NCBI GenBank assembly: GCA_013115125.1
Contig: JABANN010000293.1
Location: 1 to 41,882 of the forward strand
Direction: 5' to 3'
Source: Perkinsus olseni
Taxonomy: Eukaryota
DNA: 41,882 nucleotides
Shown: in pieces, positions 1 to 41,882 of the stretch
Layout of the letters: each line of letters opens with the position of its first letter
How positions within the stretch are numbered: the first letter of the stretch is position 1
Notes under the pieces: model-generated
Seen by the model: the letters and a program-made list of their open reading frames with translations, nothing else
The model's database searches: none
Told to the model about the DNA's origin: nothing
Made by a program: the position numbers and the translations under genes

Positions 1-236
1 TCATGAATGCCATTCCGCAGCCTTGACTCGACATCATGCAGAGTATGGGGTGTCTGAGGAGGATGCGCGGCATGGCAGTTTCCATATCCGGCTCGCTTAA
101 CCACGCAGCCATCGTGCAGCGCTTCCGCAGCAGGGAATCACCACTGCCATTGCGGAGCGTAAGGGTACAATTACAATTTGTTCTCCTGTACTACTGACTT
201 AGTACAGCGTGGATGTTTGAGACGGGGCTCGGAGAG

Positions 237-800
237 AGTCCCTAGTATCGTCCTGCTCATAACGATTAAAAATTAAATGGCGATGGGGCTCTACCCGGCA
301 CCAGTGCGGGCCTCTTGCAACCCGACCACCGAGTGGAATAAGACTGACGGCCATAGCTCGGCCCGAGCAAAACACGCATGCCTGTGGCAGCGTTCGAATG
401 AAGAGGTAGACCAACATACTTCTTGAGAAGGAGGTATACCGACAATGGTTCCTGATCTCGAAGACGATGCCTTTGGGCCATCATCCAAAAAAGTGCTCAT
501 TACTGGATGAGGCCGATAGATCACAATGGATGAGGCGAAGGGAAATGATCCACGATATTAACGGCGGGCTCCGTAATAACAAACGGAACCTTAGACAAAC
601 TGACGAACGGATGCGCGGAGGGTGTTTCCCAGTGGAGAAGCAGTATTTTGTTGAGGAAGGGACGAATTGCATGCGAAGACGTCTGGAGGTTCGAACTCTC
701 CAAGCGAGGGCTAAGCCTCAGTCGCCCGAAGCGTTGCCGAAGAAACTTTAAATCAACCGGCATGCGTGCCTTGGCTGAAGAATTCATCGCTGGGTGCAAA
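237..800. repeat. Decayed dispersed-repeat copy A, probably an LTR-retrotransposon pol remnant
   Basis: 342-397 is the reverse complement of 3706-3761, with similarity continuing to ~3796. 237-302 aligns inverted to ~4116-4181, and ~705-800 aligns directly to ~4490-4580. The + strand reads RRNFKSTGMRALAEEFIAGCKCH, loosely like an integrase zinc-binding region. No intact ORF. Confidence 0.5.
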
Positions 801-1120
801 TGTCATCCAAGTTGAAGCCACCGCAAGCCTTAGACATTAAATCGCGGAGCATTTGAGCGACGACTGAGAGAAGAGTAGAGCCGAAAACAGGGACTTCGCG
901 GCGGTAGACATGCTTCAGCGGGGAGAGGACTGGAAGAGTCTCGAGAGCGGATTATCCGCTCATTGTAGTCCTCAAGGGCCCAGCATGTTAAGTCGATCAA
1001 AGTACTAGGAGAGTGTCGCGGGAGACGACTGTTTACGGGTTATCCCCAACCCTGGCACTTCCGGAGCCAAGGTTCATCTGATAACGAGGACGGAAAAACC
1101 AGCGTGGGCCGTATGCAATA

Positions 1121-1914
1121 CACCCCTCCACAAATTCTTAGCATATCCGGTTTTTCGACTCGTGCACTGTCTCCTGGACGAGTACGGAACTGCAACTCAA
1201 GGAGGTTTATTCTTATGCTTCCCAAGATATAACCTCCAAGTTTCAGGGCCTAACTCTTCATAGTTAGTGAGAACTCGAAAAGTCGTAAAAAATTTTCTCC
1301 ACAAATTCTTAGCATACACGGCTTTAAATTGCGCCTCAAAATACCAACTTTTACTCGGGAACTACATCTACAACTTTGCATCTGATCTAATGCGGTACAC
1401 CAATGGAGAGAGCGTCTTCCAAAAAGCTATCCCTCCATGTTTCATCTCAATATTCGAAACCATCCAGCCAAAACTCATCAGTATAGCCGATACTCGCTAA
1501 ATCGCGCCGAAATAAGGTGTGAAACGCGCCATTTAGGGGGTACTCAGACCTCACGACCCACTAGCAGGCTTGTGCCTTCGAATATTGAGATAAAACATGG
1601 AGGGATAGCTTTTTGAAAGACGCTCTCTCCATTGGTGTACCGCATTAGATCAGATGCAAAGTTGTAGATGTAGTTCCCGAGTAAAAGTTGGTATTTTGAG
1701 GCGCAATTTTAAGCCGTGTATGCTAAGAATTTGTGGAGAAAATTTTTTACGACTTTTCGAGTTCTCAGTAACTACGAAGAGTTAGGCCCTGAAACTTGGA
1801 GGTTATATCCTGGGAAGCATAAGAATAAACCTCCTTGAGTTGCAGTTCCGTACTCGTCCAGGTGACAGTGCACCAGTCGAAAAACCGGATATGCTAAGAA
1901 TTTGTGGAGGGGTG
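1121..1914. mobile_element. Non-autonomous Tc1/mariner-type foldback element (MITE): 338-bp TIRs, 118-bp spacer, TA target-site duplication
   Basis: 1121-1458 and 1577-1914 are near-perfect inverted repeats (CACCCCTCCACAAATTC...GAATTTGTGGAGGGGTG), flanked by TA at 1119-1120 and 1915-1916. No transposase ORF. Confidence 0.9.
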
Positions 1915-3044
1915 TACTCCAACAAGAATAAGTTTACACAGTCTCTGTAGGTATCAATTTCTTGAGTATCTGAAATACACGCGCGACATGCCGATGAGAG
2001 GACAGCCGGTGAGCGGCGCCAACGACGCAAAACAGATCGCGGAATGGGCCGTCATTTACTGTTATCCGAGCTAGAGCTACCTTAGAGGTAAAACCGGACT
2101 CGGGAGGAGATCGGGAAAACGGATCCCTTTGTGGATCTGGGCTGAACGTATGCTCAATAGCATGACAGGGAACGCAGGTGTTCGCTGGGAGGAAGGCACT
2201 TACCACGAGCGATGGTGCATGAAAGGGCAAGGTGAGTAAGCAGCAGCAAAAAGGGTAAATGTCACCAAAGTGCACTTGTGCGGCCGGAACTACCGAACGC
2301 ACGGCCCATGCGAGCGGTAAAAAACAACAAAGGCACCGGTGGAGTCGACTGTCCCCGATCTTGTGAGCCTGTTAGTAGTAACACCCGCACTGGTTGACTC
2401 AACAACACCTGGGATCGACATAGGATTGAGTATAATGGGAATTAAAGCTTCTTCTTCCATCCATTTCAACCGATGGGCTGCAACCGTTTCATGCAGCGCA
2501 CAAGTGGGTGGTGAAACTGTGAGTGCTGCCGATGCTGTCCGTGGGAAGGCATTGGCGCCTGACCGCTCGGCGGTTTGTGAGCGACGACGGGAGCTGTGGT
2601 GCTGGAAGGTGATTGACGAAGTGTTCGGTTGTCAGTCAGTGGCACTGATTCAGTGCGATCCGCACCACGCATGTCGCATGGGGACGGGGCTCTGTTCGCG
2701 CGCGTACGCACGAATCTCGCTCGCCAATTATGTCTCTCATCAATCAGCGCTTTGCGCCCGCGCGCATGGGTATGCGTTCAAGATTACGCAGCTTATTTTA
2801 CGCTACAGATCACATCATATAACTCCTTATCGAACAATGTTTCTCGTTGCGATAGCGGTTAGAGGGAAGCATCCCATAGCCGACTCTCGTCTACTCTTGG
2901 ATGCCTATAGTGCTCTGTTACGTTCTTGCCCTTCGCAGTGTAGTGAACTGGGAGTTCCGATAGGACCTCCGCTTTGAGTTTTTCACGATTTCACTCAGGA
3001 GTTCTGTTCTTCGATCCACCCCTTTCGCATCCCTCGACATGCAT

Positions 3045-3428
3045 ATGCGCTTCTTCGCCAACTTCTTCTTGATGACCCTCCTCGTGGTTGTTGATGGAAC
3101 TTGTAGCGAGGCCGAGAAGGAGAAGATCACCGGCAAGTTGTTCCCCAACTTTCTCTACAAGTGCAGCCTCGCGGCCAAGTTGGACACTTCCTCCATCGCG
3201 CCATGCCTCGAGGGGCCGTGTCAGATCTCCTCTGAGTGTGCCAACTGTTTCAATGATTTTGGAGCGTGCGCTTCCAAGAATTGCGGTTGGCTTTGCTTCT
3301 GGCATGGAACTTTGAGTTCAAAATGCAAGGATTGTGTGGCTAACGCCTGCAATGCTCCACTCTTGAGGTGCACTGGCTTGACCAAGCCTCTATCTGCACC
3401 TACTGGAAAGGGTGATAGATGTATCTGA
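3045..3428 (+). CDS. Small secreted cysteine-rich protein (127 aa, 14 Cys), intronless
   Basis: Signal-peptide-like MRFFANFFLMTLLVVVDG, then regularly spaced CxxC/CxxxC pairs (ECANCF..ACASKNCGWLC..KCKDC..AC..RC). Pyrimidine-rich leader. Confidence 0.75.
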   Translation: MRFFANFFLMTLLVVVDGTCSEAEKEKITGKLFPNFLYKCSLAAKLDTSSIAPCLEGPCQISSECANCFNDFGACASKNCGWLCFWHGTLSSKCKDCVANACNAPLLRCTGLTKPLSAPTGKGDRCI

Positions 3429-3699
3429 GTGAGAGGCTGCATCCCTGTATCATGCCTTCGCCTCACTGGTTGGTACCGCATTACCTTGGTTAAGGACTTC
3501 ATCTAGTGAAGAGTGCGTGAGTAGACCAACTATGTTCTCTCCATGCTTTTCTTTGTTGAAGACCCATGACGGGTCACCTATCTGTCGACACTTCATTATT
3601 GCCTCTATTACGGATGATCGCTTGAAGGCATCGTCTGCGAGATCAACTAACGATTATCACTATTCCTCTGCCTCCTTCGTAAGGAGCTCCTCAGCACAT

Positions 3700-4585
3700 T
3701 AGTGCTCGAACGCTGCCACAGGCATGCGTGTTTTGCTCGGGCCGAGCTATGGCCGTCAGTCTTTTTTCCCTCGGTGGACGGGTTGCTGAGGACCCGTCTA
3801 AAGTCGGTACCGGTGTTTTTCGACACTCCTTTATCTGCCAATTTTCGATTATCATTCCGGTGGGGTTTTTCATTATGATATGGATCTTCGTCGAATTCCT
3901 CACTTGTTGCGTTGTCCGTAGTCCGCTCGGCCAACTACTGGCGCACTGATGTCGCGCAACAAGGATCCCCAAGCCCCTCTCTCTACACCAACAAATTTCT
4001 TTGTATGGCGCCCCAAGCGTCAGTTCCACCTGGTACCTTCCCCTTTCGCCAACGAGAAATGGGCTGTCGAAATTACCTACACCGTCGCGAACTGCCCTTT
4101 CTAGTGCAGTACAGTTCTGGGTGGAGTTTTGTCGCACCTTAATTTTCAACCGTTACAAGTGGGACGAGATCCGGGACCATGGGGAGAGTAAGGTGAGGCT
4201 GTCACCAAGCTATGCTTGGTCTTAGAGCTCGAATCAGGGCTATCCCAAGGTGTTGTGTGGTAGCGGGTGGAGCTGCGAGGTCCCCTCGGTGGCTAGCTTC
4301 CGGTTTGGTGGTAGGGTCTGTAGTGGTAGAGCCGGAAAGAGTGATTTCCAGCACGGCATCCCACTGCGAAACAGCCGCGGGAGAGTATTCACCCGGCAAA
4401 GACGGGCGAATGGTACCACTGTGAGTTGAGAAGCTCTGCGTGCTGAGCTATTTCTCGAATTGAATGATGACGGAGCACAACAGGGCAAGGGAGGGCTAAG
4501 CCTCACCCAAGCTGTTGGCGAAGAAACTCTAGATCAACCAACATGTGTGTCTCGACTGGAGAGTCACTTGCTAGGTGATGCAGAG
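3700..4585. repeat. Decayed, rearranged dispersed-repeat copy B (retroelement-like remnant)
   Basis: Matches to 237-397 (inverted) and ~705-800 (direct). It contains ~320 bp (about 3797-4115) absent from copy A. The minus-strand translation only weakly recalls an RT/RNase H region. Confidence 0.45.
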
Positions 4586-6290
4586 GCACACGTGCCGTCA
4601 GCGGCACTGGTGAAGGCCTGATTGCCATCGATCGTCTGCATGAGAGCCCGATGGTAGTCCTCCAGCCGCTGCTGATGTCTTGCGCGACGGTCTTGCCTTG
4701 CTTGTTCATCTGGGCGAGAATAACAAATCCATGGTTCGATATTAACAATCTCCTTTGGGAGCATTCAAGGGCCTCACCACTCTCGTAGAGAAGGCGCTTG
4801 GTCTCGGCCAATCCTCGCAGATAGTCTCGTCTTATGTACCATTCAACTTCCCAGTCAGCGAGAGGTGATTCTTTCACGACTGCATCTGGTTCGGATACCA
4901 TACCATACCGACATCGCAACAAGGCTCACCGAGTGTTGGAAAGGAGAAGAGGCTGCTGTTGCGCAGAATCGTGCTCCTGGGCCTGGGGCGAGGCTCCCCA
5001 TCTGCGAAGTCCACAACCAAGTCGGGGTCGACCAGCCAGATACCCCTGCATCTGAGGTTGCCTTGCTGCCCTGCTTGCGTTACGCGGGATGTCGTCTACT
5101 TGTGAGTGCGGCAGTTTCCAGGCGGCATCTTGATCTCCACGGATGCTATTGTATCATCCTCTTGTCGTATCCTCCACAGCTCGTTCCAGTGGTCCTCGTT
5201 CAACAACGGTAGGGTATCCAGTTGTATTGACGGTATCACAAGCAGGGAGTTGAGCCCGTAAAGGCGTGCCCGATGCATACAGTGGACCAGGGCGGTGTCG
5301 TCCATGGAGTGACGGTACCGCTCAGTTGCTGCTGCGGCGGCCGATTTCTTGCCGAAGAATGCGGCTGCGAAGTCGAGGAGAGTCTCCACGCGCTCCTCGT
5401 CCTCTGCAAACTCTCCGATGACATCCGTGATGCCACTGGAAACTGGTGTAGGGGAATAGAGGAACAGTTTCTCCACCGGTAACACGTTCATTATGGATAA
5501 TATGTACCTCCTGACGGCTTCGGGAGAACTTCCCCCGAGGCCGTCCATAACAGCACAAACCCCGATCGAGCGACCCACGGTTGAGTTCGAAGATCCCCAT
5601 GTTGGCGCCCCTTCTTCGTTCGGTATTTTCCGTTCTGCTTGTTCCCCGGATGTGATGTTCAACGAGTGCTTTTCGACATACTCAAGGTAGCGATCGAACC
5701 TCAGGTCTTGTGGCAGCTTAGACGGCCAGGCTGTCTTCCCGCGGCAGAGGGGGGTTGGCCCTATAGTCCATTCAGACCTCATCGAGGCGTAGTCCTGTAC
5801 ACTCTCGGATGGTCGGCGCAACCATGACAGTTTGCTGTAAGGTACAGCATGCAGTAGCACCTTAAAAAAAGAGGAAGTTAAAGGACAATGACATTGCGGC
5901 CCTCACCTCTGAGGCGAAGATGTCACGCGCATCGTCGTCGATGAGGAAGAGACGCTCATAGGTGGCATTGAGTGCCTTAACGATGGGACACCGAATGATG
6001 ACGTGGTCGCCAGCGCCCACGGAGAGAGAACTAGTCGCCTGAATAAGGGCTGCCATTAGCTCGCCCTGGTGGTGCGAGGGACCTCACTTGAATACGTTCA
6101 CCAGTGTCGAGGAACTCGCACATCCACTCGCAAGCCCAGAGCTGAGGTAGGGACTGCTGGTGACCGAGACTGTTAGTATACCTGCGGAGCGAGATGGTGA
6201 GAATCATCTACATATATCGGGAACGGCGGGGGAAAGTTGAGAGGACTTTGAAAAAAACTTCCATCGACTCCGGCAACTTCCAGCTATGTA
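4564..6290 (-). CDS. Multi-exon glycosyltransferase family 92 (DUF23)-like protein, C-terminal portion
   Basis: Large exon has IGVCAVM..YILSIMNVLPVEKLFLY..ALVHCMHRARLYG. GT-AG splicing joins it to CRGIWLVDPDLVV, DAVVKESPL.. and DEQARQ..SPSK* (stop 4564). Upstream exons include LWACEWMCEFLDTG and HVIIRCP. A canonical DxD is not evident. Confidence 0.5.
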
Positions 6291-6399
6291 GAATCGGCAG
6301 TGGTGACTCTCCAATGAACGCACTCCACATTCATATTCTATGAACAGAGAGCGGCCTACCAGCAGTGATCATCTGGCCCGCTCTGGAGGGCGATGACAA

Positions 6400-7785
6400 A
6401 TTCCAGGACGGCGATGACTTCGGCATGCGGGATGTGCACCCCGAGGGGGATAGGCGATGATAGGGACGCACCGGTATAGCCATCAGCGGTGATCACATGG
6501 GCGGACACCTAATTCAATATCCACTCGCTAGCGCTTCCTGCCGAAAATGTCGATACCGTGCCTTCCTTGATATGCGTCGTAACGCTGGTGTTGTGAGTAC
6601 ACAGGTGGAGCCTGTTCCGTCCTGCCAACCCAGACTTATCGGTTAGCGGTACAGCAGTAGGTGCTCGTGAAGGCGGCGAGGCGATGGTGCTTGGAATGCT
6701 TCCGAGCTTCCTCCACAGCGGGCAACGGCATTCGAAGTCCGATAGGTTACACTCGGTGAGGAAGGTGGAGATCGTCGTGGTGAACTTCTCACGCTCTGCT
6801 GGCTCGAGGTGGTTCCCATCGAGGGCAATGTCCAGCCAAGCTTCGGCTGCTTGGACGCCACATCCCACTGGAGATATCGCCCTCTCAACTAGAGTGGTGA
6901 AATCAGCTCGACCAGTCCCTCTCGGGGGACAGGCCATGTCACATACTTCAGACAAGAGGAGGAACACTGTGTGGTGCCACTCCTCGGCTACCAACGTCTC
7001 GAGTGTCCCTGGCTCCAGAATTCGCTCCAAGATGGAAGACAGGAATCCCGAACTCTCCGTGTCTTGGTCTGGCTTCAACAACCAGCCCATCAACTCTAAT
7101 GCGAGCTGAGCTCCGGGCGGTGCTGCGTCACCAGCTCCTGTGGCAGCATTCCTCATGGGTAAGACTGTTTGGAAGGGACTGTGCCGTCCTTTGATCGGAG
7201 ATACGGCCCTCTTAGTATGATTTCGCACCTCCGCCTGCGTCGTCTCATAGACGGGCAAAACAAGATACGCGGCAGTGTCAGGGTTTTGCAGCGTCGTAAA
7301 GTCGAAGACGGTGAGATAGTGAAGTGGTCGGCAAGAGGAGCTGCCGTCTGCCACAAGGTCGTAGGGCGATTCCCATGCTGTGGTATTAGCAGACCAGTCA
7401 GAGCTGAGCACAACTACGGTGTACCTGATTCATGTACTGATTGCTTCTCTTCGTCCTGTACTGTAGCGCAGCCCCTCACTGTTCTCCGCCGAGGCCGGTG
7501 ATGATGTTTGACTTCGCCTCTGCAGCAGAATTCCGAGAGCTGGGTCGCGGTGGAGCCCTAGGAGGCTTTCCACGGGCAGAGGGGAAGCAACAGGCGAGAA
7601 GCAGACATGCTGCAGTGAGTACATGCATGTTTCGGTCGCTCACGGGAAAACTTAACTTGGAACATAGCAATAGACTGGGCCCAGAAATGCCGCTTCCGCG
7701 TTGGTACGATGGGTGGGCCTCCATCGGCTGAGCCGATTCGGCTCGTAGACACCTGCACTGTTCTTATCACAATTCATTGTATCCA
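6400..7785 (-). CDS. Uncharacterised coding exons, probably the 5' part of the GT92-like gene
   Basis: 300-codon open frame 6509-7411 with GT/AG sites that allow joining to the downstream exons. No domain recognised; boundaries uncertain. Confidence 0.4.
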
Positions 7786-7990
7786 TCGGCTGTCCCTTTC
7801 ACAAAACAGCTATAGTAGTTGGCCGCCTAGTGCGACGTATATTCGCGCTTCCCTTGCAGGATAGTATTCCCGTTGTATTGAGTTCTGACCCTGCACACCA
7901 ACTGGCTGATGAAACTCGAGCCACCTAGAGCATAGTCAGAAATGGGTTTGTCATGATGCGCCAGTCATGATCAGCTGGCGTGAAGTCTTC

Positions 7991-10900
7991 TCACTCAAAG
8001 GCCATGTAGACCAGGCTCCCTTTCACCGAGTTACTGCTTCTCAACAACGCCCCTCTAGTACGGGCCTCATAGACAGAAGTCGGCCACTCGATAGTCTCAG
8101 CGTTCTCAATCACCGCAAAGGCACCACGACGGCAGAGGCCTCGGCAGCACCAGACCGAACACTCTGGAGCTAACACGACAAACCACGTGTCACCCCAAGA
8201 CGCTGCCACCTGAATGGCTGCCGTATTCTCGACAGGCAGAATAACGCTTGTCGGCAAGTCGAAGTTGAAGGCTTCTGGAGGGCCGCCAGCGTGAGCCCGC
8301 ATGACGGTACCCCAGACGAAGACCTCACCGACGTCTGTGACGGCCAGCACGTAAACGGCACCGGCCGCCACCGATACCTGGACTACACGACCCGCTGCCC
8401 TTGCATCGCCAAGCTGCACCTTGCCAGGCACCCGAGCAAGCGACGAGTCCTCTATTGGCCTTCCAAGTTGCTTGCAAGTGTTGTCCCCCCAGGAAAAAAG
8501 CTCGCCCTTGCCAGTGAGGACAAAGACGCAGGGCTTGAGGAGACGCCGTGAGGTGTCTTCGAATACTGACAGTGTTATCCTCGCGATGATCGCAGTATCA
8601 CCGAAGTCTGCGAGATCAGCGCACTCAGACTCGGTACACTGGCCGATCACATGGACCCTGGATGGCCTCCGTTTGGTAACGTAGGCCGACGTCTTCCCGG
8701 AAGCGGCTATCAGTTTGACTCTGCCGTCGCAGCCTCTGACAGGTATCGCCAACGGCGTTCTCAGGAAAGCGACTGCATCTTGCGGCAGACCGCACTGTCC
8801 CATCGAGTTGGAACCCCAAGCGAAACAGAGCTCCGTTTCATTGCAGGTAAATAGGATATGCTGAGACCCGCAGGCAACAGTCTTCACGCTGAGGGCCTCG
8901 AGCCTCGGTGGAGGGGGTACTAGATGGCCAGACACCCACAGCCAGCCATCTTTCACGGCTACAACGTGCTTGCAGCGCGATCCGAAGATATGCAAATCGC
9001 AACCTTCGCTCCGCTCGTAGCTATCGAACGTCCGCCTTAGTGTCTCCTCGACGTTCTCTGGCGCGTGAATGATACAAATGTCGCGACCAAGGACAGTGGG
9101 GGATACCCGATGGGTGATGCTGCGGTTTGACCATTCGCTGGCGCGAAGCTGCCTCTCCATCTCAGCAAGCTCTGCTCGGGCTCGGAAGTGACGTTGTAAA
9201 TGGATAACCGTTCGTCTGATCGAGACCCACCAGCGGCGCCACGAAGTCGTCCTCATGGCATCTTGTATCACGCGTGTGGCCTCGGTCAAAGCACGAAAGT
9301 GACGGACCTGTCTGTGGCTCCGCCATCGAGTTTGGATTCTGCGCGCTGACCGAGTCCGGTGGACTTCCTCCCAGATGTCTCCCCGAGCTGCAGCCAGGTA
9401 ATCGTACACCCGTTTGCCTGTCCCTGATCGAACCACCCTCGTCGCAGTACCCCGCCACCACGCTGACAGCCGCACTTGAGCGTCGTGCATCGCTATAAGC
9501 TTGGCCTTGATTATCAAGGCGAGCCATGGGAGACCTCCCCGAACCCTCCCCCACCAGCGTCTAACAAGGACCCCACGCCAGTACGCCTGTACGACCACTG
9601 CCGCTCTTTCGGCTCTCAGTCTGTACGCCCTACTGAGCAACGTGAGCTGCGCCAAGTAGCGTCTGACGAAGCACTGGACGATCTCAACAGAATACACTCT
9701 CGTGCGCTTCAACCTGAGTTCATCGACCAACTTGACCGCAGCTAGTCTTCGGTAGAAGGCTTGAAGGACAATCGCGGCCCGGATTCGTCTAAGCTGCATG
9801 ATGTAGCCGGCATACTTCATCCGTGTGCGCTTCTGACGCCAAACCCGTTGAATGTGTACAACAGCCGCGTGGCGCTTTGAGAACTCGTTGACTCGGCGGA
9901 GCAGGCAGAGCGCTCCGAAGAGACAGTTGAGGGCTCTGGGAACTCTGTCGAGGCTCTCTTTCCGTTCGAGCCAACTCCTGTACAACGACTGTATTTGCAC
10001 CACCTTCCTCACAGCTTTGGCGGCGTATTGACGAGTCATGCAAGATTTCAGTATGCGCTCACATCGCTCTTTCTTCGACCTCGGGGCCATCAGAGCCGCT
10101 TCGTGCTTCAGCAGACTACCGATCGCGCCCATGCCGATGCGTAAGGAACCCTTACGGATGTCCAGACCACCGGGAGGCACTCCAATCGTAGCTGAGAGCT
10201 CCTCCAGAATCTCTGTCTCGCTCGACGCCTTCAAGGCAAGCCGCTCGCGGGCCTCGACAATGTCGATGTGGAAAGGCTTCATCATTGGGTTCACGCGGGT
10301 AGCTGCGATGGTCGAGAAAAGCCACAGCTGGTGAGCCATTTCAAGAGGGTCTTTCTCGTCCCTCGTTACGACTATCAAATGTGCCCCCACACCAGATTCT
10401 CTGACACTCTCGACACTCTCCTTGGCTGCGTCCAACCAGTCCTGGCCTACTTGCTCATCGGCCGCAGCTTGACATATATCTCTCACCAGCCTCACCGATG
10501 AGCCTTGGAATAGATCTAGAACACGCTCGTTCCCCGTGGTCGGTAATCTGATGTGCTCACAGGCCCTGTGGAAGCGTTCATCGATGTAGTCAGCAGCACG
10601 TGTACAGCGCGCGATCCGGAGGGCCTCTCGGGTAAGCAGCAAATCGCCGTAGCTACCATAGCTGTCCCGACGGTCAGCGGGGCAGGCAACTATGATGGTA
10701 CCGTCGCCGTTTTCGTCGGATACCTCCAGGCTGGCCGCCCAGCAGAGTAAGCCTCGCTGAAGTACATGCACGAACTCAATGGAGCTGACTTGCTTGTCGA
10801 GAGGATCTTCAATACCCAGAAGATCGCAGATGAGTTCGTCAGGGCGGATGCATAACGCGGAAGAGATTGAAGAGCTCTGAACCAGCAGCATGAGCGCACA

Positions 10901-11818
10901 GCATACACGCATGAAGGCGTCGACGTCGATGTCAAGTGCAGCCAGCGCTTTGCCAAGATCTCTCAGCTTCTTCGGATCGCTGATGACAGGCCATGACAGC
11001 CCCGGTGTGGATAGCAGCCCCCTGACCCTGTGAAACGCTGAAGGTTCAGTGGACCCGGTGGTGAAGTCCATCAGGTAAGAGTAGGCGTATCCTAGTAGGA
11101 GACTGACATAAGCCTCGTCGGCATTGGATGTGAGTGGGAAGGCCTCTACAGAGTAGCTGCCGTTGAGGAAGAGGGCAGCATGGCACCTCGCACTGCAATC
11201 CGTTGCGACGAGGGAAGTGAGCAGACAAGCTGACCGGAGCCTCTCGTCCTCAGACCCTCGAGATGAGCTTCTTGCCATAGCGCTCCAGGTAGCAGCCAAG
11301 TCACCTCCACCGACAATCCACACCACATGCGCTGAGCTCTCGAGGTCGACATCCTCAACCTTCTGCCGATGGCCGATGCTGCCCGAGGAGCCGCCCAGCA
11401 CCTCCCCCAGCGGGCTCCGGCTGCTGACCAGGCTCACTCGCATCTTAGGCGGGACATCAGCCGTGCAAATCCTGGGCAGGCGTGCCATCACAGTGGCTGT
11501 CACGGTCCCCCTGTGTAGTGGTAGACCCGCTTCCCGGATGCTGTAGGAGACATCCGAGTGCTCTTGGGCTAGGCGAGAGGGCTCCAGCGGGTACAGCTTG
11601 CTCGTCGGCACTATGATCATGTCTTCCGGGCCACCGCCTCCTAGGTGCACTACTGCTTCGGCGTCTCGTCTGTTCGGCGCCACACGGAGACTTGTAACCG
11701 TGCCGTGTACGAAGGTGGGGAAGGGCGAAGGCTCCTCCTCACCCGTGTCACGGACAACGAGCACTTCTTGCCCGACCAGATTAGAGGGGGGCTTCGGCGT
11801 TGACAAGCCGACTGTCAT
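7991..11818 (-). CDS. Myosin-derived protein: SH3-like N-terminus, degenerate motor domain, ~9 IQ motifs, RCC1/ATS1-like tail (MyoH-like architecture), intronless
   Basis: IQ motifs such as IQSLYRSWLER, IQRVWRQKRTR, VQAYWRGVLVR, IQTRWRSHRQV. RCC1 repeats VACGSQHILF..FAWGSNSMGQCG, LFSWGDNTCKQLGR, GEVFVWG. N-terminal VGQEVLV..GTVTSL..VPTSKLYP resembles the myosin SH3-like domain. First in-frame ATG at 11818. Confidence 0.75.
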   Translation of the reverse strand: MTVGLSTPKPPSNLVGQEVLVVRDTGEEEPSPFPTFVHGTVTSLRVAPNRRDAEAVVHLGGGGPEDMIIVPTSKLYPLEPSRLAQEHSDVSYSIREAGLPLHRGTVTATVMARLPRICTADVPPKMRVSLVSSRSPLGEVLGGSSGSIGHRQKVEDVDLESSAHVVWIVGGGDLAATWSAMARSSSRGSEDERLRSACLLTSLVATDCSARCHAALFLNGSYSVEAFPLTSNADEAYVSLLLGYAYSYLMDFTTGSTEPSAFHRVRGLLSTPGLSWPVISDPKKLRDLGKALAALDIDVDAFMRVCCALMLLVQSSSISSALCIRPDELICDLLGIEDPLDKQVSSIEFVHVLQRGLLCWAASLEVSDENGDGTIIVACPADRRDSYGSYGDLLLTREALRIARCTRAADYIDERFHRACEHIRLPTTGNERVLDLFQGSSVRLVRDICQAAADEQVGQDWLDAAKESVESVRESGVGAHLIVVTRDEKDPLEMAHQLWLFSTIAATRVNPMMKPFHIDIVEARERLALKASSETEILEELSATIGVPPGGLDIRKGSLRIGMGAIGSLLKHEAALMAPRSKKERCERILKSCMTRQYAAKAVRKVVQIQSLYRSWLERKESLDRVPRALNCLFGALCLLRRVNEFSKRHAAVVHIQRVWRQKRTRMKYAGYIMQLRRIRAAIVLQAFYRRLAAVKLVDELRLKRTRVYSVEIVQCFVRRYLAQLTLLSRAYRLRAERAAVVVQAYWRGVLVRRWWGRVRGGLPWLALIIKAKLIAMHDAQVRLSAWWRGTATRVVRSGTGKRVYDYLAAARGDIWEEVHRTRSARRIQTRWRSHRQVRHFRALTEATRVIQDAMRTTSWRRWWVSIRRTVIHLQRHFRARAELAEMERQLRASEWSNRSITHRVSPTVLGRDICIIHAPENVEETLRRTFDSYERSEGCDLHIFGSRCKHVVAVKDGWLWVSGHLVPPPPRLEALSVKTVACGSQHILFTCNETELCFAWGSNSMGQCGLPQDAVAFLRTPLAIPVRGCDGRVKLIAASGKTSAYVTKRRPSRVHVIGQCTESECADLADFGDTAIIARITLSVFEDTSRRLLKPCVFVLTGKGELFSWGDNTCKQLGRPIEDSSLARVPGKVQLGDARAAGRVVQVSVAAGAVYVLAVTDVGEVFVWGTVMRAHAGGPPEAFNFDLPTSVILPVENTAAIQVAASWGDTWFVVLAPECSVWCCRGLCRRGAFAVIENAETIEWPTSVYEARTRGALLRSSNSVKGSLVYMAFE

Positions 11819-12148
11819 CACAAACACTTTTGCAACTAAGGACACCAGTCAAGCCAACGCTATTTGCTTCATACTCAACGGAAGCCTGACACTGGCAGCT
11901 CTACTCTGCCGCATGCTGCCTCTCGCTATTCATATGCGAGCGTATGCCACCAGCCGTAAAGTGTCTTGCGTACTGGAGGGAAGACCCACGCTTCTCATTT
12001 AGAAATTGTGAATCAATGACCGCCGGTCATTGACCGGGCTGATTCTGTGATCCCCCCTGAGTGCGATAGTGAGTATAGCTCGGCCTTACGCCGGACCGAC
12101 CACTACAATTGACGAAACCGTTCAATAGAGTACTCTGAGAAACGTTGA

Positions 12149-13559
12149 CTATTCGGTGACGCTAGAGGGAGCGTTGTCCGTCCCTGTGCTGGATTTCTCC
12201 TTCCTGGCACTCTTCAGCTCAGCCACGGCCACTCGTTCGTCGAGCGTCGGCCCCTTCGCTCGCTGCATTATCGGGACGTACTTTCGGGCCTTCACCTCAC
12301 CGGTCCCTCCCGAGGACCCTGCTAGACACTGAAGCACCGCCAAATCCCTCTGAGCCGCCACCGCCGCTCGGGAGAACATCGCGACTGCTTCCTGGTCCTC
12401 GACAGCGTTTTGATCGAACCAATCAACGTCATACTCGCAATCGAATAGCACCAAACCAGCGCCATCAGCCAAGTCGTAGCTGGGCTTGCCAGGGGTCTTC
12501 TCAATGTCCAGGAGAGCATCAATAACCTCAGGCGGCTCCAGGCCTCTGCCTATGAGCATGAGGACCTCCATCATGCATCGAACCTGGTGCCATAGGAACG
12601 CGCTCCCTGTGATGACCGCATGGGAAATGACACCACCATCGCGAAGGTCGAACGAATGAATAGTCCTCTCGAAGTTGACGGTCTGCTCCACGTCCATCCT
12701 ACAGAAGTTGCGGTAGTCGTGCTGCCCAATCAGTCTCTGAGCAGCCCTGGACATCATTCCAAGGTCCAAGCCTTCCGAGGGGAAGAAATACTTGTAAGTG
12801 CGACTTTTGGAGCTGAACCGTGCGTCGAAGTCGTCGTTCGGCACCGAACAGACCCGCAAGATCCGGATATCCTCGGGAAGCACTCGGTTTATCATCTGGA
12901 CGTAGGGGAACTCGGTACCTGATGAAGCCATCGTTCCGACTAGTTCACGCAGGGGCGAACACGATACCGAGGACCTCTGATACTGATATACCATGAGACT
13001 ACAAGTTGTGGTAAGTTGGGCTACGTACTGTCTCCCATTAACCAATTCCTGTCATACTATTGCTTCACTACTTACCTACCACATTCACCCTGGTTGCGTT
13101 CAACAGAGACACTCGAGACAATTGCTACATTGAAGTCGCACGTTTCCGGAGACTCAGGAATCTGCTCACCATCTGGTTTCACACGCAGCCGCAGTGTAGC
13201 ATAGTTGCCTCTGGCATGGACCCCTTTGTCGGTTCGACCACACCGAGAGAAGTCGCAAGATGTACGGGACTCTATCAGGCAGGTCTTGACTAGAGCTTTG
13301 AAGAGCTCATTCTCCACCGTATTGACGCCAAACTCCTCCTGATTCTGCCAGGCTACTCCAGCGTACCTGAACAGCCACCAGCACGGCCACATGCAGAGAG
13401 CCTCTAGCACCTAGCCGAGGGCGCCCACCTAGTCCCGATGTAGGCAAATTTCAACAGGAAGCGGCCCGTCTTGGCCGTGGCCCAGTCTATCCCTCGAGGA
13501 GCCTTCCGTCGCTTCTTGCTCTTGGGCTCGGAAGAGCTGCTCGGCGGGGTGGAGGACAT
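12149..13559 (-). CDS. PUS3: TruA-family tRNA pseudouridine(38/39) synthase (Pus3/Deg1-like), spliced
   Basis: LKFAYIGTR|YAGVAWQ, TVENELFKAL, FSRCGRTDKGVHARGN (catalytic Asp present), FDARFSSKSRTYKY, GQHDYRNFC, GSAFLWHQVRCM. Intron 13367-13428; a second intron ends at 12919. Confidence 0.92.
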
Positions 13560-13661
13560 GACGCAACTCTGCTAGCATTGCCAATGGACCAAGGGAAAGC
13601 CGACAAACGCAACCTAACCAACTTCGAAAATACATCCGAAACATGTCCAACAGTCGGCGCA

Positions 13662-15176
13662 TCACTCAGGGATCCGCAGCGCCTGGTCATCTCTCTCCAT
13701 ATCGATCTGGGGTGGGGGCTCCTCCCCTATCGCCAGAGAGTGCCGAGCTTGATCGAAGATCGACACGAACTCGCCGGTGATCGGATTCACCAGTGTACCT
13801 AGGAGATTATTCAGGCGACTTCTACATAGCAGTGACTCAATTTCAAAAGTTCAAATTTTGACTACCAACAGTCGTGACTGCCCAACTTTCTACTAGCAAG
13901 CGTCCCTCCCAGGTACCCGCTCACCTTTAGCAGCCATGATGGCATCCCTCGCTATCCTCCGCGGTGCTAGATGCCTCACATGGGGACTCACTGGCTGGGG
14001 GCAGATGTAATCAACGTAAGCAGTGCTCGATCTGTAGGGCCCGAACGATGCCGAGTTGACCTTAGTTACCTGAAGCACGCGGTAGCGGCTGTCGGAGCCA
14101 CAAGGGAGGGCTCTGCCTTACCCGGAGTTTGTATGTGTCTCTGAATAGCTTCACCAAGCTCTTCTCATTAGTCATCACTAGTCGGACTCTCAGCCACGTC
14201 ACCTCCTCGCTCGGCCGCTTGTCTATACCAACGAAGACCTGTTCGCCATCTAGAGGTGTGAGCAGCGACGGCTGGGCGCGCGTACTTGTCCGTAATCGAC
14301 ACTGCCCACTTGAACGCCTTCTTTTCGCCTCCAGCTCCGGAAGCGGTCCTCGGGTAATCTGCCTTTCACACGAACCAGAAAAACACCTGTGAAGCGCAAA
14401 GGGCGTCAAAAACCTAGAAACTGCCAATCCTTCAACCCACTGAGGACTTTGCTGCGGGGGTGAGCCATATTGTGGGCAAACTCGCCATCATTAGTGAGGA
14501 CAACCAGGCCGGAACACATGACTGGGATGGGGTTAATTACGATGAAGTGTGGTGGTATCAAGTCGACGTTGTTGATGTTATGGCTGAGTTCGTGTGCCTG
14601 GGGGAAGCCCACAGATGGGGCGGCACCCAGGAAGGCCGACTCACCCGACGCTTGTACCATATCTCGAATAAATCAGGCAAGGCTGTAAGGCCGCGTATCC
14701 GTGTCGCACTACAGACGACGCCTCGAGGTTTGTTGATGAGCCAAACCTTCGGATCCCTGAACAGAAGCTCATCACGCGGCCGCCTCCTGCAGACAGAGCC
14801 CACCCCGGTGGCTCCACTGGTTGATCTCGGCAGATGACATCGCAATGGTCAGACACTTGCACGTTATGGCGGACAACTTGGCCGTCAACGACAACTTCGC
14901 CATTCCTTATGGCCGCTTCCGCCTGACGACCAAGAAATCGGAACTCAAGCGAGGAAGAGATCCATCCACCTGGGAGCGCGACATCTGGCCAGACAGAGAT
15001 ATCCTTCGAGCGAGCCATTCAAAGCTAGTGGTCATCTTCTGTAGTGTACGGCAAGCTATCCGAGGGACGTCCTCGGCGGTCATCACTCGAGGGGCCACCT
15101 TTCCAGCAGAGCAGCGAGAAGCGGCCGAGGTGAGCAAACCCTCACCGGCGTGGATGAGGGCCCGACTGCCGCTCAT
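13662..15176 (-). CDS. S4-domain RsuA/RluB-family pseudouridine synthase homolog lacking the catalytic motif, multi-exon
   Basis: WLARRISLSGQMSRSQ|AEAAIRNGEVVVDG (S4), WLINKPRGVVCS, SGLVVLTNDGEFAHNMAHP, FLVRVKG, TWLRVRL, FGPY. The GRLD position reads NPIP. The last exon ends ..LRIPE* at 13662. Confidence 0.8.
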
Positions 15177-15295
15177 AAATTACAAAAAACCAACCCGAGG
15201 AAGGTTGTGATGAGAGTATCCCCAAACCAGTACCCGAAAGGCCTACACAAATTCGAACGGAGTCCAGGAAACAATGGCGGAAACAGAATGGCATG

Positions 15296-16318
15296 TCAGA
15301 TCGTACTGGCTGCATTGTCATGGCCTCTTGTCACATTCACTCGGCACGAATTAGTCCATGTACTGGTATGCTTGTATCGTTCAAACAGGGCGATCGCTAA
15401 GGCATAGCTCACGTTGAAGCTGTGATGAGTACCCTCCGCGGTGGGTATCTGTAGAGAAGGGCACTCGGGAAACGATGAAAGCAGCAGAGCCAGCAGCGAC
15501 CGGCATATCTAGAACAAAGCCTTGGGATCAGGTCTTGCAATAAGCAACAGGCCCGTCCCGCGAATATCCTTCCCATGCAACTCACGCTAAGAACGGCATC
15601 GGCGACTCCGAGGACGGCGTCCGAGACACCGTCGGCCTCTCCACCAGCTACCATCAGCAGGTGAGAACTTCTCAAATAACATGAGTCCGAGGACGCGGCA
15701 GTGAGATCAATCCACTGCAGCTGAACGACGGGCACGTCCAACGCAAGCGGCGAGGAAACCAACCATCGTACATACACCCCGAGAGATGGCCTCTTCCTTG
15801 TTCTCTAACGCACACACGACGAAGTCATGGTCCTTCCTTAAAGCATCGATGAGTTCTATCGGGTCCGTTGTAGTGAATATTCTCGGGCCACTGAGCGTAC
15901 TGTAGTGAGAGTAGTTCAAGGCAAGTTGGAGGAGGTCCCTGAACGACTGTACGAGTCCACTCCCGCAAGGGTCCGCTGAAGACACCGGAAGATATCCCCT
16001 CCATGGATAGGACGACGCGAGATAACGGAGAGATGATGCAGAAAATACAGGCCGTTCACTCACTCTGTGACGGCGCCCTCGCCCAAAATCAAGGCTCCTG
16101 CCCCGAAGCTCGAGCTGTATCGGAGGACCCTTGCTACGTTGCCTGGGTACCTACCCCTCATGCCACTTGACTAGGCCGCAAGCAGGTAGTGGGACTCACT
16201 GCACTCCATCAAGCATGACCAGCGTGTGGGCCTTTGCACTTGCCCTACCGCCGCTCGCTACAAAGTCAATGACGCTATTCAAGCGGGATGCTCGCAGGAT
16301 ACGCTGACGCTGGAGCAT
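15296..16318 (-). CDS. SpoU/TrmH-family RNA methyltransferase, paralog A (motifs intact)
   Basis: Spliced HTLVMLDGVQ|YPGNVARVLRYSSSFG (motif 1), MVAGGEADGVS (motif 2), IPTAEGTHHSFNVSYALAIALFERY (motif 3). Arg-rich N-terminus MLQRQRILRASR. Confidence 0.82.
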
Positions 16319-16450
16319 CCAACCCTGGGGAAAGCTGCATGGCCATGCTGTACCTAGACAACCGAGCAAAGGAGCCGGCCTCCTGTATCATGCCTTTCTA
16401 TCACTTCCCTTCAGCCTGGATACGACCCGTCTAGCAACACTAGGCAGATC

Positions 16451-17443
16451 TCAACACAAGAAACTAGACTCGAACTGGTCATCGGAAACGTCCCCATGCT
16501 TCCCCATTCTCTGCCGTATCCTCTCTTCCCGCAGAGCCCGCAACTCTGCGTCCGGCAGCGGTGGTAGAGGGCTAGGGCGAGGCCAATCCTTAGTGAATCG
16601 GTACCGCTCGAACATAGCCAAGGTCATCGCACTGCACACATTGTAGCTGTGATGGTGGTCGAACACAGTGGGGATCTGAGAACTCGAGCCACGTACGCCA
16701 CGAGCCATCCTCAAGGACAGTACGACATCTCTCTTCAGCCAGGGCGGAACGAAACTCACGCTCAGGATTGCATCAGCTTCCCTCGGGATGAGTGGGCCAA
16801 CGCCTTCCAACTCTCCGCCACCAACGAACAGCACTCGTGGCGATGATATCTCCTTGCCGGCCGACGCGTCGCAGCTGAGGTCGATGAAGGGCAACTAAGA
16901 GGGGTTGCTGAGTGACGAGGACAGACAAAGGCGACTGTAGGGCACCCTTACGTCGTGTTGGACGGCCACTTCCTTATTCTCGAGGACAATCACGCGGTAG
17001 CCATACTCCTCGCGCAAGCGCTGCATCGTCCCCGCACAGTCGACGTTCAATACTAGAGGTATCCCACCACGACGAACAGTATGGGACGAGCAGAGAGCCG
17101 ACAAGGCGAAGTCCCTATCAAAGCAAATTGCTTCCCGCCTAGACCTCGAGGATTACCGTTGGTACAAGTGGGACCCCCTAGAGTCGGCAAGCAGCAGTGC
17201 AGAGCATCCCAACTTGCCGGCATTGGCCAGCACGTTGCCGACATTGCCTGGATACCTGCGGGCCGAATCTTGCCCTCTGCCACTCAATGCCTCCAAGACT
17301 CACTTGACACCATCGAGGAGCATCAACGTATGCGGTGGGATCTTAACTTCGAGTACTTCCACCACACTCTGATGCAAGAAAGAAGCGGCCAGCAAGCAAA
17401 GATTCCTCGTTGGATTTGGGCGTGAGAAGCCGCATCCGAGCAT
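16451..17443 (-). CDS. SpoU-family paralog B (motif-1 Arg replaced by Ala)
   Basis: HTLMLLDGVK|YPGNVGNVLANAGKLG, FVGGGELEGVG, IPTVFDHHHSYNVCSAMTLAMFERYRFTKDWPRP. Introns at positions equivalent to paralog A. Confidence 0.82.
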
Positions 17444-17530
17444 GAAAGACTGCACACAAATCCGCGCCCTTGCGCCACAGCCATGCCCGTACTCAGACTC
17501 CGCCACGTTGTTGTGTCAGAAACATGCTTC

Positions 17531-18932
17531 TCAAGTAACGGCTGCCGAGAACTGACCGCTATCTGCTTCAGGCACGTGTGAGTTCGGATACCTCAGGGCC
17601 GTCGGCGGGCACGCAGGAGGCCTCGGCCAGTCTTTCGTGAGCTTGTAACGCTGAAGCATTGCTGCAGTGAGACTGTGATTGACACCAAGCTCGATCGGCA
17701 CCTACGAGGAGGACCTTGTGCAATCAGGCTGATTGAATCAGCCTGCAAGAGTAGTCCAGTCGCCAGTTACAATCGACACTCAGAGAGTCAGCGCTTTCTG
17801 TATCAAGAAGCGAGTGGGGGAAGGCATATGCCCTCTAGACGACTAGATTCTGACTCTATGGAAAATTTACTACGATCGTATTGTTATTTCCGATTTCTCC
17901 GGCCGTCTCGAACACGCTATCACAAAGCTCGGCCACCCGTACATTCGACGAAAATTCTCCCTTAAGACGAAACTCGAGGCCAGAAAGTAAAAATTTCACT
18001 GTGCAATGGGTGGATTGGTTTCCGAAAGTGTGGAGTGATCCCTGCATGAAAGCATGGCCCGTTAGTGGAGCGAAGCGTCGCCGCGTTCCAGGGCTTACCC
18101 GCATATAGAAATGCGCCTTCTCCCCGAGAGTGTCACCGGCAACACATTGAGGGCCATCTACGACCATAAGCAACAGTTGACTGCCCATCCAAGCAGAGTC
18201 TTGTACACCGCTGCTCAGGTCTACCGTTGGTAGGAGCACCTGCAACACATCCCGATCGAGCAAAGCCGTGCAAGAAAGTCCAATCGATGCGCGGTAGACG
18301 CAGGGATGTGCAGACGACAGGCTCACAAGGTGCACAGATGCCCGAGTGATTTCCAAGATTGTGAAAGAACTCACGCGGTCGCTGGTGTCGTCGGAACACA
18401 ACGACCCTATGGTGTAGCCGTAGGAATCAGACAATACGGTAGCGACCTCAGTAGACTCCACACCAGCAAGCACATGTGGTCCCCCGAAACAGTAAGCCAT
18501 CGAGTGCCTCAAGCAGGTCTTCACGAAGGACCTGAAGAGCCACATTCACCAATCTTCGCCCCAGCTTCACGAGAACGACCGCCTACTGTGTGTAAATAAA
18601 CCCCCTAGTGGTTCCAAGGATAACAGCAGAAGCTCCCAGCAAGTGACAATTCCGTATCACGCTGGCCACAACGCCTGGGTTCCTGACAGAGCTCAGTACA
18701 GTGCGGCACCTGTGGTAGAGGCAGACACCTACTCTATGTCGTTGAGTAGGATCAACGTATGCGGAGAGATTCCGGATTCGCCGCCATGCACGATCTCAGA
18801 CAGGGATGCACTAGTGTACTTGTCGGTCCACACCGAGAACAGCCGCCGCCGGGCGTACGACTTGGCCGCTATGCTACCGAGACGTCGAAGAAGTATTATC
18901 GATATGACAGGCGGAAAGCAACAGATCCTCAT
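17531..18932 (-). CDS. SpoU-family paralog C (Arg retained, SAM-knot motifs 2 and 3 degenerate)
   Basis: HTLILLNDIE|NPGVVASVIRNCHLLG and LMVVDGPQCVAG. Intron 17702-18098 leads to the last exon VPIELGVNHSLTAAMLQRYKLTKDWPRP (17531-17701), which is not in the ORF track. Confidence 0.72.
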
Positions 18933-19019
18933 CGATTTATCCACTCCTCATCAACTCAGTCCCTCTCGCAGCAGTAGCAGAAACCACGCATGAAACGAAG
19001 GACATGGTGGGACGAGGCA

Positions 19020-19992
19020 TCAGGCAGACACGCAGGTCGGGGGAATAGCAGACGGTCTAGGCCAATGCCTCGTCACTTTGAACCTCTCGAAGAGAGCAAT
19101 CGTCACGGCACAGCTGATGTTATAGCTGAACTGCGCGCTGGGCAAGGTCGGAACCTGAAGGAGACGACCAAGCACGATAGAGATGAATTCTGCCATGGTG
19201 GATATCACATCCCACAAAACGTCAGCTCGGCCGACTAGCTCGTCCCCCGGCCGCTGAGCCTCCCCGCCACTGATGAAAAGCAACCTATGGGCCTCCATGA
19301 ACTCGCTACTCGACGCCAGCCGACACAGGTCGTAACGGCGGGCCTGAGAACCGCTGTGAGTGGTGTGACTGCATCACAAAGAGGGCCTCAGGTTCCGAAA
19401 CACTCTGCTACCTGCGAGCTGCTATCAGTGAGAGAACCGTCCCCAAGGACTGCTATTGTATACCCAAAGTGCGTCTTGAGCTCATCAACGGCTTCAATTA
19501 GGTTGCAGGTCGGGACTACGGGGCAGCCTCCGCGCTTGTAACACATCGACATCCGCAGTGCAGATCTCATCCATGAACTACGCAACGACGGAGTGGATGG
19601 GAGAGATGCTCTGGACCCTACTTCGATTGGTGTCGGTCACTGTTTTGGGAGCTGCTGCCGAACAGTACACCGGAAACTCCAAGGAGGTAACTGTGTCTCA
19701 ATATACTGGCCGCGTTGCTAGAGAACCTATCGAACTTCTATGATGCGTCATAGGCGATAGCGTGATAGTTCCGGTTAACAAACACATGCCGGCTGCGAAG
19801 GAAGAGCAACACACCCACGTGTCCGATCGAGAGCTCCACCAATGAATACTGTATCGAGTCAGCCATGACCAGAGTGTGCGGCGCAGGTCCTTCTCTAGCG
19901 AGGATGCTGCCTAGGGAGGGATACAGAAAAGGGGCACTCCACGTAGCAAAGCTCCTCCTCAATAACGCACTAGCATTTACTGGAAGAAGCAT
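19020..19992 (-). CDS. SpoU-family paralog D
   Basis: MLLPVNASALLRRSFATW (presequence-like), HTLVMADSIQ|FSSNAASILRHSYLLG, FISGGEAQRPG, VPTLPSAQFSYNISCAVTIALFERFKVTRHWPRP. Confidence 0.8.
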
Positions 19993-20234
19993 GAACTACA
20001 GTCGAACAATCGATCGCACATCCCAGAGCGCAACCCGCGCTACCGTGATGAACCAAGAGCCTATCATCGACGAGGAAAAGTCTAGATTCATGGTGAAAGT
20101 AAGGTTACAGCCTTAGCGAAGGCCGCGAGAAAAATCAACTTGTGGCCCACGATTCATCCAGGCCATACTTGTCGGGAGAATGAATGGTATAACACTTGAA
20201 AGCAACTCCATAATGCGCGTCATAACAACCAGCG

Positions 20235-22111
20235 CTAGTCGTTGAACTCCATCAGCTGCGCGCCGTAGTTCTCCATGATGTTGTGATACATCGCCTCCCC
20301 AGTGTCCACCTCACCACCATGCTGGTCGAACGTACTCAAGAGAATCTGAAACAGCACAGAGTGACGATTGCGAGACACCGCACCGTCAAGAACCCTAAAA
20401 GATACTTTCTCTATGAGTGCTTGCTCACGATTTCTCATCCCGGGCGCTAAGCAGTTCACTCGAGTCAAAAATGACGTTGCGCTGAGAGCTCACACGCCAG
20501 GAACACCACCAAGGAAAGGATGCTGTCGAGTTTTCGCGGTCGCGGGCAAGTACGTAAGTGCTCTTCCCTAGGCCGACCTCCTCCGGCCACGGCGCATTCA
20601 GCCATCGCCAGTACCCCGCTCTGAGCTCGCCGTGGAGCTGGCCAGGCGCCCACCGAGCGCAGCCATCGAATATGATTGCGCGCGCTCCTTCCTCATCGTG
20701 TTGCTCCGGCTGCTGCTGGGCGCTAGCAGCGAGGACAGCAGGGAGATCTCCGCCGAGGTACACAACATTGCCTTGATCTTGCGAGAGAACCACTCGAGCC
20801 CCCACAACACCTCGCGCTTTGTGCATAATCTGACATCCTGATATCACAACTACGACCTCAACGAGGGACCAGTGGCCCTCAGACCTCGGGTAGACTCACC
20901 CGCCGCTCCTCGTTGATGCGCACTGGCCCTCCCCGAACTGTTAGCAACTCTCCAGGAAGCACAACTCCATCGTCTTGAGAGGCAGCAGCAACCATCGACC
21001 TCGCCACGGGCTTGTTGAGAATCAGTGCTAGTGAGCCGAGATGATCGTGCTCCAGGACGAGCGTGACGCTCCGAAAGAAAATGGACCCCGGTCCGACTGC
21101 CAACGGGACAGCAAGCTCCACCACATATCGGGAGCTAAGCGCTCGACAGCCCAGTCAATGATGATCTCTGAGTGCTCAATGGCAGACGCTTCGCACTAGA
21201 AGTGCCCAACAGGTGAATCACGAATCACTAGGGAGTCCGGTGATTCAGAGCGCAGACTGGCTGACTCACTTATGTTGTCGTTGGCGATGAGCAGGGCTCC
21301 CTTGTGGAAGTTGGCCACCGGGGCACCGTGGCGTATGAGGGCTACCCGGAAGCCACCATCGTCATCATGCGTGACCACTGGGCGGATGCCGAGTGAGTGC
21401 AGGGAAGCACAAACGGCGATTGCCATCGCTGCACATAGTATGGGGCATCTGAGGAGCGCAGAGACGCGACCTACCACTACCAGTATGGAGGAACTCACCT
21501 GTAAGCCAGCACGAGCATCACAGCCACGACAGCTACGATGATCAGGGATCGATTCAAGAATATCGCGAAGGTGATGGTGACTAATATCAACATCATGTCC
21601 TTCACCAGCGCCCACAGTCTCTCCAACAACGGCCGATCGGGAGGATCCAGAGCGAACCTCCCCTGAATAGCAGACAGAGATCATAAACTCGTCCGCAAGG
21701 TTCTCACTACCTGACACACGCTGCAGGTCGTCGCTTTCTCACTTGCGAAGTCACCGGCACCGAGGACTTGCATTGCCCGCTGCCAGCGTTGCAGACAGGA
21801 TACATGCACCCACTGAGAATACAACCACAGACTGGGCGGCACACACTTTCCGGTCCTATGGACGCAGTCGATATCGATGGTGCAGACGCACTCCTACGAA
21901 CCTTCTGTGATCCCTTGCACATACAAGGGGCGATCAGCTCATTGCCTTTGGTTTCGCCAGGGCTGAAGCATATCCGACAGAACAGCTCCGTGGACTCGTC
22001 GCTGCTGCTGCTGATGTCACTTTCCGCTCGAACAGCAGTACCACGGCTTCCCTGCTCGTCCACGTCGTTGCGCTCGGATCCACCGCGGTGTTTCAGGGAT
22101 GAATGGCTCAT
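20235..22111 (-). CDS. RING-CH (RINGv/MARCH-type) E3 ligase with TM segment fused to a DUF179 (YqgE/AlgH) domain, multi-exon
   Basis: CRICF..LIAPCMCKGSQK|WVHVSCLQRW..CSVC, then a hydrophobic stretch, then GALLIA..FFRSVTLVLEHDHLGSLALILNKP..GGPV..IFDGCARWAPGQLHGELRAGYW. Confidence 0.8.
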
Positions 22112-22599
22112 GATAATAACAGAACTAACAGGGTGAACCCGTGCAGGCTCGACCTGACTAGAGCACCCCAGGGAATCTACGCATCGACTTCGAGATGCGA
22201 GGCACCGCGGTCATTCAGCTGCTGCCAGTATACAGCGTTCTCATAAGGGCGAGCGGAACTTCGATGAGGCGGACGAAAACCGAATGCCAGCACTGCGACT
22301 CATGCGGTACGCTGCCATCAACGCAACAGGTGTGGCAAGCACTGGTGGAAAAAAGGAGGAAAGAGGAGAAATGATACCTCAATTATTACGCGCTTCAGCG
22401 CAATGCGGTCCCGCGCACCACAGGGAGAATAGGAAAAAGCGAGCCGACGACGCATGATGAGAGCTCAGTAGCAGTAGAGTACGAAATACCAGTCAGAGAG
22501 AGACGGCAGACCATCACAGAAGCGAATCGGGCGCAATGGTTCAAGCAGATTGAATAGTCGATGAAGAGAAACCCCACCACCCTGAGTATCCGAGAACCT

Positions 22600-23609
22600 T
22601 CAAAGACAGCGATGAGATGATGCATATATGAGGCTGGGGGAGACGGCACATGGTCGCGAAATTGGACCGGTTGAGAAGGGTCCAAACAGTTTGAATGGTC
22701 GAGAGCGAAGAATTCGGGCACTCTGAGAACCTGAGCATGTCTGGAGAGTGAATAGCGCAGGTATGTGGTGATCAGCGACGGACAAGGCCATCATGCTCAT
22801 TGAGAAACCCCGATGCAGAGGGACTCCACAAGAGCCACCATGATCACCGCATCACGTCGCATGGTTCACACGCGACTACGGCCTGATAATAGGACGGTGT
22901 AAGGGAGCGCAAAAGCCCATTGCAATATCGAGGTAGTGAAACGCTGGTTAGTTAAGGACATCTGAAAGTGGAGAAACTCGCCGCAAGGCACGAGACTGGC
23001 AACGCCGTATCTCACCTATGAGCCAGCACGAGCACGCAAAAACTAGGACGATCAAGGACAAATGCAGCACTACCGCCAAGATAGCCGCTGACCAGGTAAA
23101 CAGGATGCCCTTTAGCGGCATCCACAGCCTGTCCAGATAAGGCAGCTCAGGAGGGGCCAGAGCGAGTTTACCCTGGAAAGTGAACAAAATCGAGAAACTC
23201 CAATACCATCACGACCACTACCTGGCACACGTTGCAGGTCGTCGCTTTCTCGCTGGCGAGGTCTCCACATCCACCGATTATCTGCATTGCCCTTTGCCAA
23301 CTTTGAAGACATGATACATGTACCCACTGAGAATGCAACCACAGACTGGGCGGTACAGTATTGGCGATGTGAATAACGCGAAGTCAAGAGACTTCAACGA
23401 ACCTTCTGAGTTCCCTTGCACATACAAGGGGCGATCAGCTCATTCCCTTTTGTCTCTCTGGAACCGAAGCATATCCGACAGATCAACTCCTCGCACTCAT
23501 CGATGCTGACCGATTCACTGTCTGCCAGAAGAGCCGTCCCACGGCTCCCCAGATCCTCTCTGATGTTACGTTCGGTAGGAACTCTGTGCTTGGCAATCGG
23601 ATGGTTCAT
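22600..23609 (-). CDS. RING-CH membrane protein, tandem paralog without recognisable DUF179 (3' end uncertain)
   Basis: CRICFGSRETKGNELIAPCMCKGTQK|WVHVSCLQSWQR..CNVCQ|GKLALAPP..TM. Same first two introns as the 22111 gene. Confidence 0.7.
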
Positions 23610-23884
23610 AAGAGCAACATCAAACTACAATGCGGGGGCTACCGATAAGTGGCTGCATCAGATTCGTCAACCTGGGATACTTCAGATGGCAACGAGGGCC
23701 ATCTGTCCACCATTGACCAGCCATACACTGGTTCCCAGCCTGCGCAACAGCCAGTTTGGCATTGCAGAAAATAATTATCCCTAATTTTACCAGAATCAAG
23801 GACCCACAGGGTACCCCCGGAATGGTATACGATATGATGACACTCGTCAGCCTCGGCAGAGGAAATCGAGCCCGATACGATCCA

Positions 23885-26800
23885 TCAAACGTTGGCAGCC
23901 GGAAGGATAGCGCCGTCTCGATCACCTCCCTCGGGCGAGCCTCCTTCAGACCGCTGTGGTCTCGCCCGGCGCCTTACAGCTGCGTGAGACGAGCCCTGCT
24001 TGCTCACTAGGACGTCGGGCATCTGACCTATACTGCCCGTCACGGACATTAATTTAGCAGGAGAACGGTAGAGAGTGACCACTTCGTAGTACAGGACCCT
24101 CTCGGCCTCCAGTGAGTGCCTCATCCGGGCAATTTGAACTCCTTGGCAGAGTTGAAGAGGATACGTGACGGACGGCAGCTCTTCGAACATTATACGTTTG
24201 CTGCTGTCCTGAATGACTAGCCTGAAGAAGCGGCCAATAGTGAGCACCACACCCAAGTAGAGACCGATCACGCTGAGACTCGACGACGCCGATGCACCTC
24301 CTCCAGCACTCGGCGGCACTGCTCTCTCGCTGACCAACGCCAGTGTAGGGTTGTCCGCCATAGCCCACCACACCTGGGAGTCCTCCTTCTCAACCTTGAG
24401 CGACACGTTGTTGAACTGACGGAACGACCCCGGAGGGCTCGCCCATGGACCGTTCAAGTACAAGGCCCTCGGGATGAGGCCTCCAATATGCAGGCGACTG
24501 CCGTTGACCAAGGACATCGCATCCAAGAGCTGCTGCGCAGGTTGGACCGACTGCACACAGTGGTAGCCAGAGGACCTCACACTGCCAGGCTGGGAGTGAC
24601 CGAACTCCCATGTCACGCAGAAGGTAGCATTGACCTCCCCGCTCGGAGTCTGGTTGGCCTGAATATAGTCTCTGATTTGCCGGCGTAGTGGAGGGCTTGG
24701 CTGCCACAGCACATCAGCCGCCTTTGGGAGAGTAGCATTTTGGAGGTCAGCGCTATGCATTGCCGTGTAGGACACCAGCTCTTCGGGCATCAGAGGGTAC
24801 TCCGACGACTGCGGGACGCGGAGGCCGACATGATCGGTCTTCCACACGGGAATGGACAGTTCCCCTACCTTCAAAGAGATGGCCATGGACGCGCTGGTGA
24901 CCATGTTGGATTCCCTTAACAAGTTCAGGCCCGAGAAGAACGTCAGTGGGCCGGTGATAACGAAGACCAGGAAGGCAAGGACACTGCCTCCTAGCAAGAA
25001 CCGGTACTTGGGACTCGTCTGCCGCTCAATCGCAGCTCGACCTGCGATGTCGTAGTGGACTAAGTAGAGATTCTGCCAGGCATCTTCCAGCTTGAACCAC
25101 ATGAACAGCGACAGTGCCGTCCCTCTCGAGCTGGCAAAGTCACAGATGACTCTGAGCTCGTCCAGGAAGGGGATGACCCGATAGACGCGGTAGGTGTAGT
25201 AGGAGAACCAGGCACCATTGCTTGGGGGGATGGGCTTGGTCGGGTCATTAGGGTCCCTCGTCGGCGGGATTGACCCCAACCACACCAGGCCAGGGTGCGA
25301 TACCCTGATCGCGAAGTGCAGCTGGATGCCAGTAAGGACCAGGTAGCCGGTGAAGGGCATCACAACCCTCAATGGGACTGTGCGGATGTAGACACAACCG
25401 GCCAGCATCAGGACCACCTGCGCCCAGAGGATGAGCTTCTCGGTGAGGACATGGCGGCCAAAACTGTAGCCATCGACTGAGGTCGACAACCGCGAGTAGA
25501 TATAGCGATCGACCAGCACGCGGACAATCAGGCCAACTATCGCGAGGACTTGGACAGTTGAAAACCGGTTGTTCCTCACACTCTCTGCGAAGCCCGTCTC
25601 GAGCTTATCGGTAGAAGCTGACGAGATTGCCGACCAGTCGAAAATGATGAGGAATATCACCACAAGGCTGAAGGCGAAACGTGGAATGAACAAGTCCAAG
25701 GACGGCCTCCGCAGTGATGCCGCATGGCCGCTAGCTCCCTCAGAATCTTGCTCGCTGCTCTCTGGACGACCTTCGGGGTCCTCGGGTCTTCGCAGTATCA
25801 CCTTCGCCTGGGCCGGAGTCATGTCCGTGCCACGACCAGACAACCGCTTGTGGATTAGATGCAGCGCCACGAGCACTACTATGCCAAGGTCCCACCCGAC
25901 ATAGCGGAGCAAGGCAGCGTCCTCATAGTCGGAGACTTTGAACAGACCCAGACGAGACAACGGGGTCACAACGCCGTAGGTGGGAGGACACTCCCAACGA
26001 CTCTCGACGATAGAGGGAACGTAACCGTCCGTGTCGCACACGTGAGGCATCTGCATCACCAGCTTGAGTGAGAGGCTACCCAGGCCACAGAGGCCAACCA
26101 CGATCCACGGCGTAGCGGTGAGGAACGGGTAGGCCGCAGGGATGAGCCAGCAGAGCATGATGCCCAGGGGGATGACCGAGAGAATAGACGCATCATAGGC
26201 TACCGCCTGAGAGAAGAGGGCGATGGCAACCCATATGGCTGTGTGGGACAAGAGGAACTGCAGAGTAGAGGGCAACTTGGCAGACACCGGGTGGGCCTTC
26301 AGAGCGGGGTCAATGACGTTGTAGTTGAAGCTGTGGAGAAGGGAACTGATGATGTTGACCCTTTTGTGGCGTCTCCCTCCCTGACTGCCATCCACGCTGG
26401 CCCGAGGCAGATTCACATTCTGGCCGCCGAGCACCATAGTAACACCGTCAATCACAGCATCGGTCGTCTGGGCCACCGCGCCAGTGACATTCTCAGCCGC
26501 CATGATAGACCGGCGGCTACGATGAGCAGCTTCTGTACTCGAACTGCTTGGGGTCACTTGCCCACTAGGCTGCCCAGCCGACTGTGCTTGGTCGTTCCCC
26601 GCCAGCTCCTCCTTCGCCTTAGCGAGGATGTCGTCTCGCTTCTCTTGGATCTCAGCCTCCGAGCTGCCTGTGACCACTAGGCGCTTGAGCACCGTGCTGA
26701 TGATGAACTCTGCGGGAGTGTCATTTGGCAGTGCCTCGCTGACTTCGGTCAAGTCAGCCTTCACTTGAACCACCGACATCCCCAAGTAGAGAGCGATCTC

Positions 26801-29800
26801 TTCAATCTGGTCGTCGTCGATAGCTCCTTGTCCCTCCGTGAATTTCTCAGCAAGGCCCGATATCTTCTCGGCATCCTGAGTGGCACTTCTCTCAGGCATG
26901 CGACGGCTCTGAGCCTCCTCCCCTCCATGGTCCTTCGCCGTGTCCATCGTCCCCGCAACCGCCACAATGCGATTAAGACGCCTCAGAAGGGTGTCCAGAT
27001 TCGCCTTGTGCTTGCGCTCATCCTCCTGGCACCTCTTGAGGAGCACTCGACGGACCCAACTGTCCGCTATGGTCGAACTGTCAGCGGCTAGGAAGTTATC
27101 CGGGCTGCTGGGCCTCAGGGGTCTTGTGAGCAAGTACAGCATAGGAGCGCAGAGCTCATAGAGGGCCAGGGAAGGTACTTCGCCGAAGGAGAAGAGAGGC
27201 AGCCAGTCCTCCAAGTAGAGCCAAAACCGAGACTTGTCTGGGACAAGGTTGAGGGGGATCTGTGAGAGGACGCAGAGGATATAGTAGGATGCAGACATAA
27301 TGAGAAGGCAGCGTCTACTGAAAGGTGCTCGGCCGCTCTGAGGAATCTCAAGGAGCATTGCTAGCCCCAGTACCAGCATGAGGACCACGAATACTCCAAT
27401 AGACCTTCGCCTGTCGAAGAGGAGCTCGGCTGCCAGGAGGCAGGTGAACGCTATCACCAACTTAGTCGGAGTCAGCAGAGGCAAGGGCTTCTCATGCAGC
27501 ACTACCGATGCGAGAGCGAGGCCGACGTAATTGGTCATCATAGCGATCGGGGCACTGGCCCAGCTCAAACCCAGCCACTGGTAGAACGGGGTAAGAGGGA
27601 AGGGCCTATGCACGACTGACAGGACCATCGGTGTGACACAGAGCTCTAATACTGATACACAAAGCAGCAAAATTGCTAACTTGTGAACAGCTTCGCTCCG
27701 TCGACGACTGAAGGAGAGCGGAAGGTAGGCGAAGATTGACCACACCGAGGGCCGCACTACAGCGACTACCAGTAGGATGAGCCTGTAGGAGTCTGGCGAG
27801 GAGTAGTCATTCGCGAGGGCCACAATACCATCACCAGCCTCTGTGAAGCCAGTGGGGGTGAGGGCTGCTACCAACACGCAGACTCCGAGGGGGTAATAGT
27901 GGGCTATGACGCCGCTGAGAGGAGCCTTGCGGATGCCGTAGTTGGATACGGTCACCACGAGCGCATAGAGATGGATGATAGAGAATACTACAGCCACTCT
28001 GCCCGGCTTTTGCAGGAATCTCGGCAAGGACACCGCGAGGACAGCGAAAACAGTGAGCACTAAGTTCTCTATAGGAAAGCTCTGGGGGTGGTCGAGTCCT
28101 CGGACGGTCGAGAAGTAGAACGTTGCAATTGGCGCCGTGGCTGCCACCAGCTTCTGCATGCCCTCGGACAAGGAGGGCGGCGATGGGATAGCGGGAGTGA
28201 ACGCTACGCTCTGGCTCGCTGTGAGGAACCACATCTGCCAACACAGCTGCGCGGTCACTCGAGTGCTCTCTCCCTGCATCACTCCCACGACATAGTTCCC
28301 AACGGCGAAGGCGATAGCGAGGCCCGTGCCCCACCCTATGGCGCTGCGCAATGGCATGACCAAAGAGAGCAGAGATGCTAGACCAGCGCAGCCGGCCGTC
28401 ATAGTAATGGTCAACACTCGCAAAGGGGCTGATGGCAGCAGCGGCAAAGCTGCATAGAGGAAAGCCATGAGCACAGCTGCCACCCCAGAAGCAAACATAC
28501 TCCCAGCTCTGGACTCCCGCTGACCCTGGGATACCAGGGTTACACGGTCCAATGCCCAGAGAACCGAGGCAGCCAAGAGGACCGGCACGCAGCGGGCCCA
28601 GATGGCTGCTTGGAATTCTGCTAGGGACCCGCTATCGGCCGACAGGGCAGCATACGAGACTAAGGCGCCGAGGACTGCCGAGTTGCAAATGACGTACTCA
28701 GAGGCGAAGGTTCGGCCGTACCGTATGCCAGCTAGCTGCCATATGAGAGTGTAGACGAAGAAGACTGATTGGCAAAGGCGGTCTATGTGAGAGGAGGTCA
28801 CGACGGCCCTCAGCACGAGCCACCATAGCAAAAGTTGAAGTGCCAGTCTTATCGGCGACCCGAATGACATTGGAAGGAACCGAAGCGATGCCTGCGGGGC
28901 TCCGCTCCTCTCCAGCAGCTTCCTTGTTGTGCATAACAGAGCCGCGACCGCCGCCAGCGGCGAGAGCTCACCTGGTGTCACCCCGGGGACAGCTGAGACA
29001 AGGACAACCGGGAACATCTGCGGTAGCGGGGAGACCGCCACTAAGTACAGGGCCAGAACAAGGTAGTGGCACTTCTTTCGTAGTGGGGGAGCCAGTAATA
29101 CCGCCATAAGCATCAGAAACGCCACGGGAGTGGCGAAGGTGATGAGGCAGAGAGCAACCAGCGGGAGATAGAGAACTCTAGTGAGGATCTCCAGCACTGG
29201 CAGGGAAGCCTTCAAGGCTCTGCCAACCATCGACTCCGCACCACCGCTGTCTTCCAAGAGAGCAGCGTCATAGCCAACCACCGAGGTCGCCATGGGGGAG
29301 TCCACAATCGGGACTAGAAGGCCGTAGATGATGCTTATCCAGAGCAGGGATATAGCATCACCGTAGGGCATTCGGACTAGCAGGTGGGCCAGGACTGCCA
29401 CCCTCGAGTCGTAGGCTATCAAGTCACTCTGGTGGGACACTTGCAGGGACATCGCACAGACAAGGATAGGGTAGATGACCATAGAGAGCATGAACTCTCC
29501 TTTGGTAGACTCCTCGACCCTAAACGTTGCCACCTGGACCAAGAAGCCTGCGAACACGACCAGGCGTACAGCGGTAGAGAGCAGCCATTCCTCCGTCAAG
29601 GAGCTCGGATATGCGAAGGGGCGTCGGAGCATCCACGGCCCAGTCAAAGCAGTGACCGCAGTAAGGACCACCGCTGCAGTACGAGACACCCACATGACTC
29701 CACCGGTGAACGGGCTCATCACCCAGGTGGGCAGCGATATGCCGGCGATATCATGTAGGATGACCAACACGAGCAGGGCGAAGGCGGCGACCAGGAGGCT

Positions 29801-30223
29801 GGCTGCGATGAAAACAAACTTCCTGGCATCCTCTCTCTGCTCCGTAGCAAAGCGGCCTTGGAAGGTCATATATACCACCGGCACCGCCACAACAGCGCCG
29901 ACCAGTGGCGAGGCGCCTCCGACTAGCAGGAGAGAATGCGCCAGAAGGACGAACCAGGCCGAGCGTATTCCCAAAGACACAATACTGCGCACGAAGGGCC
30001 TGGACATCGGCTCCGTCAGAGGCGAGGGCGTGGCCGGCTGTGCTGCTCCCTGGGCACTTGTCGGATCAGCGGCTACTGGTGGTTGCTGTAGCCCCTGGGA
30101 GATCGACGGCGGTGGGGGTGGAAGTGTGTCGCTAATATTGTGGAAAATATACTGAGAACATCGGGACACAATACACCCCTGTGGCCATTGAGAACCAAAG
30201 CAAGTGCTGTTCCACAGAAACAT
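23885..30223 (-). CDS. PIEZO: Piezo-family mechanosensitive ion channel, intronless (start at 30223 or 30007)
   Basis: Many TM segments. C-terminal signatures YRVIPFLDELR, LSLFMWFKLED, SVIGLYLGVVLTIGRFFR, IMFEELP, LYYEVVTLYRSPAKL. Confidence 0.9.
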   Translation of the reverse strand: MFLWNSTCFGSQWPQGCIVSRCSQYIFHNISDTLPPPPPSISQGLQQPPVAADPTSAQGAAQPATPSPLTEPMSRPFVRSIVSLGIRSAWFVLLAHSLLLVGGASPLVGAVVAVPVVYMTFQGRFATEQREDARKFVFIAASLLVAAFALLVLVILHDIAGISLPTWVMSPFTGGVMWVSRTAAVVLTAVTALTGPWMLRRPFAYPSSLTEEWLLSTAVRLVVFAGFLVQVATFRVEESTKGEFMLSMVIYPILVCAMSLQVSHQSDLIAYDSRVAVLAHLLVRMPYGDAISLLWISIIYGLLVPIVDSPMATSVVGYDAALLEDSGGAESMVGRALKASLPVLEILTRVLYLPLVALCLITFATPVAFLMLMAVLLAPPLRKKCHYLVLALYLVAVSPLPQMFPVVLVSAVPGVTPGELSPLAAVAALLCTTRKLLERSGAPQASLRFLPMSFGSPIRLALQLLLWWLVLRAVVTSSHIDRLCQSVFFVYTLIWQLAGIRYGRTFASEYVICNSAVLGALVSYAALSADSGSLAEFQAAIWARCVPVLLAASVLWALDRVTLVSQGQRESRAGSMFASGVAAVLMAFLYAALPLLPSAPLRVLTITMTAGCAGLASLLSLVMPLRSAIGWGTGLAIAFAVGNYVVGVMQGESTRVTAQLCWQMWFLTASQSVAFTPAIPSPPSLSEGMQKLVAATAPIATFYFSTVRGLDHPQSFPIENLVLTVFAVLAVSLPRFLQKPGRVAVVFSIIHLYALVVTVSNYGIRKAPLSGVIAHYYPLGVCVLVAALTPTGFTEAGDGIVALANDYSSPDSYRLILLVVAVVRPSVWSIFAYLPLSFSRRRSEAVHKLAILLLCVSVLELCVTPMVLSVVHRPFPLTPFYQWLGLSWASAPIAMMTNYVGLALASVVLHEKPLPLLTPTKLVIAFTCLLAAELLFDRRRSIGVFVVLMLVLGLAMLLEIPQSGRAPFSRRCLLIMSASYYILCVLSQIPLNLVPDKSRFWLYLEDWLPLFSFGEVPSLALYELCAPMLYLLTRPLRPSSPDNFLAADSSTIADSWVRRVLLKRCQEDERKHKANLDTLLRRLNRIVAVAGTMDTAKDHGGEEAQSRRMPERSATQDAEKISGLAEKFTEGQGAIDDDQIEEIALYLGMSVVQVKADLTEVSEALPNDTPAEFIISTVLKRLVVTGSSEAEIQEKRDDILAKAKEELAGNDQAQSAGQPSGQVTPSSSSTEAAHRSRRSIMAAENVTGAVAQTTDAVIDGVTMVLGGQNVNLPRASVDGSQGGRRHKRVNIISSLLHSFNYNVIDPALKAHPVSAKLPSTLQFLLSHTAIWVAIALFSQAVAYDASILSVIPLGIMLCWLIPAAYPFLTATPWIVVGLCGLGSLSLKLVMQMPHVCDTDGYVPSIVESRWECPPTYGVVTPLSRLGLFKVSDYEDAALLRYVGWDLGIVVLVALHLIHKRLSGRGTDMTPAQAKVILRRPEDPEGRPESSEQDSEGASGHAASLRRPSLDLFIPRFAFSLVVIFLIIFDWSAISSASTDKLETGFAESVRNNRFSTVQVLAIVGLIVRVLVDRYIYSRLSTSVDGYSFGRHVLTEKLILWAQVVLMLAGCVYIRTVPLRVVMPFTGYLVLTGIQLHFAIRVSHPGLVWLGSIPPTRDPNDPTKPIPPSNGAWFSYYTYRVYRVIPFLDELRVICDFASSRGTALSLFMWFKLEDAWQNLYLVHYDIAGRAAIERQTSPKYRFLLGGSVLAFLVFVITGPLTFFSGLNLLRESNMVTSASMAISLKVGELSIPVWKTDHVGLRVPQSSEYPLMPEELVSYTAMHSADLQNATLPKAADVLWQPSPPLRRQIRDYIQANQTPSGEVNATFCVTWEFGHSQPGSVRSSGYHCVQSVQPAQQLLDAMSLVNGSRLHIGGLIPRALYLNGPWASPPGSFRQFNNVSLKVEKEDSQVWWAMADNPTLALVSERAVPPSAGGGASASSSLSVIGLYLGVVLTIGRFFRLVIQDSSKRIMFEELPSVTYPLQLCQGVQIARMRHSLEAERVLYYEVVTLYRSPAKLMSVTGSIGQMPDVLVSKQGSSHAAVRRRARPQRSEGGSPEGGDRDGAILPAANV

Positions 30224-30245
30224 GATGCCATCGCAACAGCAGAAC

Positions 30246-30866
30246 TCACTTGCCCTTGATAATTTGACGATAGGCCAAGGTGAGCCTCTCCCGCATATTC
30301 TGATCTATGTGGGGCCCCGGACCCGCTCGATGCATCTCAACATGTTTCACCAACTAAAAGCACCGCCGTGGGGCGAGAAAGCCGGAAGCAGTCCGCTACT
30401 ACCTGAAGGCTCCGGTACCAGCCCAGGCCTGAGTTCCGCTTAACTTCCATTCGGAATTGCTTCTTCACATCCAATAGCATCCCCTGCTGTTCCTCTAACC
30501 TCCGCTGGGCTACCCCCGCTCGCCGCGCCTCAATACGAGCTTGCCTAGAGGCTTTCTGTCCACAAAGCAACAATGTGGACAAGCGAGAAAATCACCATAC
30601 CACCAGCAGCTTGGAACGGTCGAAAAATTCACCCTCCGGTGAGACTATATTCTGGGTAGTCCAACGCTCGCGGGGCTACTTTAGGTTTACGACATACGGA
30701 CTGCTATTGCCACTAAGAATGAGCCCTTCAGTACCTTCCTCGTCCCAAAAACCCGTATCGGCTTGACCTTGAAGTACGAGGCAGCAGTTCGGATGGACCC
30801 CAGCGGCCGCCACAGCAGCCCTCCCGAAAAATACGGTTGCCATCCACCGAGACTTTGCAATAACAT
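30246..30866 (-). CDS. Small basic presequence-bearing protein resembling the N-terminal half of ribosomal protein uS13 (putative mitochondrial), 4 exons
   Basis: Hand-spliced MLLQSLGG..RTAASYFKVKPIRVFGTRK|NIVSPEGEFFDRSKLLV|KASRQ..DVKKQFRMEVKRNSGLGWYRSLQ|LVKHVEMH..IDQNMRERLTLAYRQIIKGK*. The GLG..RS helix pattern recalls uS13 (IYGIGxxRS). Confidence 0.42.
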
Positions 30867-31057
30867 CACTGATGCCCAGCAACTCTAAGAGGACGTTCCT
30901 CTTTGCAGAACGGAAACACCCACCCCTTGAAGCACGAATTAAACACTAGGCAACTCAGTAACTTCCTTCCTCAAATCGACAAGGGTCTCACTACTATCCA
31001 CATGACATGAGAAGTCTATCGAACGACGAGCCAAGTCGGCCCCACAGAACTCTGCCG

Positions 31058-32409
31058 CTACGCCTCGGCGAGGGTTTCGGTATCGCTGACATCATACCAC
31101 TTGTGAAAGTGCCATCCACCGTAGTATCTGCGAGAAGGTGGAAATAAAACCAGGTAAGCTTTCCGGTGCAGTCCCCTAGACCTACTTCACCATCATGATC
31201 ATAACGCCGATATAGCTGATGAAGGATACAAGAAGGTAGGTAGCAGATCCCAACACTCGCCACTGAGCCGCACCGTACCAAGGGGAGCCGTACTCTCGGA
31301 AAAAGTCCGTGAAGCCTGAAATGACAATTCAACGACCCATCGTCGTCATAGAGGAGAGAGGCTGAAAGGCTCTGCTTACTTTGGAAGCACCCACAAAGTA
31401 CCGCAGAGGGATGAACCGCCGCTAAGCCAAAGCCGAGGCTCTCATTAACACATGCCTCGCATTTGCCAGATGGACGCTTCAACTTCCCGTGTAGTAGCCC
31501 TGTGCTGCCACAAACTTCATTGAGAGACTTTTCGACCATCGCCGCGTCGACTTGGCCAGTGGACCCAGCCTTGACCGCCGACGTGCAAGATATCTACGAG
31601 AGCAATTACTGAAAGGTCGAAGGGTAAGACACTACTCACGTCTTGCCCGAGTGAGACGTCGCCCGAGCAGGCGGAATTGAGGACATTGCCGGTACCAAGT
31701 TGGCAGGCAAATTCATTCCACATGCAATTGAACTCCTTAGCGGAAGCACCGGGGTCCTTGAAAGTGAAGGAAGGGTTGGCGTCCATGTAGTCGCTAAGCT
31801 CAACTTGCTTGAAGGTAACTGACCGAGGGGCAGAAGGCTTCCGAGTGGCGGCGGATCGGCATCTCGGCTTACAAAGATTGTCGAGAGCAACGCCTGTGCC
31901 GAACATAAGGCAGAAGGTGGCAACTTGGGCCACGAACGATAGAAGCGCGAAAAACAAGAAAAGCGTTTTCCAAGTGTTGTAGCTGGACTTAACCGCCTTG
32001 GTGAAGATCCCTGAACACCAAGGGGGAATCGGCCGAATGAGACACGATCATGCTCACCAAGAGACACTATTGCTAGGCCTGCGGCGATCCACGAGCATAT
32101 CTGGACGGCCAGTATGCGAACGCTGTCTGCTGATGCGCCGAATTCCTAAAAAAAGCTCTTTCGAGTCGGGAATATCTTGAGATGGAGAGATATCGAGGAA
32201 GATGAGGCGTCAGAGGAGGTAAAGGTGGTCTTCTCGCCTTCAATTCACTGGAAGTTGCACCAGATAGGGGATGGGTAATCGAGAGGATCGCATTGGAAAT
32301 GTTGATGGCGATGCCGAGCAGCAGTGATGTGACCTGATGATGGTACGCTTAGTGATGGCGCTACTCCGTTACTTGGAACAATAGCACGACAAACGGACGG
32401 ATATGCCAT
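31058..32409 (-). CDS. Four-TM tetraspanin-like membrane protein with large Cys-rich loop, multi-exon
   Basis: Three N-terminal hydrophobic helices (LLLGIAINISNAIL; QICSWIAAGLAIVSL; LFFALLSFVAQVATFCLMF), a Cys-rich loop, then CGCFQ|SFTDFFREY before TM4 (YLLVSFISYIGVMIMMV). No CCG motif. Confidence 0.5.
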
Positions 32410-33104
32410 CAGCCAGTTCGAGTTTTCGACCCGGCTACCAGAAGTCGTTACGGTACGCGTTCGTAAAGGACTTTACACGAATTCCGATGTTCCGGGAAAT
32501 GCGGCGATAGTTGACTAGCTGTGCTTGAAAGAGTACTACCATCATCCATCCGACAACGCCTTGAAGCCAGCACCGGCTGTGAAGGTCGGGGGCATCGGCC
32601 AGCTTAAGGCTGGCTGTATCCATTGCGGGAAAAGAGGCCTATTGTAACCTAGCGGCTGATCGTGATTGCGCCAGCTCCAACCGAGTTGAGGAACTGCAAG
32701 ATTGCAAGAATCAATTACTCGATGTGTCGCGCGCCACGAAATTCCCTGGAACGCTAACTTTACTGTGTCGAATGAGAAACAGCATCCATCGCTGAGCTAG
32801 CACAGCTCCCCGAATACTAGCAGTGCACGGACGGTGACGAGAGGGCTTCTCCTAGCGATCAGTGGTCTTGACAGGTCATCAGAAGTGGTGCGTTCTTTCA
32901 CAGCCATCGAGGTTGTTGACGCTGGCTATGCTGTTAGCTGAGGAAGACGTTCCTTGGGGAAGTTTTGACAAAGGGATTTGCTAGTCCAGTGCGGATCTTC
33001 GCCTTGCCAAGCCGAGGCGCGTCGTGGAAGTTACGTTACCTCGGAGGAAGTGCAAATTGGGGAGCTTCACAAATTCCGTCCTGTGTAGTTTTGGTCTTAT
33101 CAAC
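32410..33104. promoter_or_regulatory. Divergent strand-switch region between the minus-strand and plus-strand gene blocks
   Basis: All credible genes from 4.5-32.4 kb are minus and all from 33.1 kb on are plus. Promoter function is inferred only. Confidence 0.4.
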
Positions 33105-34412
33105 ATGTTGTCATCTTCGGTGGGTATTCGCACGAGCCAACTGGCCCCTATGGGAGTCAGGTTCTTCGCCAGCAAGGCTCCCAAGCTGGTCCTCACTCTC
33201 AACTGCGGTTCCAGCTCTATCAAGTACCAACTTCTTGATATGAACTCCGAGGACTGCAAAGTGAAGGGCCTCATCGATTCCATTGGTACCGAGAACTGCA
33301 AGCTTCGCTTTGACGCCGAGAGCCCGAACGAGAGAGTTGAGCAGATCCCCAACATGTCCTATGAGGACGCCATGACCTCCGTTATCGAGGATATCAAGTC
33401 GAAGCCCGAGGTCAAGGACGAGGGCATCACTGGTGTCGGCCATCGTGTCGTTCATGGTGGTCCGAAGCTCACTAAGCCCACTCTTGTTACCCCTGAGGTC
33501 CTGCAGGAGATCAAGAATTGCATCAAGCTCGCTCCTCTTCACAACCCTGCCAACGCTGAGGGTATCGAAATCGCTGCTAAGATCCTCGGCCCCGACGTCC
33601 CTCATGTCGCTTGCTTCGATACTGCCTTCCATTCAACTATCCCGGAGTACGCCAACACCTACGCCATCCCGTACGACATCTCCAAGAAGCTTCAGTTGAA
33701 GAAGTACGGTTTCCATGGCATTTCCCATCAGTTCGTGTCGCTGAAGGCCGCCCAGCAGCTTCATCTCGATCCTAGCCGCTCCAACTTCATTGTTGCCCAT
33801 CTCGGTAGTGGCTGCAGTGCTACTGCCGTTCACAACGGCAAGTCCGTCGATACTACCATGGGAATGACTCCCATGGACGGTCTCGTCATGGGCACTCGCG
33901 CCGGCAACATCGACCCCGGTGTAGAGCAGTATCTCTGCGAGCAGCTCAACCTCTCCATTGAGGAGGTCACCAACATCCTCAACAAGAAGTCTGGTCTTCT
34001 CGGAGTCAGTGGCATCTCCAACGATATGCGTGTGCTCATCGAGACTTCTGAGGATGAGTCCGCTGATCCTGAGACCCGTCGTCGCGCTCAGTTGGCTATT
34101 GATATGTTCGTCTATCGCCTTAGTCGTTACATCGCTTCATTGATGGTCTCTGCCAGTTCCCGTCTGGATGCCTTGGTCTTCACTGGTGGCATTGGTGAGA
34201 ACTCTGCCTTCATCCGTTCTCGTGTGATGCAGTCTCTCAAGTTCATGAGGTTCTTCGAGAACCCCAAGTACAACGCTGTCAACGGTGCCAACACCAACGG
34301 TATCATCACTGAGCTCGACAGCCCCACTCTCGGTATGGTTATTCAGACCAACGAAGAGCTCCAGATCGCCAGAGAGGTGTTGCAGGTTCTCAAGGCCGTT
34401 ACGAAGAACTAA
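33105..34412 (+). CDS. ackA: Acetate kinase with N-terminal mitochondrial-type presequence, intronless
   Basis: LTLNCGSSSIKYQL, GVGHRVVHGG, LAPLHNP, FDTAFH, KYGFHGISH, HLGSGCS, DTTMGMTPMDGLVMGTRAG, FTGGIGENS, TNEEL. ATG 33105 follows an AG at 33087-33088. Strong C/T-ending codon bias. Confidence 0.97.
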   Translation: MLSSSVGIRTSQLAPMGVRFFASKAPKLVLTLNCGSSSIKYQLLDMNSEDCKVKGLIDSIGTENCKLRFDAESPNERVEQIPNMSYEDAMTSVIEDIKSKPEVKDEGITGVGHRVVHGGPKLTKPTLVTPEVLQEIKNCIKLAPLHNPANAEGIEIAAKILGPDVPHVACFDTAFHSTIPEYANTYAIPYDISKKLQLKKYGFHGISHQFVSLKAAQQLHLDPSRSNFIVAHLGSGCSATAVHNGKSVDTTMGMTPMDGLVMGTRAGNIDPGVEQYLCEQLNLSIEEVTNILNKKSGLLGVSGISNDMRVLIETSEDESADPETRRRAQLAIDMFVYRLSRYIASLMVSASSRLDALVFTGGIGENSAFIRSRVMQSLKFMRFFENPKYNAVNGANTNGIITELDSPTLGMVIQTNEELQIAREVLQVLKAVTKN

Positions 34413-35234
34413 ATCTGACGGGCTTCTTTACCATTTCGCTGCCTTGAGAATTTTCTTCACTAGGTTGCATACTTGGCAATTCCAGTTCTCACAGCTCCGC
34501 ATCTGATGGGGGTGAGAGTGGCCGTATGGTGGTTCACTAGTTGTGCAGCATCGTCCTATATAGAATTGTGCGATCAGTGCCTATTGTTCAGTTTCACCGA
34601 TTCTGGTTTTGCAGTGTTGGAGTAAATGAAAGGGCGGTTCGCATATCGGTGCTTCTCCTTCAGTCGGACAGTCAAGTATACTCTATGTGGTGGGTGGATT
34701 TGAAGGGCTAATGATCTACCCTTCGTGTTTGACAACGGGTTAATAGCTCTTCGTGAGCTGTAGACTTGGATGAGATTCCCTCACGGAAGTTTGTTTGAAT
34801 TCCTCATTGCTTTACGGGGCTTGATGGTCCTTACGCCCCGACTTCACAGTAACAAGGTGTGCTGCTCTCCTCATTGCGTGGCACTAGTATCTCGGCGACT
34901 TGTCTGCGGTAGAGTCGCGGAGCGCCAGACTCGGGTAGGGTTGGAATTGTCTTGTTATTGCATTGGAGATCCCCACCCAGTTACAGCGAGTGTTCGGCTT
35001 TTAGGCGCCACCTGATTCTGTGGTGTCTGCTGCGAACGGCAACCGAGTGCCCGAAGCCAGAGGGCCGAAATTCACTAAGTTTTCTAACAGAGTTGGTGTG
35101 GAAGAGTTCATCGACCCGCTTCATATTGGAGGGGTCATGAAGGCTCGGGTAATGTAAAATCCCCTCGGATCATGAAGGCAGCGAGAACGTCTCTCTTTGT
35201 GTAGTTTATTGACTGGGAGGTGAGAGAAGTTGGT

Positions 35235-38037
35235 ATGGACGGCAGAGTCGCCAGGATGTCGGAGGATGAGGCACCGGAATGGTGGGGTGCTTCGGAACCG
35301 GCTGAGAAGGAATCAGTGGGGACGGAATCTCGAGAAGCTAACGCCTACCATTGTGGGAATGACGGTGTTGATCAAACCGAGTTGTATCGGAGGGCTTACG
35401 AGGACGGGTCATATCCTTTACGATGCGGGGCTCATGGGACGGGCAGTTTCAGATACCTGCTTGGAGATAATGCTGCAGAGTTCGTCCGAGGAAGATGCGG
35501 GACTGGGGCCCTCGAGAATATAGTCAAATTCAGCAACTTCACACAAAAGGTCGTGTCGGGGTAGCGATGCTGGCGATAGTCTGGCGTCCTGTTCTCGAAA
35601 CTGTAGAAATCGGCCCGGTCAGGGTGCTGTTCTGGCGCTCGGGGATGCAGTATCAGAGAATATTTGGAAGGCTTATCCTCAGGCTACGAAAGAGTCTGGT
35701 AGCGCAGATCATCGGCGTCGGCTATTCGAGTGGAAGTTTGACGGTGGTTTGGAGGCCATGGCTGCTGCATACAAAATACGCGGTGCAATCGCTGGCTTGC
35801 TGAGAGAGGTAGTTATCGTCAGTGGTGGTTGAGGGGACAGCGAGGTGCTTCAGTCGCTAGCAGTGGTTCCGTTCAAGCTGCTATCGGATAAGGTCATCTA
35901 CTATGCCGCTGTGAATGCCGAGAGAAATCAATTTCTTCTGAGCTGTATGGATCAGTGGGAGGCGGCTCGAGTCCTCTACTTTTTTGGTGCCGGGTAGCGT
36001 TGTTCTGGAATGCCCACAGTGTATTGCAGCCGCTGTCTCCGTCAGGTACTCATCGGAAACGCTGTTGGTGCATCTGCCGAGGTTGAACGCACGAAGCGAG
36101 GGACGACAGCTCGTGGCAAAGTTGAGGAGAGAGTTCTCGTCTTACTTCCCGGATATGCGGGTTGACATTCACGAACAGGAAACTGAATCGAGTGTAATAG
36201 CTTCCAGTCTGGCCGCGGGGTAAAGGCTACGTGTTGGTAGGGAGCAGTGGTGGAGCTCAGCTGGTCGAGAAAATACTCGCCCGTCGGACTGTACAAGGGA
36301 AGTCGGTGGAAGTTTGTTCTGGTCAAGGCTGGATGGGATACGACAGCGATACAGCGAGCCATCGAGCGGAGACTCGACCTTCCGAAAGATACCATGCACT
36401 TTGCGGGTGTTAAGGACAAGTTCGGAGTTACCTATCAGTAGACAGGGGCTTCGATCCGGGCGACCATCTCGGCTTGAGCGTGTAAGTGCAGGTTCGCCAC
36501 TCTGCCCGTCACACATAGTGAGCGGCAGTTACGGGAAGCCGTGGACAGCATCAATGCGAGGATGCGGAGCAGAGACATGTTCGTCAAAGTGAGCGGTTTT
36601 AAAAGAGACGATGTCGAAGGGAGTACGACAGAGCTGCGTCACGGCATGCTCTCTGGGTGAGTATCATTCCTGGTGAGTGGTACTCAAGGCGTAGTACAGG
36701 AACTTCTTCCGGCTGCGAGTTCGAGATGTCGAGGAAGGGTCTGCTGAGAAGCTCCGGGCCTCGAAGTTAGCGGAGACCGGCTTCATCAACTACTATGGTT
36801 TGCAAAGGTTTGGCATTAATCCCCATCACGACGAGTCTCGGCACAGCAATGTAGTAAACTTGGCTGCCTTTTTCGCCACCTGTGCTATAAGGTCGACATT
36901 GGGGCTGCCTTGGTGTCGGGCGATTACGAGAGGGCTGCAAGGCTCATACTCACTCCCGCAGCCAGTGATGGAAGAGATGTTGCCGAGGTACAACCCTCAG
37001 CACTTCGGCGCTAGGCCTCGACTGATGGAGATACAGGTCCTCCGGGAGTGGCAGGTCACCGGAGACTCGTCTGTGGCTGTTGGGGAACTCCAGAAGATCC
37101 GTTCACGAGACCGAGACGTTGAGATGTAGGAACACCCGAGAAGGCTGTCAGACATCAATGGTGACAGGTGGTCGAGAATGATGAGTGCGATTGCTACGCA
37201 GCCTGCTGCTGACGGTTACAGACGATCCCTTCGAACAGGAGTACCGCGAAGCATACTACAGATACACTTCTTGGCGTATCAGTCCTGTATTTGGAACCGG
37301 ATGGCCTCCAGGTATACTCTGTTGTAGCAATGGGAGCTTCTGCTTCATGCTAGTTCAGGAGGATTCGAGAATGTGGCCTGGAGGTTGTCCCGGGTGATGT
37401 CGTTTGGTGCAAGGACAAGGGGGACATCACCGTCGTTGATTCTTCGAGGGAGCGGTAGCGTCTTCTTCTCAAAATCTCACGAGGCCCTTATCGCGTAGGT
37501 ACAGTATAGATGACGTCCTAGTTCCTACATGGGGCAGCCAGTTGGAGGGTAAAGACAAGCTACTGAAGCTGGGCATCAACACTCGGCACGTGTGAGAGCC
37601 GGTGAAGGTTTCGCTTGGAGACTGGGCAGCTCGGGCGTGGCCTTAGATACGCGGAGCTTCTCAAGGATTCGGTTTCTCGTGGTGAAGCGTCGGATAGAAT
37701 CCTGCGAGAGGATCTCGATATTGACTTTTCTCGCAGTCTGGGCGTTCGGGCGCGACTGCCGAGTATCCCTAGACGGCTGGTAGCGAAACCACAGGGACTT
37801 GAGTGCTGGGATGAGGTAGAGGAAGAGAAGCGGAATCTGATGCTAGAGGTAGATCTCCTGGACTCGAGAAGGGTTGCGGTTTGCTCTTGATGATATCACG
37901 CTTATCGGATCGTATTTTTCAAACTCGTGTGGGGGCGCATTCAATAGTTCCTGTGCCCTCAGTTCTTCTTACCCCGGGGATGCTACGCGACGATGCTGCT
38001 ACGTGAGATCATGGAGGAGGGGTATGCCCCATGCTGA
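35235..38037 (+). CDS. TruD/Pus7-family pseudouridine synthase with long N-terminal extension, many exons
   Basis: FVLVKAGWDTT..FAGVKDKFGVTYQ (catalytic Asp present), LRHGMLSG|NFFRL, GFINYYG..QRFG, RRLVAKP, FLPRGCYATMLLREIM. Stop at 38037; 5' exons uncertain. Confidence 0.85.
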
Positions 38038-38335
38038 TCGGCCCCTTTCTCATTCAAGTGTTTTCGACTGCCCTCGATCGTAGGGCATCTCCATATCTGA
38101 GCATCTTTCGGTCATCCGTTTCTTCTCTAATCTGCTGTTGTTGCGGCTTGGTAGGTGGACGGGCTTTGGGGCAAGCGGTTAATCTACGTCGTGAACTCGT
38201 TCGTGTGGTTATCGAAGGATTTCTCGTGGCGATTGGTGTCATTTATTCTACATGATACCCGCCTTTCGTAACGAGAGTCTCACTGTTCTATGGCCTTCAG
38301 TGCAGAATTGCAGTCAGTCTAAGGTTTTGGTCGGA

Positions 38336-38445
38336 ACTTGAGGGCTAGCGAGAGTGCCTGCACACGGCTAGGGACTTGAGGGTTGGCGAGAGTGCCTGCA
38401 CACGGCTAGGGACTTGAGGGTTGGCGAGAGTGCCTGCACACGGCT
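38336..38445. repeat. 38-bp minisatellite, ~2.9 copies
   Basis: Unit ACTTGAGGGTTGGCGAGAGTGCCTGCACACGGCTAGGG starting at 38336, 38374 and 38412, with no spacers. Confidence 0.93.
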
Positions 38446-39170
38446 GGTAGTCCAACTAGTATTCGTAACTCGACTCCGCCTGAGATCACTGCCATCGTTT
38501 TGAATCCGTGTAGTGTCCCAAGCGTCTGCACGATGGACCTGAGACTGACAGCTGGAGAGGTATGGGCTTCTTGACGAGTCCAGCGGGGTATGTGAGGCCA
38601 CAGAATCTCATCAGCTGCGTCTTGCCCATGGCACGTTCTGATTGAGAAGTAATGGGCTCGCCGGATCCGTAATGGCCACCACGTATGCCTTTGGCCTTCC
38701 AGCATCGTCTCAGTCGGTGATAAAGATTCTGCATCGTTGAAGTTAAGGATCCGGTTTGACTGCAGATTTGACGACACTGATAATCATCGGACTCTCGAAT
38801 CGCCGTTGCGCTAGCCATATCTCTCTTACCTGACCTTGAGTCACTATGGGGAGAGGCTTTTCCTGAGATAAGTGGAGCGTGCTGGACGGCCGCACAAGGC
38901 GAGCGAAGTTCCGCCCTATATTTCAGTGTCTCCTTTACCTTCTCTCTGGGAAAAAGAGGCCTAAGTCTTCACGTATCATTCTCTTAATGAAGAGGTACAT
39001 TGCCTCAGCTCAAGCGAACGCATCGCATGGTAGCGGGCCATCGGAATAACGCTCGGCCTGTCGATCTAGGATCCGTTGACGCCCAGTCGCTGGTGTGACG
39101 CCGTGCAGCTGTGGTGACGCCTGTGCGCGCGGTGCTATTCACCCCCTCACACATTTGCTTTCCCTTAGAC

Positions 39171-39833
39171 ATGAGCCAACTCGTCTACGAGTATGATCCA
39201 TCGGATACTCCCTCAGGCTTTCTGCGATGGTCAAACCCGACCACGAGGAAGCCCTCGAGGGCACGGGGGCTCCTGCAAAGTCTAAAAGCTGCGAGTGTAA
39301 CGTTCACCGCGCGGGATGTGCTTACAGTGGCTCTCGTGTCTGCCTTGGTGTCGGTCTTTTTCATCTGGTACAGTTGGACTCTCCTGACCATTTCATACCG
39401 CCTCTCCTCGGTCTTGGATATCACAATCCAGAGGGTGAGCATGAAGCAGGTTTGGTGTGGTATGATAACGCTCGAGAGGGATACGAACTACTGCGCACGA
39501 GGGACCATAGACTTGCGCATCCGAAACGGACTATTGACTGACCTCACCATCTTTAGCGCTGAGCTCGCGACGTCTACCCAGTCCATGTCTGGTGCCAATC
39601 ATCTCGTCGCTGGTTTCTTGCAAATCGGTGGTGTCGTCGTGAGGAGGATGAGCGATGGTGTCTACACCTTACCGGTAAGTCTTTCATCATTGACGCATGA
39701 AGACCTCTGGCACCCCAACGTCAGCCGTTGCGATGCCCAGTTAGACCTGAATGCGCTGGGGTACCACTTCGACCGGCTCGATTATGGTATCCTACAGGTG
39801 CCTAACTTTACTATTCCTCTTTCGTTATTCTGA
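39171..39833 (+). CDS. Single-pass membrane protein (220 aa), possibly LEA_2/WHy-like beta domain, paralog 1
   Basis: ATG follows a pyrimidine tract plus AG. One TM, then a beta-rich region (GTIDLRIRNGLLTDLTI). Colinear with 41040-41702. Confidence 0.75.
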   Translation: MSQLVYEYDPSDTPSGFLRWSNPTTRKPSRARGLLQSLKAASVTFTARDVLTVALVSALVSVFFIWYSWTLLTISYRLSSVLDITIQRVSMKQVWCGMITLERDTNYCARGTIDLRIRNGLLTDLTIFSAELATSTQSMSGANHLVAGFLQIGGVVVRRMSDGVYTLPVSLSSLTHEDLWHPNVSRCDAQLDLNALGYHFDRLDYGILQVPNFTIPLSLF

Positions 39834-41039
39834 GTGGGCCAAGATCGCGGCATTCAACCATGGCGATGTCGAGATGTCGAATTCCACCACTCGTATGATC
39901 GTGGCTCCAAGGAGAGCCCAGGGTGATCTCGAGGCGGTCGCTTTCCGGCGAGACTTCGTATCAGGAGACATCTCGTCTGGTTGCAGTCCTTTGCACTGTT
40001 ACCTTATCCCCCGTTCAGCGAACATCTGTCGGTATTTTCACTAACTTCCCACGTAACCTGCGCTTTTGCGTTGTAGTTGGACACGTAGTAGCGGTTCATT
40101 CTTCTACCGTATTGAGAGCTTCAGTACTGTGGACGCGAGGGTTGTGATTTCTGGCAAGGGCAATAGTGAGAGTGTGTTACGCACCCACACAGACGGCCGG
40201 GCTGCTGTAAAAGGTGTTTCAGCGTGCTGTGGGTCATCTCGCAGGCGTGCTTCTCGCTAACGAGCTAGAATTTGGCGAGAAACATTCCCTCGAAATCGTC
40301 CACACAGTCCACAGATCCTTCTGTCTGGATCAGGCCCCCCTTCTCGATTTCTATCGGGTTCCTCGCCTGAGTCATTCGTTACGGCCACGGTGTTATACCG
40401 AAGATCTGAGGCTTTCAATGAACCCCTATAGCTGCTCTCGCTGTTGACCCTGGGCCTCTCGCTATCTAAGATCATGGGATACGATTCACCGTACGTTGAA
40501 GACTCGCGACTTCTTTAGGAATTCCAAGGTTGTCGAGCAATCAGTTCGTGGCCTCACGACCTGTCCTACTTGGAAGGGCCGGCCTTCGGAATGTCGGACT
40601 GCTGATGGCTTGGGACGAGCGCTGTGTTCTTCTATTCTTGCGGGTCAGTGCCAGGGGTAGCCGCGTGAGGTATGACGAGGACTCACGACCTTGCCTCTTG
40701 AAAAGGGCTTGAATTTTCTTAAGTCGTGGTGATGGGCTCAGCATCGTTTACTTGAGGTCTGAGATGCGCTCGTTGATTCGGAGAGCCTCGGGCGTTCCTC
40801 TGCTGGCGCATTGGGCTCGTGTTCCTCGTGGATCGCCGTGATTCTGTCTGTTAATTCATCAACTTGCCGAGCCCGTCGAAGACGCCTTCTCATTTCGGAA
40901 TGTGCTCTGCAATATATCGGGCGCAGGCCATTTCGGCCCAGGACCTGGTGACACGGCGACGCAGCGGTGACGCGGTGGTGACACCAAGTAGGTCCACGTG
41001 CTCCGCTCGAGCATGCTCCCCAGCTACTACGCCTTGGAT

Positions 41040-41702
41040 ATGAAGAACTCCGTTCATGAGTACGATCCATCGGATACACCTTCCGGCTTCTTGCGATGGT
41101 CGAGGCCCGCGGTTAAGAGGCGCTCGCACTTTCAGAATCTACTGGAATGCCTCAAAGCCTCGCGTGGGAAGAATGCTCTGCGCCATATGGCGGCAGTGGC
41201 CCTTCTATTTGGACTTTTATTGGCCTTCATACTGTGGTACATTTGGACTCTTCTGGTGATCACATACCACCCATCTTCGGTCCTGGAAATTGTGGTCGAG
41301 AAGGTCAGCATGAATCAGGTTTGGTGTGGTTCAGTCACTCTTGAGTCTAAGATGACGTATTGCTCAGCGGGGACCATGGACTTGAGGATTCGGAACAGAC
41401 TGTGGGTAGACCTGGCTATCGTGAGGGCTGACGTATCGCCGTTCGGCGTATGCAATTCTCGGAACAACCCTCTGAGTGCTGGTTTCTTGCAAGTTGGTGG
41501 CACTCTCCTTAAGGCGATGAGCGATGATGTCTATACCTTACCGGTGAGTCTTACATCATTGATTCCCGAAGACCGTTGGCGCCCTAGCGTTTGCAACTGT
41601 GAGTTGCGCCTGGACGTCGATACGGTGGGAGGCCGCTCTAATGACGTCGAGTATGGTTTCCTTCGAGTTCCTAACTTCACTATTCCTCGCCTGATATCAT
41701 GA
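41040..41702 (+). CDS. Single-pass membrane protein (220 aa), paralog 2
   Basis: Same 663-nt length. Shares EYDPSDTPSGFLRWS, QVWCG, DLRIRN, AGFLQ, MSDxVYTLPVSL and VPNFTIP with paralog 1. Confidence 0.75.
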   Translation: MKNSVHEYDPSDTPSGFLRWSRPAVKRRSHFQNLLECLKASRGKNALRHMAAVALLFGLLLAFILWYIWTLLVITYHPSSVLEIVVEKVSMNQVWCGSVTLESKMTYCSAGTMDLRIRNRLWVDLAIVRADVSPFGVCNSRNNPLSAGFLQVGGTLLKAMSDDVYTLPVSLTSLIPEDRWRPSVCNCELRLDVDTVGGRSNDVEYGFLRVPNFTIPRLIS

Positions 41703-41882
41703 GGGGCTCTAGGTCGCTGCATTGGATTGCTGAGGAATTAGTAGGGACCGTGCCTTTCCTGCACTTTTTATATATATTTTCCACTCGTACATCGGGCGAA
41801 ACCTTCTGCACTATACCATTCAGAAATCTATTTGGCGGATAAGGCCGCCTATTTGGGGGTCGAGGATTTCACGTTAGCGTTT

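What the first reader, a model, noticed from the sequence alone, without database searches (positions are those of the whole stretch)
12149..19992. Operon-like array of six RNA-modification genes in a eukaryote: candidate mitoribosome maturation module
Seen: SpoU-D, -C, -B, -A, an RluB-like gene and Pus3 lie head to tail on one strand, with gaps of only 87, 87, 132, 119 and 102 bp in my models. SpoU A, C and D have basic presequence-like N-termini (LLRRSFATW, RRLGSIAAKSYARRRLFS, MLQRQRILRASR). A TruD gene and a possible uS13m lie in the same 42 kb. Known: SpoU-like and pseudouridine-synthase-like proteins, some inactive, act as mitoribosome assembly factors in trypanosomatids, and myzozoan mitochondrial rRNA is highly fragmented. 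Inference: a co-transcribed set for modifying or scaffolding fragmented mitochondrial rRNA. The four SpoU genes are explained by tandem duplication; their adjacency to two unrelated Psi-synthase families is not.
Basis: partly seen in the sequence, partly recalled or inferred. Interest (0 to 1): 0.75.

Follow-up and report, generated by a model that had tools for sequence, protein, structure and literature searches.

The report
Tandem RNA-modification gene array in Perkinsus
Six neighbouring genes for RNA-modifying enzymes in the oyster and clam parasite Perkinsus olseni are real and expressed, several look like enzymes that have lost their chemistry and may now serve as ribosome-building scaffolds, but the tight operon-like packing is mostly how this genome is built in general.

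Summary
On the minus strand of 12149-19992 lie four SpoU-type paralogs, an RsuA/RluB-type pseudouridine synthase and a PUS3 ortholog. They run head to tail with CDS gaps of 87, 87, 132, 119 and 102 nt. The organism is Perkinsus olseni.

RNA contigs from 4 runs show GT-AG splicing. They also carry the Perkinsus spliced leader at three of the six 5' ends. The four SpoU genes share one 5-exon plan, are only 26-37% identical, and are therefore old duplicates.

Two SpoU copies keep the full catalytic set. SpoU-3 lacks the catalytic Arg. SpoU-2 keeps that Arg but lacks the AdoMet-side residues. The RluB-like protein has Pro in place of the catalytic Asp.

The PUS3 gene is the ordinary tRNA Psi38/39 enzyme with an NLS-like N-terminus. 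The same-strand run spans at least 27 kb and includes unrelated genes. A dedicated six-gene operon is therefore not supported.

A mitochondrial rRNA or mitoribosome-assembly role is plausible for five of the six genes, but it is untested.

The parts
19020..19992 (-). SpoU-1, 227 aa. Exons: 19992-19850, 19726-19622, 19577-19412, 19343-19209, 19154-19020. Catalytic N, R, E and N are all kept.
   Evidence: Model. Spliced-leader loose end at 19997 in X7, and the exon 3/4 junction seen as a loose end at 19411 in X12. The P. marinus ortholog P0012 is 69% identical. Residues read from the alignment. Intron 1 (19849-19727, weak donor GTATTC) is retained in X9 contig record 17.
17531..18932 (-). SpoU-2, 254 aa. 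Exons: 18932-18733, 18682-18587, 18531-18375, 18239-18099, 17701-17531. Degenerate copy: motif-1 Asn is Val, motif-2 Glu is Pro, motif 3 has a 6-residue deletion. The motif-1 Arg is kept.
   Evidence: All four introns are RNA-supported (refined). Model, residues. No database protein was found for this copy.
16451..17443 (-). SpoU-3, 253 aa. Exons: 17443-17304, 17255-17157, 17114-16952, 16894-16760, 16675-16451. The catalytic Arg is Ala; motifs 2 and 3 are intact.
   Evidence: Model. The leader acceptor at 17451 shows only 4 leader letters in X7, and the exon 4/5 junction is a loose end at 16760 in X12. The same Ala is present in two other P. olseni isolates, P0001 and P0007. P. marinus ortholog is P0004.
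15296..16318 (-). SpoU-4, 218 aa in my model and 222 aa as NCBI protein P0002 (FOZ61_001023). Catalytic set intact.
   Evidence: Pfam SpoU_methylase 58.2 bits, E 1.3e-15. AF2 model pLDDT 81.5, pTM 0.82. Top Foldseek matches are SpoU rRNA 2'-O-methyltransferases. P0002 differs from my model by 4 residues at the intron-3 donor.
13662..15176 (-). RsuA/RluB-type pseudouridine synthase homolog, 364 aa, 8 exons. It has an S4-like domain, and the catalytic GRLD motif reads NPIP.
   Evidence: 7 of 7 introns are RNA-supported. Model, same length as NCBI P0013 from another P. olseni isolate, which differs at a few residues. Pfam PF00849 33.7 bits, S4 21.7 bits. Best PDB matches are RsuA and RluB. Alignment with E. 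coli RluB, RsuA, RluE and RluF.
12149..13559 (-). PUS3/Deg1-type tRNA pseudouridine(38/39) synthase, 365 aa, 3 exons. The RTDKGVHA catalytic motif is intact and the N-terminus contains KKRRK.
   Evidence: Both introns seen in 4 of 4 runs, and a leader loose end at 13570 in X9 and X12. Pfam PseudoU_synth_1 at 5.7e-30. Human PUS3 at 3e-46.
19995..19997 (-). Spliced-leader acceptor of SpoU-1. The exon starts at 19995 and the 5'UTR is 3 nt.
   Evidence: X7 loose end reads, on the RNA strand, CTTGGCTCA followed by genomic AG. This matches the 3' end of PmaSL1 quoted in PMC3101222.
17444..17530 (-). SpoU-2/SpoU-3 spacer, 87 nt. It holds the SpoU-3 leader acceptor (exon start 17449) and is covered without a break by an RNA contig.
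   Evidence: X8 record 11 (1165 nt) is continuous over 17302-17699 and is spliced on both sides. Acceptor positions.
13568..13571 (-). Spliced-leader acceptor of Pus3 (CAG). The exon starts at 13568 and the 5'UTR is 9 nt.
   Evidence: X9 and X12 loose ends at 13570. Sequence context.
20075..21451 (-). Upstream same-strand neighbour, an AlgH/DUF179-like gene. Context only, not part of the RNA-modification set.
   Evidence: Pfam DUF179 on two exons. Spliced contigs in X12, X8 and X9. CDS stop at 20235, which is 242 nt from the SpoU-1 ATG.

Best explanation
This is a genuine, expressed, unidirectional gene array in Perkinsus olseni.

Shown:
- An ancient fourfold tandem duplication produced four small SpoU-type (SPOUT) 2'-O-methyltransferase paralogs. 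They have an RlmB-like catalytic domain but no N-terminal RNA-binding domain.
- SpoU-1 and SpoU-4 keep the catalytic Asn, Arg, Glu and Asn.
- SpoU-3 has lost the Arg.
- SpoU-2 keeps the Arg but has lost the residues on the AdoMet-pocket side.
- Downstream lie a catalytically dead RsuA/RluB-type pseudouridine synthase that keeps its S4 RNA-binding domain, and then an intact PUS3.
- Where seen, each mRNA is matured separately by spliced-leader trans-splicing only 3-9 nt upstream of its ATG.

Inferred:
- The genes are read as part of a long same-strand transcription unit that also holds unrelated genes. The operon-like look is therefore a property of the genome, not of this set.
- The four SpoU proteins and the dead RluB-like protein work in the mitochondrion on the fragmented rRNA or on the assembling mitoribosome. 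The intact copies would methylate. The degenerate ones would act as RNA-binding placeholders or as halves of heterodimers.
- Because the SPOUT catalytic Arg acts from the partner subunit, a SpoU-2:SpoU-3 heterodimer would have exactly one complete active site.
- PUS3 is an ordinary tRNA enzyme, and its adjacency is probably coincidental.
For: Models, gaps and intron phases.

Splicing and leader ends. The leader sequence comes from PMC3101222.

Organism and database counterparts.

SpoU membership and fold. The best curated bacterial model is RlmB.

Catalytic residues: the alignment, read against the five key TrmH residues and the trans-acting Arg41 described in PMC5372735.

Dead synthase. The domain is well conserved in the P. 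marinus fragment P0014.

Age of the duplicates: 26-37% identity between paralogs, against 69% between SpoU-1 and its P. marinus ortholog.

N-termini: SpoU-1, SpoU-2 and SpoU-3 have no acidic residue before position 29-37, and SpoU-2 and SpoU-4 carry 6-7 basic residues in their first 30. The RluB-like protein has about 50 residues ahead of the S4 domain that the E. coli enzymes lack.

Mitochondrial argument:
- Perkinsus mitochondrial rRNA is fragmented and all tRNAs are imported (PMC9550989).
- From recalled knowledge, Perkinsus has no plastid genome, so the mitoribosome is its only bacterial-type ribosome.

Precedent: dead SpoU and pseudouridine synthase homologs act as structural assembly factors in T. 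brucei (PMC7957421).

The genome-wide character of the layout.
Against: - No localisation evidence of any kind. The N-terminal features are a crude count, not a predictor.
- In SpoU-1 the conserved mature part starts about 16 residues in, which leaves a very short presequence.
- The structural neighbours of SpoU-4 include tRNA enzymes (TrmH, TrmJ, TrmL, TARBP1) at similar scores to the rRNA enzymes. The substrate class is therefore open.
- The proteins lack the N-terminal domain that RlmB, MRM1 and MRM3 use to bind rRNA.
- The words methyltransferase and pseudouridine do not occur in the main text of the two Toxoplasma mitoribosome structure papers or the P. marinus complexome paper.
- CDS gaps inside the array (87-132 nt) are shorter than those to the flanks (242 nt upstream, about 330 nt downstream). 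This hints that the six may be packed more tightly than their neighbours.
- After collapsing the duplicates, three consecutive RNA-modification families are unlikely by chance, so 'PUS3 is coincidental' may be wrong.
- The heterodimer idea rests on alignment alone.
Confidence: 0.5

Rival explanations
1. All six genes form one dedicated, co-regulated operon whose products act together on mitochondrial rRNA, and the adjacency is selected for.
For: Gaps inside the array are 87-132 nt, against 242 nt and about 330 nt to the flanking genes. A fully spliced RNA contig bridges SpoU-2 and SpoU-3. A 1850-nt X7 contig continues 776 nt beyond the RluB-like 5' acceptor. After collapsing the duplicates, three unrelated RNA-modification families sit in a row, with TruD 16 kb away.
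Against: PUS3 is the cytosolic/nuclear-type tRNA enzyme with an NLS-like N-terminus. Mitochondrial tRNAs are imported. The same strand continues through unrelated genes on both sides, and the AlgH-like contig ends 78 nt from the SpoU-1 acceptor. TruD is on the other strand, beyond a strand switch. Contigs cannot prove a single RNA molecule (tool note). Pus3 has no SpoU or RluB-like neighbour in 51 of 51 metagenomic loci, but all are at most 49% identical and only 18 are 5 kb or longer.
Confidence: 0.15
2. The neighbours are unrelated in function. The SpoU paralogs are small tRNA 2'-O-methyltransferases of the TrmH, TrmL or TrmJ kind, acting in the cytosol or on imported tRNAs. The adjacency to the two pseudouridine synthase genes is chance within a gene-dense transcription unit.
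For: The proteins consist of the SPOUT domain alone, like TrmL and TrmH. The protein-atlas look-alikes are small SpoU proteins of about 216-234 aa from several eukaryotic groups, at score 0.91, which is a lead only. Tandem duplicates are common in this window: RING-CH-like pairs, and the 39.1 kb and 41.0 kb paralogs. The scan behind this finding covers very many windows, so some chance triplets are expected (inference).
Against: The best sequence models and most of the top structural matches are rRNA enzymes: RlmB, NshR/Tsr, AviRb, RlmR. The RluB-like protein belongs to a bacterial rRNA-specific family. Catalytically dead copies are hard to explain as plain tRNA enzymes.
Confidence: 0.25
3. 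SpoU-2, SpoU-3 and the RluB-like gene are decaying duplicates or relics with no function.
For: Catalytic residues have been lost. No database protein exists for SpoU-2.
Against: All have intact reading frames across 5 to 8 exons and are transcribed and correctly spliced in several runs. SpoU-3 and the RluB-like gene have conserved P. marinus orthologs. Paralogs at 26-37% identity have been kept for a long time.
Confidence: 0.07

Closest known systems
Bacterial RlmB (23S Gm2251) and its relatives among SpoU rRNA 2'-O-methyltransferases (NshR/Tsr, AviRb, RlmR; mitochondrial MRM1/MRM3)
   Same: The SPOUT catalytic domain with three motifs. This group gives the best curated-model and PDB sequence matches, and the predicted fold of SpoU-4 matches these structures.
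   Different: There is no N-terminal SpoU_sub_bind/L30e-like domain. The RlmB model score of 46.7 bits is far below its 160-bit cut-off. The Perkinsus proteins carry a lineage-specific insertion of about 20 residues and a C-terminal WPRP..PP tail. Two of the four copies lack catalytic residues.
Inactive SpoU 'MRM', RPUSD4 and TruD-like mt-LAF4 in the Trypanosoma brucei pre-mtLSU (PMC7957421, passages read)
   Same: SpoU and pseudouridine synthase homologs with disabled active sites, in an organism whose mitochondrial rRNA is unusual. This gives a structural-placeholder model for SpoU-2, SpoU-3 and the RluB-like protein.
   Different: The lineage and the subfamilies differ (RluD-type and TruD-type there, RsuA/RluB-type here). 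There is no evidence here of ribosome binding. The T. brucei chain 6yxy_EE is only a distant structural match (TM 0.46). The trypanosome genes are not reported as a cluster in the passages I read.
RsuA/RluB/RluE/RluF family of bacterial rRNA pseudouridine synthases
   Same: An S4-like domain followed by a PseudoU_synth_2 domain. Best PDB matches are RsuA and RluB.
   Different: The catalytic Asp of GRLD is Pro (NPIP). The K-x-Y Tyr and the Arg-rich motif also differ. There is an N-terminal extension of about 50 residues and a C-terminal tail of about 90 residues.
Operons of Caenorhabditis elegans and polycistronic units of kinetoplastids, both resolved by spliced-leader trans-splicing (recalled knowledge; general statements in PMC9399869)
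   Same: Same-strand genes with spacers of about 100 nt, a leader acceptor just upstream of each downstream ORF, and RNA covering a spacer.
   Different: No single precursor molecule, leader specialisation or co-regulation is shown. The unit includes functionally unrelated genes, as in kinetoplastids. Whether Perkinsus transcribes polycistronically is not established in the papers I listed (listings only, apart from the passages cited).
Eukaryotic PUS3/Deg1 (tRNA Psi38/39 synthase)
   Same: The Pus3 gene matches human PUS3 at 3e-46 and keeps the catalytic Asp motif.
   Different: Nothing unusual was noted apart from its position next to the array.

Membership tests
SpoU_methylase (Pfam PF00588, SPOUT class) | Profile match above the curated cut-off | tested here: met
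   SpoU-4 (P0002) scores 58.2 bits against a cut-off of 29.7, covering profile positions 3-142 of 142. The SpoU-1 ortholog P0012 scores 26.2 bits and SpoU-3 (P0001) 25.9 bits, both just under the cut-off. Single exons gave nothing: 0 of 13 ORF pieces at E<=0.01 and 0 of 10 exon pieces at E<=10. SpoU-2 could only be placed by paralogy.
SpoU_methylase (SPOUT class) | SPOUT alpha/beta fold | tested here: met
   SpoU-4 only. AF2 model from a 15-row alignment gives pLDDT 81.5 and pTM 0.82. 126 PDB chains match at E<=0.001. All of the listed top matches are SpoU/TrmH-class enzymes, except one T. brucei pre-mtLSU chain whose identity the table does not give. The knot itself was not checked.
Active SpoU 2'-O-methyltransferase | Conserved Asn and Arg (motif 1), Glu (motif 2) and Ser/Asn (motif 3), as listed for TrmH in PMC5372735 | tested here: inconclusive
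   By alignment, SpoU-1 and SpoU-4 keep them all. SpoU-3 has Ala for the Arg. SpoU-2 has Val for Asn, Pro for Glu, and a 6-residue deletion in motif 3. So the feature is met for 2 of 4 and not met for 2 of 4. No activity was measured.
RlmB/MRM1-type rRNA Gm methyltransferase | N-terminal SpoU_sub_bind (PF08032) domain plus the equivalog score | tested here: not met
   Only 30-55 residues precede the SPOUT core. All four non-Perkinsus hits carry PF08032, but P0002 does not. TIGR00186 scores 46.7 bits against a cut-off of 160.15.
RsuA/RluB pseudouridine synthase family (PF00849 with S4) | Domain profile matches | tested here: met
   P0013: PF00849 scores 33.7 bits against 26.8. S4 scores 21.7 bits against 22.8, just under. 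RsuA matches at 2.7e-9 and RluB at 5.5e-6 in the PDB.
Active pseudouridine synthase | Catalytic Asp in the GRLD motif | tested here: not met
   NPIP aligns with GRLD of E. coli RluB, RsuA, RluE and RluF. HMMER alignments to RsuA structures agree. The P. marinus fragment P0014 starts just after this motif, so conservation of the loss is not shown.
PUS3/Deg1 | Close similarity to PUS3 and an intact TruA-type catalytic motif | tested here: met
   Human PUS3 chains match at 3e-46, against TruA at 1e-14. RTDKGVHA is present in exon 2.
Spliced-leader-resolved operon or polycistronic unit | Same strand, short spacers, and a leader added to downstream genes | tested here: met
   Gaps are 87-132 nt. 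Leader ends were seen for SpoU-1, SpoU-3 (4 letters only) and Pus3, which is 3 of 6 genes. No leader end was seen for SpoU-2, SpoU-4 or the RluB-like gene in the part of the output that was shown.
Spliced-leader-resolved operon or polycistronic unit | One precursor RNA spanning several genes, with co-regulation | tested here: inconclusive
   X8 contig record 11 bridges the SpoU-2/SpoU-3 spacer, with 149 and 185 nt on either side. Contigs cannot show single molecules, and no raw reads were available.
Mitochondrial (mitoribosome biogenesis) protein | Targeting presequence or organellar location | not testable with these tools
   I only made a crude count of N-terminal residues. The supplements of the P. 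marinus complexome paper, which might list the orthologs, are closed.

The most novel reading that the evidence does not exclude
The array encodes a Perkinsus-specific set of mitoribosome biogenesis or structural factors that arose by duplication and subfunctionalisation. SpoU-2 (Arg donor, dead pocket) and SpoU-3 (live pocket, no Arg) would form an obligate heterodimer with a single composite active site. The dead S4-bearing RluB-like protein would clamp short rRNA fragments. The genes would be kept together as a true spliced-leader-resolved operon so that the partners are made in step. Such lineage-specific factors might also help the mitoribosome cope with the 18-19 programmed frameshifts of Perkinsus mitochondrial genes.
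Probability: 0.12. Interest if true: 0.8.

Novelty: new variant of a known kind. Interest (0 to 1): 0.5.

Why it matters
Perkinsus is the deepest myzozoan lineage that can be cultured and transfected. Its mitochondrion combines fragmented rRNA, fully imported tRNAs and obligatory frameshifting. The P. marinus complexome paper states that many uncharacterised proteins co-migrate with its mitoribosome.

A small family with graded loss of catalysis, next to a dead rRNA pseudouridine synthase, gives concrete named candidates for such factors.

It also gives a clean test of whether SPOUT heterodimers with complementary half-sites exist.

Separately, the mapped leader acceptors 3-9 nt from the ATG and the 87-132 nt gaps give coordinates for asking whether Perkinsus really transcribes polycistronically. 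The papers I could list do not settle that question.

Tried and rejected
- **Whole genome.** None is held for this window. No permutation test or paralog census was possible.
- **Exon-level searches.** Pfam and PDB sequence searches with SpoU exons gave nothing. Family membership could be shown only after full-length database proteins were found.
- **Word-indexed search.** Using the SpoU-1 exon 4-5 piece with 'longer' lengths found nothing.
- **Profile search of 1.84 billion representatives.** It returned 6 hits at E<=0.001. Four are named Perkinsus proteins, one (P0003) comes from an unnamed Logan assembly, and one (P0005) is a repeat protein that I regard as spurious. No relatives outside Perkinsus were reached this way.
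- **Fused protein models.** P0001 and P0007 fuse neighbouring SpoU genes. I first read them as bicistronic RNA. They are gene predictions on short genomic contigs of other isolates, so I rejected them as RNA evidence.
- **Adapter-flanked contig ends.** Ends at 12133, 16457, 17514 and 20074 looked like poly(A) sites. The end at 16457 lies 4 nt upstream of the SpoU-3 stop codon, so I do not treat them as mapped 3' ends.
- **Structure of the RluB-like protein.** AF2 without an alignment failed, with pLDDT 31.4.
- **uS13m.** Not found by tblastn with a truncated 44-aa E. coli S13 fragment or by a motif scan.
- **Synteny.** 51 metagenomic Pus3 loci, all at most 49% identical, have no SpoU or RluB-like gene nearby. 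They are too distant and too short to count against synteny within perkinsids.
- **Earlier notes of this scan.** Nothing in 3 look-ups.
- **Complex prediction.** Not run. SpoU-2 exists only as a spliced model, which the tool would not accept, and any SPOUT pair would probably pass by likeness to solved homodimers.
- **Codon-bias gene finder.** My finder mis-built the SpoU genes, and I replaced its models with RNA-guided and paralog-guided ones.
- **Depth values.** Depths were not used to rank expression.

Full report
**What is there**

The window is eukaryotic DNA with short GT-AG introns. Database proteins identical or nearly identical to two of the genes are annotated as Perkinsus olseni hypothetical proteins:
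- P0002 is FOZ61_001023.
- P0013 is FOZ60_009566.

I laid assembled contigs of four public runs on 11500-21500.
- 15 joints were listed, all CT..AC on the + strand, meaning GT..AG introns of minus-strand genes. 16 more joints were not shown.
- From these joints, from loose ends that read into the next exon, and from the conserved intron positions among paralogs, I built six minus-strand models.

The six models are:
- SpoU-1: 19992-19020.
- SpoU-2: 18932-17531.
- SpoU-3: 17443-16451.
- SpoU-4: 16318-15296.
- RluB-like: 15176-13662.
- Pus3: 13559-12149.

The RluB-like model has the same length as NCBI protein P0013, which comes from another P. olseni isolate and differs at a few residues. SpoU-4 differs from P0002 by four residues at one donor site.

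**Are they the families claimed?**

Single exons gave no Pfam or PDB signal:
- 0 of 13 ORF pieces matched at E<=0.01.
- 0 of 10 exon pieces matched at E<=10.
- A PDB sequence search with the SpoU-3 exon 4-5 piece also found nothing relevant.

A profile of exons 4-5 was searched against 1.84 billion representative proteins.
- It found six proteins at E<=0.001.
- Five are Perkinsus or Perkinsus-like: four named and one from an unnamed Logan assembly.
- One is a repeat protein that I regard as spurious.

Full-length SpoU-4 (P0002):
- It passes Pfam SpoU_methylase at 58.2 bits against a cut-off of 29.7.
- Its best curated bacterial model is RlmB, far below that model's cut-off.
- Its AF2 model has pLDDT 81.5 and pTM 0.82.
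- The model matches SpoU rRNA methyltransferases first: AviRb, NHR, RlmR and RlmB. TARBP1, TrmH, mouse MRM3 and a T. brucei pre-mtLSU chain follow.

The SpoU-1 ortholog of P. marinus (P0012) and SpoU-3 (P0001) fall just under the Pfam cut-off.

The RluB-like protein passes PseudoU_synth_2, has a near-threshold S4 match, and is closest to RsuA and RluB.

The large Pus3 exon matches human tRNA Psi38/39 synthase PUS3 at 3e-46.

**The four SpoU genes**

- All four have five exons, with introns at homologous positions and phases 2, 2, 0, 0.
- They are only 26-37% identical to each other.
- SpoU-1 is 69% identical to its P. marinus ortholog.
- The duplications therefore predate the split of the two species, at least for SpoU-1 and SpoU-3.

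Compared with bacterial RlmB-type enzymes, they differ in three ways:
- They lack the N-terminal substrate-binding domain.
- They carry an insertion of about 20 residues.
- SpoU-1, SpoU-2 and SpoU-3 share a WPRP..PP C-terminal tail, which SpoU-4 lacks.

**Catalytic residues**

Hori's review lists Asn35, Arg41, Glu124, Ser150 and Asn152 of TrmH as essential. It states that Arg41 acts from the subunit opposite the AdoMet-binding one (PMC5372735, passages).

In the alignment:
- SpoU-1 and its P. marinus ortholog keep all of them, and so does SpoU-4.
- SpoU-3 has Ala at the Arg position. Two other P. olseni isolates have the same Ala.
- SpoU-2 keeps the Arg. It has Val for the motif-1 Asn, Pro for the motif-2 Glu, and a six-residue deletion in motif 3.
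- All four SpoU-2 introns are RNA-supported, so this is not a modelling artefact.

The two losses are complementary. A SpoU-2:SpoU-3 heterodimer would have exactly one complete site. This is inference from alignment only.

In the RluB-like protein, the GRLD motif with the catalytic Asp reads NPIP, and two further conserved motifs are changed. The domain is nevertheless highly conserved in the P. marinus fragment P0014. The protein is therefore a maintained pseudo-enzyme.

Pus3 keeps RTDKGVHA. The TruD gene on the + strand keeps its GxKD motif.

**Is it an operon?**

Loose ends of RNA contigs read, on the RNA strand, CTTGGCTCA followed by a genomic AG.
- This is seen at 19997 (X7) and at 13570 (X9 and X12).
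- At 17451 only four leader letters are seen, in X7.
- The sequence is the 3' end of PmaSL1 as quoted in PMC3101222.

SpoU-1, SpoU-3 and Pus3 mRNAs therefore receive the spliced leader 3, 6 and 9 nt upstream of their ATGs.

X8 contig record 11 is continuous over 17302-17699, and its length fits spliced SpoU-3 exons downstream. It therefore joins SpoU-2 exons 4-5, the 87-nt spacer and SpoU-3. RNA covering the spacer exists. Contigs cannot prove one molecule, however, and the kind of run X8 is not on record.

Against a dedicated operon:
- Minus-strand genes run from about 5.1 kb to 32 kb.
- They include an IQ/RCC1 protein, an AlgH-like protein, RING-CH-like genes (judged by motif only) and a Piezo homolog.
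- The strand then switches, and acetate kinase and TruD lie on the + strand.
- The AlgH-like contig ends 78 nt before the SpoU-1 acceptor.

The layout resembles a kinetoplastid-style mixed transcription unit.

The CDS gaps inside the array (87-132 nt) are shorter than those to the flanks (242 nt upstream, about 330 nt downstream). This is a weak hint of extra compaction.

**Where do the products act?**

I have no predictor and no localisation data.

For a mitochondrial role of five of the six:
- SpoU-1, SpoU-2 and SpoU-3 have no acidic residue before position 29-37, and SpoU-2 and SpoU-4 have 6-7 basic residues in the first 30.
- The RluB-like protein has about 50 extra N-terminal residues compared with the E. 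coli enzymes.
- RsuA/RluB enzymes act on bacterial-type rRNA.
- From recalled knowledge, Perkinsus has no plastid genome, so the mitoribosome is its only bacterial-type ribosome.
- Perkinsus mitochondrial rRNA is fragmented and incomplete (PMC9550989 passages).
- T. brucei uses a closed-site SpoU protein, RPUSD4, and a disrupted TruD-like protein as structural assembly factors (PMC7957421 passages).

Against:
- Small SPOUT-only proteins are typically tRNA enzymes.
- tRNA enzymes score nearly as well as rRNA enzymes in the fold search.
- The words methyltransferase and pseudouridine are absent from the main text of two Toxoplasma mitoribosome structure papers and of the P. marinus complexome paper. 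Their supplements were closed.

Pus3 has an NLS-like KKRRK N-terminus. It is the general tRNA enzyme, and all mitochondrial tRNAs are imported. I therefore read its position as probably coincidental.

**Chance**

These figures are my own rough estimates, not computed from any call.
- After collapsing the duplicates, three different RNA-modification families lie in a row.
- If such genes make up a few per thousand of all genes, a chance triplet at a given place has a probability of about 1e-5 to 1e-7.
- Because the scan covers very many windows, a few such cases are still expected by chance.

Only a genome-wide permutation test and synteny in other Perkinsus species can settle this.

The 51 metagenomic Pus3 loci I could fetch are at most 49% identical and show no such neighbours. 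That says little about perkinsids.

**Verdict**

- The new points are the graded and complementary loss of catalytic residues in an old, Perkinsus-restricted SpoU family, the maintained dead RluB-like protein next to it, and direct evidence of spliced-leader processing at very short distances.
- I found no paper describing this array in my searches. Most results were seen as listings only, with passages read where cited.

Noticed in passing
18933-19019: The 87-nt spacer between the SpoU-1 stop and the SpoU-2 ATG contains no YAG acceptor; every AG there is preceded by G. No leader end was seen for SpoU-2 in the output shown. SpoU-2 may use an unusual acceptor, an acceptor inside SpoU-1, or be translated from a bicistronic RNA.
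   Followed up: partly
15241-15245: The X7 contig record 7 is 1850 nt long. It covers the whole spliced RluB-like mRNA and breaks at 15241, right after a TAG acceptor. 776 nt of it lie elsewhere and were not displayed. This may be a cis-splice from SpoU-4 into the RluB-like 5' acceptor.
   Followed up: no
19622-19849: Intron 1 of SpoU-1 is 123 nt with a weak GTATTC donor. It is retained in X9 contig record 17, which is continuous over 19622-19844.
   Followed up: partly
19992, 17443, 13559: After the spliced leader, the 5'UTRs are only 3, 6 and 9 nt long.
   Followed up: yes
21498-21893 and 22951-23624: Two similar minus-strand units each carry a Cys-rich RING-CH-like stretch followed by hydrophobic segments. 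This is probably a tandem pair of MARCH-like membrane E3 ligase genes. The call rests on motifs only, with no Pfam run.
   Followed up: no
39099-39830 and 40992-41699 (+): Two paralogous ORFs of about 240 aa share an N-terminal 'EYDPSDTPSGFLRWS' stretch and have no Pfam match. This is another tandem duplicate in the window.
   Followed up: no
32985-34409 (+): An apparently intronless 475-aa ORF encodes acetate kinase (Pfam E 2.8e-135). It lies just past the strand switch at about 32-33 kb.
   Followed up: no
23888-30304 (-): A single 2139-aa open frame carries the Piezo cap and THU9/anchor domains. It is a Piezo-type channel homolog in a perkinsid.
   Followed up: no
P0001, P0007 (other P. olseni isolates): NCBI gene models fuse SpoU-2 with SpoU-3 (P0001) and SpoU-3 with SpoU-4 (P0007). 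They do this by predicting introns across the short spacers and by keeping the in-frame intron 4 of SpoU-3. No model of SpoU-2 was found at all. The public annotation of this array is unreliable.
   Followed up: yes
16457: An adapter-flanked contig end in X7 lies 4 nt upstream of the SpoU-3 stop codon. It is either a library artefact or an mRNA 3' end within the coding sequence.
   Followed up: no

What the first reader, a model, noticed from the sequence alone, without database searches (positions are those of the whole stretch)
16451..18932. Adjacent SpoU paralogs with complementary active-site lesions: possible split (heterodimeric) methyltransferase
Seen: B keeps SAM-knot motifs 2 and 3 (GGGELEG; SYNVCSA), but motif 1 reads GNVGNVLANA with Ala at the conserved Arg. 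C keeps the Arg (VASVIRNC) but motif 2 is DGPQCVAG, and motif 3 lacks about six residues including the Asn (NHSL-TAAM). Known: in TrmH/SpoU dimers the motif-1 Arg of one subunit completes the active site at the SAM pocket of the other. Inference: B and C would each be inactive as homodimers but could form one active site together.
Basis: partly seen in the sequence, partly recalled or inferred. Interest (0 to 1): 0.72.

Follow-up and report, generated by a model that had tools for sequence, protein, structure and literature searches.

The report
Split methyltransferase pair in Perkinsus
Two neighbouring, expressed genes of the shellfish parasite Perkinsus each encode half of an RNA-methylating enzyme's active site, one the methyl-donor pocket and the other the catalytic arginine, so they probably work only as a pair, although binding and activity are untested.

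Summary
The window holds four tandem SpoU paralogs (A-D) of Perkinsus olseni with four shared intron positions. RNA contigs show all eight introns of B and C, including 17702-18098, spliced in frame. Of the five residues essential in TrmH, B keeps four and lacks only the trans-acting Arg (Ala57; Ser in P. marinus). C keeps only that Arg and has also lost the motif-1 Asn. These positions are 99-100% conserved in 141 homologs (Ser 92%). B's SAM-binding half is 87% identical to P. marinus, and C still folds as a SPOUT domain with a knot loop six residues shorter. A half-site heterodimer is the best reading (0.6); B with C specifically is about 0.4, because A and D keep all five residues and could partner either. 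Binding, activity, substrate and location are not shown. C's motifs are known from P. olseni only. SPOUT heterodimers are known (trypanosome mt-LAF5/6, yeast Upa1-Upa2); I found no report of a reciprocally split active one. My look-ups found no earlier scan note of this on other DNA.

The parts
16451..17443 (-). Paralog B CDS, 5 exons (17443-17304, 17255-17157, 17114-16952, 16894-16760, 16675-16451), 253 aa; proposed SAM-binding subunit
   Evidence: joints; translation; Pfam SpoU_methylase for the P. marinus ortholog P0003, E 3.6e-9
17225..17227 (-). B Ala57 codon, at the position of the catalytic Arg (TrmH Arg41)
   Evidence: Ser in P0003, aligned to the RlmB Arg
16802..16822 (-). B motif 2, GGGELEG, intact
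16628..16648 (-). B motif 3, SYNVCSA, intact
17450..17451 (-). AG acceptor 6 nt before B's ATG; a contig end here carries 4 non-genomic letters that fit the end of the Perkinsus spliced leader (weak on its own)
   Evidence: table 7; leader sequence from PMC9399869; context
17531..18932 (-). Paralog C CDS, 5 exons (18932-18733, 18682-18587, 18531-18375, 18239-18099, 17701-17531), 254 aa; proposed Arg-donor, RNA-binding subunit
   Evidence: joints; translation; SPOUT fold
18652..18672 (-). C motif 1: Val71 in place of the invariant Asn, Arg77 kept
18141..18158 (-). C degenerate motif 2, DGPQCV (Gly, Glu and Gly all lost)
17672..17701 (-). C degenerate motif 3, knot loop about 6 residues short, Ser and Asn lost
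17702..18098 (-). C intron 4, 397 nt, GT..AG
   Evidence: joint in 3 of 4 runs, ends checked
15296..16318 (-). Paralog A; all five essential residues present in the in-frame model, but the splice form seen in RNA contigs is out of frame at intron 3
   Evidence: (P0008)
19020..19992 (-). Paralog D, 227 aa; all five essential residues kept, last Gly of motif 2 is Arg in both species
   Evidence: two of its four introns rest on depth or length arithmetic
19996..19997 (-). AG acceptor before D's ATG; a contig end here carries 9 non-genomic letters matching the spliced-leader end
   Evidence: table 7

Best explanation
A single SpoU gene was duplicated in tandem in the Perkinsus lineage. A SpoU homodimer has two composite active sites, each made of the SAM pocket of one subunit and the motif-1 Arg of the other. 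B kept the SAM side and lost the Arg; C kept the Arg, the fold and the dimer helices and lost the SAM side. They most likely work as half-site subunits of a heterodimeric RNA 2'-O-methyltransferase with one active site: B binds SAM, C binds the RNA and supplies Arg77. B with C is the likeliest pair (about 0.4 of the 0.6); the rest is B or C paired with intact A or D. Shown: gene structures, expression, motif states, conservation of B across species, fold. Inferred: association, activity, a mitochondrial location, and a tRNA-like substrate.
For: (1) The loss pattern follows the published cis/trans division: Arg in trans, motif-1 Asn and motif-3 Ser/Asn on the SAM side (PMC12123411; PMC5372735). 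Within one 7-residue motif B keeps Asn and loses Arg, while C loses Asn and keeps Arg. If one of five residues were lost in B and one of five kept in C at random, both being the Arg is about 1 in 25 (my arithmetic, post hoc). (2) B's SAM-binding half is 65 of 75 identical to P. marinus, against 46 of 76 for D, so the pocket is under strong selection in a protein without the Arg. (3) C is spliced in frame in RNA contigs, is 195 of 210 identical to its copy in another P. olseni assembly, like A, B and D at 92-93%, and models as a SPOUT domain (pLDDT 86, Z 17.3 to RlmB, rmsd 3.1, 169 aligned). (4) C has the longest stem (1.11 against 0.69-0.87) but ordinary tips (0.048, 0.031), as expected for fast change followed by constraint. 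(5) The first exon of C is kept in a Logan-derived fragment that I take to be P. marinus, 28 of 46 identical (P0030); its longest contig has the same length, 12283, as that of a P. marinus-type B fragment.
Against: A and D keep all five essential residues, so complete enzymes and other partners exist in the same cluster. The state of C's motifs is known only from P. olseni. Between P. olseni assemblies, translated intron stretches look about as alike as exons (by eye), so the 93% does not prove selection on C. Known SPOUT heterodimers are described as scaffolds or as wholly inactive. B has a Lys one helical turn after Ala57 in both species, which might stand in for the Arg. The tree does not resolve the order of duplication: B+C is neither shown nor rejected (p-AU 0.146).
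Confidence: 0.6

Rival explanations
1. B and C are pseudo-enzymes with a structural role, alone or as a dead heterodimer, for example in assembling the fragmented-rRNA mitoribosome. A or D do any methylation.
For: Precedents: trypanosome MRM (mt-LAF5) has a closed SAM site and scaffolds assembly (PMC7957421); yeast Upa1-Upa2 is an inactive SPOUT heterodimer (PMC13015370). C keeps only 8 of 22 conserved columns. The Arg also binds RNA phosphate, so it could be kept for binding alone.
Against: A scaffold role does not explain why B keeps every SAM-side residue at 87% identity across species and loses only the one trans residue.
Confidence: 0.2
2. B is active as a homodimer by another route (Lys61 or no general base), and C is an unrelated non-catalytic subunit or regulator.
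For: Lys61 is present in both species at Arg+4; 1 of 141 homologs also lacks the Arg while keeping the rest (P0054).
Against: Substituting the Arg nearly abolishes TrmH and strongly impairs RlmR; the exact complement in the adjacent gene would be a coincidence.
Confidence: 0.12
3. C is a decaying duplicate that is still transcribed; the kept Arg is chance.
For: C has lost the most conserved columns (14 of 22); its C-terminal half could not be found outside P. olseni; dN/dS was not computed.
Against: Intact frame over 5 exons in two assemblies, in-frame splicing, confident fold, exon 1 kept at 61% in the putative P. marinus fragment although an intron of B shows no likeness between the species.
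Confidence: 0.05
4. C and B are one gene making a fused pseudo-dimer, as several public gene models have it (P0157, P0007, P0158).
For: C's last exon and B's first exon lie in the same frame, 87 nt apart with two TGA stops; one contig of run X19 runs unspliced across both.
Against: No fusion joint among the 15 of 25 joints shown; X19 depth in the two bins fits only the unspliced contig; in X1 contig ends fall at 17514 (C 3' end) and 17451 (leader-like, B 5' end). The public models disagree with each other.
Confidence: 0.03

Closest known systems
SpoU/TrmH family RNA 2'-O-methyltransferases (Pfam PF00588; TrmH, RlmB 1gz0, RlmR 9h1k/9muj)
   Same: SPOUT fold (B Z 20.2, rmsd 2.0, 158 aligned to RlmB; C Z 17.3), three motifs, and the published two-subunit active site.
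   Different: These are homodimers in which each chain carries both halves. B and C each carry one half. A-D show no separate substrate-binding domain of the RlmB type, and no NCBIfam model reaches its cut-off.
Trypanosoma brucei mt-LAF5/mt-LAF6 SpoU heterodimer (6yxx, 6yxy; MRM in 7aoi)
   Same: Natural heterodimer of two SpoU paralogs in a protist mitochondrion; one subunit has a closed SAM site and a disrupted motif.
   Different: Longer proteins (586 and 373 aa) in the RlmB/MRM line; read as a scaffold or docking site. Whether mt-LAF6 lacks the Arg I could not see: the primary paper is not held. A related Leishmania structure was described as a homodimer.
Yeast Upa1-Upa2 SPOUT heterodimer
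   Same: Paralogous SPOUT proteins that turned from homodimer to heterodimer with distinct roles.
   Different: SPOUT1 family; neither subunit appears to bind SAM, so the pair is inactive. B keeps a full SAM pocket.
Active-plus-inactive paralog enzymes (Trm61/Trm6, Tad2/Tad3, METTL3/METTL14, trypanosome PRMT1)
   Same: Duplication followed by division of labour between subunits.
   Different: Other folds; there one subunit holds the catalytic site (for Trm61/Trm6 and Tad2/Tad3 this detail is recalled), whereas here each would give part of one site.
Unnamed myzozoan SpoU subfamily (squirmids Digyalum and Platyproteum; dinoflagellates Biecheleria, Effrenium, Polarella)
   Same: Nearest relatives of A-D by profile search and tree.
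   Different: The members retrieved keep Asn, Arg, Glu and Asn; the split was seen only in Perkinsus.

Membership tests
SpoU/TrmH family (PF00588) | SPOUT alpha/beta fold | tested here: met
   Models of B and C match RlmB, NHR, AviRb and TrmH at Z 15-20; the knot itself was not traced in coordinates
SpoU/TrmH family (PF00588) | Pfam SpoU_methylase score over cut-off | tested here: inconclusive
   B ortholog P0003 37.3 bits, over 29.7; partial C proteins 16.6-16.8 bits, under it
SpoU/TrmH family (PF00588) | Motif-1 Arg (TrmH Arg41) in B | tested here: not met
   Ala57 in P. olseni, Ser in P. marinus
SpoU/TrmH family (PF00588) | SAM-side residues (TrmH Asn35, Glu124, Ser150, Asn152) in B | tested here: met
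   N51, E162, S189, N191 in both species
SpoU/TrmH family (PF00588) | Motif-1 Arg in C | tested here: met
   Arg77 in two P. olseni assemblies
SpoU/TrmH family (PF00588) | SAM-side residues in C | tested here: not met
   V71, P181 and a shortened motif 3
SpoU/TrmH family (PF00588) | Dimer with composite active site; 2'-O-methyl transfer to RNA | not testable with these tools
RlmB/MRM1/MRM3-type rRNA methyltransferases | N-terminal RNA-binding domain (SpoU_sub_bind type) and family-model score | tested here: not met
   No such Pfam domain in P0003; TIGR00186 18-47 bits against a cut-off of 160
TrmH (tRNA Gm18) orthologs | Family-model score and G18 specificity | tested here: inconclusive
   NF008295 19.7 bits for A against 227; specificity cannot be tested
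Mitochondrial matrix proteins | Cleavable presequence and presence in mitochondria | tested here: inconclusive
   First 30 residues hold 2-7 Arg/Lys and 0-1 Asp/Glu; no predictor was run; orthologs not found in the complexome tables, where no SpoU protein appears at all

The most novel reading that the evidence does not exclude
B is an obligate SAM-binding subunit and C an obligate Arg-donor subunit of an active, reciprocally split SpoU enzyme. B may also swap partners (C, D, A) to change substrate, since the Arg-donor subunit is the RNA-binding one. The complex would 2'-O-methylate imported tRNAs or rRNA fragments in the Perkinsus mitochondrion, whose genes are all read through programmed frameshifts.
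Probability: 0.3. Interest if true: 0.82.

Novelty: new variant of a known kind. Interest (0 to 1): 0.62.

Why it matters
If right, this is a natural version of the experiment that defines SpoU catalysis: one subunit for SAM, one for the Arg and the RNA. It would give a clean test of the half-site mechanism and a clear case of a homodimer turning into an obligate heterodimer by complementary loss. A mitochondrial role would add candidate factors for the unexplained frameshifting translation of Perkinsus mitochondria. It also shows that public gene models fuse these genes wrongly.

Tried and rejected
Complex prediction (A, B, C, D together, C scored) was not available, so there is no model of any pair. 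dN/dS was not computed: no ortholog DNA could be fetched; a metagenome scan with P0003 found 204 pattern matches, none confirmed, and a second scan gave no answer. No full-length C outside P. olseni came from three word-based searches and one profile search; the word-based ones cover limited lengths and only the best 150 of 596 profile hits were listed. The P. marinus complexome supplements (PMC13623125) hold none of the locus tags or UniProt ids of the A, B and D orthologs that I searched and no 'SpoU' entry; file 1 is cut in storage and C has no id, so this says nothing for or against. No run was on record as RNA; spliced joints show that the laid contigs come from RNA. A fifth paralog in the window or genome: none found (lower bounds). 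A single four-domain gene: rejected (stops, leader-like ends). Order of duplication: unresolved. ESM Atlas added only 'SpoU'. The motif 2 and 3 columns were wrong because of the out-of-frame model of A and were redone. The mt-LAF5/6 motif states could not be displayed, and Jaskolowski et al. 2020 is not held.

Full report
Setting. The window is one whole contig of a 39.9 Mb eukaryotic assembly. Its proteins match Perkinsus olseni records at 92-100% and P. marinus records at 50-74%. Between 15296 and 19992 on the minus strand lie four SpoU-like genes, in the order D, C, B, A. In their in-frame models all four have five coding exons with introns at the same four positions (phases 2, 2, 0, 0), so they arose by tandem duplication. 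They form one clade (100/99) against the 15 nearest other proteins and against 49 others in a quick tree. Named nearest relatives come from squirmids and dinoflagellates.

Gene structure and expression. Contigs of four public runs from four studies were laid on 14500-21500 (15 of 25 joints were shown). All four introns of B and all four of C appear as joints, each in 3 or 4 of the 4 runs; 17702-18098 is seen in 3 of 4. The spliced frames give 253 aa (B) and 254 aa (C) without internal stops. Loose contig ends at 19997 (9 letters) and 17451 (4 letters) fit the 3' end of the Perkinsus spliced leader given in PMC9399869 (passages) and sit on AG acceptors just before the ATGs of D and B. This argues for separate mRNAs. 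Public models that fuse C to B, B to A, or all four (P0157, P0007, P0006, P0158) disagree with each other and are not supported by the joints shown, though a minor fused form is not excluded.

The lesions. I aligned 12 Perkinsus sequences with 141 homologs, namely the rows P0011-P0153 of the profile search minus two Perkinsus fragments. In the 141, the motif-1 Asn, motif-2 Gly and Glu and motif-3 Asn are invariant, the motif-1 Arg is 140 of 141, and the motif-3 Ser 130 of 141. This set was chosen by a profile and so leans towards intact motifs. B keeps N51, G160, E162, G165, S189 and N191 and has Ala57 for the Arg; the P. marinus ortholog has Ser there, aligned to the RlmB Arg. C keeps Arg77 and has V71, D179, P181, V184 and a shortened motif 3. 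B keeps 18 of 22 well-conserved columns, A 17, D 14, C 8; one homolog of 141 is B-like, none is C-like. A and D keep all five residues listed as essential for TrmH; D has Arg for the last Gly of motif 2 in both species.

Why this points to a split site. PMC5372735 (passages) lists Asn35, Arg41, Glu124, Ser150 and Asn152 as essential in TrmH and states that one subunit binds SAM while Arg41 comes from the other, tRNA-binding subunit. PMC12123411 (passages) shows in the RlmR-RNA structure the Arg acting in trans and the motif-1 Asn, motif-3 Ser and Asn acting from the SAM subunit; the motif-1 Asn also touches RNA in trans there. B has exactly the SAM-side four and C exactly the Arg. The split runs through a single motif, six residues apart. 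Under random loss the match is about 1 in 25 (my arithmetic, after the fact).

Are B and C under selection? B is: its SAM-binding half is 65 of 75 identical to P. marinus, above its own N-half (72 of 93) and D's C-half (46 of 76), while a translated intron of B shows no likeness between the species (by eye). For C the evidence is thinner. It is 195 of 210 identical to its copy in another P. olseni assembly, as are A, B and D at 92-93%, but introns are about as alike at that distance. A fragment that I take to be P. marinus C covers exon 1 only (28 of 46). C has the longest stem and ordinary tips in the tree. AlphaFold2 models, from alignments of 119 sequences, give C pLDDT 86 and B 89 (the C model uses the copy in P0158). 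Both match SPOUT enzymes best, RlmB first (Z 17.3 and 20.2). The loop before the C-terminal helix has 6 residues in C and 12 in B, so C keeps the scaffold and both dimer helices but not the SAM loop.

What is not shown. No complex prediction was available, so there is no evidence on which paralogs pair. A and D could serve as Arg donors for B or as SAM subunits for C. One oddity weakens A as the stand-alone enzyme in this strain: in 3 of 4 runs its third intron is spliced at 15771, 4 nt past the in-frame donor, which gives a stop after 128 residues; depth arithmetic fits only that form. Contigs drop minor forms, so an in-frame mRNA may exist, and the P. marinus ortholog appears to lack the alternative donor (inferred from P0155). 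The genome also holds at least two other SpoU genes. B has a Lys four residues after Ala57 in both species, a possible substitute that I could not test.

Location and substrate (inference). The first 30 residues of A-D hold 2-7 Arg/Lys and 0-1 Asp/Glu, like mitochondrial presequences (my own knowledge; no predictor was run). The orthologs were not found in the P. marinus complexome tables, but neither was any SpoU protein (PMC13623125, passages and supplement searches; one file is cut). A-D lack a separate RNA-binding domain, which PMC12155479 (passages) associates with tRNA-modifying SpoU enzymes. Perkinsus mitochondria encode no tRNAs and read all genes through frameshifts (PMC9550989, passages), so imported tRNAs or rRNA fragments are the natural candidates. 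This link is a lead only.

Comparison with what is known. SPOUT heterodimers exist. T. brucei mt-LAF5/mt-LAF6 is a SpoU heterodimer on the mitoribosome precursor (passages), and its MRM subunit has a closed SAM site and is read as a scaffold or docking site (PMC7957421, passages); Leishmania work calls the equivalent a homodimer (passages). Yeast Upa1-Upa2 is a heterodimer with no SAM binding (PMC13015370, passages), as foreseen in PMC1829167 (passages). I found no report of a reciprocally split, active SpoU pair in searches, and none on Perkinsus SpoU genes (0 papers). The library lacks most subscription papers, including the primary mt-LAF5/6 paper and its supplements, and I could not see whether mt-LAF6 lacks the Arg; if it does, the arrangement has a precedent. 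Look-ups in earlier scan notes by words and by sequence returned nothing; notes from the same genome gave context only.

Verdict. A half-site heterodimer is the best explanation (0.6; B with C about 0.4), against a non-catalytic scaffold (0.2), B active alone (0.12), decay of C (0.05) and a fused gene (0.03). New variant of a known kind; interest 0.62.

Noticed in passing
window 15721-15775 (paralog A, intron 3): RNA contigs of 3 of 4 runs use a donor at 15771, 4 nt past the in-frame donor at 15775, which gives a stop after 128 aa and removes motifs 2 and 3 from the only paralog with fully canonical motifs.
   Followed up: partly
   Followed up: partly
window 19155-19208 (paralog D, intron 4): An in-frame 54-nt intron without stops is spliced in X1 and X19 (by depth arithmetic) but retained in the X2 contig and in one public model.
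   Followed up: no
window 12149-15179: Directly downstream of the SpoU cluster lie a TruA-type pseudouridine synthase (Pfam E 5.7e-30) and a gene with a weak S4 domain that looks like an RsuA/RluB-type synthase (by eye); a TruD-type gene lies at about 36295-37129. The contig is rich in RNA-modification genes.
   Followed up: no
window 32985-37129: Acetate kinase and TruD genes lie here; in P. marinus the locus tags of the A ortholog fall between acetate kinase and TruD tags, suggesting loose synteny with rearrangement. No SpoU copy lies between them in this window.
   Followed up: partly
ends of B, C and D (16560-16590, 17610-17640, 19050-19075): B, C and D share a C-terminal WPRP motif after the last helix that A and the other homologs shown lack; a candidate for a hetero-oligomer contact.
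   Followed up: no
P0044 and neighbours in the tree: A Pithovirus rRNA methylase family protein falls near the same eukaryotic SpoU group.
   Followed up: no
window 23885-30304 and 7991-11848: Two very long intron-free frames: a Piezo-type channel (2139 aa) and an IQ plus RCC1 repeat protein (1285 aa), in an otherwise intron-rich contig.
   Followed up: no
window 21687-23650: Two similar RING-variant (MARCH-like) gene copies appear to lie in tandem.
   Followed up: no
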